Shown one piece after another: positions 1 through 64,000 of a DNA stretch of 64,000 nucleotides. The DNA is from Convolutriloba macropyga (lineage: Eukaryota). A program made the translations under genes and the position numbers. Each line of letters starts with the position of its first letter. Position 1 is the stretch's first letter. The notes below the pieces were generated by a model. That model saw nothing but the letters and a program-made list of their open reading frames with translations, was not told the DNA's origin and did not search any database. The stretch is from positions 43,772,001 to 43,836,000 of the forward strand of contig NC_134482.1 in the NCBI RefSeq assembly GCF_964194025.1. The letters are read 5' to 3'.

Positions 1-1958
1 CGCAGAACCAGTACGGTTAAAAATTTGCAAAAAACAAGTTTACAATAGGAACTTCAAACTTAGTTCGGTAGCAATTAATAAACACGTAGTACCCAGGACA
101 GTAAATCCTCGCTCTTGGCGAGCATACTTTCAAGCCCTCTTAGCCTCGTGGTAACTGCACCTGACTAACAGTCTTTTGTCTCAGGTTCGGTTCTCACCCA
201 TCTACTTTGAGCCTTTTAGGTCATTGAACTCTCTCGATATGTTTGTTCGCTTAACCATGCTGCTCAATGCGGCTTAAACATGCGCTTCAAGAGGCCCCTT
301 AAACATGCAAAAATTTTGTCCGAGTTTAGAGCTCACGTGTTTAATATATAGGATGAAAAAATCTTCCCGGTGAAAGATTTCCTTTAACAAAATGCTGATA
401 AACAAAGTTTTTGAAAAGTAAATAGCAAAAAAGGAAAGCACTTCTAACAAGAATCTGTAACATCATCAATTTTATATATAATCAAAACAAACTTTTTGCC
501 AGAAGTCACAAATTAAAGCAACTGCAACCTATCCCAGCCATTTGTTGACCACTTGGATGAGAGAGCGACAAATTTTGACAAAAATTGATTAAAAAACAAA
601 CTAACATTAAAATTGTTACTCTTTGAGGTGTTAAGATATCAAAACCAGTAAAGAAAAATCTAGAAAAGTAGAGAAAGAGCCGCTCTGAGAAATCTGACAA
701 TCCAAATTAAAAAATGAAAATTTCACTGAAATTAGGTTTTTCGAATATTATGACACCAAAACTAAATTTCTCTAGCTGCAGGCTACAAAAAATTCAAATT
801 ACAATTCGACAGAAAACAAAATTGTTGAATAACAAACATCAGCAAAAACTGTCAGAAAAATGAAAACAAAATCGCAGCAAGTTTAGGTTTTTAATGCTTT
901 CAAAACAATTATTGCGTTGATGCAATAATTTACTAACTAATTTAAAAAATAACTACAAAATTAAAAAAAGTATCCCAAAACCTCTTAAAAATCAAGAATT
1001 ACAAGATCTGCGACAGACCTCCGATAACATCCAATTTTCAAAAGAAAATTGTTCGTAGTGGTGTGCCTTTGTGCGTGTTTGCGTGCCTGTGTATGTATGT
1101 ATGTGTGAGACAGATCAGAGGGGTTAAATTTTTGTCTTTCTAGCTTTTCTTTTGGTATTTGAATTCTACACATGAGCTTTCTAATTTACCACTCCTATTT
1201 TCTAACATGCGAAAAGTTTGCGAGTTTTGCGATAATCTAGCTGGTTTAAAACTGCCCAGCTAAAATAACCCAAAGAATGTGTAGATTTGACATTTTAAAA
1301 GAACAAAAAATTTCAAATTTCAGTCAAACTATTTCTGCGAAATTATGTTCATCCTAAATTCCATTATCATGCATGCACCTACACTGTTGTACTAAAAAAT
1401 ACGTACACAAGTAGCTTTTTGAAAAGTGCCGGCAACATTAAATTAAAGAACATGTTGAGTTCTTCAAATCAGATAATCTCTAGAAAACAGTTCAGCTATT
1501 TTCTGATCACACCGTGAAGACGAGATTAAAATATTTTAAATCTTTGCAACTTGACTGAAAGTAGCATTTTGGTACCACAATGTATCTATCATTACAATTG
1601 TCTATTACTTCTCAGGTGACCCGACAATACATAAAAACAGTAAAAATGAGGCAGTAGATCGAACATACTTCGTTCTTAATGTCTCAAATTAAGCGCTATT
1701 TGCAAGCTTCAACATGAAAATATTGCATTTGGCCCTGCCTCAGCGGCCGGCGGGATTTGAAATGAAACTATAACAAATATCCAAAACTTTTATACGATGT
1801 ATTACATGCGATTTTTTAAACATGATTGGCTAAAATGCAACTTGAATAATTTAATTTTTGATCTGTCTCATTTTTTGCTAATTTTTGCTCTATTGTCTTT
1901 CAATCTTGTCCTAGCACCTACTCCTTGCCCAATAAATGAGGAATTAAATTTCTCGCAC

Positions 1959-2122
1959 CTTGGCAATGCCGGCGATGAGGAGGGGACATCGGCTTCACTA
2001 CCCGCAGCTGAAGCCAGACGCCGGCTGCTTCTCAAGGGAGTTGTAGGCTGAGACGGAGTTTTACTAGGCGTAGTGTTTTTGCTTCCTGCCTTCGAACCCT
2101 TCTTGCTACCTCTACCAGACAT
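1959..2122 (-). CDS. Probable first coding exon of an unidentified basic, Ser/Thr-Pro-rich (likely nuclear) protein; gene continues leftward
   Basis: GC-richer ORF MSGRGSKKGSKAGSKNTTPSKTPSQPTTPLRSSRRLA...SSSPALP ending at a donor AG|GTGCGA (GT at 1958-1957); TTTTCAG acceptor 15 nt upstream of the ATG. Downstream exons not identified. Confidence 0.55.
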
Positions 2123-4972
2123 GTTTCAATTCAATATCTGAAAAGATGCTACATGATAGAGTTTTATCATTACAACTTAACCTTAGAGAAACTTGAAATG
2201 ACCCGTGTTGCAAACAAATTGAGAAAATAATTTTACGCAACTCTTTGAAAAACCTAGCTATCTGATCAAAGGATTGCGACTTCTTATTTAATATTAAACA
2301 AAAAATTCGACGAGAACCTCGGATGAATTGAAGTGAAAAATAAGATTCCAATTGCCCGCATGCGATCTATCTAGTTCAACAGATAAAAAGTAGTAATCAC
2401 GATACAGTTAAGAACTTAAGAAGCTTGAAAAAGTGATCGCAAGGATGGCCGATGGACATAACACAGAAGGACACTTTCAATCCAAAGTCTAAACATTAAT
2501 AAAAAAACCTAAATTGACCAGAAATGGGCATTGAGATTTCTTAATTCTGTTTAAAAAGTACACTACAAATTATAAGAAGGATAGCAAAAACCTCCAAATG
2601 GCTACCTCTCTTAAAAACGCAACAATAAGATTTTTTTAATACCGTTAATAAAAAAAGGTACGAAAGATTTACTGCCGTAAAACAACCAGTTTTTCTCCCC
2701 CTTTACCGATTTAGTATGGTTAAAATCTCTAATCAGATTTAATTTCTAGCGGACCGAGAAAACCTAAACACGTGAACAGATCAAAATCTTGAAAACCTTA
2801 AACAGATTGAAACCAAATTTCGGAAACGACTAAGGAGAAATGATCACACCACGCACACAAATTTGAAAATTGAGAAGGTTGGTATTAGATTGTACATAAT
2901 TCTCTTGATTGTTGGTTGAAAACCAAAATGCGCGATGAAAAACGTTTCGTGCACCAAAACTCGTATAAAACTTTGTCACTTTTAATACAAAATAAATAGT
3001 GGCAATAATACAGCTGAAAAAATAAAGTCACGAGATAAATAACGAGATAAAGGATGACAAGTATATAAAACACAAAATAACCAATCCAGTTGAATGAAAT
3101 AACAAAAAACTAAAGTTGCTTTGAAAATTCCGTACCTCAAAAACGCTCCTCTGTTTCTAACGCCAACTATACCTGCTCTCAATGAAAAGAAACATCAGGA
3201 AAACAAAAAAGAATGATCCAAACACCTTTTCCACCTTTGGCATTCATTTTGGCACCCATCAAAATTATCCACACTCTTATTATACCAAAAATCCCCCCAA
3301 TAATACTGTTCCAGTCTTTAAAAAAAGGACAAAATACAATTCACAACACCCTTTCAATGGTAAACAAAAACAAGACAAGTCTCGAAACAATATCCAGTAA
3401 AAATTGAATACAAAACCTGGCTGAAAAACTTAGTAGGGTGCATCCCCTGCTATAAAAAAAAACAGGATATTTCTAGATAGACAGATAAACTGAATTTAAA
3501 ATTTCAAGTGGACCAACAGAAAACAAAAAATCGTCTATCAATTGTGGTGCAACGGTTAGGACCTGCGGGAAGTTTCTGCCGAGGAATGAACAAAAAACTA
3601 CCATCAAATGGATTTCAAAACGAGAAAACATAACAAAATTGGAATCCCATCAAAAAACAATAATTTTTTGCTTTAAAATTAAATTTAGTGTTCATTATAG
3701 GGTAGAATATAGGTAATGCGAAGAATTATAAATTATGCAACTTGCAGACAGATTGCCAAATCTTCTTTAAATTGAAGAAAACGACCGAGTAATGTCGGAC
3801 AAATTGCTCTCGATCAAAGGTGGCTCAATTTTGTAGCCTGAATAAACCATGTACGCCAGTAGAGGATCAGCAGCATTCCTACGGCGCTTTAAATGATAGT
3901 TAGAGCAACTAAAATTTAAAGTGATAAAAATGAAACTGTTACGCACTGACTTTTAGTGTCTTTCTTGTGGAGTTATTGAGGTTAATATTTGAGGTAAATA
4001 ATGTAAATAATTGTCATTTTACAAGGACTTATTTAGATGTTTCACGGTGCGATTTTTAGAGGATATATTTTGATTAAAATTAGCTAGTAATAGCCTTTTA
4101 TTGGGCGGTTCGGATGCGTGATATATCCACTAATTTTCCTTGTATTTCAAAGCTTTACTCGTTCGCAATTTAGCTCTAATGAAGCCTGATTTAACTTAGT
4201 ATTTTATAAAGATTTTTTCAGTTCAATCTTTAATTATTTCAGCAAGAATTAATCAACAATTATCAAAAAGAAGTTTTCAAGTTCTATTAAGTTTTAAGAG
4301 ATATTGATCAACTGATTGTCAGGCTGGTTCTGCGGTGTTCTGGTGATCGTCGTTCCGCAGGGCTGTACCTTGAGCTGTATTGGTCCTTCGCAAATATTTA
4401 CTGATCTACAAGTTGGGCAATTTCCGGCTTTTGTACGTCTCTTGATGTTTGTTAAGTACATATACAAGTTCCGTATTAGCACCTACTTTATCAAAATAAT
4501 TACTTCACCAAGTACATAGTTTCTCATGAAGTTATTTACCAATTATGCGAATTCATCGTCAGAGAACTCAAAAAGGTAAATATTGAGGCTTTTAGGCACT
4601 TAATATGTTTATCAGTCAACTGTCAATCTGCGGTTGTTTTTAATAAACATAAACAAATTAGGGGTTACAGGCCTAGATGGAAACACTAGCTATATATGGC
4701 CTTGTGATCTATCTGAATATGAACTAAATTATAGCACTTATTTATGGATATTTAAAGGAAGATCATCACGTTACTATGAGGGACTAAATAGGGGCGTGAA
4801 AAAAATTTATTTCGGAACTCTTTCCATTCAACTTTTATCAACAAACTGCCGACATTCCAGATCAGCTGTTCAAAAAACTGAATGGCAGCGTAAGTTAAAT
4901 TTATGAATACAAAAGTAAAGCGTGACCAAAGTAGTTCGAAAAACACGATCAAGCAAATATTTTGCATGAAAG

Positions 4973-5330
4973 ACATACGACTACAAATATAACGTCCGGC
5001 AAATTGCTCTCAGACGACAGGCGAGCAGTTAGCTTTGGTAGTAGCCAGATGCGGCTTACGGATGCTAGCATTAGACAGGAGAGGGGGGAGTGGACGAGGG
5101 GCGGGGGGTCCAAAGCCAGGTGAAGGAGGGTGGATGGGAAAGTGTCAAACTTTTAATATCAAGAACCGCGCTGCACACAAATTTTCTCTTCAAAACAGTT
5201 TGGTGACTAGCATACTTAGAGACTACTAAGGCGAAAAACGTCAGACGAAAAATCGGTCGAGCTATAAATTGCGTAAAAAATACCACAAGACTTATATAAT
5301 TGCTACAAACTTCATTTGAGAGCAATTACT
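4973..5330 (-). mobile_element. HINE/DINE-1-like non-autonomous Helentron-type element, copy 1
   Basis: Subterminal inverted repeats AATTGCTCTCAGACGA (5002-5017) and TCATTTGAGAGCAATT (5312-5327), adjacent partial IR ATTGCTACAAAC (5299-5310), G-rich variable centre; related copies at ~15960 and ~18163. Confidence 0.65.
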
Positions 5331-5716
5331 AACTGATTCAAATTTCGCGCGAGAGCAATTTAAAAAAGTTTTCAAATAAATAAATTAAATAAATTCAAAT
5401 TATCAGCAGTGTCAAAATTGCTGGTTTTATGATTATCACCAAAAACAGCAGAACGAACGAAACTTGATTATAAACCAGTAATTGACATTTATTTGGCGAT
5501 GAAATTTAGCGTCTTACAATTATTTTTTTAAACAAGTAAATTGAAAATATAACCCAGGGGTTAAATATTACAAGTTTAAAATTATATAAACAAAACTAAG
5601 CTTTCAACCACAAAACAATATCATATATAATCATTACAATTTTCGAGAGTATAAATATACTTTAGTTCTTGAATCATACTTTAATCAATACTTTAAAAAT
5701 ACTCTTTAACTCACGG

Positions 5717-8716
5717 TTAACAAATTTCGTTTAGAAACAGTTCAACTTCCTCAATAGGACTCCGCACTCTTATCTTCCGCTCAATCATAGTTTTCAGGCA
5801 CCTTTCAAGCTGTTCAGGAAAAAAGGGAACAAAAGACATGAACAGATCTTTGTTCATAGGCAAATTGTTAACCGCTGTTTGAAAAATATCGTGAACTTCC
5901 TGCTGATTTTTGGAATGATGCAGAGCTATGTCTAGTAGTTTATTCCATGCAAATGAACTATTGGGAAAAAATCGCAAGGTTCGTTCAAAAAGTGACTTGA
6001 CTCGAAAAATATTGGATCCGATTTTTGACGAAATCAATTCTTCGCATTGATAAGCAACGCAAAATAGATAGATTTTCTCAACCGAATTATTATTGGCCTT
6101 CATGATTTTATCATCAATACATCGCCTCACCTTTGAAATGGTAAATTGCGTACAATTTAACAGGCATAGACAATTAAATGCACTGAAACTCGTAAATTTT
6201 TCAATAAAATACTTCAGAAATTCATTCGCTTTTTTCAAATTTAAAAAAGAAAGTTTAAACAGCCGGTAGATTGCTGTGCTTAAATAACCCGCGCATTCAT
6301 TTTTTGTCTTTTCATGTTCAAGTTGCGAGCACAAATCGGCTAAATTTCGAATTTCGAATCCCGTGCCGTTTTTTGATTCAATCGCTGTCGAAAGATTTTG
6401 AGCTAAAGAGAACTTAAACGTAATGGAGTCTGGCTTTCTAAATTTGTTCAGCCGGTCGAGCGACGAAAATATCCAATTGAAAAGGTCTAAGTCGTATTTC
6501 AAATCGAAATCGCAAAGTCCAAACGAAAAAATGGCGCAATCTAATTTGAATTCGGTAATGACATCATTTTCGGCGACTGTTTTTGGCTCAATCATTTTCG
6601 ACAAACTAAGAACTGTCTTTTTAATTACCAGAAAATTTCCACAAATCGCTTCAATAAACAACAAACATTTCCAAATTTTTAAGTTATTCGAATTACCGCT
6701 AATTTGCAGTAGGTTTTTCAGCTCCTTTTTAAGCGCAGCTCTAATATTAGCATTGTGTTTCGCTTTCATTTTTGCAACGAAGAGATAAAATTCTAAGAAG
6801 TTCGAACTAGTTGTGGCCATTTTGAAAGCCAGTTCTTCTATTGACGTCAGAATCTTCGACAAATTTGGAGCGTAGTCAAACTCAAAGCGGATATGACTTA
6901 AATGTTCTTTGAATAAATGCTCGTTCATTCGATATTTAGCTTCGCCCAGACAAAAGGGCAGGTTATGTTTTTGGGACACAGTAACCAAAAACAGGTAAAT
7001 CTGTTCTAGAAAAAACGGCTTTTCGGTTTCCGAAAAAGGATACAAAAATTTTTTCACAAAGTCAAACCCAACAACTCTTTCTGGGTCTTCGCAGTCTGTA
7101 AAATCGTTACCGCCTTCGGAAGAGAATTCGACTTTTTGTAATCGATAGGGATAAACATTGTTGACTGTTCTGAACCTTTCTAAGGCTAGCCAGTTTTTCC
7201 ACACCGGCATATCTGGTTTCAGGAATTTTTCAATATCCGGTAAATCTTCCTCGGATTTAGCGGAAGTTTTATCGTTAATTTGTGACGTCTGGAATTCTGG
7301 CCACGAAATGTAATTCGTCTCTCCAAAGTTTGGAACAGCCGAGTTGAAATATAACTGAAAAGATTCAACTTTGCTATTGTACAGATCATTATCCTCAATA
7401 CTTCTATCGGATTTTTCGTCAAATTGGCTCAAGTTAAACTCGACCAGGCTTTGAATTAAACACAAACATCTTTCCGAATGTCCAGAATCGAACAAGAAAT
7501 ACAACAGCTTCAAAAAGATCAACAAAACATCTTCTGAACTTTCTGCGTCTAAACTATGTGACACAAAAGTACCAATTTTCATACCGATAAGATAACGAAA
7601 ACATGTGTAAAACGACGCTAGCACAGTATCAACATCGCTTTTCGAGTTGAAAATCAGGAAATGAAAAAACTGATTCCATGCTTTTAAGTTGTTCGGATTT
7701 GCGATCAAAAATGTTTTCCATTCCTGTTTAATTTCGTCAACATTTGCAGTGATATAATGGAGTAATGACAGTCTTTTCAAAGCTAATTCGCGATTTCCGG
7801 GTAAACTTTTCAGGGCTTTTTCTATAACTGCAATTTCTCTTTCGGCAATATTTTGTTGATTAAGAGCGCTCTCGTTCAACCTGCTTAGCTTAAGTTCCCT
7901 TTGAGAAAACTGAACTTCGATTTCGCTTTGAATATCACACAAAGCAAGCCATGATTTCAGATCTTTGCTATTATGAGTAACGGCCATGTTTAACTCCTGA
8001 AGTTTTCTCGTAAGCTCAGAAGAATAATTATGAATTTCTGGGGTCTTTGGATCGATTTCTTTCGAATAATCAAGAGGTTTATCTATTGCAATGTCTTGAC
8101 TTTTTAAAGCAAAATTGATCGCATTCGAAGACTGCTTCAGTAATTTGCTACGATAATATCGAACAAAGTTGACTTTAGTTGAATCCTTACTAAATCTTTT
8201 TGATTTGCCGATTAAGCATCTGTTTTTAAACGGTTGATTATAAATTGGAACATCAGCGAAATACATGCACGATAATCCAATATTGCTTCGATCGCCCGAT
8301 TTTAACTCCTGAAATAATTCCGTTTCTTCATCAAATTTTCTTCTAATATTCAACGAATCTTTAGTCTTCACTTGCTTGTGGTTTTCGGGTTTCAAACGTT
8401 TCTTTGAAATTTTTGCTGCTTCCGAAACTGCGAGTAAATTATTTCGATTTGAGCTAGCATTCTTGGATAGCAAAAATTTTCTTGCAAATGGATTTCGTGA
8501 CGTTGATTTATTCTTAATAATCGGGTGGTGAAATTTGCTGTGTTGCAATACATTAGTATTTTCATGACGCTCCAATGAAACCGGATTATTGCGCGAATGT
8601 TCTGGTAATTTGAGTCTGCCATCTAAATCTAAGTCCGGAAACGAAGACAAAATCTCCTGCTCGGATTCGACAGACTGAATATTTTCCTCCTTGGTTGCAC
8701 TGTATGCTTTAAACAT
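5717..8716 (-). CDS. NRDE2: NRDE-2 family protein (nuclear exosome regulator / splicing / nuclear RNAi factor), ~999 aa, no intron in the CDS
   Basis: Uninterrupted ORF with NRDE2 blocks: RKLQELN...DLKSWL, EREIAVIEKAL, EWKTFLIANPNNLKAW, GHSERCLCLIQSLVEFNL, WLALER, DCEDPERVV, HAT-like C-terminus and terminal MIERKIRVRSPIEEVELFL. Start placed at the first ATG (MFKAY, 8716); the track start at 8767 is a non-ATG codon. Confidence 0.92.
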   Translation of the reverse strand: MFKAYSATKEENIQSVESEQEILSSFPDLDLDGRLKLPEHSRNNPVSLERHENTNVLQHSKFHHPIIKNKSTSRNPFARKFLLSKNASSNRNNLLAVSEAAKISKKRLKPENHKQVKTKDSLNIRRKFDEETELFQELKSGDRSNIGLSCMYFADVPIYNQPFKNRCLIGKSKRFSKDSTKVNFVRYYRSKLLKQSSNAINFALKSQDIAIDKPLDYSKEIDPKTPEIHNYSSELTRKLQELNMAVTHNSKDLKSWLALCDIQSEIEVQFSQRELKLSRLNESALNQQNIAEREIAVIEKALKSLPGNRELALKRLSLLHYITANVDEIKQEWKTFLIANPNNLKAWNQFFHFLIFNSKSDVDTVLASFYTCFRYLIGMKIGTFVSHSLDAESSEDVLLIFLKLLYFLFDSGHSERCLCLIQSLVEFNLSQFDEKSDRSIEDNDLYNSKVESFQLYFNSAVPNFGETNYISWPEFQTSQINDKTSAKSEEDLPDIEKFLKPDMPVWKNWLALERFRTVNNVYPYRLQKVEFSSEGGNDFTDCEDPERVVGFDFVKKFLYPFSETEKPFFLEQIYLFLVTVSQKHNLPFCLGEAKYRMNEHLFKEHLSHIRFEFDYAPNLSKILTSIEELAFKMATTSSNFLEFYLFVAKMKAKHNANIRAALKKELKNLLQISGNSNNLKIWKCLLFIEAICGNFLVIKKTVLSLSKMIEPKTVAENDVITEFKLDCAIFSFGLCDFDLKYDLDLFNWIFSSLDRLNKFRKPDSITFKFSLAQNLSTAIESKNGTGFEIRNLADLCSQLEHEKTKNECAGYLSTAIYRLFKLSFLNLKKANEFLKYFIEKFTSFSAFNCLCLLNCTQFTISKVRRCIDDKIMKANNNSVEKIYLFCVAYQCEELISSKIGSNIFRVKSLFERTLRFFPNSSFAWNKLLDIALHHSKNQQEVHDIFQTAVNNLPMNKDLFMSFVPFFPEQLERCLKTMIERKIRVRSPIEEVELFLNEIC

Positions 8717-11180
8717 TTGACCTGAATTGCGTAAACTAATTACTTTGTTGGCAACAGAATCCCACAAACAACGAAATAATTGCTCGTGACCGCATCAACA
8801 CTCAAGAAATGAAGCAAGTTTTCACTCTTTAAAGTTTTCTATACAGAAACATCAAGGATCCAAGATAAACAGGATCCAAGAATTAAACGCCTTCACTGGA
8901 TCTATAAGTTTTGACACTAACTTTTGAGTAGATGGCATTTATTCGGCAAATCAATATCGTCATCAAATTGTGACCGACGCACCAGCAACAAAATTAAAAG
9001 TGAAAGTTAAAAACTATTTTTGTATGTAAAAATTGACTAATGTACTGGGTAGAGTTGAGGCAAGTCGGAGCCCAGTTGAAACGAAGCCCGGCAATATCAA
9101 GGAGATATTAAAAGCAGTTCTCAAACTATTTTAGACAATATATCCAAAAATCAAAACGGAGAATTCTGAAAATTTTCTGTATCAAAAATGCATGGCAACC
9201 TGTGCTAAATCAAGATTGTTACAAAATCATGAGATTCAACAACGCTTTCAAAGCAAATAATTTATTACAATTGTTTAAATTCCATCAAAGAAGAACCAAA
9301 TGTGATCAAAATACAACTAAAGCGCCGGTAAGAAAACAGACTGAGTTATAGCGACGTGATTATTTAAAATTCGCCGAGTGACAATATAGAGAAAAATTTA
9401 TTGCCAAAATACTAATAGTTCTTTAGAAGATAATAGAAGAGTAGTCACATTTGTTGATTTCCAAAAAATTGCGCCAATATACGTCTTCAGTGCCACTTAA
9501 AACTCGAAACGAGGCTATTTCTAGCTTTATCAACTATGCTATGCCAAAAAAGCACGTTAAGTTGACAGGTATTATGCTTGTTAAGTTGATTGCAGCAGCA
9601 CAGCCAATCTCAAATTTGCTTAAGAGTATTTTTCTTCACTCCAAGATTGGATGTGGTTTCACTTGGCTGAAGTAAAGGGGGGAAAATTTTCCCACTATCT
9701 CTTTATTCTTTTCCTAGAGTAGTTCTCGAACAGTACTCAAAACCGTTGAAGATATGTATCATTTTGTTAAAGTACTGCCAAACTATAAATATATTCACGG
9801 CATGCACGGTTTATGAAGCTGTTGGTTTACCGCTTCACACCCGAACGCACTTTTTGTCACTTATTTGTGAAAATTGCGTATACAATTGACTAAATTTAGT
9901 GATTGATAAACTTCAGTGTCCTATTTAATATTTGCCTCTAATAATACATCTGAAGTGAAGAGGAAATTATAGCTTTATTATACAAAAAACAGAAAACATA
10001 AGTAATGAACAATGGTCCAACAGTTATACAAAAAGCACCGAATACTTTCAATATTCCAGAGCCCCATTTAGAGATGCCTTCTAATAAACTCTTAAATCAA
10101 TCTTTATTGCAAATCTTAATAAATATAGGGCTCAAACTCTTAGGCTGACGGCATTGCAAACATTTTAAGCAATAGCGAGCCCAAAACTAATGGAACACAC
10201 AGCCTGCTACAATTCACTGAAACAATAGCACAACAATTTCACCGTGTTGACCAAAATGGTACTACTTAATCAAATTGTGTTTTGGCCAATCAGATTGAAG
10301 CGCTCACTTACAATATAGCGCATTACATGTTCGGTCGTGGAATTTTGTTCGGTATTCATTAACATAAATTAAGATGCTAAGGTAACGCAGCCAATCGACA
10401 AACGTCAACACAGTCCATGCCCCAAAATCGTAAAAACTCAAAAACAAACAATTTGAAGATTTGTTTCCAAGATCTAATGTTTTAAGAATCACCATTATTA
10501 ATATCAATTTAGGAAAGTATCAACTCTACTTTTCTTTGACCTGAGTACGAAATACAACAACCCTGTGGGAATTAATAACTAAAAAAGAAAAAGGAGGCCA
10601 AAACCAACGAAATGGCAAAAATCAATTTGGCAAAAAATGTTTTTGAAAGACAGTGGCCTCAAGGTAAGAAAAACCAAATAACTACATACCAAATTCATCA
10701 ACCGCAGCATACCATAAAACCTATTACGAAGTCGTAAAATACCCATTAGCAGTTGCAACGGCAGAAAATGAGACACTACAACTACAAAAAGAAGGCAAGA
10801 TTCAAAAATTAACCTGATTATTTCGAGAAAACTATACCTCAGTCAATGCAAATGTTAGCTAATAAATTTGGAGCTAAAAATTTGACCAAACATACAGAGC
10901 ACTAGAAGCCAAGCAGAAATGTTATAGTTGAGACTAAGCGATAAGACCATAAGAAAACAACAAAAACATGCAAGACGAAAATATGAAAGAATCAGTTTTT
11001 TTTTCAGAAAGTGTCAAAATAACGCTAATACTTTTTGAAAGCAAACGGTGAAAAAAATACAGAAATCAAAAGCTACGATGTGATACAACTAATTCGATTA
11101 AAGTTATCTTCATTAGAAACCATAAGACCTGTTATTAACAAGACTAAAAGATAGGTCAACAAGAAACTCAAAAATTTGCA

Positions 11181-14100
11181 AAATCAAAAATTCAATAAAA
11201 AATTGTTCAAAAAATTAATATCAAAGTCATAGCAAGCATTACCGTTGAACGAAAACAGATCGCTCAACAAAACCCTAATTAACACCCTATGAGGGTTGTC
11301 CCTAATGAGATTGAATAATAACACAACAAAAGTACAACAAATAGCAAAACTCACAGAAAATTTTTGACAAAAAGTAGTGTCAAAGTCATGAAAAGAAGTA
11401 GCCGTTAACTCGAACCAATAGTTATGTTAATTTATGCCTCATTAGCAAGCAATCTGACTTGCCAGCAATGACACTAAGTAAAAAGACAACGAAAGATAAT
11501 AAAAACGAGGAAAAATCAAATATTCAGTAATATCTTATGACAAATTGTGTCAAAGTGATGACAAGCATTAGCTGCCATTTCAAGAATTCAATTGCAAAAG
11601 GAGCAAAAAGAACAAATGTGTATTCAATTAAAAGCATTCAAGAGAAAATTGGAAACAAAATGATGCACGTGAAAATCCCTTTTCAAAAACCAAAAATTTG
11701 TTCAAAGACCAATTTCTCACTCCACTTTGAAGGTATTTTGAACAAAAATCACGCCTCAAACCTACTCGACTTTTCTTTTACTATTTCAGAAAGACTGAAA
11801 TCACCACTCGCTGACGTGAAAAAGCGAAAAAGGACAGCACACCAACAAAATCCAAATAGCTTAGGTTTTAATATAGCAGGACAAGTTCCGATCAACAATT
11901 CGAAGGCTTTTTATTGACTAAACAAAACCACTAGACAGTGAAGAGAAATGAATAGGAATGTTTTTCCGGTAAAATTTTTTAGTCAAATATAGGCATGCGA
12001 ACAAAAAAACCATTAACGAGAACGCCATTTTTGTTCATACACCTTTTTCTTATTTAAAGCCAGTCACTTTTTTGGTTGGACAAATTCCTGTTTCGGCATA
12101 ATTAAAATCACTACCCCAATTTGACTTCAAAAAATCGAAAATGTGAACAACAAAAAACTGCAGGAATTTCTTAAAGAGTTGAATTAACTAATTACATTGA
12201 CCTGAAAATCGAAATTTTTACAGGAACATAAAACTATGACAGTCAACAAAGCACATGATCTTATATGCGCGCTAAAAACACGTAACCACAAATTAAAATC
12301 CTTAAATAAATATAAAACCTTTTGAAAACAAATGTCTACGTCAGTGAGAGCGATAGCCAAAACGTGCACCAATTAGGTTGACGACTGTAAAGACAATGAG
12401 AACTTTCATTTTCGAGATTAAGCGACAAGACTACGAAAACAACAAGACGGTCAGTCAAGACTCAAAAATAAAAAGCTGGAAAGAAAGTTTAAACTTAAAA
12501 TACCCTACGCTATGATTTCAAGTCCTTAATAAGATTCATGTCACCTTCATTAACAACTGATGAAAATTGTCATCAATAGGGCTATGTTATTAGACAAAAA
12601 CTAAATTTAAAAAAGGTTTAAAAAAGTCCTCTCTAGAACTGCTATCAATAACATTGAGTGATAAGGCAACAAAAAGTACAGCAAGCATGCCAAAACTCGC
12701 TAATACTTTTTGAGAACAAATATTGACGAAGTCTTGAAAAACACTAGCAATGAAGTCAAACAAGTAAAAACCTCATTTATTCCTAAATGGAAAACGATGA
12801 GAGCTGTCATAAATGAGATTAAGTGATAAAACGAGAAAAAAGTACACAGCAGGTAGACAAAAAACGAGAAATTTTTTTGAAAAAAGTTGGAACAAAGTAG
12901 TTAAAACCATAAATCTATTACGCCCCATTAGAGTGCAGATAAGGCCAGTCTTATAAGAGACTAGGAAACAGTACATCAAAATGAACTACAAAACTGGGCG
13001 AAACTGAAAAAAATATATACCATTAACTGCCCCTTGAGGAGTTTAGAAAACAACTACGCACTGTAAAAGCAGATGTATAACATTTTAAAACAGTTAGGAA
13101 AATCAGGAAAAAGAACAAATAAAAAGCAGTCAAAATACCGCACGTGAAAACAATTCGCTTTCAAAAACAGGAAATTCAGAAATCAAAAATTCAATAAAAA
13201 ATTGTTCAAAAAAATTAATATCAAAGTCATAGCAAGCATTACCGTTGAACGAAAACAGATCGCTCAACAAAACCCTAATTAACACCCTATGAGGGTTGTC
13301 CCTAATGAGATTGAATAATAACACAACAAAAGTACAACAAATAGCAAAAATCACAGAACATTTTTGACAAAAAGTAGTGTCAAAGTCATGAAAAGAAGTA
13401 GCCGTTAACTCGAACCAAGAGTTATGTTAATTTATGCCTCACTAGCAAGCAATCTGACCTGCCAGCAATGACACTAAGTAAAAAGACAACGAAAAATAAT
13501 AAAAACGAGGAAAAATCAAATATTCAGTAATATCTTATGACAAATTGTGTCAAAGTGATGACAAGCATTAGCTGCCATTTCAAGAATTCAATTGCAAAAG
13601 GAGCAAAAAGAACAAATGTGTATTCAATTAAAAGCATTCAAGAGAAAATTGGAAACAAAATGATGCACGTGAAAATCCCTTTTCAAAAACCAAAAATTTG
13701 TTCAAACACCAATTTCTCACTCCACTTTGAAGGTATTTTGAACAAAAATCACGCCTCAAACCTACTCGACTTTTCTTTTACTATTTCAGGATGACTGAAA
13801 TCACCACTTGCTGACGTGAAAAAGCGAAAAAGGACAGCACACCAACAAAATCCAAATAGCTTAGGTTTTAATATAGCAGGACAAGTTCCGATCAACAATT
13901 CGAAGGCTTTTTATTGACTAAACAAAACCACTAGACAGTGAAGAGAAATGAATAGGAATGTTTTTCCGGTAAAATTTTTTAGTCAAATATAGGCATGCGA
14001 ACAAAAAAACCATTAACGAGAAAGCTATTTTTGTTCATACACCTTTTTCTTATTTAAAGCCAGTCACTTTTTTGGTTGGACAAATTCCTGTTTCGGCATA

Positions 14101-15163
14101 ATTAAAATCACTACCCCAATTTGACTTCAAAAAATCGAAAATGTGAACAACAAAAAACTGCAGGAATTTCTCAAAGAATTGAATTAACTAATTACATTGA
14201 CCTGAAAATCGAAATTTTTACAGGAACATAAAACTATGACAGTCAACAAAGCACATGATCTTATATGCGCGCTAAAAACACGTAACCACAAATTAAAATC
14301 CTTAAATAAATATAAAACCTTTTGAAAACAAATGTCTACGTCAGTGAAAGCGATAGCCAAAACGTGCACCAATTAGTTTGACGACTGTAAAGACAATGAG
14401 AACTTTCATTTTCGAGACTAAGCGACAAGACTACGAAAACAACAAGACGGTCAGTCAAGACTCAAAAATAAAAAGCTGGAAAGAAAGTTTAAACTTAAAA
14501 TACCCTACGCTATGATTACAAGTCCTTAATAAGATTCATGTCACCTTCATTAACAACTGATGAAAATTGTCATCAATAAGGCTATGTTATTAGACAAACT
14601 AAATTAAAAAAAGGTTTAAAAAGGTCCTCTCTAGAACTGCTATCAATAACATTAAGTGATAAGGCAACAAAAAGTACAGCAAGCATGCCAAAACTCGCTA
14701 ATACTTTTTGAAAACAAATATTGACGAGGTCTTGAAAAACACTAGCAATGAAGTCAAACAAGTAAAAACCTCATTTATTCCTAAATGGAAAACGATGAGA
14801 GCTGTCATAAATGAGATTAAGTGATAAAACGAGAAAAAAGTACACAGCTGGTAGACAAAAAACGAGAAATTTTTGAAAAAAGTTGGAACAAAGTAGTTAA
14901 AACCTTAATCTATTACGCCCCATTAGAGTGCAGATAAGGCCAGTCTTATAAGAGACTAGGAAACAGTACATCAAAATGAACTACAAAACTGGGCGAAACT
15001 GAAAAAAATATATACCATTAACTGCCCCTTGATGAGTTTAGAAAACAACTATGCACTGTAAAAGCAGATGTATAACATTTTAAAACAGTCAGGAAAAAGA
15101 ACAAATAAAAAGCAGTCAAAATACCGCACGTGAAAACAATTCGCTTTCAAAAACAGGAAATTC
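11181..15163. repeat. Head-to-tail tandem duplication of a ~2.0-kb unit (11181-13178 / 13179-15163)
   Basis: Near-identical copies offset by 1999-2000 bp in the first part (e.g. CGCTCAACAA at 11261 and 13261; ORF-track twins 11537/13537 and 12184/14184), with only scattered substitutions and small indels. Confidence 0.95.
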
Positions 15164-15959
15164 GTTCAACGCCATTTTTTCACTCGGCCTTAGAAGTAGC
15201 TTGAAAAAATTGCGCTTCAAAACTACTCTCGTTTCGCTCCTTTTATTTCAATAGCTCTAAAATTAGAATGTAATTTACTACAACTCTAATCTAAACTTAG
15301 AAAAAAAAACTCACGCCACAAAACCACTCGATATTTGTTTTGAGTGTTTGCAAAGTCAATTCCCCAATTTAACCTCAAAAAACATAAAAATGTGTGAACA
15401 GATCTTTAAAAAAACATAGCCGGAAGATTACCGAAAACAAATCGTGCTCTCGGCAAAAAAACGGTTCAAAAATACTAGTACCTACTAGAACAACTTATAA
15501 GATTTTTTTTAAATAAAACTGGATGTGAAAAGAAAATATATTAGAAGCAACATACAGCAAAAAATGTTTGCAATTTTTTGTCTTATTTCTCAAAAAATTG
15601 CCTGAAACAGAAAAACCAGTACACAATTGGTATCCTAGAAAAGATTGAATAATAATAGTCTTTTCAAATTAGGACTTTTCGGCATTTGAAACAATAAGCT
15701 AAAAATCGCTAAAATCCGCGAAGAAAAATCACCAAAATACCTCAAAATTCTCCAAACTAGCAATTACTAAAATTCTTCAATTAGCAAAAACTTTGAAGCC
15801 TACAACATCAACACAAACCTAAAAAGAAAACAATGTTACAATCTAAGCTGTCGACAAAAAATCGGAAAAACAGTGATTTAAAAAGCCGCCCGGAAAAATT
15901 TTAATCGATTACAATTTATTTACACCCCAATTTCTTGCTCTCTCGAACACAGCCGCATG

Positions 15960-16365
15960 AACAAACATAACCGACTAAGGCTGGCCAAATTTCTCGCAAA
16001 CAACCGGCAAGCGCTTGACTTCGTCAGTACTTAGCCACGGTTTATTGAGGCTAGCTTTAGCTTAATTGAAAGGTTTTGAAATGAGCACAGCGGAGGGGGG
16101 GGGGGTGCTCCCTTCTCTGAGAACCGCCCTTCACACCATAAATATAAGTCTCCAAAACAGTTTCTGTGAATCGCAAACTTGGAGACTAGTGAGCTGAAAG
16201 GCTCTAGGAGAAACTTAATGCACGCTGGGAGCAACCTGTTTATCCCGTTTTTGAGGACGAAAAGCCAAATAGGTCAGACGAAAAACCGGTCAAGCGAAAA
16301 ATCGCATTAAAAAAGACCAAAAGGACTGTTACAATTGCTACAAACTTCGTTTGCGAGCAATTAAC
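15960..16365 (-). mobile_element. HINE/DINE-1-like element, copy 2
   Basis: Same ends as the other copies: AACAAACATAACCGACTAA... and ...ATTGCTACAAACTTCGTTTGCGAGCAATTAAC; shared GTCAGACGAAAAA core; poly-G centre. Confidence 0.65.
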
Positions 16366-16419
16366 AAGACCCGCATGAAATTGTTTGGCGATGTTAAAAA
16401 CAGCAGGACAAGTCCTCAA

Positions 16420-17460
16420 ATAAACTGAAATTCGATAACTCCGTGAGCGATGGTACTGTACGGAACGTGCTGTAAATTGTAAGACCTATGCCTTCAATAA
16501 GATTTCTGATTTGCGAGGTCTTGTTGCGAACCGATCTTGCGTTAGTAAACATACTTTTACACGGTCACTGACAGTTCTGAAATTTGATAAAGTCATGTAA
16601 CAAAGGAGGCCAGCTATTCCCTCGCTTTCTGATTAAATAAAATCGAGAAAATGAATCAACTTGATCATTATCGAATTTGAATACACAGTGGAAAGATTTC
16701 AGACGAGAACCTTCCCTAGATATTTCACGGATACACAGTAGATCAACTCCCTTGTTCTTGCAATATTCTCTTATATCATCCGTAGAGACAGAGTTGCTTA
16801 TACGACCAATGTGAAGATGCCGTCTTTTCTGTAGTCTTTTAATTGCACTGATTGTCGTCTGATGATTAATATTTGTGCCCTCTTGAAAACTTTTAGTTTT
16901 CTGTCTTGAGACTCTTTGCCAGCAACCAGGTTTCCATTGCCTTCAGCTTTTCGTATCTTTGAATTACGAGCGCTAGTAGTACTGTCAGTCCGACTTTTGA
17001 AAGCAGCTCTAAGATACGGGTAATCCCGTTTCTTCAGAGAATTTATCTCCGGTTTCAGTAATTGAATTTTAGAAATCAGCGAGTCTACTTTCCCTAATTT
17101 AACTTCAAGAGCAGATAATCGATCAGGGGCTGATAACTCGGACAAGACCAAAATATCATTCAAAGGCAACTTATTGTCCGAGCAATTCCAAGGCACGATC
17201 CACAAACACATTTAGATTTACATCGAACGGGGATAACGCGTTCTTGTTCTCTACATAAACCCATAAACACGGTGCATGGCTGATCGGATGGGGGAGGCGG
17301 CAAGGACAAAGCCGTCATTGTTTGGGACAAAAATACAGCCCGAAGACTACAGTAAGCGCTGAATAAGTCCTAAATAAACAAATAATCTAAATCCTTTTAT
17401 CTAAATTAATAACTATAAGACAAATAAATCAGCCGAACAAATGCGGAGAATTCTCGCGCC
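16420..17460 (-). mobile_element. Decayed 5' part of a CR1/L2-group LINE: ORF1 (PHD-like remnant, coiled coil, RRM-like domain) and start of the APE endonuclease
   Basis: Frameshifted minus-strand translation: HAPCL...CVCGSCL, DRLSALEVKLGKVDSLISKIQLL, RRHLHIGRISNSVSTDDIREYCKNKGVDLLCIREISREGSRLKSFHCVF, then KSMFTNARSVRNKTSQIRNLIE (APE N-terminal motif). Confidence 0.7.
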
Positions 17461-18162
17461 AAATGTTGATAGAGAAAACAACCTAATGTAACCAAAACTC
17501 GAAGAATTGCCAAGAATCCTTGCGTCAAAAGTTTGGTCTCGGTAGTCAGGGCTTCAGTGTTCGTTCAACACACCGTTTGCAATAGTCGAAGAAGAAGTAT
17601 AGTTTCTTCCGCCAGAATCTGAAATTCCGGTTACCTGGGGCTACCCAAACAAAGTCCGGCCTCTGATACAACAGTAAATACTGCTTTATGCCGTTTAATG
17701 CTTTATACTGCTTCTGTGACATTTGTTGGTGTCTCATGCGGGAAATGGTTGAAAATTGGAACAGATCTTGGCTCGATCTCGGTAATTATGCTCTCAGAAA
17801 CGGGGAAATAAATCCAAACAAATTAAACAGAAAGTTGATATTAGAAGTTAGAGACAAAAAATTAATTGTACTTAACTTTGTACTTAACTTTTAGAACTAT
17901 AATTGTACTTGACTTTTAGAAAGCTGCAATTAGTTACTATTTCGGTTTGTTGTTTAGGCTACAAAAAACTTTGTTTTCAGTTAGTTTTGAGTTTTATTTA
18001 ACAGCTAAGTTATATAACGAGCATTGCTGCTTGTATTTACATATGTTTTTATTAGGTCACTGAGTGAAATCGGTCTGTTTGACCAATTTAGTCAGGTAAC
18101 TCCATTAGAATTGCAAATTAATTTACTCTTGCTTTGTGAAGTTAAGTCACTGTCAGTGAATT

Positions 18163-18633
18163 AATAACAAACATAACCGACTAACGTCCGGCGAACTCCT
18201 CTCAAACGACCGGTTGGCTTTGGTAGTAGCGAGCTGGGGCTTACGCATGCTAGCATGAGAAGTGAAAGGAGTGAGCCAAGAGTGGAGGGGGAACCTATTG
18301 AGGGGTGTGGTCTCGAGGGCTGGACGAGATGGGGGTTTAAATTGTGTGCGTGCGAGCTTGCGTGTTTGTGTGCGTGTGGGGGGCGTCACACTTCTATTAA
18401 AAACCACCCAACATTGACTACTCAAAGCAACTTTGGTGACTCGCATACTTAGAGACTAGTGAGGCGTAAGGGTCTTAGAGAGCTGCTCAGCCACTGGCTG
18501 TCCCCCGTGATTTACATCGTTTTTGACGACAAAATTAAAGGGTCAGACGAAAAAACGATTGGGCGAAAAATCACATTAAAAAGACCAAACGACTAATATG
18601 ATTGCTACAAACATCATTTAAGAGCAATTAACC
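18163..18633 (-). mobile_element. HINE/DINE-1-like element, copy 3, with internal GT-rich microsatellite
   Basis: Ends AATAACAAACATAACCGACTAACGTCCGGCGAACTCCTCTCAAACGAC and ATTGCTACAAACATCATTTAAGAGCAATTAAC; aligns by eye with 4973-5330. Confidence 0.7.
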
Positions 18634-18790
18634 GGATCTATTCTGTACCCCCCCCCCCCTTAGTGGGCTTATATCTTTTATGCCCCCATGCGCACGGGAT
18701 TTTTTTACACAGTAACGTGTTATACAACAACATAAATTCTGACTGGGGGCGTAAAAACACGGGGGGGGGGGGGCAAAACAGAATAGATCC
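18634..18790. mobile_element. MITE with GGATC...GATCC TIRs and 8-bp TSD
   Basis: TIRs GGATCTATTCTGT / ACAGAATAGATCC with inner poly-C/poly-G tracts; perfect TSD AATTAACC at 18626-18633 and 18791-18798. Confidence 0.85.
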
Positions 18791-18798
18791 AATTAACC

Positions 18799-18890
18799 AA
18801 ATAACGTCGAGCCAATTGCACTCAAACGACTAGAGAGCGGTTGGTTCGTCAGTAGCTAGCTGCAGCTCAGGGTCGCTGGCTGAAGATTAA
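18799..18890 (-). mobile_element. Terminal fragment of another HINE-like copy
   Basis: ATAACGTCGAGCCAATTGCACTCAAACGAC...GTCAGTAGCTAGC matches the hairpin/subTIR end of the family. Confidence 0.5.
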
Positions 18891-19475
18891 CTGACATGAA
18901 AAGGTAGTTAAGAGGTGCATTCCGGAGGGACAATTTGTTTTCGACAATTTGACCAAATTGTTTCATTTTAAATATCATATCAGTCATGTTTATATTTTCT
19001 TTTGGATGTATTTTATTTTGTGAACCCTTTCATTGCTCTAAGTTAGTTGATTTCAAAAAATGCAGCTTTAGAAGTGTTTTTGTTTACCCAAAGATTGTTT
19101 AGTTATTTACAGCAGATAGGGAGCGCACGTTTTCTTTAGCTATTTAGAAAAGTTAGGAAACGCAGTATAGGTTAATTGACTCTGCTTGAGGTCACCAAGA
19201 CCTTCTGGCGTTTATCGAGAACGGCGTTGCGGTTTGAGATGTCAAGCCAGAATTTCGAAGTGATCTCATCCTGCAAGTATGATAATGCCTACAGCTCATT
19301 GAAGTCAACTTCTGGCAATGTCTATATGGACTGCTATTGAACTTCTGGCCTTTTAACTTCTGTCACTAGACTTTGGGCAACACGTCCGTCTTTTAAGCTA
19401 TCCCTCCATTTTATTTGAGCAGCTTTTGCTTGAAAAGCAATCGTTTGGGCAACTAGTACAATTTGTAGTTTTATC

Positions 19476-19645
19476 GAATCTTTTCCGTTTGTGCCTTCCC
19501 CACAGTACGCTATGCACCCCCAGTTACAGAACACGTGCCATTACATAGTAAATCATTATGTAAAAATATGACACGTGCCTCTGGGGTTGCAAATAATATG
19601 AATCCACTAAACTGGGGGGGGGGGGGGCACAGACGGAAAGGATCC
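19476..19645. mobile_element. GGATC-family MITE copy (TSD degenerate)
   Basis: GAATCTTTTCCGTTTGTGCC ... GGCACAGACGGAAAGGATCC; internal CACGTG..ATTACATAGTAAATCA shared with the 22648 and 46210 copies. Confidence 0.8.
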
Positions 19646-20903
19646 GTTGATTAACTAGAAAAGCTGTTAATAACTGTAAGACAAAATAGAACTGAAACGT
19701 TATTGGACTAGGCATTATTGTATTTGTACAAAACTTTCCCATCTTTAGAAAGAACGAGCAATTACTTGCTCACTCCTTGGCTTAAAATATGTGATTCCAA
19801 ATCGTGACTTCTACTTTCTGTACTGGCGTTTACTTTCTGAGATTTTCCTCCAAATTTACGGATGCTATATTTAAGGCTGTCAAGATTATTTTAAAAAAAC
19901 TGTTCATAACGGTAGCAAAATTAAGACAACTAGAATAACACGTGGGTATGTTACCCATATCGGCCGCAAAACGGATAGCGACCGAGAAACACATTTTTGA
20001 GATCTTATCTAAAGCACTGCACCGATAAAAACGAAATGCACATCCGATTCAACCTCGATTTCAAATCTTTTAAATATTTCATTCAAGCATTATTTCCCTG
20101 CAAATATTTCAGGATTAAAACTCTGCTTAGTTTATTGTTCAAACTAAAACTCGAATATTATTGACACGTTACCATTTATCGATATAATTTAGATGCTTTT
20201 AATTAGCCAGTTTTACTTCGAGGGTCTTGATTTATACATGAAGTTTGGTTCAAATGTAACATTCTATGAAACGCAGACTCATTTTAGCTTGCTGACAAAA
20301 CCTGAATCAATTTCAATAATTTTAGAGAAATTAAATACTTATCAGCTTAAAATGATTCTTTTGATTTTAAACGGATTACCTTTTTATAATCAAACTTATA
20401 TTTCGGTCATAGTAGTTGTATTAATTATTATATGGTAAAAAGAATGATTTAATGAAAACATTTAATTTTTTAAAGGGTAAGATATTTCTTACACCACATT
20501 TAATATGATGCTCAATTTAAGGTTAAATCACGTGCAATTAATGGACAGATAAGTGATAATATTCAATTCTCATATAAATCTATTTTACCAATGATTTAAT
20601 TGATGTATTTTGATAACCATATTGTTATTTATATTCTCTAATTTTAATTGAATATTTTTCACTCTGAATAATTATTAGTTTATGTTAATTGAGTTGCTAT
20701 GAAACTTTTGAAGTTGACGGCATTTACATAATTTTGCAACAGATAGTTGTAATAGTTGACATTTAATGCATTCGAGTTCCTTTTACATTAAACATTTCCC
20801 CCATCTTTACTCATAATTCCAACAAATACTGTAATTTTCACCCACAATTTTACAGCTATCTCCCCTTTTATGTACTTTTTTAACCCCTTTTATTCTCAGA
20901 AAT

Positions 20904-22520
20904 TTAATATAGATCCTCAAACGCTCCAAACTCGTGTTTACCTCTCTCTGTGGGCGCTTTCGACATTCTACCGTTACTACTTACAGCTCCTGCACTGCCA
21001 ACATGCCGGGAGATAATAGTGCCAGGCTGTCTTCCCATGTGAGCACTTGGCTGAGCAACAAGTGACTCGCGCACGGCATTCTTAACTAACTCACGCGCCG
21101 GAGCGCCTCTGCTGCCGGAAAGTCCAGCAACATCTCTGCTCCCATGAATTCCGGCAATTTCTCTACTACCGTGAATTCCACCAATTTCTCTACTCCCGTG
21201 AATTCCGCCAATTTCTCTGCTCCCATGAACTTCGCCAATTTCTCTGCTCCTGGGAAGTCCGGCATTATCTCTGCTACCGGGAATTCGGACATCCCGTTTT
21301 ACGTTCACTCCACCTAAGCTTCTGCTCATGGGCACTCCTGGTACAGCCCTATTCAGCGGAATTCCCGGAACCGCTTGATGCATAGGATTTCTGAGTATCG
21401 GTTGGGCAGCAGTTGCCCTGGGCTGCGATCCTGGGCCTGCTGACATTCGCACCATCGGAACAACAGGACGCGGACTTCGAGCCAATGCCGACATCTGGAT
21501 AGACTGCGCCTCCTGTATCAAATGTGGCTGCTCCATAATTACTGGCTGCATCCGCTGTCCAGCAGCTCCTTGATATTTCTGTGACAGAAAATCTACAAAC
21601 TCACTGTATATCTGATCTTTGCTCAGACCTATACCAGGAAGCTCTGGAGTATCAACAATGGGTTCCGGTTCAAGAACGGGCATGACATTAGCAACAGGTG
21701 GCGCATAATCAGTCGTGTAATCTACAATCTCATAGCCTCCCATCCTAACACCTCCAGGCATCTGAGCAACTTCATGTTCTTGACCATGACTGAATGCGCA
21801 CTTAGCACCTGACTTACAGTTTCCAGTGGCAAAAAATTTACATGGCGGACGTGGCGCTCCAGGATTAATTCCAGCTTTGATAACATTAGGGGCGTTCTCG
21901 TGTGGACTCTGCTTCGACATTCGCAATTCATTTGCTCCATGAGCATAGGGACAGTCTTCTTTATTTCGACATTCGCTGTTCTTCATGTAAAATTGGCACA
22001 AAATAGTTTTCCAATTAGGACTTTCCTTAATTTTCTCTTCAAAGTCCCCTTTAAAAGCGTGAGGTCTTAACTCATATCTTCCGTGCGCGAAGCCACAAGC
22101 TTCCGCGCGTCTGCAAACTCCGGTTCCCATGTAATTTCCACACAATGTGGTTTTGTAATTAGCAGGTGGCGACTTTTTGAACTCCTCTTTATCATGTATA
22201 AACGCACACTCGTCCCCTTTGTCACATTGTCCACGTAAGTGATGAATACAAAGCAGTTTCGCAGCCTCCGCTGATCGTTTGACACCGCGTGGTTCCACGG
22301 GCGTCGTTCGCGGCCGTTCTATCAATTCATGCGCACCGTGGGCGAACTTGCATTCACTGCCAATACGACAGGACGCAGGTTCTCCTTCGCGGTAAAACTT
22401 GCATGCAATCCATTTAAATTCTTTCTTAGGTTCGAACTCTTTCTCATAAAGAGCTTCATTGTTCTCATGAAGAATTTCATTGTACTCCGGGCGCAAAGCA
22501 AGCAAGCTAGATTGAGACAT
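20904..22520 (-). CDS. Five-CCCH zinc-finger RNA-binding protein (TIS11/ZFP36-like fingers) with low-complexity P/G/M/R-rich C-terminus, ~538 aa
   Basis: Fingers CKFYREGEPASCRIGSECKFAH, CIHHLRGQCDKGDECAFIH, YKTTLCGNYMGTGVCRRAEACGFAH, WKTILCQFYMKNSECRNKEDCPYAH, CKFFATGNCKSGAKCAFSH. ATG at 22520 preceded by a pyrimidine tract, CTAAC branch-like site and TTTCAG acceptor (22527-22532); AATAAA at 20889-20894 just after the stop. Confidence 0.9.
   Translation of the reverse strand: MSQSSLLALRPEYNEILHENNEALYEKEFEPKKEFKWIACKFYREGEPASCRIGSECKFAHGAHELIERPRTTPVEPRGVKRSAEAAKLLCIHHLRGQCDKGDECAFIHDKEEFKKSPPANYKTTLCGNYMGTGVCRRAEACGFAHGRYELRPHAFKGDFEEKIKESPNWKTILCQFYMKNSECRNKEDCPYAHGANELRMSKQSPHENAPNVIKAGINPGAPRPPCKFFATGNCKSGAKCAFSHGQEHEVAQMPGGVRMGGYEIVDYTTDYAPPVANVMPVLEPEPIVDTPELPGIGLSKDQIYSEFVDFLSQKYQGAAGQRMQPVIMEQPHLIQEAQSIQMSALARSPRPVVPMVRMSAGPGSQPRATAAQPILRNPMHQAVPGIPLNRAVPGVPMSRSLGGVNVKRDVRIPGSRDNAGLPRSREIGEVHGSREIGGIHGSREIGGIHGSREIAGIHGSRDVAGLSGSRGAPARELVKNAVRESLVAQPSAHMGRQPGTIISRHVGSAGAVSSNGRMSKAPTERGKHEFGAFEDLY
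21105..21290 (-). repeat. In-frame 27-bp coding tandem repeat (GSREIGGIH-like nonapeptide, ~7 copies)
   Basis: Repeating ATTTCTCT(A/G)CT(A/C)CC(A/G)TGAATTCC on the + strand; peptide GSRDNAGLP/RSREIGEVH/GSREIGGIH/GSREIGGIH/GSREIAGIH/GSRDVAGLS. Confidence 0.9.
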
Positions 22521-22647
22521 ACGTATCTGAAAATGGAAATAGTTAGAATACAATTAGAGAGAGGGAGAGAGAGAAACAAAATTATTGTATGGGGATAACT
22601 CGCGAAATATACAAAAGGGGTAAATGTTTTATGAAGACATAAATTGC

Positions 22648-22832
22648 GGATCTTTTCCGTTTGTCCGTTTGTGCCCCCCCCCCCCCCAGTACGTTATGCG
22701 TCCCCCAGTTACAGAGCACGTGTCATTACATAGTAAATCAATATGTTAAAATATGGCACGTGCGTCTGGGGGGTGCAAATAATATGCGCCCACTAAGCTG
22801 GGGGGGGGGGGGGGCACAAACGGAAAAGATCC
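22648..22832. mobile_element. GGATC-family MITE with 8-bp TSD, just upstream of the CCCH coding exon
   Basis: TIRs GGATCTTTTCCGTTTGT / ACAAACGGAAAAGATCC; TSD TAAATTGC at 22640-22647 and 22833-22840. Confidence 0.9.
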
Positions 22833-23199
22833 TAAATTGCTTTTATTTAGGTTAACCATAGCAGTTAACCATACCATAAACAGGTTATCTGAAGCGAAAA
22901 TTATGTCATTCGCCAGCTTAATTAAAAAGGAACTGCTATGGACTCGGCGCTCAAGATTTGTTGTCGACTTCTAAATAACTGTAAACTTACGGTTGTATCT
23001 CGCAGGTACAATTGTAGTGAGTTCCACTTCAACTATGGTGAAAGAATGACTTAGAAGAGGATGAAACAGCGGCAATAATTCCTAAATAAATTAATAGGCT
23101 CGTACTCATGTTAAATCTGTGGCTGTTTGTGTTAGAGACTTTAACTCCATCACCCGTCTTATGCTCCGAATGACAAGTGCCTGAAAAATCTTGAGTAAT

Positions 23200-23262
23200 G
23201 ATGCGCTAGTATATCTCTCTGTACAGTTTCTGATGCGCTAGTATATCTCTCTGTACAGTTTC
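23200..23262. repeat. ~32-bp tandem duplication
   Basis: GATGCGCTAGTATATCTCTCTGTACAGTTTC present twice in tandem. Confidence 0.9.
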
Positions 23263-23408
23263 CAAGGTTTCGGTACCAACAGCTATCTTTTGCAATACTC
23301 CTTTCAATTGTGTTTGAAAAAACCTAAATTAAGAAATGCCCTTCCCCAACACTGGTTGAACATGTGTGGTGTTCCAAGCACTACGTCTTTTGAAAGCAAT
23401 TCGTATTT

Positions 23409-23546
23409 TATATGGTTCAGCTGGTCACATGTATGGTTCAGCTGGTCAAAGATAATTTTGTATTTTTTAGATGGTTCAGCTGGTCACATGTATGGTTCAG
23501 CTGGTCAAAGATAATTTTATATGGTTCAGCTGGTCAAAGATAATTT
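23409..23546. repeat. Short minisatellite, five copies of ATGGTTCAGCTGGTCA
   Basis: Directly visible; units alternate CATGT and AAGATAATTT spacers. Confidence 0.9.
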
Positions 23547-26500
23547 CCGACGAAGCTAAGCCCATAGCAACGAAGTCCAAACACTCAAACAAAAATTATG
23601 AGTTTATGCAGAATGAAATTTCGGCTCTACTAAAGAAAGCACTAGTCCTTTCCTCAACATCTCCACGGTAAGCTCAGGCGTTTGTTGTAAAAGGCCAAAA
23701 ACGACGCATTGTAATCGACTACTCTATGACAGTCCATTCATTTACCAGTCCTGATGCGTATTCGTTTCCGGATATGAAAGAACTGCTGAACAACGCAATA
23801 ACGAAATAAGAGCATGACAAGAACATTAGAAATCCACAAAATGGGAATAGGTGCAACAGCCCTAAAACTAATTGCCAATTATTTAGACAATAGAAAACAA
23901 TGCGTGAAAGTAAACAACTCAAGATCTGAATTCCGTGATGTCACTAGTGGGGTCCTACAAAGGTCCCTACTGGGTCCTCTACTCTTTTTTATCTACATAA
24001 ATGACCTCCCACTGTTGCAAGTGAACGTGTATGCTTCGGATATGCCGATGACTCCAAACTGATAAGCACATCTCATGAACTCCTAGAAAGTGACCTAATA
24101 AGTTTACACAACTTTTGTGTCGCAAACACAATGAATCTCCAAGATGACGAATGTAGTCTGATACACTTCAAAAAACAATCAGTGGTCAAAATGAACGAAG
24201 TCGCTGTCAAACCTGTTAAAGTTCAAAAAGAACTTGGTGTCCTAATCTCGAATGAACTCTCCTGGAAAGAAAACTGTAACCTGCGTTGAACTAAATATTT
24301 GAAATCATTGTGGTTCCTCAAGCGTAACATTTCCTTCAAGTCAACGACTAAAGCCAAAACAAACGCATACACAGGATACGTGGCACCCGTCAAATTGTAC
24401 GCATGTGAGGTCTGGTACCCCACCAATACAGACTTGTCAAACATCGAAAGAATACAGAAAAGTGCAACACAGTGGATTCTAAACAACACAATTCCCTATG
24501 AAGAAAGACTCAAGGAACTCAACTTATTGCCACTCTCAATGTACTTCGACTTCCACCGTCTACTACTGTTGTGCGCCACCACTGACCACAACTATGACAT
24601 AAAAACATCAGACTACATATCACGTAATACCAACAAACGAACTAGACAAGGCTCCAACTCCAGCTTCAACATTATTAAAACCAGACTCAAAAGGACCGAC
24701 GATAACTTCTGCACACGAAACGGAACACTGCACAACCTTCTGAGTAAACATATCGACTTAACAACAAAAGAAAACAGAAAAGCACGAATAACACAGCAAT
24801 TTTGGAACATCATCAAAAAGTTTAACGAAGCCAATCTATGTATCTGGAGGATACTCTGCCAATGCACGAACTGTAGCCAACATTCCAAACTTAATCAATA
24901 ATGACATAAAAGCGTGAAAACCCATGATATATCCCTAAAGACTTCGCTACTACTACTATTACTATTAGAGCGTTTATTCTATGTGCCGAAAAGAAGGAAT
25001 CACCTTGATACGGAAAAATGTCAATTTTGTCTGAAAAAAATTTCTATGCATGGCCACATCGTTTCAGCGGGTTTCGAGCGGCCGTACCCAGAAAGACTGA
25101 TAGCTCTGAAGGAGTATCCAGTTCCAGGCAATATGAAAGCATTGCGACGTTTAATTTGATTTTTTGCGTGTAATGCAAAATCTGTCCGGCAACAATCAAG
25201 CAGAATTCAGCCGCTCTTATAATATTAAAAGCAAGGAATTTTTCTGTTGAGCTCCACTGTTATTTGTCGTATCAGTCGCAGATCGCTGATGCTTGTTTAA
25301 CCTTGCCCCGCGCAGATGCTGGTCATTTGCTTCTGGAAACCGACGACTCTGGTTATGCCATTGGCTCATCACAATCCCAAAATAGTAGACAAATAGCGCG
25401 TTTTTTTGCGAACAATATCGCAGTGTGAGGGGTATCACTCTGCTGCGGAAAAGCAAAATTGAGCCAATTTAGAATCTTTGAGAAAACTTTCCATTTTTTT
25501 AAGGACTTTTTTAATTAATGTGAAGAATGATTAAAAGAGCATATCATTTGTATTTTCTGAGCAAAAATCAAAGTTAAAGAACGAAAAGCTCCTTCGCTGG
25601 TGATTCGAAGATGCTGAATATTGCTATAGTATTGAATACAGACGTTGAATAAAAATATAAGAGCTGACGCTCTCTCGAAGGTTGCTCACGTAAAACGGAG
25701 AACAAATCTTCATTATTTTCTCTGCAAGTTAATTATAACGTCCTGGAATGACTAAGTTTTGGCACTATATCCATTCTAAGAACGTGCCACACAATCTCGA
25801 GGACCTTAAGAAGCTACTGCTACATGCGACACCTGACGGAATTTAAATCCAATTTTGATCAGCCGAGCCGGTCTGGTCATGTTATTAAGATTTTAAAGCC
25901 GTTTGACAGGATATCCAATGATCTAATTGGTCCCAAGCTTCCGTCTTTTGGTCGATTTTCGTTTGCGTTCCCATGAAAGATATTACAGCAAAGACTATTT
26001 TTATGTGCCTCTCGCTTTTATTTGATATATTTGGCACGCCAGGGTTTATCCACTCGAACCGTGGAAGGCAACTAGATACGCAGGAAATCAATGTTTCCTG
26101 CTCAGAAAAACAAACTGTCAAATCAGTTACATCGCCGTATTACCCTCAAGGTAACGGGCAAAACGAACGTTACAATGGAGTTATCTGGAAGGATATTGGC
26201 TGCAATTTGAATTCCAGATCCAAGATATTTCAACAGAACCACTGGACGCTGCTCTCGGGGAGACACATTCTTCATTTAGAGGGTTACCTTGTAACAGCAC
26301 AAATGAAACCCCTAATTGGTGATTTCTGCAATTCCCGCGGAAAGACTATGGAATTTTTAATTTCCCAGACTGGCTGTTAAAGGCAACACAGCGTACCTGG
26401 GAAACAATATACAGGCAAACATGATCTTCCTGTGGAAGCTGTAAAAACATCAGACGGTTTTAACTAGAATGTTATCCAAGACCATTACCATAGTGGATGG

Positions 26501-26944
26501 GAAGGTACTGTCTCTGCTCGAGACTTAGATACGTCTTCAGAATGTTATTCAGACTCTTCACTGAATGAGCAGCATGCTGTTGTTTAGTACAAAACAAGGA
26601 GCACGTCAAACCCACAGAACAAAAACATTACAGCCCCGTTGTTGGAGAATGTCAATGTTTCTCCTGTCGAAGTGCCAGGAAAAAAACCTGAAAATGCCAC
26701 CGAAAAAGCTTACAATCCAATGGCACAACATGAAATTGAAAAAAGACAACCTGGAAGCCTGAGAAACAGACCAAAATATATAGATAATTACCTTTGGTTT
26801 TGAACTGCGCGGGGTGAATTTAATGATAATTGAGCACCCTATGTTTTGTCGTAATCATGTGTTCCATATAATGATTTTCATCTGTGTTTGTGAATCAGAT
26901 GTTGAATAAAAGCGTGCAATATGCGATGTTTCATCTCAGCAACA
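23545..26944 (+). mobile_element. Decayed Ty3/Gypsy LTR retrotransposon (RT N- and C-terminal parts, RNase H, integrase, PPT, short 3' LTR) interrupted by a LINE fragment
   Basis: KPIATKS...STSPR*AQAFVVKGQKRRIVIDYS...PDAYSFP (RT N-term); EKCQFC...HGHIVS...PERLIALKEYPVP; LETDDSGYAIG...ADALS (RNase H); FGTPGFIHSNRG...TSPYYPQGNGQNERYNG (integrase); purine-rich GCGGGGTGAA at ~26809-26818 followed by a putative LTR 26819-26944 containing AATAAA and ending AACA. Confidence 0.8.
23810..24967 (+). mobile_element. 5'-truncated CR1/L2-group LINE (RT C-terminal half) with (TAC/TAT)n tail
   Basis: NYLDNRKQCVKVN...VTSGVLQRSLLGPLLFFIYINDLP, FGYADD after a frameshift, NIERIQKSAT, C-terminal CIWRILCQCTNC; tail CTACTACTACTATTACTATTA at 24947-24967. 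Confidence 0.88.
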
Positions 26945-27019
26945 TCACAGCTCAAATTCACAAAATATTAATTGGATTTTAAACGAAGTGCGCAGTAATA
27001 CATCAAATGTTTTTTTATC

Positions 27020-28200
27020 TAGACTACTTTCATCGCCAAATGTACTTTTATTGACAAACGGACAACAAAGACCTGGAAACACTGACTTCGTGGTACAACG
27101 ATTTCAAAAAAACTTTTGATAAGTTTATGATAGTCAGCTACTACAAAAAACTGAGAACTTTGGAATAGGTGGAAATCTACTGGCTGAACGTGACTAAGGG
27201 GCTCCACAGGGTTCCACAATTGGACCGGTCCTCTTTATCATTTTCATAGACAACCTTCCAGAAAACTTTAAACAAGCTTTTACGGCTATGATGGATTTTT
27301 TAATGTCCTTGGAATAGATGCGATTTCAATGCATTGAGACATGGATCCACTCTGCTGATGGTGCAAAGGAAACCAAATGGAAATAAACTTATCAAAAAAC
27401 CAAAACCATTTACTCAAAGCTTGAAATCCCGACTCAGCGAAATGCGAAATTGAACATCGGAACGCATACCATTGAGGAACCCACAGCTAAAGGGCACTTG
27501 GGAATGGTGGTCCAAAGGTTGTCAACATGGACACAACAACCCAAACTGAGTGCACAGAAAGTATTCAGTGCTTTGATAAGCTCAAAAGGAACGTTGTCAA
27601 AAATGCATCCTTGAGTCTAAAATTAGACGCTTATTGCAGCTACATTGCGCCAATCGTTTCATGCAGCTCGCGTTATTTGAAGGCTAACAGGACAGAATTA
27701 AAGTATATTGAGAAAGTAAAGCGTAAAAAAAAACGAAGTTGATTCCCAAAAACTGCGAACTGTTGTACAAAGAGAGACAGAACAAACTGAATCTCCTCCC
27801 CCTGTCGATGTACCACGAGGTCCATGATACTCTGCTACTGTCAAAAAACAAGTGGAGTGCAACATATCAATTACAAGTGCATTTTCAAGCGATTCTAAGC
27901 AAATTGCAGAAACCAGAAAAAAAGAAAGAAAAATTTTTAACGATCCAGCCCTCAATTATGTCAAATAAAAGCCAAAAATCGGGTTCAGAATTCCTACCGT
28001 TCCGATTCGAATCTCAACAGCGGTAGAGGATGATTTATTGAGAAATTCGTGTACAATGCTCAAGCGACAAATGGCCAAAACTTATTGGAAATCCCTCGAA
28101 TATCGATTCTTTGACTATGATACCTGCTCGCTCATGGAGACGTGACTGCTTCTGCAAACACTGCAAGAACATATGCAAAATAAGTTTTCCACTAAATCGG
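27020..28200 (+). mobile_element. Highly decayed CR1/L2-group LINE RT fragment
   Basis: DFKKTFDK, GAPQGSTIGPVLFIIFIDNLP, KLNLLPLSMYHEVHD, C-terminal WRRDCFCKHC; same clade features as 23810-24967. Confidence 0.75.
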
Positions 28201-29451
28201 TGGCCCATTGTTAGCCCCTTAGTATAACAAAATTCTGCTTTTTTGCACAAAACTTTTACAAAAAAGTATGTTTAGTTTAACAAAAATTCCGAAGGTCTAA
28301 AGGACCCTGAAGTGTAACCTTGCAACACGAGCAGTTGTCGTTGATTCATACCAAAAATTCCCAAAGTAACGGCTGACGAGAATGAAAATTTTAAAATAAT
28401 AACAGACATCGCCTATCATTTTCGCAAACACTTTTGCACTTCCTAACACTTTTGCATTTTTTTATGTCTCAATTTTGAGTATTCTATTTTCGGAGAATGC
28501 AAGGCATGGGCCACAATGAAAGAAATAGTAACAACTAACTTCTAGCTTTGTTTTGAATTCTTAGCTAGAGCATGTCCTACTATTACACTCTAGGGGTGAT
28601 TGCACTTGTTGTCATTTTTGATTGACAGTAGACCCAGAAAAATGTTTTGTATTCAAATCAATTTCACAACTACAAAATCAAATACTTGCCTGCTAATACT
28701 GAAATAAACTTTTCTAGAATTTGAAATGGCCTGCAGAATATAAAGTTACGTGCAATGGATGCATTATCATCTTTTTTGATCAAACCAGCCAACAAGTTGC
28801 CACTAGAATATCAAACCATCAAGGGGAAGAATCTCCAGTAAAACAAAATCTCATTAAATATTGAGATACAGCGGATAGTTAATAATGAGAAATTCTGAAC
28901 GCATATAATAGTGTCGAGGAACTAATGACAACTGAAGCAATCCTATCAATAAACTACAACCCCAATTAAATTCCCGAGATTTAAAAAGGCGGCTGGAATT
29001 GATCTTCGAATGTAAACAAAATAATTGGAAAAATTTTTTAAAAAAATTTTTCAATCACAAAAACTCCAAGAGATTAAAAAATATAGAGGGCGAAAACTCA
29101 GATTAAAAAACAATATACACGGAAACTCAAGAATAAACATTGTAAATTGCTGAGTGTTTTAATTGTTAAATGTTGTAAATTTAATATAAAAAGGTAATAT
29201 TGTAAAACTGTTATTTATTTTGCAAACTCATTTGCTTAGAATTAGATAAACTAAAACAAAACGAGTGTAGTTATTTTTTCAACGGTTTATTTGGTTTTGC
29301 ATCAAGTCCAGCTCACGATTAATTCAATGTTCCGAAACAATTGTTTTCAAGTGAATTCATTTTTCTTTGAAGTTCTTTTTCTTGTTTTGAATACTGTTGG
29401 TTGCTTCCTAAATTTCACCTACTGATATAAAAAAGTGATTAATGTTTTTAA

Positions 29452-30070
29452 TATCAAGATGTTCGTTCACTAATGTTTAAAAAACTGATAAATAAAAAGA
29501 AATTTTGCCCACTTTCTTCCCTCGTTCCAAATTTGGCGATTTCACTATTGCGAACAGTAACATCAAAACTGCCGGGCTTGCGTAGTTCAACAGATGTGTG
29601 ATCGTCGCATTTTGATACCACCAACCTGGTGGCCAAAACGTTACATAGGTTATCGGATTTGTCTTTGAAATGTTCTGCGTACGGCGAGTTTTCGCAAATT
29701 TAAACTGAACTGCTTTTTCTGTAGGCTCTTTTCGGTAGAATTCGTCTGATTACAGAAAACGAGGCTCCTCATCTTGGGATCTGATTGCTCTCTATCTTTT
29801 GCTTCACGATTAACTTTGCACATAGTGTGTTCTACCTCTTCATCGCTGCTGTAGTTGTTCCAGTGCTCTTCAGGAAAGAGCTCATTGGGCGTTACTGTTT
29901 CTTCGTCTAAATAATATTAGAAAACATTGTCAAGCCCTAATTCAATGTTTTAAGGAGATGTACTGATAATGCGGAGTGGACTATATGCACGACAATCAAA
30001 GTGTTATTCGAACGGCGAGATCTGTGCTGTTTTGTGATGACAAATGCAGAGCCGGTATTATATTGTTTTA
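29452..30070 (-). repeat. ~630-bp unit containing a decayed Gypsy-like Pol C-terminal fragment, copy 1
   Basis: Aligns by eye over its whole length with 33352-33970; minus strand reads YYLDEETVTPNELFPEEHW...RKPGSFDVTVRNSEIAKFGTREE. Pol assignment is from resemblance only. Confidence 0.6.
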
Positions 30071-30139
30071 AGTGCTGTTTTTATGTTATTAGAATTAATA
30101 CCTTTATGAGCTACTTTTGTACCTTCAAGGCGTTTTTGT

Positions 30140-30800
30140 TTGTTTAAATTAGTCTACTAGGGCTATGGCTCTACGGTCAACGGTCATTAGCAGGCGCGAA
30201 AATTAAATCTTTTTAAATATTTTAATTCTATGTATCTGCATATTACCTATGAATAAACCTCTGATCAATGTGTCTTCCTAACTACCTAGGTCACAGTTCT
30301 CTGAGTTCCTTCAATTTTTCAAAGAATTTATCCTCTCATGGATTATTTTCTTGTGAGCATAGCATATCTATACAAAAAAAGGTTCCTAGGTCTAACATAA
30401 GCTCACTCCTTGAGACGCCAAAGACCGACTGTTCACAAAATGTCCAGAATTAGTTCCAGTTTACGGCTGCATTAATTTCTTAATCTTCTTCACCACCTAT
30501 GCTTAGATAGAAGACAGAAACAGTTTTGCAATTAGATGAATTTCAGGGTTTATCGTCACGTATAATCTCGATTTCCATTTCTCTTTGACAAAGATTCTCA
30601 TAATTCACTTTAAGTTGAGCATTCGTAGCTCTCGCGTTCCTCATGAACAGAGGCTCCTCTAAAAGTTAGATCATCTGTGTTGATAAGTTCGAGTGGCTAA
30701 GGGGCCTGTTCTGGTTGAGATCCAAGTACGGTGTCAAACGTGATGTTTTCTTTTGCTAGTAGGACCAACTTCAATTGTGTCTGCTACGTTTCCCTGTTGA
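30140..30800 (-). mobile_element. Decayed Ty3/Gypsy gag remnant
   Basis: Frameshifted translation RPRNLFLYRYAMLTRK...KLKEL...ENCDLGS*EDTLIRGLFIGNMQ resembles the Gypsy Gag capsid region. Confidence 0.5.
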
Positions 30801-33348
30801 ATGGAGGATGTCTGGATACTTGGAAAACAGGCATGTGAATGAACAAAAAATAATAGGCAACATTATGAAGCAGGTATGACTTCCATGGATTTAACATTCA
30901 ATTAAATTAAGTACATTGTATATAATTTTTATTGCACCAAGAATTATGATGAAGATATACGACAATGCTGTTGAGAAAAATTACAAGACGGAGTTTCGTT
31001 CGTTAAAATGAAGTCTGCAAATTACCTAACCTGCTCTTAATCTATTCTAGTGTCAACTGTTCTATATACGAGCACTAATGATGTTTACAATAACAGGACA
31101 TAATTTTTAAAAAATTACTTTCCGCGTTCTAAAGATGACAACTATGCAAAAAATGATTTTAGCATAGTTCCAGTTGAGACAGAGTTTATAAGGTACCCAA
31201 TATGGCATGAGGAAAATGACAATCAACATAGAACATCACTTTTTCGTTACATAACAGGTTATAACCAATAACAAGATTAAGTACTGGAAAAATAGCGGAA
31301 GATGATTAAATAATGGGTAAACAAATGAGTTTGACCGTTCAATGAAGTACATTGTGACATTTTTCAACAAAACCGTTACTCGAATGAGGTTGTTTGATAC
31401 ATAATGTTTGATACATACATGTTTGATCTCTTTGAATTACTTTATAATGAAGCAAGTATCTGATCGTAAAAACAACATTATGGAGGTGCACACAGATATA
31501 TGACTAAATTAAATCGTATTCATTCAAAAACAAATAGGATAACTTGGCAAAAAAGACAAAAACTAATTTTCCGCCGTGTGAGAGCATATCGAAATGTTTG
31601 AACCGAATTAGCACTTGGAAGTGACACCACAATGTATGACATAGGCTCAAAATTTTGATTACTCCCGTTTTAAGATCCAATCGTTTTGTCTTTGAGAGAT
31701 GATTGGGGGCAAACTCGCTTGTTTTTTGGAGTTATATGCCAGCTCATTAAAAAGATCATTACGCTCGATTATAGCATAGATCAGTTTATCATTATCAGTA
31801 CGATGGCTTATACACATGTTAACATGTTATTTGTAAAGAAAAGCTATCATTTTTTCAAACACAGAATAATGCAGGTTTTCTATCTAAATCAAACACTTTT
31901 TGAAATGTCTGATTTTGAGTTCATTTTGAGTTGGAGATTAAAAATTTTTCTCAGTTATGAAGTGAAGGAAAATAAAATTTTATTTCTGCCAACATATTCG
32001 AAACAGAATTTATAATTCACGGTCTGAGAGTCCCCAATAACAGTGTCCGAGACGTCATATTTTTTACAGATGGGTGTAATCAGAGCACATAATTGCTAAG
32101 CAGGAGAGACACAGTTTTTCAAACATTGAAATCTGACAATCATCAAATAGGGGATAAAAATTTGCTCACCATTAATTTTTGTCAAAGCAAAAATTTTTAC
32201 AAGAACAACTGGGATTGTTGGAATTTTTTTTCACTAATTCAAAATAATGTACGCTATTTCAAAATAAACAAAAAAATAATGTTCGCGCTATTTTTGTGCC
32301 TGCTAAACCCCCTATCTTAAAATTAACATCACAACAGTTTCTAGTATCAAAAAGTGAGATAAAACGTTTGAAGAAAAATTTCTGTTCTTCTATAATTAGA
32401 ATCGACAGTTTCGTTTTTCCTTTACTATATCTCGACCAATTTTGTTACCAAATTTAGAAAACAATTGTCATCAGATCCTTGAAAATCAAGAAACAAATTT
32501 CCGAATCACTTGTGATACTTTTTTATACAGAATAAAAGGTTTTTATTCAAAAAAGTCTGAGAAGGAGCTTTTCCACTGCACTAGATAGGAAACAAACAAA
32601 TATGAAATGTATCATTTGCACTTAAACATTCAATCATTTTAAACTATGGGCCACCTGGATCCAAATTGTAGAATAAGTTTTTTTCATATTTCCTGTGAAT
32701 AATTCCTATCAATATTGGTCTATAAATGAACCGAGAAAAAACTCTGATTTGATTTGGCATATAGGGGTCTTCAAGTGGGGTCTACGTTGGGGATGTTATG
32801 TTTTACTCATAAGCAATTTAGATATGCAGCTACCTGAAAAAATGCTTCGAAACTCAACCCACAGTAGGTTGTGTTATGATTGGTCAAACACTTTTAGACT
32901 CTTACTTTCGTTAAAGGCGAATTTGAGGGGCATACAACGCATTACGCCACAACCTTTCTATTTTGGTTTTGTTTTATTTCTGAAGCTCAGGCAAAAAATT
33001 ATTTCATTTTATTGTTTTTTGTGACACAATTTTTCGACATAGCCGCACAATCAGTTTTGGCGATTACATTGATAACAGATTTCAATTGCATACACTATTG
33101 CGATATGTTTAATCAACGAATGATGAACACTTCGCAAAATTAGTTTAGATCTTTCAGAAAATTTACCGAAAAACTGCATTGTATTTCAAGCCGCATGGAC
33201 TTGAAACTGATAGTTATAGTATTAAAAAGTGAAAACCATATTAGCTGATGTAAATCATTAGGGGAATATTTTTTCTCAACTGTTTTTTGCAAACTGAAGA
33301 CAGCAATCAAAACTGAATTCTTTTTCAAAATAAAGATAACTAATCATG

Positions 33349-34030
33349 GACTATATCAAGATGTTTGTTCACTAATGTTTAAAAAACTGATAAAAAAAGA
33401 AAAATTTGCCCACTTTCTTCCCTCGTTCCAATTTTGGCGATATCACTATTGTGATCAGTAACATCAAAATTGCCGGGCTCGCGTAGTGCAACAGATGTGT
33501 GATCGTCGCGTTTTAATACCACCAACCTATGAGCCAAAACGTTACATAGGCCATCGGATTTGTCTTAGACATGTTCTGCGTATGGCGTTTTTTCGAAAAT
33601 TTAAACTGAACTGCCTTTTTGGTAGGCCCTTTTCGCTCGAATTCGTCTGATTGCAGAAAACGAGGCTCATCACCTTTGGAGCTGATTGCTCTCTATCATT
33701 CGCGTCACGATTAAATTTGCACATAGTGCGTTCTACCTCTTCATCGCTGCGGTAGTTGTTCCAGTGGTCTTCAGGTAAGAGCTCATTGGGCGTTACTGTT
33801 TTTTCGTCTATTTAGCATTACGAAACATTGTCAAGCCCTATGTCAGTATTTTAAGGAGATGTACTGCTATTGCGGAGCGGACTATGTGCATGACAATCAA
33901 AGTGTTATTCGAACGGCGAGATCTTTGCTGTTTTTTGTTGACAAATGCGGAGCTGTTTTTTATATTGCTTTAATTGTATATTGACTATATCAAGATGTTT
34001 TTTCACCAATGCTTGAGAAACTGATACATC
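33349..34030 (-). repeat. ~630-bp unit, copy 2, followed by a partial restart of the unit
   Basis: Homologous to 29452-30070; GACTATATCAAGATGTTT occurs at 33349 and again at 33983 (period ~634). Confidence 0.75.
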
Positions 34031-34149
34031 GAAAGAAAACTAATGTCTTTCTTCAGCGGGAAACAAAACAAAATTACAAAGAAACGATGACTGATTTTGT
34101 TTTGGTATTCTAAAGAGCAAAATTGGTTTTACAATCTTTTCTTAAATAT

Positions 34150-34318
34150 TGGAAGACGGCACATAATCAATAAATTGATATATATTATGATTGTTTTCGC
34201 AGTTGGAGCTGGACTTGCTTAAATTGGTTTATATGGAAGACGGCACATAATCAATAAATTGATATGTGTTATGATTGTTTTCGCAGTTGGAGCTGGACTT
34301 GCTTAAATTGGTTTATAT
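34150..34318. repeat. ~84-bp tandem duplication
   Basis: TGGAAGACGGCACATAATCAATAAATTGATAT...GGACTTGCTTAAATTGGTTT present twice in tandem. Confidence 0.9.
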
Positions 34319-37300
34319 ATGTTAAGTTCAACTTCATTCGAAGTCAACCATAGACAAAATTTTAAAATGATTCGTTTCCAACCAAGCTCCACTTCTTCAG
34401 TAAGATTTCGTCTATCAAACAGAACAGCAAGACCCTATCTTGTACTTCTAGCAGTAACAATAAGACAGAACGCTTCCAGAAGAACATGTAGTTTTTTTTG
34501 TGTTTTCTTTTTTAACAGGTAGATTTTTCTTTTACTGTATATACACAAATTTTCTGTTAAAAAATTCAGACTATTTTTGTCCCCTTGATTTTCAAGGTGT
34601 TCATTTTTACATTCATCGTGAAACCAAGCTTCCATTGATAGCATTGGAGTTATTCTCCTCAAAAACACTTTTTGAAGGAAACATGCTTTTCCGCTGCATA
34701 TAAACATAGAGCATAAAAAGCATTTCCAAAATCACTATCAAACCGTTGCGTGCTATTACAATTTTTTCTTCCAAAACATACACCAGTGAACAGAGCAGAA
34801 AATCAAATAATTCTTTTTGTTATAAGTGTCAAACAGTTCTTATTGTTATAAAAAATATAATCATTAAAATATTTCGTTGAAATGCACACACGCGCAATTT
34901 ATTTTAATTCAAGGTCAAACTATCATCAATCATCCAAAATTAATTTGTTTCCACTCAAGCTCCACTTCTGCAGTTCTCTTGTCAAATTTCAAATTCAAAC
35001 AAAATCAAATGAACAAAAACAGGTACTTCTAGCAGGAATAAGTTAGACAAAACTTTTCCCGAAGAAGTTCTGTTCTATTTCCGTTTGATTTGACAGATTG
35101 GCTCGTCTGTATCTGTATATAGACCAATCTTCCGTTAAAAAATAGTAAAAAAACACATGTTTGGAAGGAGCATGCTTTTCGCCAGCAGTAGACAGGAAAA
35201 AAACATAATTAGCTTATCATTTTTTTAAATTATTCAAGTATTTGGATCCACGGGAGATCTGTATGCAATTTGGGAAGTAATCTTTTCTTCATTTTACCTT
35301 TCAAAAACCATTGTAAGATAATAGAATTTTTTCCCTCAAAGCATGCTCCAGTAAGCAACACCAAACAGTGCTTTCGTTTAATAAAATAAATTTCTCATCC
35401 AACAGATACACCATTAAAGTGAAAAAGCTATTCTGAAAAAGCTGTCGAACAAAAAAGTATTTCGGCAAAGTTTTCCAAAAAATTCGTTGAAATGCATACA
35501 CGCTTAGATGTTCCTGGACTAACTATTGAGAAACCACAGGGCCAATCTAAGGCATCCAAATTTTTCCTTCAAAATCAACAAATTTTTATATGCCATTTTC
35601 CCCCATTAGATTGTTTGGAAATGATTCCAGGCTGATATGTCAAAATAGGTGTCTTAGTCCATACACAAAAGCAATTTAGACTAACAATTATTTAAAAGTT
35701 GTTTTGAATATAACCCCCAATGAGTTATTTTGTTTTTGGTACGCATGGTTGAACAGTTTTAAATCCTTACTTTTCTTAGTAGCAAGTTTCAATGGCACAA
35801 AAACGCTTTGAGATACTTCACTTGCAAACAATTTTTTTTGAAATATATAAAACACTTATGAACCTTTTGTATGTATTGTTCATATTACTAAAACAATCTA
35901 ACGAAATTTTTTACTTGATTTTTAGTCCGGAATTTTTCTCTAGGTCAATACATGGTAGGTCCAATGGATAGTTCCAATGGATAGCGCTTCATGGATAGTT
36001 CCAATGGCACAAAAACGTATTAAACCAACTTTATATTTTGTTGTGGTTAACATTCTATCACATCTAATTGGCTGATCACTATTGGGAGCTAACTTGCATG
36101 AAGACATTCATTATTTTGGCAATGTCATTAAAAAGGTATCTTTGGCAATGTCATTAAAAACAGATTTCATTTGCATAGGGTTTTTTCGAAACATATAAAA
36201 ACCTTTATGATTTTTTTCCCAAGTTTGTGCATATTATCCAGACATTGTCATTAAATTTATTACTTTGTTTTTAGTCCGGGATTTTGCTTAATGTCACTAC
36301 AGTGCTTCGTTGATAGTTCAGCTTGCACATACATAGCCTGATATCCCAATGGTCCACGATGAAAACGTTTTCTACATTTTATGTCATTCACGAAAATACT
36401 AGGAACTTTAAAAACCACATATTACTGTCTTGCATAATTACAATGTATTTCTCATTAACCGCAAGAAAATTGCTATTAGCTTTCCTTTTCTCAATTTAGG
36501 TGTTTTCTTGTCGGCAATAGGGATTATTTCATCAATCAAAATGTATTTCCTTCTTTAAATGCTCCTTATTCTTTATCATTAGATGTTAACTATCACGTCT
36601 AAAAAATTTGTCAATCGGCGGCTTTGAGCCATTGCCTCAAATTAGTGAATAATGGCATGTACATACGTCATTGCAAGAAATTCCTTCTTATCTACAATTA
36701 TGAACATTGCAAAAAATCCTCAACTGGCTTCTCCTCCACGCCAAAAAAAATCATTGTTACTGTTTCATAAAAAAACAGAGTTTTGCAAAGTTCATAATTG
36801 AAAATTTATTGTCAATCTGAATATATCTAGCAAACGCCTTCAGCTCTATGATTAAAATGTTTTCTAATTGAAAAAAGTAAAGGTTAAAACCACAAAAGTT
36901 TCATTCCATCAAATCCCGTTATATATTAGTATTAGATTATTAGCCTTAAATTATATTAGATTTTGTTTATTTTGAACAATGAATATAGACCTGACAATCA
37001 TAGCTATAGCCAAAGTTTTTGTTTTTTTTGTTAACTCATCTCGAAATGAATTCAGCATGTAAAACTGAAGGCCATTTTCTGTTTTGTTGTAACTAATTGT
37101 GGACTAGTTTAGGATGGTTGTTTTCCAATGCTTATAAAAACGGATATTTTACTTTATTATGCCCTCCTTTACTAGAAACAAAAAATATTTGTACAAAAAG
37201 ACTATCGATTTTGTTTTTGTAACAAAAGCTTTTCTCATTAAATGGAAAGGTTGGTGCGTACAATATTATTAGATGTGTGTACAAAATAAGAACACCCCCA

Positions 37301-37959
37301 CATACTCAATAAACTGATTTTGATATAATTTGATTTTTTGGTTGGAGTTAGATTAATAAAAACTAGTTGCTTGTATTAATTAAAATGCAAGTAAATAGTT
37401 TGGATTATCTCAAGGTCTGGCTTTTTGCTCATTTTTAAATTATTTGTTTCCAACTAAAATTTGCATCTGAGTTTCATATTCCAAGTAAAACAGCAAGAAA
37501 GCTATTAAGTGCATTGTTTATCACCCGTGTTGACGACAGAACTTAATATTAATCTTGTTCTAACAATCTCTCAGCGTACCTTTTGTAGATTCAACAGAGC
37601 GCCAGGCTTTTGAACTCCTCCAAGTTGTTCCCAGCAGTTTGACCAACAAGGTACCCACTGGTGATGACTACAATGCTAGGGATACTGTGTTCTCCTTTTA
37701 AAAATTGCTAATTTTCCTTATACGCTGATTCACACGAAACATCGTGTAATTTTTATCACACGAGGAAAATTTTCTCGTGTGAAATCACACGAGAGAGTTT
37801 TAGAGTGCAGTAAAATATATTTTTCAAATTTGAAGATTGCAGTGCGTTTTGAGATTTTGTTTGATATGGAACAAGGCGCTCATTGCTTTGCTTGTTTAAT
37901 AATTTTTTGATAAAAGGTTGTTTTTGTTCGGCAGGAAGCTTTTCCATAGATCTGCCGAA

Positions 37960-40260
37960 AGTCTTCGGGTTCGAATTTAGCAGAATAACCTAAAAGTCGT
38001 CAGCGCAGGCATGTTTTTTGTCTTATACACTTCGGGAAAATCGTTGTTGAATTGAAGAAAGAAAAATGCCCCTATTATTAATCCTTGTGGTACTGCGCTT
38101 GTTTCTTCTTTTGTGAGTTGAAAATTTGTCCTCACTTTTTACTGACTGTTCCGGTTTTTATCAAAAAAAACTCAGCAGGGAGAAAAGTTTTCATCCCATT
38201 CCAAAAGATTGGATCTTCTCAAGTAAATGGTCCTAAGGAACAGTGTTGAACACTGTTAGAAATAACAGTGTTGGAAGAACTCCATGTAAAAACTCCTGTA
38301 CGTTCATGTACATGTTTTGCTCGGTTTCTTCATATATTTGGTCCAAAAAAATAAACGGAGACAGACGCAGCTTATGTTCGTTTCCTAAAGCTCTGTTGAC
38401 ATTTTGGGAGCTGATCTTTGACTCTCCCATTGATGTCGTCAAATTTGACATTTTCAAAAGCTTTGGAGCAACAGCATAGCACACGGATTGATTTGTAGCA
38501 ACTATCTTCCTTTTTTTCTCTGAATTTTGCTGTTATTTGGCTGGTTTTGAATGTCTCAGTTCTTTGCTTAGTTTGAAAAAGGTTCTTAAGCCATCGCAAT
38601 TTGCCGACATTCAGTTGCTTCAGTATTTTGATACTTGCCTCTGATGGAATGTGAATTTGTTCAAACAAAGGGTTCAAAATCTGGTGATGATTTCCCTAGA
38701 CGAACTGGGACGGTTATCTGCTAAGATCTTGCAAGATTCTTGCGAAAAACGGTAATATGCTACGATCTTGTAAGAGTCTTGCAAATAACGGTTATGTGCT
38801 GAGACGCAAGACTGCAACGGTTTTCTGGTAATACACTTACAAGAATCTTACCAGACAAGCGTTTCATCTTTTTTGGTCAAAACACTTAAAAAAGAGTGTT
38901 TCATTGGAAAAAACAACAGAAAGAAAGGTAACACAACGAAAAAAAATATTGGTGTTTGACAGCATGGCTAACATTCAAAATTTTTATGCCGCTCAATTCA
39001 CAAACTACGTGGCATCATTTTGTTGCTTCTTATCATTTGTATCATTTGTTACTTTCTAAAAAATAAGCACAAAAACAGCACCTTTGCACCAAAAAATTAA
39101 CGGAGAAGCAAAATGGATTAGAGATGCGTAAATCATTCAGAAAGCCGGTTTTTTACAGCTTTAAATAGTAAACAGTGTTTGCGGTAGACCAGAGACACAA
39201 ATGGGTGACTTCAAATTAAAAGCTATAGACTGACTTTTTGTTTTATTTGTACAAATGAGAGTTCCAGTTAAATGCATAGTTCAAGTTACACACATAGTTA
39301 CTGAGCTCAGACTTGTTGAGACAACTTTTTAGGTGTTATTTGTTGTTTAAGCCCGTTATGGGCGTTTATAGGTACGTTTGGGCGTCATTTTTCGGTTTTA
39401 GAACGCTTTTCATAGCAAGGGTGTTGATTTTCTGTTTGGAAACTTTCTGGAGCGACGGATGCCTGCAAGAGTCTTACAAAGTCGACGGTTATCTGGTAAG
39501 ATTCTTATAAGAACAACGGTTATCTGCTAAGAATCTATCAAGATTAACGGTTATCAGAACAAGTCTTGTAAGAGCCCTTACAAGATGATGCATAATCAAA
39601 CAAGAGTCTTGCAAGACAAGAGTCTTAGCAGATAACCGTCCCAATTGGACTAGGGTTTTTTGTAATTTTTGCGAATTGACAAAGTTATTGTCAAAATAGT
39701 TCGCCATTCTCAGATTCAATTTCGAAGAATGTTTTGAATGCACAACGCGTATTTCTCTATTTTGCTGAAGGCCTTCTTGAAAATTTTTTTTAAATTTAAG
39801 ATCTGCTAAATCGTTCTCATCTGATTTATGAACTTCTCTCTCTAATTTTTTATTTTTCAGGGGCATCTAGAGACTTGGTTTTCGTTGTTGCGTCTGTTGT
39901 TTTTTATTAGGTGAGTTGTTTTTACCAAGAAATTGAGCAAAAGGTTCGCTTTGTTAACCGTTTGAGCAAATTTCTCAACTTTTCCCCACAACCAATCGCA
40001 CTATTGCCTATCAAGTTTAATATATATCGGAAGCTGTAAGGGAAGAATGCTTCACTTTCGATTAAACTTTTCAGATTATCCCTTAAATCTAGTAACAGCA
40101 ATCGTTTAAAAGCGTCTGAAGAGCGTCTTTAGGCTTTGTTTGATTTTCGTTGCGGCCCTTTTCTTCAATAGAAGAGATTTTTAATCGCTGAATGCTTCAT
40201 TTCCGATTGTACAAAAGCCTTTGATCCCTCCAGAATTCTTGTTCGCAATTTCGTCTGATT
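37960..40260 (-). mobile_element. Decayed LINE ORF2 fragment split by a DNA transposon insertion
   Basis: Minus strand: YKSIRVLCCCSKAFE, TVFNTVP, SAVPQGLIIG, NNDFPE, ACADDF (RT motifs). Continuation to the right of 39655 is inferred; outer boundaries are approximate. Confidence 0.65.
38694..39655. mobile_element. Non-autonomous TIR DNA transposon, CACTA/EnSpm-like (CCC termini, subterminal repeats)
   Basis: TIRs CCCTAGACGAACTGGGACGGTTATCTGCTAAGA / TCTTAGCAGATAACCGTCCCAATTGGACTAGGG; several subterminal ACGGTTATCTG and TCTTGCAAGA motifs at both ends; T-run flanks compatible with a 2-3 bp TSD. Superfamily is inferred. Confidence 0.8.
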
Positions 40261-41634
40261 TGTTTTTCCCAAAACAAATCAAATTTGAACACATAAAAGT
40301 GGTACGTTTTGAACTCAGAGAAAACCACAACAACAACAATACAAGCAAATATAAAGATTTTATGAGGACCAGTTAAATTTCGTTTAATAAAGAGGGGGTT
40401 CACTGACATATAAGTGACCAAAAGAACAAAGCAAAAAAAATCAAAGTTATTTTCGACTACAAGACTGAAAATGAAGCAAATTAAGCTGCCTGCTGCAAAC
40501 CACAGTTTAAAACAAAATAAAGAGAAAAGCAAGCAAGCCAGAAGAAGCACATAAAGTTTACGGTTGATGGCTTCAAGAAAAGTTTTAGAACGATATCTTA
40601 AATTTCTGCATTAATGCTGCAAAGAAATACAGCTTTCAGACCTGTTTTCAAAGTGTTCAAAAATTTAGAATTTTCGGTCCTAGAAATAATAAGGCTACAA
40701 AAAAAAGATAGCAGGTTATGACTTTAATTTTTTTAACACACATTACAAGCAAGGACGAAAAGATTAAGAGTTTTCATGCAAATTCTGTGGTTTTTGCAAC
40801 AATGTTACATAAACTCACCGGATTCATATCAAATTTTTATAAATTTTGCTAAGGTTGTTTTGATTATACCAAATTTTTATGTTTCCTGTAATTTTATTTA
40901 TCAGCAACTTGAGAAGTAGAATAAATAATTAGAAACAAAATTTTTTGCGTAATAATTCAAATCACGCAAAGAAAAACTAACGACTGTAATTTCATTCACT
41001 AAGAAAAAATAAAGCGTTAAAATTAACAGTCTGTGCAAAAAAATAAAACATCTTTAGAATTGCTAATATTTGGCAAAACGACATATCTAATTTTCTAGAA
41101 TTATCTTCATTTTTAAAGCACAAATATTCTGTTGGAATTTGAACTCAAAGTTAACGTCTGTATCCTACTCGGCAATAACCACCGCATCGTTAATACCAAC
41201 ATAAAATACACAATAATCAGTATAAAAATATCTATTCAGTTTGATCCAAAAAAGGAGGCGACATATCAACAACCTGGTACTATATAAAAAATAGAAAAGT
41301 TGAGTAATTGAATATCTATAATGATTAGTTCTTTTTGAAAGATAATGCTCCAGGAAACGCATAATAGAAGGTGCAAATTTTTTGTACCAATACCCGAATA
41401 TTCTCATTTCAGCTGTTTTTGCGTAATTCTTGATGTTAGGTCAATCGGAGATCAGCGATGAACAGTTATTTTCCGAACAATTCTGTAAAGATTGCAATTT
41501 GCAGAATCATCAATTGATGGCAACTAGGAGAAATGAATTAACCAGTTCTTTTTTTTTTGGTTAAACAACAAAAAGGTTTCGTTAAATATTTACATTTTCA
41601 AAATCGCCTCTTAAATATATGAATAGTTTGGGCT

Positions 41635-44600
41635 TTATACTTCAGTAGAAAAATTCCTAAAGCCTCTTACTTGTCTATCTATTGGAACACGTTCATGCAG
41701 TTTGACCACTTCGCTGCTTAGTTTTTCCTTAAACTTGTTTTTAGTTTTCTCTTTTCGGATTTCAATTGGAAAATTATTCCACTTCCTAGAAAAATTTCTG
41801 ATTAGTGACCTGTCACTCCATTTGGATTGGCACTTATTCTTTGGAAAAAACTGGGCAGTTCTGCAGTTTTTGGTCAATTCGTACTTTTCAAGAATCCTGA
41901 AAGAGGAGTTTTTGGTTTCTCGACTACTCTCTTTATATTGTGAGAGGAGGTCAAAAAATTTAAGAAGACAAACTTTTTTAATGAAAAGCTCTGCTGGTAA
42001 AATTTTGTCTTTCAGTAACAGATCTCTTGCACTGTCAAACTTTTTGCACAGGTGGCAAACCTTTATTCCCCAATTTATTTGTTTATTAACTCTTTGAAGT
42101 GACATAACCGACAACGATTGAAAAAAATTGCACTGAAATTGAGATGGGACAAAACAAGTGATTTAAAAAAGACCGATTCTTGCTTTTAGTGGTAGAAAAT
42201 GTCTTACTAAATAAATTGACCTAATAGCATTTGCCATTTTTGTTAATGTTTTGTTCAGCTGAATGTCAAAATGTAGATTGTTATCAATCATTATACTTAA
42301 ATAACGACAACTTGTTTTTGGCTCAATGAAAATTCCATTATAAAGAAATTGTTCAATTTTTGATTCCCCATTTTTTGAAAAAACCACAATTTCTGTTTTA
42401 CCTCTGTTTAAATTTAGCATCTTTTGTCTCATATAACTGTCAGTACTTTCAAATACACTGTTAATTTCGCATAAGAGATTTTCATCGGATTTGGAATGAC
42501 AAATAATGCATGTGTCATCTGCAAACTGTAAAACGTCCTCTCTTTTTCTCATTTTTTCAGGGAAGTCGTTGATATATATTAAAAAAAATTAAAGGTCCGA
42601 GAACTGCTCCTTGAGGTACTCCGTGATTTATTGTCACCCAGTTCGAATATTCAATGCCGTTCTTCACGCATTGTTTTCTGTTAGACAAAAACAATTCTAG
42701 CATTGCAATTGATTCCGTACTAAATCCATATTTTGTAATTTTTTCGAGAAAAATTTTGTGAGATATTGAGTTAAAAGCTTTGGCTAAATCCACGAATACA
42801 CTAACAACGGTTTCGTTTTCTTCTAACAAACTATTCACTGATTCTGTCATCGATATTACTGTGTCATTCGAAGATTTTCTTTTCAGAAACCCAAATTGAT
42901 TTTTATTGATTATTTCATAATTTTCAACATGTTCTAGCATTTGTTGGAGCAAAAGTCTTTCAAAAATTTTCGCAAGAGTCGGTGTAACTGAAATTGGTCT
43001 GTAGTTTTCTGCTTCCAGTGGAGCCCCTTTTTTGTAAATTGGAGTTACATATGCTTTTTTATATATGTCAGGAAAAATGTTTTTTGATATACATTCGTTT
43101 ATTGCAAACTGTAGATGTGTTCCAATAGACATTTTGCTACATTTGAAGGACCATGTAGTAATTGATCCAGGACCCGCTGCTTTGTTTTGTGGTAATTGAT
43201 CAATTACAGTAAACAGTTCTTTTCTCGTTATATGTCTGAAGGAAAACTCAATTTTGTCAAAAGCAAAGTCCGGTAGCTCAACTTTTTCTGTCTTTTAAAA
43301 AATCTTGGTTGAACCGAATTCTATAAATTTCGCCATTTTTATCCTCGTGTTTTATTTTTGTTTTAATGAATTTCCACTGTTGTTTTGAACGGGGAAGACT
43401 TTCGAACAATTTCTGTGAATAATTGTGACTCGCTCTTCTAAGTAGTCTGTTTGTATGGTTTCTTATTCTTTTGTATGAATTATATGTGTCAACTTCTGCT
43501 TTTTTCTTCCAAATATTGAAAAGCCTGTGCTTTTTGTTGATTAGATTCAAAATTTTTCTGGATAACCATTTCTTTTTCGTTGATTTTGATGATGGCTCTC
43601 CTATTTTGATGGGAGCTATACTATTCAGATTATTTTCAAACATAATTGAAAATTTTTCAAAAGTTGAATTTGCATTGTTTTGTTGATACATGAAACTCCA
43701 ATCAGCGGATGCAATTCTTTTGTTAAGATTAGCTCTAGTAAATTTGCTAGTATCCCGGTAAAAAATCGCGTTTTGTTGTCTTCATAATCAATGTCCAGTG
43801 ACGAAAGGAAAACTTGTGTAAAGTGATCACTTCCAAATAACTGCTCGATAACAGTTGTATCAAGAATTTGGTGTTTCGTTGTTAAACAGTGATCAGTTAG
43901 TGTTTCCTGATTTCCATTTGTCCAGGTTGGAGTATTTTTAATTACTATCTCAAGCCCATTGTTGGAAGCAAAGTCTGTCAATAACTTTTTCACTTTGTTT
44001 GAAAAAATTGATGTTATAGTCTCCGAATAGTATTACATTATCAGTTATTGAATATGCGCCTGAAATTTCTGATGTCAATTCTTCTAGAAAAAATTCGCCC
44101 AAGTTTTTATTGGAACAAAAAGAAACGTTATCTAGAAGTTTTTCCTCAAACGATGCTTGTAATTCAAGCCATAGTGATTAAAAAAAACTTCTGTTAATAG
44201 AGTTGAGATCATTCCGTATTTTATAATTGAACGTATTTGGTACCCATATCCTACTCCACCACCTCTCGTTAACTGCGTCAATTTTGATTTACTTTGAACA
44301 AAGTGGTGATTGTTGCTTGAAAAATTTAAGGGTATCTTCTGATTATCGTTTATCCATGTTTCAGTAACAATAAAGCATGTTTGTCTCTTCTGCTGCTGCA
44401 AAAAATCCGAAATCTCTTCGTGTTTGTTGTTAACGCTTCTAATATTTGTGTATACAAAACATGGATGCAAGTTTGCATTTGCCTTATGTTTATCGTAGCT
44501 TTCGAATGTGTGTAAATTATGTAAATTGGGCCCTGGATTAGATTCGACATCACCGCAAAGTAAAATTAAGTAGGTTATAGTTTGGAACTGATATATTAAG

Positions 44601-44659
44601 TTTAAAGACCAAAATCCAAGACATACATTATCAACCATTGTTTTGTTTTTGAAAATCAA
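41635..44659 (-). pseudogene. LINE ORF2 (2A - APE endonuclease - reverse transcriptase), multiple frameshifts
   Basis: Consecutive ORF-track fragments 44132-44659, 43625-43993, 43278-43691, 42557-43132, 42163-42552 and 41635-42114 carry the domains in order. Confidence 0.9.
44528..44551 (-). other. 2A-like StopGo ribosomal skipping motif DVESNPGP
   Basis: LILLCGDVESNPGP is a perfect D(V/I)ExNPGP match immediately N-terminal to the APE domain. Confidence 0.88.
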
Positions 44660-44853
44660 ATGAATTGAAGTGCTTGGGTGACAATTGATTGATCACTTAC
44701 ATTTTTTATTTTCTGCAAGAAAAAACAAGCTAAAAAACACGAGAAATTTCCAATAGGAAAACATATGTTTCAAAGTCACCCAAACGCATTATATCCCATA
44801 TGACCATTTCTGTTCCAGTTTTTGACATTATCTATGGGCTTCTTTTTGATTTG

Positions 44854-45726
44854 TCACATAGATACGTAGCTGACAGAAGGTTGATACCCCACACTTGATA
44901 TGTAATTTTTTAAGCTAAAAACCATTTTCTGGATTCCATTGTGATTAGGATGAATGCCATCCATTCGCATATCTACATTTTCCAAATTATAATCCAGAAC
45001 TTTTATGTCGGTATTTTGAAACTCGCCGCGTAATTTATCTGCTATATCGTCTAAAGCCCGGTTAAATTTGTTTATTTCATTGTTGTTAGTTTCGCGTCCA
45101 AAACTGCCGTTTATGAATTTGGGTAATTTACAAATCGCTGCTTTGTAAGGTTTTATTTTATTAACGCATTTCAAGATAACGACTCCCAACTCTTTAGCGG
45201 CATCCTCTCCTGCCGTACCTTGATCAATGAAATTATGCCCTGTATGAATAATCAAACATTCTGTTTTTGTTGATGGCGCATAATTGTCAATGATATCATT
45301 GATGTCTTTTATTGTCGAAGATGGATAAGAGTGAATGGCAGCATCAATACTGATGTCATTTTGGCGAAACAGTTTGTACGAGCTGTCAGAAATAATTAAC
45401 TGTTTTGTGAAACGAGGAACAAACTTTGGATAAAAACGACGGTTGACTGTAGATTTTACGACAGCTTTTTCTGCTGTTCTTTCGCTGATTAAATTTGATA
45501 TTAATTTATCATTCTGAGTCCTCAAAAAATGAATCTCAGATTGAGCTTGATTATAAAGTTCTTTCTGATGTTCCAATTCAAGCATAAGTCTGTCCAATTC
45601 TTGGTTATTGTCTTGATTCTTGTTTGCTAAGTTAAGTGACTCCCTTCTTTGATTTCTTAGTTGCATCACCTCGCTTATTAGTTTCTCTTTTGTCCATTTC
45701 GACAAACCCGAAATAGTATCTGTCAT
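44854..45726 (-). CDS. LINE ORF1 protein: N-terminal coiled coil plus SGNH/esterase-like domain
   Basis: Open 290-aa ORF; heptad-rich N-terminus; SGNH-like blocks LIISDSS, IHSYPSSTI, LIIHTGHN, DGIHPNHNG. Confidence 0.8.
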   Translation of the reverse strand: MTDTISGLSKWTKEKLISEVMQLRNQRRESLNLANKNQDNNQELDRLMLELEHQKELYNQAQSEIHFLRTQNDKLISNLISERTAEKAVVKSTVNRRFYPKFVPRFTKQLIISDSSYKLFRQNDISIDAAIHSYPSSTIKDINDIIDNYAPSTKTECLIIHTGHNFIDQGTAGEDAAKELGVVILKCVNKIKPYKAAICKLPKFINGSFGRETNNNEINKFNRALDDIADKLRGEFQNTDIKVLDYNLENVDMRMDGIHPNHNGIQKMVFSLKNYISSVGYQPSVSYVSM

Positions 45727-46209
45727 CTTGATATCTATGCTTAAGGGTGATTTGGTTTTAGTTATTCGTGCATAAACCAGAAAAAAAAGACTCGCCCTGA
45801 AAATGACACTATTTTAAATTAAAAGTTAAATTGGTTTGGTCTCACCAGTTTGAAGTCCAGATATAGAATACCCAATAATTCGGTTTAATTGTTGAAGAAA
45901 AAAAAACTTGTTTGCTTTATCGCAAAAACAAAAAAGTCTTTGTCAGATAACGTTCTCAATGATTGGAAGCAGAAAAAAATCTATCAGCGTGTTCTTTCAC
46001 ATAAATTTACGCTGCTGACTTTGCTTTTGACTAATTGACGTTTTTTTGAGGATCTTTCACTGCGTATTTGAGGATCTTAGAAATAGCGATAAAATTTAGC
46101 TATTCCTAGAAGATTTCCGGTGAGTTTTTCTACTGGAAATGTAGCAGAGTAAATAAAAGAAAGCGGGACAATATGGGGATTCAATGGATCCCCGGAGATT
46201 TAAATTCTG

Positions 46210-46369
46210 GGATCTTCTCCGTTTGCGCTCTAGTAAGGTATGCGCCCTGCAGTCGCAGAGCACGTGCCATTACATAGTAAATCATTATGTAAAAATATTG
46301 CACGTGCAACGGGGGGATGCAAATAATATGCACCCACTAAGTTGGGGGGGGGACAAATGGAAAATATCC
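46210..46369. mobile_element. GGATC-family MITE copy (degenerate)
   Basis: GGATCTTCTCCGTTTG ... CAAATGGAAAATATCC with the family core CACGTGCCATTACATAGTAAATCATTATG. Confidence 0.8.
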
Positions 46370-46433
46370 ACTTTCCAAATGATTCGTTACAACCTTTTTA
46401 GCATTCCATCGTTATGTTTGGTCAGAACAATAG

Positions 46434-46571
46434 NNNNNNNNNNNNNNNNNNNNNNNNNNNNNNNNNNNNNNNNNNNNNNNNNNNNNNNNNNNNNNNNNNN
46501 NNNNNNNNNNNNNNNNNNNNNNNNNNNNNNNNNNNNNNNNNNNNNNNNNNNNNNNNNNNNNNNNNNNNNNN
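46434..46571. other. Assembly gap (138 N)
   Basis: Run of N. Confidence 1.
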
Positions 46572-47033
46572 ACCCAATAAAAAATTTTTTGATCTCAGTA
46601 TGAGATTTTAGCCCGAGCTGCCTCAAAGGGTCCTCCGTTGAGGTGCCAGTTGGAAGTGACCTCTGATCAGACCACTCCAGACCAAAGTATTATATGATCA
46701 AAACACCTCAGATCAAAAACCAGATTGAAGCGCACGCGCACTCAAAACCTGGTATGCTCTTGAAATGCGCTCGATATGCTGTCTCTGGTCATGCCTTCCC
46801 AGACCGACGGCAGCACTGATCAGAACTAAATCAGAACATTGTCCAGACTTTTGTGCCACTCCGGTCTAGACTAGTTCCAGACCGTTGTCCAGACGCTTTA
46901 AGATGCTTCCAGATGCTTTAAATGGCCATAGGTGGATTCCACTTGACTCCACGTGACCAGAGGTCACTACCGTCTCTCACCTCGACCTGGAACATCTATC
47001 GTAAATGGGTTTGAACTCAAATCTCAATGCAAC
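46572..47033. mobile_element. Imperfect foldback/MITE-like element cut at its right end by the LTR insertion
   Basis: Inverted matches: TGAGATTTTAG vs CTCAAATCTCA, and GAGGTG...AGTGACCTCTG vs CAGAGGTCACT...CACCTC. Confidence 0.45.
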
Positions 47034-48018
47034 TGTTACTGCCCTTCACAGTTTACCAAATACTCTCATTTTGAGAGCATCACTAAATGTACAAATTTTG
47101 CATTTTTTTGACATTGAGAAATTTTAATTAAAGCCGCCAGTCCACGTGATTGTTTTTGGCACCATATCAAGTTCGTTAAATTGTCGTCTAATTTTGTATT
47201 GAATGCATCACAATGCTCTTTGTTCACGATACTTAAACGACGGGGTTATTCTCGAGACCACATGCATAAACTGAGAATTCAACCTCTGGTTCTAATCTTG
47301 TATATAGTTAAGTATTAAAGAAAGTTAAATGCTAATATGAATTAATAAGTTATGTTAAACAGCATCAAATATGAACCGAGCATTAAGGGATAAAATAGTT
47401 AAAGTTATTAAGATTGAGATAGTACTAGTTAGCACAGGTTGAAATATTCTAAGTTAACTTGTAACCTAGATAGAATTTAAGAGATGTTAATTTATAACTT
47501 AAAGAAGTTAAGCTGAACTTACCTGATTTCCAAAATTGTGCTAAAATAATACTTTCTGACTTAGAAAGTTTTTAGTTAAGAACTTGTCACAAAATAATCT
47601 AAGTTAAAATCTATCTCAAGTAAGCTGAGATTTAAGCAAGGGAGCAAAACGGGAGTATGATTTAAATCAGAAGTTATCGGGGACCAAATTGTGCTGGTCG
47701 TTGAGCGTGCAAGCTCGTTTTATGCTTGCAACCACGTGGTTCTCTAGTATCCTATTGGATAGAGATAGCAGTGTCGACAGAGTTACCAAGGTTAAGTTGG
47801 TGTTCTCAAAGTGGCGTGACAATATCACGTCATGGTATTCTCAGTTTGAGTTAGTGATCTTAAAACAGTAGCTTATTCAAAACTACTTAGTAATTTGTTC
47901 ACACGTTAAAGTGGACTTTGTCCAATTTAGGTTTGTGCTTCACGCACTCAAAGGTATATTCTCAAAATAGCACTAAGATTATCGAATAGTGTTACTGAGT
48001 GTAGCACACTTCAGTACA
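47034..48018 (-). repeat. 3' LTR (~985 bp)
   Basis: Minus strand begins TGTACTGAAG directly after the PPT and ends GCAGTAACA (TG...CA with short terminal inverted repeat). The second LTR is not in the window. Confidence 0.75.
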
Positions 48019-48032
48019 TCCCATCCCGGTCC
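48019..48032 (-). promoter_or_regulatory. Polypurine tract (plus-strand primer)
   Basis: Minus strand GGACCGGGATGGGA abutting TGTA of the LTR. Confidence 0.7.
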
Positions 48033-50827
48033 ATATGTATTAATTCAAAACATCAAGTTTCAATAAATGAATAATTTATTTAGCTTAACTTTATATTAAT
48101 TAAGCATTAAAGGTTTATGAGGTTGATTACTTGGTTGAAGTTCTAAAATTCATCGTAGCTTCTTGTTTCTGAATTTTTTTCTTGAAGAAGGGTTGACGAT
48201 GTCCTGAGATACATATCTGTACAAAATAGTATGTCCAATATTTTTGGTGGTCGTCGTAGTAGACCGTTTGTTGTTTTTCTATAAAAGTTGTACTGTTAAT
48301 ACATCGGAAGCTGAGTATTAAGACAATATAGTTGAAGAACATACTGGTCTATTTAATGGTCTATATTGACAAGCAAGGCAAATGAACAAAGAGACTAAAC
48401 GAAGGCGCACAACACCATAAGGGTTAGTGTTGCTGAAGTAACTCCCCAAATAAAAAATGTGGTGTCGTAATTCATCTTTATTTGAGTACTGCTAATTAAT
48501 GATTCAATTGAAGTGAGCTTTAAAGCTATAGTTTAAAGAATTAATGTTTAGACTTTGTTGATTGTTTTGAATTATCTTCATGAAGTGATTAATATTGCTT
48601 TTTGTCATCAATTCAAAATAAATAACAACATTTTTTATTCTAAGTCTCCAAAGAATAGGATAACTTTGCATTTGAAGTCAGAATAATACAAGACAGAGAT
48701 CTTGTAAAATGTATCGTTAAAACTGATTTGTTTAGATATGTTTATTCATGCAGATTCAACATGTTCAGAAATTTGGCAATAATCTCTAAACCATTCGATA
48801 TCAACGCCTCCTTTAAAATATGTGTTCATTTTGAATGTTGTAGTAATTAAAGTTTTTTGTCAATAGCAATGGGGAGAATAAAGACGAATTAATCTTTGAA
48901 AGGAATTGACGGGAAGGTTCAAATAGTACTAAAACTATAAATGGCTGATGGCGCAAACGAAAATCTGTTAAGGAAATGTTGTAGCATTGTATGTAAAGAG
49001 TTATCGGTCCGCAATTTGGTCATCACAGAAATGTTGAAAAACTAGCATATTAACTGAAATAAGTGAGCGGTCGAAAATTTAGTTTATTTATGTTAAGAAT
49101 TTCTTCTGCATGAATAAGCTTTAGAATTTCAAATAAATCATACTCAGGAATTTGATGAAAATAAACTACAATTTCATTGGAATTTTTATCTTGCAAGAAT
49201 AAGATAATCTCTTGTAACTCAAATTTCCAATGAAATGATAATGGGGTATAGAATTTATTTCCAACTAAGCACGTTTTCAAAGTTTTAATACCTTGTGATT
49301 GAATAAATTCAGCGAGATCACAATTTGTTTTGAAGCAATTAACGTCTACTGAAAGATTGTAAGACATTAAGTAGATTATAAAATTCGATTGAACAACTTC
49401 GTGTTATCTATAAGTTATAAGCAGGAAAAATTGTTGAAGATAAAACAATAGCTTTATTGAAGCGAAATGAGTGATTTGATAATAAGAACTGACTCATTGC
49501 TCACTGTAAATTGCGAGTAAGAGCTTAATCGAAGAATTAATCTAATTGACTAATAATAAAGCGTAAAAACGAATGTGTTTAACGAAAAATTTTTCTCACT
49601 GCTTAGGAAAGTAGAACGAGTAATGAAGGAAGTACTGAACATCAACAACCACAAATTCGTCTATTCCATTCCTTGAATGCTCAACGTGATGAGCGGAGGA
49701 TGTGGAGTTGATGCTTCAGATTTGTTATATCCAGTTGGAGCTCAATAATCCGTTGTTCGATCTGTTGAGAGCGTTGCCTTTCGGTCAGAAAGATTTGCTG
49801 TACCTGATAAGTAAAGGTATCAAGCTGAGGAGTGAGGTTCATTGTGATATTGTCAAATGGGACTTGCATGGTTTGACCTTGTAGAGTGTGATTAATTAGT
49901 CAATAAGATCTCTTGTGTGACAAGTAACCAATGAAATTGAATCTATTGGTATTGAGTTGCAACTGGTAGATTAAAACGGAGTCGTAGTTTGGGTCTCCAC
50001 TAAAACCAGGGGTTTTAGTTTGTATTTCAGCGTGATTTTTTTAGGCGGTCTTGCAGGGGGGTAGTTGTGTTATGAAGAAAGTTTGGTCGTGATGATTGAG
50101 TAGTTGTAGTGTTTGCTAATACGTTGGTTGCTGTACTGTTTGTCTTGGTTATATTTAATTCTAGCGGTGTCGCTCGTTTAAAGGTCTCTCTAATGAATTG
50201 TTTACGTGGTAGTTTCTTTGCAATTGTATCCGCGGTTTTAGTTCTCCTTTTGGATGATGTAACTGTCGTTGATGAATTTGCACTAGTTGCTTTAGTTTGT
50301 ACTGCTGAAATCTTGATAGCTGAGAGAAAAGTTGTAGATGGAATAACGTGAGTTGTGGGTTGTACTAGTCGGTCAAGTTGTTTAACTCCAGATTGGGGTG
50401 TAGAAGTTGATTGTGCCTTGTAAACGGGCCAACCACTTGAAGGTTCCTTCTGAAAGACTGGTATCAATTCGTTAGGGACTGAAAAAAGTTCCTGAAATAT
50501 CAAGTATTCTCTACTCTTATTCTATTTTAAGAGTATTTTTTATGTTATTTTGCAAGTATTTTCTATTTCTTTTTTTTGTATTCTCATTCAAAGTACAACA
50601 AGAGTAAATATGAATTCAGTCTGTATTATATGATCATCATATAGTTTGATGATATTAGAGTGATAGGGGAATTATTCCTATACTGGAGACTTAGGAAGAT
50701 TTCTGTTTTTGTCTCTACTATTCCCATCATTTAGGTTGGGATAACCACTTTTATTTTCTTGGGTTAGAGTTCGCATTCTATTTTTGACTTAAGGTGGGCT
50801 TTGAGTAACACTAGTTGCATTTTCATA

Positions 50828-52951
50828 TTATGGGACCTGCATTGTCCGTTCTCTATTTTCATTAGTGCTATTAGTTGCTGAGTTAGTTGCTTGATAGATA
50901 GAAGTCAGAATTGGGACCGACATTAAATCAAATGAGGCAACAAAGAGTGCTTTAACAAAGTGAATAGATGCATCTGTAATTTTGTTATGTTGCATTGCTC
51001 GAATTAAGCATAAGGCTATGTCGATGAGTAGCTTAATGAATAAGAAAGCAGCAAAGAATATTCCGCATCGCTCAATTATATATTGTATTTTGCGAAAGGT
51101 TTCAACAAAATGATTATTAAAGAAGTCCGGTGAAATAAATGAATCGAGATAAATTGTTCTAGAATTATAATAATTTGTTCCTGAAATATCTGAAAATGAT
51201 TCTCTGTTACCTAAAAATGATTTAGTAAAAAGCTTAAGAACTCCTTTCGTATTGGAGTTGAAATTTTTTGAATTCCAGAAAGCCATCATTTCTTTATATG
51301 TGTAGATAGAAGCCTGAATGCTTGCAGTAATTATATTCGCAATTTGCTGAATGACTATGTGTGGTTTAAAGATTGCAGGTCCTCTTACTTTTGTTATTTG
51401 TGGGGTTAGTTCAATCCATGAATTGTCATCGTCAACATCTAGCTGAAATAACTTTGAACGTTTATCAGAGCACAATTGTTCTTCGGCTTCAGTGAAGGTC
51501 TGTTTAGAAATCGGATCAACGAAATGTATTTCATCTTCATAGAGAATTGGTATTCGGTTATAGCACTTACTAAGAATCTGTAAGGTGAACGAAATCCAGG
51601 ACAATTATATAACCGGGCAAAATTGCCGTTTGTTTAGATAAACATAGTTCTGTTTCTTGCTAAGTTATATCCAGCTAAACGCGGATTTTCATGAGAAATC
51701 ATTAATGTGTTGAGAATAGTTGAGCGTTCTAGTTCACAGTCATTTCTTAATAGCTCTAGAGTAGAATTTTGAGGTTGCCGAAGATTTTTAAAGTGCAAAT
51801 AGTCAATTTTTGCTCCATGATGGGCTTGGAAATCAGTATTTTCATCAATTTGAAAATGCTTTGTATCAACTGTTTTTAAGCGTGATAGCACTGGTATCAG
51901 ATTTTAATTTGAGAATGGGCTCTCCAGTGTTCATATCGAAACCGTCACGAAGACAAATATACAGAGAATCATATGGCCTAGTGTATAATATTTGTGGATG
52001 ACTACATAAAGACTGTGGTTTTTCTAAAAACTTGGAACATAAAGCTTTGTAAATCAAAATCTGACTTAGCTGAGCTAAGTTTAGGAGCCTTTTACTATAT
52101 AGTATTTTTCATTAGCTTTAATCATTTGAGCGTCAAAAGTGCGAATCACAGTGAAAAGACAATTATTGGGTTCATCCCAAGTGTATGCAAATGGATCAGT
52201 AGATGTAGAATCGCAGCTTCCGGTTGATAAAGGACAAGGTAGAGGTATATTTTGTCAGTCATTAACTGTGCCATCTCTAAGGTTTACATTTAGGCTAACA
52301 TTTTGTATATATGATTTATAAGTGTAGTGTGTAATCCAACCTCGGGAGTTACATTCATTGTTTCCAGTTCCAACATCGCCTGAGTTAAAGTTTGAGAACA
52401 AAGATTTGTCAAAATCGATTTCTACTGAACAGGAAGAAGGGGAAAGCTTTATCTTTTTTCTTTCCTTTGCAAGATTGCATTTCTGAGCGTCAAGCTGATC
52501 AGAAGTAGTAATAGTATTATGTCTGGCATCTACGCCGCTTGAGTCAAAAAATGGCAAAACCAACGCAATTGCTATTCGGTTGCTTTACACATAGTTGCTT
52601 CTAACTTTACTTTATAGTTTCTTTGGTAAAGAGTGACTCGTGCTTGACTAGTGCCAATTTTAGCAGGGCGAATTTTGCAGGGTGCTACTTTGTAGAGAGA
52701 ATACATCTTGAGATATTTTTGAGCAGCCAAATTGGAAAACATGAAGGTTAGGAGCAGTTTTTTTCATAAATACGCACCTTCTCAATTGGTATAGCATCAG
52801 TGAGAGTCGTTAAGAGTAATAATGCAAGAAGCGTAACAAAAATCAAATATTTTGCATAGCAAGCATTGATAACAGAGAGAAAATCAAGAGGTATTATAGC
52901 AATCAGTTTAAGAAGCTGAGCAGAACGAACTTGGTTTCTCATGTAGGTCAT
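50828..52951 (-). pseudogene. Envelope glycoprotein, chuvirus-G / herpes gB-like class III fusogen, frameshifted
   Basis: Signal-like YLIFVTLLALLLLTTLTDA; Cys-patterned ectodomain PCKIRPAK..ARVTLYQRNY..EATMCK, GNNECNSRGWI, PLPC, DSTSTDPFAYTWDEPN, CELERSTILNTLMISHENPRLAGY, KCYNRIPILYEDEIHFVDPI; C-terminal TM IERCGIFFAAFLFIKLLIDIALCLI. Confidence 0.75.
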
Positions 52952-55623
52952 AAAATAACCTATTTTTGAAGGGAGAGGTTTCTTATCAGTAGGTTTTTCT
53001 ATAAAGAACTCGTCTATATTCAGTGACAGCGGTGAATGGTCGATGATTTTTTAACTTATTTCCGAAATTGATAGCTTTTCAGGAGGCTCTATTAAGTTAA
53101 GGTATGGACTTTCTTCAGGTAAACAATTATTTCTATTTATGACACATTCGATGAAGTGTGGTTGAGAATCGTTATATTCAAAGAGTATAACCAATCTTGC
53201 AATACGTTGAGCAATTTCAGATTCAATATCAGTTGCAACAGGCGAGAACATAGCTAAACAAAGTAACATGAATAGAATCAATTTGTAACTTACGTTGATT
53301 ACTTCGTCTATTGGTGGTGACTTTTTGATTTCTCCGTCTTCCATTTAATAAACGAAGACAGTTTAAAGTGCGTATAACAAATTCAAGTTAAAATTATCAG
53401 TGAAAGTGATCTGATATTTTAGCTCGTAAACGTGACTGGAATCATAGGCTACCTAAAATATGACAAAATTTGCGTTATTGTCTGATGTTGCAAAAAATGC
53501 AACTATTTTCTGTTGATTAGAAACAAAACACTTGTCAAGTGTTACAGTTTTACTTCCGAATTGCAATGCTTTCTGTAGGAGGAATATTCTAATATAAGAT
53601 AGAGGGTCGTAAACAAGAGCAGTGAGAACTTGTGTTTCAAGGGAAAGTGGTAACATAGATTAAAACTCTACAGTAAAGGGAGCTCCAATGATATCGAGGT
53701 TTATTTGCTCTCTATTGTTCAACTGGAAATGAAAACGTTCAATATGTTCGGGTTTATCAGGGGTCCAACAAACAATTATTTGTAAGTTTGGAAACTGGTC
53801 TTTAAAAAGAAAATTACAATCTTTTCTTTATATGAAATATACGATCGATCAATTCTGACTGACTTGTTATTATATTTCAGGATTTTATGCGGGATGTTGT
53901 AAGTACTGAAAGAAGTTGAGAAAGTTGTTCTTGAAGCCATAATCCAATAATCGTTTAGCGGAATATTCATTGATCGGTTGATGGTTCTAAAGCCAAACAA
54001 GGGACATTCGAAATATCTAAGTCAACTAAACTTGTAGAATGAATTTGGATGAAAAAACTGTTTAGTTGTTGAGGGTTATACTTTCTCCAGAAGACATCAA
54101 AAGGGTCTTTGTTAGAATTAATAGCAAAGAACACTACAGTTCTTACTTCGTTAGAAATTTGAAAACTGGTTAAGGTGTTTAGTGTGAGCACTGTTGTTTG
54201 GAATTCAACAAATTAGAAACTTTCTGAAATGTCATTTTTTTACTATGTTCAACCTGAAGAGTTATATACTCTTTCTGTAGTTGATATCTAGGAAATGAAG
54301 ATTTAGAATTATTACATAAAGACTGTGGTTTATTATAAAATTAGAACATAAAGCTTTGTAAATCAAAATCTGACTGAGCTGAGCTAAGTTTAGGATCCTT
54401 TTACTATATTATTTGTCATTAGTTTTAATCATTTGAGCGTCAAAAGTGCGAATCACAGTGAAAAGACAACTATTGGGTTCATCCCAAGTGTATGCAAATG
54501 GATCAGTAGATGTAGAATCGTAGCCTCCGGTTGATAAACGACAAGGTAGAGGTATATTTTTCCAGTCATTAACTGTGCCATCTCTAAGCTTTACATTTAG
54601 GCTAACATTTTGTATATATGATTCATAAGTGTAGTGTGTAATCCAACCTCGGGAGTTACATTCATTGTTTCCAGTTCTAACATCGCCTGAGTTAAACTTT
54701 GAGAACAAAGATTTGTCAAAACCGATTTCTACTGAACTGGAAGAAGGGGAAAGCTTTATCTTTTTTCTTTGCTTTGCGAGATTGCATTTCTGAGCATCAA
54801 GCGTAACTGAAGTAGTAATAGTATTATGTCTGGCATCTACGCCGCTTGAGTCAAAAAATCGCAAAACCAACGCAATTGCTATTCGGTTGCTTTACACATA
54901 GTTGCTTCTAACTTTACTTTATAGTTTCTTTGGTAAAGAGTGACTCGTGCTTGATTACTGCCAATTTTAGCAGGGCGAATTTTGCAGGGAGCTCCAATGA
55001 TATCGAGGTTTATTTCCTCTCTATTGTTCAACTGAAAATGAAAACGTTTAATATGTTCGGGTTTTTCAGGGGTCCAACAAACAATTATTTCTAAGTTTGC
55101 AAACTGGTATTTAACAAAGAAAATTACAATGTTTTCTTTGTATGAAATATACGATCGATCAATTCTGGATGACTTGTTATTATATTTCAGGATTTTATGC
55201 GGGATGTTGTAAGTACAGAAAGAAGTTGAGAAAGTTGTTCCTGAAGCCATAATCCAATAATCGTTTAGCGGAATATTCATTGATCGGTTGGTGGTTCTAA
55301 AACCAAACAAGGGACATTCGAAATATCTAAGTCAACTAAACTTGTAGAATGAATTTGGATGAATAAACTGTTAAGTTGTTGAGGGTTATATTTTCTCCAA
55401 AAGACATCAATAGGTTCTTTGTTAGAATTAATAGCAAAGAACACTACAGTTCTTACTTCGTTAGAAATTTGAAAACTGGTTAAGGTGTTTAGTGTGAGCA
55501 CTGTTGTTTGGAATTCAACAAATTAGAAACTTTCTGAAATGTCATTTTTTTACTATGTTCAACCTGAAGAGTTATATACTCTTTCTGTAGTTGATATCTG
55601 GGAAGTGAAGATTTAGAATTATT
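52004..55623. repeat. Internal tandem duplication in the env region; second copy has a ~1-kb deletion
   Basis: 52004-52684 matches 54313-54989; 53677-54312 matches 54987-55623; segment 52685-53676 is absent from the second copy. Confidence 0.9.
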
Positions 55624-55890
55624 AGTGAACTAGGATACCTGGTATATGTGTTGTGGAGATTTGTTGAGACAAGTGTTAGTCGGTGGTCACAATTTGGAAT
55701 ATTTGAAAATTTTTCTAACTTTTCTAGGTTATTATTTGAAAGGGGCAAAATGCGAAGATAGAACTTGGGACAGAGAGAAGGAGAGTGAGAGCGAGAGAGA
55801 TAGCAAATTTGATGATTTTTCGGGTGAAGGTAGTTTGTGCATCAATAGTTTGTTTGATACTGAAAGAATTTGCAAAAACTTTGACATCTT

Positions 55891-56280
55891 TCTAGGGCTA
55901 CCTTTTTTTGTCTATAGCCAATCTTAATACATGGGAGAAATTTTGATTTGGTCATTATTTTCTGACACGATATTCAAAAGTGAGCAAACTTGGCAGATCA
56001 ATAGCTGTTATGTAGACACGTTGTTTGAACTAGAAATAAGCGTCAAAAATACTTGAGACTTTCTAGGGCTGCCTTTTTTTTCTATAACCAATCTTAATAC
56101 ATGGGAGACAATTTAATTTGGTCAGTATTTTCTGACACGACATTTAAAATCGAGCAAACTTGGCAGTGCAATAGCTGGTGTGTAGACACGTTGTTGGAAG
56201 GAAAAGTAATTATCAAACTCTTTAGTATATTTATAGTAGATTTCTCCTTCTATACCGTATCTTAATACATGGGGAAAAAT
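55891..56280. repeat. ~171-bp tandem repeat (2 copies plus a partial) in the non-coding spacer upstream of the env-region ORFs
   Basis: TCTAGGGCT..CTTTTTT..TCTATA.CCAATCTTAATACATGGGAGA at 55891 and 56062; partial ATCTTAATACATGGGG near 56260. Confidence 0.85.
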
Positions 56281-57591
56281 CAAAAGATGTTGTTGTTCTA
56301 AGGCTAAACCTTCAGATTTACTAATCGCTTAAATGAATATTGTATGGGCAACTAGTAAATGTATGAGACAGCGAAAAACAAGTTGTTTTCAGTTAAACAC
56401 AATTTATCTTGGTTTTTTCTAAGCAAAAATGATAATTTCACCATTCTTCAAGTCCTTGTTATGAAATTGTGACAACTTTTAGGACGAAAATGAAAACTCT
56501 ACTCTGAACTTATTAATAATTATTATTTTTTATGTCATACGACGAACTTTCACTTATCTATCGCGTATAACGTCTAAAGGGCACCACTTTAAAGATTGGA
56601 AGGTAATGACTTAGAGAAGTTTCGTCTTTTCTTTAAAACTTTTGCTAACTCTCTTTCTTTTTAAAAGTCAGTTTGTTTATCAGGGTATATCTACTAATCA
56701 CAGATTTTACTTTCAAAATCTGAAAGTGTGAACAAAATTGGAATTGTTAATAAAAAGCGCGAAAGAAAATAAATTCAATAAATTGAACTTTTTTGGAATT
56801 TATATTACGGTATTTCTAATTTGTGTGTTGTAAACTTTTGCGAACTATTAGAATAAGCATGCAATTGAGCAATTATGTCGTCTGAGTTGTTGAGTGGATC
56901 AACTCAACAAGGAATAGCTCTTTCTGACAGTTGTGTAAGGTTTGCGCTTGGGTGACATAATTCTTACCTGGGTAATTTAAATTTGCGGTTAGTTATTTGT
57001 TCATAAGTGCTCTAATGTTTATTTTAAACATTGCTTGGGTCCTTAAGCTAGTAAAGTTAGCTATATTTGTTGACTATGTAGATTGCTTAAAGTGTGCGTT
57101 CCTGACAAAATGCGGTTTTACGTGAGTTAAATAGTTTGCAAGGGACAAATTCCTGTACTTAAGGTATTACTCTTAGATAATGTATTTGCTCATGGGGGAC
57201 TAGTTTGTACATAGTTTTGCTTTGGGTAACTTGTGTTTTCAGCGTTACTTTGTAATAAAAGATATGCGTAAATATTAAAAATGTATAACGGTTAAACATG
57301 TATAGAAGTTATATGTGTGTAACAGCTTGCAATATTGATTAATCGTAAACTTTGTGTAAGATTTGTGTTGAGTGGGCTATTTGCTTTTAGCCTTTAAATC
57401 TTGTCCACTACAGTTGATCTCTTTTTGCATAGTAATTTTCAAAGTCTAAATTCCAATTTTGTTCTTCTTAACTTAAACTTCTTCATCTTTCTAATCTTAC
57501 ATTATTCAACTTTCAATTTCAATCTCTTAGTTTTTATTCTATGTTAATTTTCTTAATTTTGTTTATCTTTTCATTTCTTATTTTCTTATCC

Positions 57592-57954
57592 ATGTCTGGT
57601 ATGCATGTATACTTCCTTGAGCCTGACCAGGACATACTGGATCAACTAAACTACGCTGAGGTGAAGCTCAGTCAAAGGGGTATTAATTTAGTTCCGGTTT
57701 CGGATTTTAAAAAGAGTGCGCGAGAGTTCTATTATAAGAGGTATGTCAATCAGGAAATTTGGGGACTCAAAGCTGCGGACTCGAAGTCGGAGGCATGTCA
57801 GCATTTAAAAATTTTCTTGGGGGACGAGGAGATTTGGGCGCTCGACCGAATAAGTGTCATGAGCAAACCGTGGAGGCGGCAAGAGCTAAAAATGGTGTCG
57901 GTAGAGACACTGGCGTTAGTGGACTTCTTGGGCTTGGATGTGAGTATTTGTTAA
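57592..57954 (+). CDS. Antisense ORF inside the Gypsy element, unknown 120-aa protein
   Basis: Open frame MSGMHVYFLEPDQDILDQLNY...FLGLDVSIC in a G-richer block distinct from the flanks; no recognised family. Confidence 0.45.
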   Translation: MSGMHVYFLEPDQDILDQLNYAEVKLSQRGINLVPVSDFKKSAREFYYKRYVNQEIWGLKAADSKSEACQHLKIFLGDEEIWALDRISVMSKPWRRQELKMVSVETLALVDFLGLDVSIC

Positions 57955-58053
57955 TATATTGCTCAGAATAACTGATTTTTGTGATTAGGCATTCAGGGGG
58001 CTCCAAGGAATGAGTTGTGAAAGGTTATAGAGTAGTAGAAAAAAGTAGGGGAA

Positions 58054-58334
58054 ATGTTTGTTAGCCAGAGTGATAAGGAGAGAAATTTTGCGATTTTAGT
58101 TTTTCCAAAAACTCTTTTTGGGAGATGGGAGTGGAATGGGCGTGGAAAGAGCAGGAAACATATGCTAAGCAGTTGTGGGCTCTCCATTTTGGATGGTGGG
58201 ATCTGGAATTTGGTCCCGTGCTCCAAAGGCCATACAAACTGTTGAGGGAGCTCAAGATTCCGGAGTGTGCGATCCTCAAAAGTGACATACTCTGGAGTAC
58301 AGTGTTAAATAATCTACTGAAGGACTTCCTTTAG
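58054..58334 (+). pseudogene. Second antisense ORF, probably frameshifted, Trp-rich
   Basis: MFVSQSDKERNFAILVFPKTLF joined across a T-run to WEMGVEWAWKEQETYAKQLWALHFGWWDLEFGPV...LLKDFL; same composition as 57592-57954. Confidence 0.35.
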
Positions 58335-58519
58335 GAGGAGTACATATAGTTATTGTTTAAACTTTTTTTGCATTCTTTGCGCTGATACTATGGGTTTGCG
58401 CGTTATATATTGATTTTGTGTATATATATATATTTTTATGGTTTGTTATATTTTTATGGTTTTGGTGCGCGTTGACGCTTTATTACAAAAATTATTAATT
58501 AAAGGAGATTTTATATCTC

Positions 58520-61500
58520 TTATTTCTTTTTTAGTTTATGTAGCAAGTCAGAAGGAATAGGTTCACCAAAGAATGTAGGTGCTCTTCGATTTCGCTGAGG
58601 TCTCCTTAAGACATTGTTTGCGTCTGGTAAATTAGATATAATTGTTGAGGCTGTAGTTGTAGAATTATAATGTGATGATGTGGGGCTTTTATGCGTTGCT
58701 TTGGGGAATAATTTACGTGCTGCTTCAAATTTACTAGCATTATCAGATGGGTTAGAATAACTTTCTTGCTGTGGGCTATTAGGTGAATACATATTTTGTA
58801 TAGGGTAGGAGGTTGAAATGCGTGGTGGTAGAAAATCAGAAGAGCTTGTGCCTGGAATATGTGTAGTGTTATCTACTCGTGTTTGTAGCGATTCTAAGCC
58901 TGAATTTTTGTTGGGGTAACCTCAACATTAAATGTTGGCTGTAGTGTAGTACTAGGATTAACAGTATGTTGTGTTTCTACTAAGGGCCACTGTGAAAAAA
59001 CAATACGTTTTGCACCGCTATGAGTGTTATATTTGGCTATAATATGCTTATTATAATGAGTATAACAATCATCAGTGTCGTCTGAAAATACATAGTTCTC
59101 AACTATCTCTTGTATTTTCTCTTCTTTTGGCTAATAAGGTACTATATGATTTCTACGCACGGTTTTTTTTTTCATTTGTTTTATCATGCTGTATTTCATT
59201 TGTAGTATTAGTTTGTTGCACTGTGTAAGGTCCTGAGCGTTGCTCTTGTAGCTTTTTGGATTTTAATAGTCCTTTAGAGTGACTCTTTAATAGTACTTTT
59301 CTTCCTTCATGTTTAGGCTTTCCGAGTTCAAATCTGTTTCTAAACTTGTGTTCTTTATTCGTAGTTTGTCTACATTTAGTGTAGGTTTTCAAATATATAG
59401 TTTGAAATGTACTATCTCGTTTTAACATTTCGTTCGATAATCTGTTTTGTAATAATTTCTCTATATTTTTGTTATTACTTCTATTGTTGTTTTCTTTATT
59501 TTTGTTGTTGTTTAGTTTCTTCACTATGCGAGTGTGGTGGTAGATTACTAAAATACTCTGATGTGCTTTTGTTTTGATTATCTCGTAGTAGTCCAAACTT
59601 TAGTGATAGGGGTATTTGTGGTTTTGTTCCGAATAGTATTTCATAAGGTGTATATCCTGTACTGTAGTTTACTGCAGTATTGTGTGAGAATGCAAATTTA
59701 TTAGTGTACTCGGACCAATTAGATCCACTTTGGCTAATAAAGTGTCTTAGGTAATTAGTCAAATGTTTATTTTGTACTTCTACTTTGCCGTTAGTCCACG
59801 GTGAGTATGCAATTCGGGGGCATAGTGTAATTCCCATTTCTTTTGTGTAGTGAACGAAATCATTACTAATAAAAGCATTGCCGTTATCATGTACTATTTG
59901 TTGCGGTATATCAAATGTAGTTATAAATTTCGCTAGTTGATTGACTATTTTGAGAGCGTCGGCATTCAGGATAGGGTATACTTGTATAAATCCAGAGAAA
60001 GCTTCTACGAGACAAAATCTATTTCATTTACTAAGTGGTCGTAGTGGACCTTCATGATCAATATGAAGTGTATGTAGGGGTATAGCTTCAAATTGTCTCC
60101 ATGGTTCTAAGGGTGCTTCGTTTAAGTGTTTGCGTGCTGTCTTATTATTTTGGCAGTTTAAGCATTCTAACATTATTATTTCAATCCATTTAAACATACC
60201 GGTTTAATCGCTTAACTCTATTATAAGTTGTGGTTTCTGCTCTGTGACCACTAAGTTCATGCGTATGCGCAACCTCGAATATTTAAATAAATAGTGAAAG
60301 TGGTGCACATATTCTAACGTCAAAAAAGCCGTCTTCACAAGGTTCAAAATAACAGAGTAAATCATATTGACTCTCTAGAAACAACAAGTTGAAATTATTT
60401 CTATTATTTTGGCATGCTTAAGATTGTTTAATTGTGTACTCTTTTTCTGGAGCTTTGCCTACTTTTAACCAATCTCTAACTTTATTTATCACGGAGTTGT
60501 TTACTTGCTCTTCATGAATATTATCAGTGTCAAGATTAGCGTTTTTACAGATTAGCATCTGTAACCTTAGCTATTAAATCTAATGTTTCTGTGTGGACAT
60601 CCTTTTCTGAGATGTTTCGGAAAGCTTCGGGTTCAATATGTTTCTTAAATTTTGTACGTCTAATATAGTCAGCTTTAGCATATTCTAATTGTTCAATAAG
60701 TGAGTTTTCAATATTATCTTCTACTAAGTCTAACCAATCTTGGTCATCATAACCTTCTCGATCATCACTTATTTCGGCTATTTCTTCAGTCACATATTTC
60801 GGCTATTTCTTCAGGAGAGGAGTAGTGATTGTCGAATTTACTAGTCAGTTCTGAGGTTAACTTCTTTATTTCATTTATTTGTGTGCCGTAGCGAACACAA
60901 TCAGAAAACTGTGTATAGCGTTACAGTGCTCATATATGTAGTCTGGTGCATCATCTACAATAAAGTCACCTTCATCGTTTATATTGATTAGTTTCTTACT
61001 TTCGCCTTTGACTTGAGCAATAATTGAATAACAGTCGCTAGCTGTTGCGTCCTTATCGTTTTTGTGCAATACAGTGTAGTTAACTTCTTTTCCGTTAATA
61101 TGAAACTTTATATCTTTAGGTATTACTTGATGTTCTAGCTGATAAAATTTAGCATCTTCAAAGGAAATGTCTTGGCTAAGAATGTCAGCGAACGTTAAGT
61201 TTTTGCCTTCAGTGTAAATAATTTGCAAGTTTTGAAACTTAGTTATTACTAATTGATAATTAAAGAAACGATGTGACAATTGTACGCGTCGTGACCAAAG
61301 AAAGAGAATTGGTCTGTGATCACAATAGAGATAGATTGGAGATGGGGATCCAATAACGTAAATTTCATATGTTTGTAATGCAGATATTATTCCGCATAGT
61401 TCTCTATGTTGAGGGGACATTTTTGTTCAGCTTTATCAAATACTCTTGAGTTTGCTGAAATCATGCGTTTTCTATCAGGGAAATCTTGTATAAGAACACA

Positions 61501-64000
61501 GCCTGTTCCTAATTTAGATGAATCGGCATGTATATGAAAAAGATAGTCATTGGAAAGAAATGCGTTGGAAATGTCATGACAGAATCTTTGTTTAAGATCC
61601 GTGAATATATTTTCGTGTTCTTGTAACAACTTGAATAGTGTTGAATCTTTAGTTAAGTCATATAGAGGTTTTGCATCTATGTGAATGTTTAAAATATAGG
61701 TGTGATAGAAACCCATCATTCCTAAAACTCTTAAAACTTCTGTTTTCGACTCTGGCGTTTTTAGGTTTCTAATATCATCTGTGCGCGAAGCAATAGGGGA
61801 TATTCCGTCTTTAGATAAAAAGTGTCCTAGAAATCTCACTTTTCGTAAGAAAAACATTGCTTTATCAGGGGCTGATTTAAAGTTTGCCTTTCGAAGCAAA
61901 GAGTGATACTCTTTTACTATTGTGAACTTTTCTCGTTTATCTTTAGCTTGTAATAAGTTGTCGTCTATGTATGGTATGGCTCGTTTTTGTTTTATAAGAG
62001 GTCCGAATGCATAACGCATAAGTTTGCTGAAGAAACTGGGTAATGGCTTAAGACAATAAACTCCTACTTGACAAGTGTACTGTCTGCCTCCTACAATAAA
62101 ACTTGTGACCTTTTGTGTATCTTCGGTTAGTGATACTCTATTATAAGCTGATGATAAGCCACTACTTTTGAAAAATAGTTCGAGTGATTCTTGTAATTAG
62201 AACGTTTAGTGGTTCAAGTGGCCAACTAGAATTACTTGTATCATTTGTGGAGTTTGGGTATCTAGCATCTATTACTAGTTTCACATATTCCTTCTGAAAT
62301 AGTATGATAAAATAATTGACAAACTAACTATTCACATCGTTGTTCTGATTGAGCTCTCTGATAATTCCAGCTTGGATTAATTCATCCATTAATTTTTCTA
62401 GTTTATCTCTGAGATGAATGGGTGTTTTGCTAGGTCGCTGCTTTCTAAAGGTAGCGTCTTTCTTTAGGGGTAAATGAACCTTATGTTTGCTTCTACCAAT
62501 ATCATACTTATCATGTGAATAGACATCATTATCCTAAAGTATTATTTCTATTAACTCAAATAATTCATCGTCAGTCAAATTATTTTGTGTGAAATCAAAA
62601 TTATCCAAACATTTATCTAGATATTCTGGGTCCTGAAAAGTATTCTATTTTGCTCAAGTACAAAGTCGCTGACGGCTTTATTCATGATTCGGTTGCTTTG
62701 TAGTTTATCCCTAAATATAGGAAACTGGTCGTTGACTTTAGGTCTACATAATAATTTAGCTTCGGTAGAGAAGTCTGTTGCTACTTCTATCTCATCTTCT
62801 TTGCTTTTTTCTATTAACTCACTTTCAATAATTTCGACTGTCTCTTCTTGTTCTAGCGTATTGGTTTCTACTCTTTGTAGTTTGTCAATATCATCTTTGC
62901 TTGTATACATATAGATAGCTATTCCTGAATTTTTAAATGTTTGTTCAATTAGAGAAGGTATCCCTCTCCAATCCATTCCGTCTAAACCACACGTTATTTT
63001 TGGCATTCCTATACAGCGAAAAATTTAGTCCTAGTGCGTGATCTCTCATAACAAGAAGCGTTGCTTTGCTTGTATCTGTTGTTGGTTTCTCATAGGGATT
63101 ATCCTTAGTGACCACATTATATACTAATCTTTTATCTGCTCTGAAGGTTATTATGTCACCTGTAACAAAGTTTCTACTTTTACAGTAGTCCTTTAATACG
63201 GGTATTCTTTTGCAAATTGTGTTGGCAAAGCCTTTTCTCATTTCTGCATCTGATGACATTGTGTGCGCTATAGGCATATTAGAGTCAAAAATTGATTGGG
63301 AATGAAAATCTACATATCTATTGCATGAATTACTTTGAATTTACTGTTGTTCTTGTAAATTGCTAACTACTGTGTTTAGTATGAAACAACTGTTATAGTC
63401 CTCACTTTCGTTTAGTTTTGTACTTGGGAATTCAGTACAGTTTTTGTGAAGTCAGTACCATGAATATGGGTAGAAATTCTTCAGATTGAGGACAAAGTGT
63501 GTTCACAAAGACTAGGTCAGTATTTGCAACATTAATATGAGGCATGAAATATGTTCCTGGTGGAAATAGGTTATGACTGGATTGCTTTTGCTTCTGCAAT
63601 TGTGTTCTTTTCTGTTGCAGAAAGATCGGATGAGCTATGTTTAAGATCGGTTAGGCAGTCATTTTTGTTATGTATGGATAATCTTCGCATAGTTGAGTGA
63701 TCCGTAGCAAATTAAGTTTCTTTCAGTTTTTAATTCTACTGCGGGGATATCGAAGTGCAGTGCTTTTAGAATCAAATGACAAAAATCATTAACTATTATA
63801 TTCTGTCTCTGTTCTTTAGTAACGAATGCTTTATGAGGGACTGTATATTTACCGTCATTTTCAAAACTAGACTGGATAGTTGTATAGCCAAGCATTCTGA
63901 TTGATGAACCAGTGTATGTTTTTGAATCACAATTTGTACTATGTAGACGCAAATTTTGTCCAAGGTTTACTAGAGCAAGGTATGTAGGATGATTGATGAT
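58520..64000 (-). pseudogene. pol: Gypsy pol (protease, macrodomain, RT, RNase H, integrase) with stops and frameshifts
   Basis: Protease C-term NIIVNDF; RT YIDD (61960-61971), FFLRKVRFLGH; RNase H IHADSSKLGTGCVL, RELCGII, LYCDHRPI, TFADILS; integrase HHCC remnants, HIDHEGP, IVHDNGNAF, YSPWTNGKVEVQNK, GYTPYEILFG, SGPYTV; C-terminal LRRPQRNRRAP. Confidence 0.92.
62900..63320 (-). pseudogene. TARG1/OARD1 (DarG-related) macrodomain embedded in Pol between protease and RT
   Basis: SIFDSNMPIAHTMSSDAEMRKGFA...RLVYNVVTKDNPYEKPT...MRDHAL / MPKITCGLDGMDWRGIPSLIEQTFKNSGIAIYMY parallels TARG1 LAHCISEDCRMGAGIA...YIYYLITKKRASHKPT...MPRIGCGLDRLQW...FEATDIKITVY; one frameshift near 63010. Confidence 0.85.

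Follow-up and report, generated by a model that had tools for sequence, protein, structure and literature searches.

A Ty3/Gypsy family of Convolutriloba macropyga, probably an endogenous retrovirus, with a macrodomain in Pol, a predicted class III envelope and accessory genes on both strands

We analyzed 64,000 nt of the Convolutriloba macropyga genome (NC_134482.1, positions 43,772,001 to 43,836,000; hereafter the window), which contain a broken copy of a Ty3/Gypsy family with a unit of 17-19 kb and hundreds of candidate copies in the genome. The family is a single LTR-bounded unit with 4-bp target duplications and a fixed gene order. Its gene set comprises gag, pol, env and eight extra genes, with a TARG1-type macrodomain sitting within Pol. 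We consider it highly likely that this is a Metaviridae-type (Ty3/Gypsy) endogenous retrovirus with an 11-gene genome that multiplied recently in its host, the window copy being an older, dead member. Features of the window copy are given in Table 1.

Table 1. Features of the window copy and its flank (positions within the window)
Feature	Position	Strand	Remark
Flanking host-side repeat, ~170 bp, outside element	47060..47221	.	Second copy abuts 5' LTR, same orientation
3' LTR	47228..48018	-	Family LTR ~815-820 bp; final ~25 bp missing here
Polypurine tract	48019..48032	-	Same tract before 3' LTR in 6/6 full copies
Membrane-peptide ORF, ~42 aa in family	48398..48532	-	Partly matched here
ORF B2, 108 aa in family	48507..48829	-	Broken here
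ORF B1, 105 aa, B2 paralogue	49050..49367	-	Open here
Ser/Thr-rich frame, C-terminal coiled-coil-like, ~274 aa, no ATG	49684..50521	-	Broken here
env, putative class III (gB/chuvirus/rhabdovirus-type) fusion glycoprotein, ~900 aa in family	50681..53344	-	Several stops and frame changes here
ORF A3, 103 aa	53348..53656	-	Broken here
ORFs A1 (109 aa) and A2 (103 aa), A3 paralogues	53666..54312	-	Broken here
Private 1.3 kb rearranged duplication	54313..55624	-	env piece 52003-52686 plus A1/A2 region 53677-54314
Variable spacer with 170-bp tandem repeat	55770..56770	.	Window version common to 13/38 copies
Conserved non-coding block, antisense gene to A/env block	56780..57440	.	In 38/38 copies; candidate internal promoter region
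Antisense gene, predicted exon 1	57592..57939	+	From sequence
Antisense gene, predicted GT-AG intron, 160 nt	57940..58099	+	Same position in sister family; unspliced homologue P0152
Antisense gene, predicted exon 2	58100..58334	+	Frame broken here
Pol C-terminal part: integrase (H2C2, core, SH3/p58-C) and tail	58520..60350	-	Broken
Pol RT and RNase H	60875..62620	-	Broken; Pfam
TARG1/OARD1-type macrodomain in Pol, protease-RT interval	62895..63295	-	Limits approximate; split by frame change
Pol N-terminal part (protease region)	63450..64000	-	Runs on past window end

A preliminary description of the window had reported an element already exceeding 17 kb and proposed extending the contig rightward for gag and a matching LTR. 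Both are present just past the window end: a truncated 5' LTR (G000:C16:43837602-43838327) lies 1.6 kb beyond it, 93% identical to the 3' LTR (49/724 positions differ), with a broken gag in between (L001 2141-3497). At the other end, the LTR and polypurine tract had been placed at 47034-48032; the starts of the tract and the LTR at 48032 and 48018 stand, but LTR homology stops at 47228, and 47060-47221 is a flanking repeat with three copies, all on the window's own contig. LTR pairs were found in seven copies. The window copy has no short target duplication, and an exact 4-bp duplication flanks five of the six full copies, with one mismatch in the sixth. LTR ends of these six were TG...TA in three, TG...CA in one and other variants in two. 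A conserved TGG-starting tract follows the 5' LTR by 2 nt, and a polypurine tract is also present; a search for a tRNA gene cognate to the TGG-starting tract found none. Of 27 copies examined, 24 could be anchored, and 23 of these carry a slippery heptamer where gag ends.

Some features of the window copy would suit an assembly artefact, or unrelated elements nested by chance: its private duplication and truncated LTRs, the lack of a PBS, and a long flanking repeat in place of a short target duplication. Against this, all six LTR-bounded copies (17.1-18.7 kb) are colinear with the window, rather than joining this pol to another LTR without the 48033-58500 region. The accessory (A) block was present in 38/38 copies picked by RT alone, and the env body in 37/38, from a sample of the best 40 by likeness to the window RT that under-represents env-less or cassette-less derivatives. 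The presence of the block in all 38 excludes a chance nest. The copies lie on many contigs, and contigs from two public runs of one study span all 30 bins of the 9.5 kb 3' half. We therefore rejected a nest or artefact, to which we assign a vanishingly small probability. The 10.5 kb reported between the pol stop and the polypurine tract was as described, though 1.3 kb of it is the private duplication, which is 95-96% identical to its source and absent from the six full copies; the distance from pol end to LTR in the family is accordingly shorter, at 9.1-9.8 kb (21/38 copies with both anchors inside the fetched 10 kb). The label "decayed" fits the window copy but not the family, which is young: LTR pairs differ by 1.1-6.6%, and many copies have open frames.

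Pol, with RT, RNase H, integrase and SH3 domains, occupies the minus strand at 58520-64000. Pol runs in the order PR-RT-RH-IN (Pfam positions in an open frame, with the protease motif upstream); the protease motif has a variant form in 21/23 scored copies. Ty3 RT was the nearest solved chain to the RT (E 1.7e-35), with Pr125Pol at 3.5e-22 and the next at 1.2e-19, which places the RT nearer Ty3 than either retroviruses or caulimoviruses. All close homologues are without names, and the RT tree contains no named clade references. The reported macrodomain is clear against solved TARG1 (PDB 4j5r; E 2.7e-20, 124 aligned residues); Pfam did not detect it in the window's broken pol pieces and placed it below threshold in an open copy (E 0.006). 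Among 27 5' halves searched with strict patterns, 22 had the lysine motif and 20 the aspartate motif. By alignment, the catalytic Lys and Asp columns hold the same residues as TARG1, both in the large family and in a 12.5 kb sister family that shares the macrodomain-Pol, antisense gene and env, without the five accessory paralogues. We take the catalytic aspartate of TARG1 to be D125, residue numbers being mapped by counting along the alignment. The domain belongs to the class of human TARG1/OARD1, with catalytic lysine K84, and bacterial DarG as described in the available text of PMC8501950 and PMC11088682; unlike them, it is embedded in a retroelement polyprotein, and its glycine loop is unlike that of human TARG1. 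All macrodomain carriers fall within one 13-row RT clade, and some relatives (P0034, P0039-41) have degenerate macrodomains. The dN/dS ratio is 0.22, or 0.08 on shared changes, and the domain is probably an active hydrolase, judged from its sequence.

The proposed class III envelope gained support from a match to Monjiviricetes_fusion (PF24664) at 50831-51604, with E 1.9e-14 in the window and 3.4e-36 in an open copy; the predicted class is Pfam-based, and a sequence comparison of env with solved chains gave no match. Hydrophobic segments lie at 22, 136, 155 and 763, and an N-terminal extension of ~175 aa has three such segments and weaker constraint (dN/dS 0.49). The full-length ectodomain has an open frame in 18 of the 45 stretches that were fetched, and most of the 61 genome matches scored contain no stop.

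Between the pol stop and the env start, 3.6-4.6 kb hold four genes; four more follow env. The paralogues A1-A2-A3 lead stop-to-start into env, the A3 stop directly abutting the env start codon, and B1 and B2 are two further paralogues after env. An acceptor-like TTTCAG precedes the Ser/Thr-rich frame in 22/23 open copies, and this frame has a C-terminal homologue in the sister family. The preliminary description had suggested checking the integrity and dN/dS of the extra ORFs, and we found purifying selection on every gene tested: A1 0.19, A2 0.18, A3 0.31, B1 0.19, B2 0.25, the Ser/Thr-rich frame 0.29, the membrane peptide 0.18 (32 copies), gag 0.12, RT 0.12 and env 0.30, with shifted-frame controls at 1.38 and 1.0. 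None of the 12 accessory proteins tested matched a Pfam family at cut-off. A homologue search with A3 returned relatives only at 68% or more (36 matches), and ESM Atlas gave unnamed matches for A2 (0.91, low recognition).

Two antisense ORFs had been described; coding on the opposite strand stands, but the two are most likely exons of one spliced, multi-allelic gene. A GTRAGT donor lies at the same codon in 36/39 copies, in all seven types described below (background 0.0006 per base), a GT..AG intron occupies the same position in 4/4 sister-family copies, and in the unspliced homologue P0152 both exon parts lie in one frame. The cassette, directly after pol, occurs as seven deeply diverged types that are unlinked to pol or env ancestry and number 1-9 copies apiece among the 39. 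Exon 1 identity between types is 34-62% (six scored types). Synonymous divergence between types is saturated and dN is below dS (pN 0.41, pS 0.76 in exon 1), which points to old alleles and is not proof of positive selection. Types reassort freely over a near-uniform pol/env backbone: RT pS was 0.067 within and 0.068 between types, and types were unclustered on the RT tree (12 changes versus 10.9 shuffled) and the env tree (10 versus 10.9). The RT tree is almost unresolved (one starred branch, versus eight for env), so firm support for reassortment comes from the env tree only. Within-type dN/dS was 0.15 in T1 and T2 and ~1 in the two youngest types, which carry very few changes. A profile search gave 24 proteins, three of which were looked up and had no names; a metagenome locus sought for P0152 was not found. 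AlphaFold models of exon 1 (pLDDT 61) and P0152 (pLDDT 56) were all-helical at low confidence, and fold searches with them reached best Z scores of 3.1 and 4.0, with no viral match at E 0.001. An ankyrin-leaning ESM Atlas lead for P0152 (0.91-0.92, <170 shared features) received no backing from these fold searches. We also considered an array of at least 12 antisense cassettes on C7 as a silent donor library and rejected it: its units are decayed, and a single type is the best match for every one of them.

We propose that LTR-driven genomic RNA very probably yields Gag and, by -1 frameshift, Gag-Pol. The macrodomain, either cut from Pol or kept on RT within the particle, would with even chances in our estimate clear element proteins, or the ends of RNA or cDNA, of ADP-ribose added by the host, so that PARP-type defence would not impede reverse transcription and integration. 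Env would probably act as a class III fusogen carrying particles from cell to cell, probably from soma to germline. We lean slightly towards a single subgenomic RNA, likely made from an internal promoter, on which A1-A2-A3-env are translated by coupled stop-restart. The antisense gene very probably has its own promoter and a spliced transcript, as predicted from its sequence, and its intron may owe its survival to always lying opposite the packaged strand. Just short of even chances, we would have its ~200-aa helical product touch a variable partner, with template switching shuffling old alleles that frequency-dependent selection keeps. The wider reading is rather doubtful: that these elements are undescribed complex invertebrate retroviruses, independent of Retroviridae, whose counter-defence kit combines a particle-borne ADP-ribose eraser in Pol with a spliced antisense specificity locus, its alleles ancient, freely exchanged and maintained by balancing selection acting on the element.

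Another account of the env and accessory proteins has them acting inside the producing cell, for example in membrane targeting or particle trafficking, with the macrodomain a mere ADP-ribose reader. The unusual env extension and the degenerate macrodomains of some relatives would suit this account; we nevertheless think it unlikely, since a full-length env ectodomain is under purifying selection and often open, and the catalytic macrodomain columns are kept in both families. The antisense types could be neutral, gained by recombination from older sister lineages and all doing one housekeeping job, such as RNA export or transcription control, as has been proposed for plant antisense ORFs. The excess of dS over dN between types and within the older ones agrees with this, as does the homologous gene that the sister family has in this position, and conserved flanks would permit exchange. 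Yet at least seven types coexist on a backbone of ~7% synonymous divergence, a polymorphism seen in no other gene of the element; a non-exhaustive search found no donor family with such alleles, and the sister-family gene is far more distant. We regard neutral types as a serious possibility, somewhat short of an even one.

Each module has a precedent. gB-type env genes on Ty3/Gypsy elements have been described as widespread (Chary and Hayashi, PMC13524379). As far as the available text of that study goes, its HSV/gB-type "ancient errantiviruses" resemble our family in Ty3/Gypsy pol, gag-pol-env order, multiple copies and youth, and in a putative class III env akin to chuvirus-type glycoproteins with hydrophobic segments; the compact three-ORF layout, env beside pol, for which that study screened differs from the long, four-gene pol-env gap found here. 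Its screen tolerated gaps of 1 kb, or of 5 kb for downstream annotation, and took regions of 10 kb. The words "macro", "accessory" and "antisense" do not occur in that text, nor "macrodomain", "OARD1", "ADP-ribose" or "antisense" in seven supplements. Burro, a planarian giant Gypsy element (PMC6431247), is likewise large and env-bearing, with accessory ORFs and captured host-interaction domains (many in Burro). In the available description it exceeds 30 kb and encodes a single polyprotein of ~4,900 aa, in which a gypsy-Env-like region sits in frame after gag and before pol; apoptosis/ubiquitin domains are listed and a macrodomain is not mentioned. Our element, by comparison, has 17-19 kb and separate gag, pol and env. 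The Tor elements of Oikopleura are also invertebrate LTR elements with env. In some of them an internal promoter downstream of pol drives env, which offers a model for the A/env block; the accessible account gives a three-gene layout, in which no macrodomain or antisense protein gene was seen (PMC4402516). Troyka has CG...CG termini and a 3-bp target duplication; our family has a TG start and 4 bp. Retroviridae have a retroviral RT and class I Env, unlike an RT nearest Ty3 and an env matching a class III family, and the likeness to complex retroviruses is one of organization only.

The spliced antisense gene HBZ of HTLV-1 similarly lies on the opposite strand between pol and the 3' LTR. Plant and fungal aORFs (Grande, RIRE2, Retand, Boty; PMC7264820) share this interval, opposite-strand orientation and an own promoter; in the portion available, an intron is not mentioned and multi-allelic swapping is not described. 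No relation of our antisense gene to known antisense ORFs tested positive at the sequence level. Macrodomain-bearing retroelements are known among fish epsilon-like ERVs (Basta et al. 2009, as summarized in part of PMC4977317), which are Retroviridae with macro domains, of a class not given there, as additional ORFs, in contrast to a TARG1-type domain in frame within Gypsy Pol. An orchid Gypsy element has fixed a captured "eraser", an AlkB demethylase read there as counter-defence (PMC9289625), and bdelloid LTR elements have fixed captured enzymes as ORF3 (PMC5408684); from what these texts provide, both involve other enzymes in separate ORFs. Searches for a macrodomain with LTR retrotransposons and gypsy, or for the whole combination, found no literature. 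In the literature searched, the earlier view that this is not a described family holds for the combination and not for the gB-type Gypsy env, and Repbase or GyDB may already list the family.

Our findings indicate that invertebrate Ty3/Gypsy elements can reach complex-retrovirus organization, with eight selected genes beyond gag, pol and env; elements of this size and gene spacing would for the most part escape the published env screen. The smaller sister family separates core genes from those particular to the large family. The TARG1 domain in Pol raises the testable question of whether ADP-ribosylation restricts LTR retroelements, and on which substrate, and the multi-allelic antisense cassette offers a natural experiment on diversifying conflict from the element's side. 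If the counter-defence reading were true, the antisense locus would be a host-factor antagonist or a means of self or superinfection exclusion, and PARP-type ADP-ribosylation would restrict LTR elements in invertebrates.

The preliminary description had placed a giant Gypsy element between 47034 and the window end; an LTR-bounded element was borne out, but not that start, as homology with other copies ends further in and a local repeat, another copy of which adjoins the 5' LTR, lies outside it. With the LTR as query, the second LTR looked for upstream of pol was found 1.6 kb past the window end (93% identical), and the gag sought by rightward extension lies between the two; the window copy therefore spans ~19.1 kb, both LTRs included. 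The PBS, sought in the same way, is gone from this copy, both LTRs are shortened, nearly all of its genes are broken and its LTR pair differs at 49/724 positions, where the LTR pairs of six further copies are 1.1-6.6% apart. Instead of a short TSD, it is flanked by direct repeats of ~170 bp.

Genomic candidates in a first look numbered 681 by LTR and 395 by RT, 40 of each being scored. Six LTR-bounded copies (17.1-18.7 kb; family LTRs are ~815-820 bp) are colinear with the window copy, five of them with an exact 4-bp TSD. For a check that does not depend on the accessory region, 10 kb downstream was fetched for 38 of the 39 other RT matches (the 39th being the stretches L012/L013); the conserved block, A ORFs and env start were present in all 38 and the env body in 37, with internal rearrangements in at least five. 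These two sets of copies argue against a chance nest of unrelated elements, the alternative initially raised. The term decayed holds for the window copy but not for the family as a whole, in which many copies retain open frames; the family is therefore young, and the window copy is not. The leader between PBS and gag (stretches L052-L071) carries tandem ~39 bp repeats in variable number, which are deleted in the window copy.

Coordinates of the element, its relatives and other features (window positions unless a contig is given; the window corresponds to G000:C16:43772001-43836000)
Position	Strand	Feature
47228		Limit of homology between window copy and other copies
47060-47221		Local repeat; flanking-repeat copy
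C16:43838329-43838506		Flanking-repeat copy
C16:43877155-43877345		Third flanking-repeat copy, 39 kb off, without any piece of element beside it
50831-51604	minus	Monjiviricetes fusion glycoprotein piece (Pfam, E 1.9e-14)
54313-55624		Duplication private to window copy
57940-58099		Predicted intron of antisense gene
58520-62200	minus	RT, RNase H, integrase and SH3 pieces (Pfam)
42557-45813	minus	Decayed non-LTR retrotransposon: ORF1 with GDSL/SGNH esterase, 2A-like peptide motif, RT
5717-8794	minus	Long open host frame of NRDE-2, a nuclear RNAi/splicing factor (Pfam, E 9e-46)
20904-22553	minus	Host multi-CCCH zinc-finger protein; 27-bp tandem repeat in C-terminal part
10900-15160, 29444-34054		Duplications, spacings ~2.0 kb and ~3.9 kb
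G000:C7:38282001-38294526		Sister-family copy (L091, L087)
G000:C7:55066000-55090000		Decayed family copy with cassette array (L073-L075)

In the family, gag (~456 aa, one CCHC knuckle) is followed by pol in the -1 frame relative to it; of 27 copies examined 24 could be anchored, and 23 of these have a slippery heptamer in front of pol. After pol come the antisense gene, a conserved non-coding block, a variable spacer, and then A1 (109 aa), A2 (103), A3 (103) and env (~900), at whose joints the stop overlaps the next start, is 3 nt from it, or abuts it. Env is followed by a Ser/Thr-rich coiled-coil-like frame that has no ATG and an acceptor-like site upstream, and by B1 (105 aa), B2 (108 aa), a 42-aa membrane peptide, the PPT and the LTR. 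A1-A3 are paralogous (20-30% identity), as are B1 and B2; the A and B sets match each other weakly (probability 56%, E 1e-4).

With the calculation restricted to open copies, pairwise Nei-Gojobori dN/dS was 0.19 for A1, 0.18 for A2, 0.31 for A3 (35 copies each of 45 stretches), 0.30 for env (18), 0.19 for B1 (27), 0.25 for B2 (34), 0.22 for the macrodomain and 0.12 for RT (16/27 each), 0.12 for gag (9), 0.29 for the coiled-coil frame (23) and 0.18 for the membrane peptide (32). The extra ORFs, for which this check had been proposed, thus range from 0.18 to 0.31; shifted-frame controls gave 1.38 and 1.0. Masking singletons lowered the values, as expected if singletons represent post-insertion decay.

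The macrodomain-Pol first described was upheld: human TARG1/OARD1 aligns over 124 residues with the stretch that separates protease from RT (E 2.7e-20), the remaining macrodomain chains reaching 7e-4 or worse. The columns of K84 and D125, the latter of which we take to be catalytic, hold the same residues as in TARG1 (strict motifs in 22/27 and 20/27 5' halves, respectively). K84 of TARG1 is catalytic according to the available part of PMC8501950. The domain is also present in eleven related Pol proteins, in some of them in degenerate form. When an RT tree was built on 61 rows, after 37 near-identical ones had been set aside, every carrier grouped in a single 13-row clade (support 93), whose sole non-carrier is N-terminally short. 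TARG1 removes ADP-ribose from proteins, and also from DNA and RNA ends (PMC11088682, available part). Because it sits in Pol, the macrodomain would be packaged alongside RT and integrase, and may shield RT, integrase or cDNA ends from host PARPs. The same TARG1-type macrodomain occurs (31%, E 1e-14) in P0134, a picorna-like polyprotein of 2197 aa that comes from a public run and has helicase and RdRP domains, and 29 phage records match likewise.

The class III envelope also stands as a sequence-based assignment: the frame of an open family copy matches PF24664 (E 3.4e-36), and has three N-terminal hydrophobic segments, one C-terminal membrane segment and 33 relatives, down to 34%. In the available part of PMC13524379, whose screen limited the pol-env gap and region length, gB-type env is widespread on Ty3/Gypsy elements; env alone is therefore not new. 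P0110, a 2481-aa Gypsy polyprotein with 33 cluster members, joins gag, pol and the same env family in one frame.

The element as observed is real, and its LTR, TSD, domain order and RT place it within Ty3/Gypsy; in its predicted working it resembles a complex retrovirus. Each module has a precedent in the source portions available: gB-type env in the PMC13524379 elements, a large multi-domain Gypsy in Burro (PMC6431247), a macrodomain, there as ORFs, in fish ERVs (PMC4977317), antisense ORFs after pol (PMC7264820), internal env promoters (PMC4402516) and captured erasers (PMC9289625). In the openly accessible literature, with Repbase and GyDB outside its scope, neither a TARG1 domain within a Gypsy Pol, nor a multi-allelic spliced antisense cassette, nor the combination was found described, in agreement with the first reading.

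A second, very young family in this genome (also stretches L088-L090) is 12.5 kb long, with a Pol 62% identical and, in one copy, LTRs 100% identical over 519 nt. It carries gag, a gB-type env of 760 aa, the antisense gene, a coiled-coil homologue and a macrodomain-Pol, for which the single copy inspected keeps both catalytic columns; A1-3, B1-2 and the membrane peptide had no match in any of four copies. Since both families carry them, gag, Pol with its macrodomain, the antisense gene, env and the coiled-coil frame form a shared core, in a comparison whose direction of change is unrooted.

The two antisense ORFs initially reported are present, but rather than separate genes they are likely exons of one: a GTRAGT donor lies at the same codon in 36/39 copies, and the natural protein P0152 spans the two parts in a single frame, their junction lying at the predicted splice point. 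As acceptor, automatic picking chose an AG that is in frame and precedes a Phe codon, 138-186 nt downstream of the donor, in 26/39 copies; the same site is visible in the sequence context of seven more. The sister family has a GT-AG intron of 69-72 nt at the same place in 4/4 copies. The window's DNA at this cassette is common to 7/38 copies, the others covering at most 27% of it. The 38 anchored cassettes form seven groups (8, 5, 8, 4, 5, 1 and 7 copies) encoding homologous proteins, to which Pfam search, predicted models and fold searches assigned no fold or family. A decayed family copy on C7 contains 12 or more cassettes in tandem (period ~1.29 kb), all of which match the window's cassette type best; smaller duplications occur in L002/L003, L023 and L077.

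Between six scored types, exon 1 identity is 34-62% and pS 0.76, whereas pS within types and between types is 0.067 and 0.068 for RT, and 0.072 and 0.073 for env; the types are unclustered on the RT and env trees, the former poorly resolved. These values and trees indicate old antisense alleles shuffled across a uniform backbone. Such a pattern might also arise if the gene were a housekeeping regulator exchanged neutrally, a possibility that ranks close behind and to which we give somewhat less credence. Our preferred reading, itself tentative, is that balancing selection may act on a host- or self-recognition protein encoded by the antisense gene.

Follow-up and report, generated by a model that had tools for sequence, protein, structure and literature searches.

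What is a domain resembling a human ADP-ribose hydrolase doing inside the polyprotein of a retrotransposon? The question is raised by a stretch of 64,000 nt of the Convolutriloba macropyga genome (GCF_964194025.1, NC_134482.1:43,772,001-43,836,000, forward strand), which as a whole is called here the window. The original prediction placed in it a TARG1/DarG-like macrodomain with one frameshift, lying between the protease and the reverse transcriptase (RT) of a retroelement Pol and keeping the catalytic lysine and aspartate, and proposed that the domain erases host ADP-ribosylation. In the following we ask which parts of this picture hold for the element family, where the domain came from and what it may do.

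The window copy and its intact relatives

The copy lies on the minus strand, and its 5' LTR and gag fall past the window end. The parts recognized are listed below, in window coordinates except for the last two entries.

62902..63325 (-): TARG1/OARD1-type macrodomain inside Pol (phmmer, tblastn, Foldseek of the intact-copy model)
63020..63024 (-): frame break within the macrodomain (reading-frame list and tblastn)
63104..63106 (-): codon equivalent to Lys84, the catalytic nucleophile of TARG1; lysine of VTK (4J5R alignment)
62980..62982 (-): codon equivalent to Asp125, CGLD loop (4J5R alignment; tblastn)
63254..63265 (-): equivalents of His32...Ser35, distal-ribose loop (alignment; residue roles according to excerpts of PMC6397177)
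63683..64000 (-): aspartic protease region, its N-terminal part past the window end (tblastn, 91% to intact Pol aa 61-166)
63330..63686 (-): post-protease spacer domain, unnamed (tblastn to intact Pol)
61237..62400 (-): RT and RNase H, broken, limits approximate (Pfam RVT_1, RT_RNaseH; tblastn)
58547..60300 (-): integrase (zinc domain, core, SH3-like) and Pol C-terminal tail, broken, limits approximate (Pfam rve; tblastn)
51062..54992 (-): third ORF, chuvirus-type fusion glycoprotein (env), broken (tblastn, 62-88% to intact ORF3)
54290-54992 (-): second partial env piece (tblastn)
47228..48018 (-): 3' LTR (blastn with the intact-copy LTR, 90.6% over 794 bp)
L043:1604-2327: 5' LTR, past the window end
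L043:265-1388: gag pieces, past the window end

The window macrodomain is read in two overlapping frames with one frame break, and 17 long-frame sister copies pass the break site in a single frame. Pol of the window copy is broken throughout, tblastn finding it in 12 pieces with 13 stop symbols, and 48 of the 727 bases aligned between the two LTRs are different; the copy is thus inactive. Its DNA identity to intact copies is 88%. In the env region (52003-55624) there are direct duplications of about 640-680 bp, 95-96% identical, and next to the 5' LTR, at L043:3348-5989, there are fragments of another Gypsy element, with gag-like and RT frames on the plus strand.

A search of the same genome gave 800 candidates, of which 150 were scored. 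All 150 matched, and 17 of them were in open Pol frames of 1873-1953 aa. In an intact natural Pol of 1898 aa the order is protease, spacer, Macro (Pfam, residues 332-432), RT, RNase H, and the zinc, core and C-terminal domains of integrase, i.e. the domain is in frame with pol in intact copies, as had been anticipated. Pfam also found Retrotrans_gag, Integrase_H2C2, Integrase_p58_C and SH3_Tf2-1 in the intact element, and Asp_protease_2 matched an intact copy with E 0.05. The unnamed spacer domain that follows the protease occurs in macro-less relatives too; a dUTPase was considered for it and dropped, PDB and Atlas searches giving no support.

Two copies of the family to which the window copy belongs (family A) have LTRs of 814-815 bp that start with TGTACT; TGGTGG comes directly after the LTR. 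The LTR pairs are 99.6% identical, therefore the family moved recently. For a third family A copy no LTR pair was recovered within the stretches examined. The pol frame overlaps gag in the -1 frame, and in three families the heptamer TTTAAAC stands just before the gag stop, which we take to be a ribosomal frameshift site. The heptamers lie in L049:570-660, L081:2605-2694 and L091:2572-2661 and are followed in families A and C by a stem closed by GUCUCCG...CCGGAGA. The stem had z -2.3 in A and -3.3 in C, and was not seen in the folded fragment of family B.

Between pol and the 3' LTR there is a third ORF of 782-786 aa, which matched PF24664 (Monjiviricetes_fusion) in all three families tested; for the intact ORF3 used to find the window env the E value was 1e-32. 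Intact chuvirus-type ORFs of this kind were located at L135:1384-3741, L134:616-2967 and L136:1589-3934. The order of protease, RT, RNase H and integrase, the LTRs with a TG start and a primer-binding site, and the fusion-glycoprotein ORF3 identify the element, at the level of sequence, as an envelope-bearing Ty3/gypsy LTR retroelement (Metaviridae), the named protein matches of its RT being at most 31% identical and the RT tree having been built without named Gypsy reference elements. Capture of a chuvirus glycoprotein has been described for the Anakin elements of the BEL/Pao group (PMC7642597, abstract). Both are LTR elements whose LTRs enclose a chuvirus-type fusion gene, but the element described here has Ty3/gypsy-type Pfam domains, and the Anakin abstract mentions no macrodomain.

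Identity, catalytic residues and selection

When the window domain was read with X at the break, phmmer matched it to human TARG1/C6orf130 (4J5R, residues 23-146) with E 2.6e-16, the runner-up outside TARG1 reaching E 0.12 only; with the Pfam order seen in intact natural copies, this bears out a macrodomain with one frameshift between protease and RT. The Pfam Macro match was weak (E 0.14 in the window copy, 1.7e-4 in an intact copy), and the two window fragments taken separately gave no Macro match in Pfam. By tblastn the domain of the intact copy found two pieces in the window, 78-86% identical.

The intact-copy domain modelled from a 71-sequence alignment had a pLDDT of 97; a single-sequence fold (pLDDT 52) was left unused. 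Foldseek ranks 1-8 of this model were all TARG1 (E 4.7e-14, TM 0.85, identity 31%), DarG came next (TM 0.81-0.83, identity 18-19%), and coronavirus and alphavirus macrodomains ranked far lower (identity 10-16%). In the profile search TARG1 had E 1e-63 against 2e-17 for DarG, and the top matches in the viral structure library (BFVD) included TARG1-like domains of invertebrate RNA viruses. The fold, as judged from sequence and model, is Macro and closest to TARG1, which came first in phmmer, in the profile search and in Foldseek, as a profile or structure search had been expected to show. Compared with human TARG1/OARD1/C6orf130 (4J5R, 4J5S; ALC1-like class) the fold is the same (TM 0.85-0.87, rmsd 1.4-1.8 A, 31% identity), but the domain of the element is embedded in a retroelement polyprotein.

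Alignment to 4J5R equates the lysine of VTK with Lys84 and the aspartate of CGLD with Asp125, the catalytic dyad of TARG1 according to excerpts of PMC9411070 and PMC6397177, thus the retention of the catalytic Lys/Asp pair was correctly foreseen. Among the 34 family A rows, the window copy included, Lys84 is present in 33 and Asp125 in 33. Family A also keeps H32, S35, D37, G43, T83, K90, P91, P118, G123, L124 and W129 of TARG1. It departs from TARG1 by D20S, C33T, I44F and G121A, which are found throughout families A-C, family B having T83M, K90P and L124G in addition.

The published strict pattern TKx(30,35)Px[IL]GxGxD (PMC6397177) is absent from families A, B and C, where the first Gly is Ala (the window copy has T at the G121 position), so on sequence we file the domain as TARG1-like, without strict membership. 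The strict pattern is present in 47 of 64 library relatives, and 10 of the 64 have Ala at the first Gly. The adenine-binding positions Asp20 and Ile44 are Ser and Phe in families A-C; each of these replacements is seen in 5 of the 64 library relatives.

Of the label TARG1/DarG-like only the first half stood; DarG identity, and with it activity on thymidine-modified DNA, found no support here. The DarG macrodomain (5M31, 5M3E, 5M3I) shares the class and the catalytic lysine (TM 0.81-0.83), but identity is 18-19%, the neighbours of the element's domain are protease and RT and not a DarT toxin gene, and DarG lacks the dyad Asp (PMC9411070, excerpt), whereas the element family keeps Asp125. By sequence, the domain does not appear to belong to the DarG antitoxins. 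A search of the genome for the DarT family returned 0 matches, the control queries being likewise silent.

To estimate selection, variants were counted against the commonest codon of each column, in copies chosen for long frames and macro likeness. In 33 copies of family A the variants shared by at least two copies were 18 synonymous to 7 nonsynonymous in the macrodomain (omega ~0.10), in line with the purifying selection that had been predicted, and 34 to 9 in RT (omega 0.07). Singletons in the macrodomain were 22 to 42 (shared versus singletons, Fisher p 0.002; shared versus site counts, p 6e-8); they were used as control because site counts ignore transition bias. With 68 copies the shared variants were 30 to 24, and the macrodomain was less constrained than RT (omega 0.21 versus 0.08). 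The counts were 22 to 5 in family B (10 copies) and 18 to 2 in family G (9 copies), the macrodomain omega spanning 0.03-0.21 over the three families. The domain is kept under purifying selection, and selection on the flanking spacers is as strong as on the macrodomain.

In 20 element families or clusters Lys84 is the sole invariant among 134 core columns. Mean conservation of six pocket residues (H32, S35, T83, K84, G123, D125) was 0.91 versus 0.49 for the core, a value that 0 of 20000 random draws reached; this comparison is biased upward, since the families were collected largely via a TARG1-like profile, 7 of the 20 via RT search. Three of the 20 families have lost the GxD loop and kept Lys84, as in DarG, and two of these three (II_J, P0172) sit in long open Pol frames.

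Origin and spread of the domain

Families A, B and C share the insertion site. Their macrodomains are 41-49% identical and their RTs 82-88%, the macrodomain being the fastest-diverging folded domain between families; the spacers are 45-60% identical. Such rapid divergence fits relaxed constraint as well.

The protein library contained 84 RT relatives, 24 of them at least 45% identical. Nine of these 24 carry the domain at the same site, seven span the site without the domain and eight do not reach it. In an RT-RNase H tree of 34 rows (P0012, P0165, P0182 and P0185-P0187 were excluded as A/B duplicates or fragments) the elements with the macrodomain group in a single clade (SH-aLRT 98) that is nested within elements lacking it, with one state change, a topology that indicates one gain of the domain in this lineage. 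The macrodomain was kept over lineages with RT regions ~60-65% identical. For at least one of the macro-bearing clusters this genome offers nothing close (best match 46%), and for this reason more than one host is probably represented in the clade.

A second Gypsy lineage of the same genome, with a Pol only ~23% identical, carries a TARG1-like domain at the Pol C-terminus, after integrase. It comprises several families, some with frames of 1800-1976 aa. Its loci include L160:2-5149, L161, L164-L167 and L176-L191 (e.g. G000:C6:71118699, C10:55223221); family G is abundant and under purifying selection, and some families lack the GxD loop.

Among the library relatives of the macrodomain the best 150 of 3085 were considered, and the 47 long ones among them were scanned. 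Eight of the 47 were LTR Pol pieces, with Macro after RNase H in four, after integrase parts in three and after protease in one, and four were RNA-virus proteins, two of these named Diabrotica undecimpunctata virus 1 and Crogonang virus 134. A homologue search restricted to long proteins with a macro region yielded 0 of 74 candidates. The original prediction spoke of a defence 'in this host': the domain is present in this host, but the scope was too narrow, because LTR Pol proteins of other sources carry TARG1-type domains too, at several positions.

A single clade of all LTR-borne macrodomains had an AU p of 0.045, which is borderline; on this test several captures across Gypsy are favoured, not proven. 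The 157-row macrodomain tree is a quick tree, in which 82 of 154 branches are open. An unrelated Gypsy Pol (P0229) has a degenerate macrodomain remnant between RNase H and integrase (residues 811-906), and in P0076, P0041, P0112, P0130 and P0028 a TARG1-like domain lies between the DNA ligase III catalytic part and BRCT.

The genome has a candidate host TARG1/OARD1 gene, with a single-exon domain and canonical motifs (L168:4953-5597, G000:C2:20366602), adjoining a C2H2 zinc-finger frame. It is 24-32% identical to the element domains and is not their sister in the tree, hence direct capture from the host's own TARG1-like gene is not favoured by the sequences.

Possible function and host context

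We think that the TARG1-type domain is likely to be an active ADP-ribose hydrolase, i.e. an eraser of the mark. The absence of the strict pattern, the substitutions relative to TARG1 and the loss of GxD in 3 of the 20 families count against activity, as far as sequence can tell. That the eraser is aimed at a restrictive PARP response of the host is the reading we prefer by analogy, at somewhat less than an even chance.

The course of events would be the following. In this lineage the domain was captured once, into Pol between protease and RT, and it has stayed there under purifying selection. In intact copies it lies in frame inside the 1898-aa Pol; Pol would be made as Gag-Pol by -1 ribosomal frameshifting, and the domain would therefore be packaged in the particle, after which it might be freed by the protease or left on RT. 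Lys84 and Asp125 would then act as they do in TARG1 and remove ADP-ribose from Glu/Asp of element proteins and possibly also from nucleic acid. Host PARPs serving as restriction factors would have placed the marks, in analogy to those that RNA-virus macrodomains face.

The main competitor is an active eraser used for clean-up: the repair enzymes PARP1/2/3 would mark cDNA or integration intermediates that are nicked, gapped or single-stranded as a by-product, and removal of the mark would let synthesis and ligation finish. We regard this as rather unlikely, although there is something to be said for it. Where Okazaki fragments are unligated, PARP1 places a mark on the ssDNA that TARG1 takes off again (PMC11102865, abstract), P0076 and the other proteins mentioned above combine a TARG1-like domain with DNA ligase III/BRCT, and the host has PARP1/2/3-type genes. 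RNA viruses, however, took up this type of domain although they have no DNA stage, which speaks for an antiviral mark, and most Gypsy elements do without the domain, as the 24 closest RT relatives illustrate. Patchy presence and fastest divergence are, by analogy, behaviour typical of counter-defence genes. We rank the counter-PARP role over clean-up on account of the uptake by RNA viruses and the patchy, fast-diverging domain, neither of which is decisive. The defence reading is tempered by the apparently catalysis-independent silencing of retroviruses by PARP1, whose role in integration is disputed (PMC8066025, excerpt). A K84-dependent rescue assay against DarT is described in the accessible text of PMC8501950.

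It is improbable that the domain serves as an ADP-ribose reader that anchors the integration complex on PARylated chromatin, in the manner of the chromodomain in chromoviruses. The second lineage has its domain at the extreme C-terminus after integrase, where chromodomains sit (PMC12440569, excerpt), Asp125 is lost in some families, and TARG1 localises to DNA damage (PMC4695847, excerpt); in the lineage of the window copy, however, the domain precedes RT and is remote from integrase, and conservation is highest at the catalytic lysine, whereas it is the adenine-binding Asp20 that has been replaced. We give a similarly low rating to an enzyme of free metabolites (O-acyl-ADP-ribose or ADP-ribose-1''-phosphate), or to a module that binds nucleic acid or acts as a spacer and is retained for the sake of its fold. 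TARG1 is annotated as O-acetyl-ADP-ribose deacetylase and the flanking spacers are under equally strong purifying selection, but conservation is concentrated on the six pocket residues, and the candidate host gene (L168) already supplies a metabolite enzyme. A neutral passenger from a host mRNA, now decaying, could be imagined from the close relatives that dispense with the domain and from the single-exon host-type gene, but it is highly improbable: the excess of synonymous variants (omega 0.03-0.21 in three families) already refutes it in large part, and the retention across lineages with RT only ~60-65% identical and the 24-32% identity to the host gene also count against it.

A broader form of the counter-PARP reading, possible but doubtful, is that ADP-ribosylation serves animal hosts as a dedicated and hitherto undescribed form of restriction of LTR retrotransposons, and that Gypsy answers by repeated captures of TARG1-type domains, after protease, between RNase H and integrase, and after integrase. 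If this were true, the domains would be to retrotransposons what Mac1 is to coronaviruses, and could be used as baits for the host writer and for the target that is modified, perhaps the cDNA. The defences known to act against transposons consist mostly of RNA silencing and chromatin; a conserved eraser-type domain with an intact dyad in Pol of several active Gypsy lineages would be the footprint of another pressure. With a domain of 150 aa it becomes testable whether PARPs restrict LTR retrotransposons through a catalytic mark, the macro-less and Asp125-less relatives being natural comparisons.

It is useful to compare the element with previously described carriers of macrodomains. TARG1-like homologues occur in many viral genomes (PMC4245714, excerpt), and macro-domain ORFs are present in epsilon-like endogenous retroviruses of fish (Basta et al. 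2009, as cited in the available part of PMC4977317). The latter are LTR retroelements with a captured macrodomain as well, but they are Retroviridae with macro as an additional ORF (same source), whereas here a Ty3/gypsy element has the domain in Pol. The macrodomains of RNA viruses (coronavirus Mac1, alphavirus nsP3, invertebrate-virus TARG1-like domains) are also polyprotein-borne, the eraser role being a prediction in our case; Mac1 and nsP3 are of a different class (10-16% identity), and the carrier described here reverse-transcribes and integrates. Full-text literature searches, seen as titles and abstract starts and with Repbase, supplements and subscription journals outside, returned no TARG1-type domain in Gypsy Pol, and term look-ups in the accessible parts of PMC4299795, PMC4120745, PMC8672886 and PMC12440569 gave no mention of a macrodomain. 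Fusions of Chromo and PHD to retrotransposons are reported in a chromatin-evolution preprint (excerpt). Macrodomain capture by viruses and retroelements was thus already known, and the TARG1 type in Gypsy Pol appears, within the literature searched, to be the new part. For annotation, many multi-copy 'OARD1-like' animal genes may be parts of retrotransposons.

On the host side, 27 candidates for the PARP family were retrieved from the genome, 19 of which matched; these 19 exon matches do not by themselves establish an expansion. The 10 PARP frames scanned include PARP1/2/3-types, a WWE-PARP cluster, a UBA-PARP and a helicase-PARP fusion. The host thus possesses ADP-ribosylation writers, which does not imply that the element is their target. 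The helicase-PARP fusion, a candidate nucleic-acid-sensing PARP, combines a superfamily-1 helicase C-terminal domain (AAA_12) with a PARP catalytic domain in one frame (L124:268-1854, G000:C13:2226204). Three PARP-domain matches, one of them with WWE, form a tandem cluster within 41 kb at G000:C7:32903583-32944232 (L126, L128).
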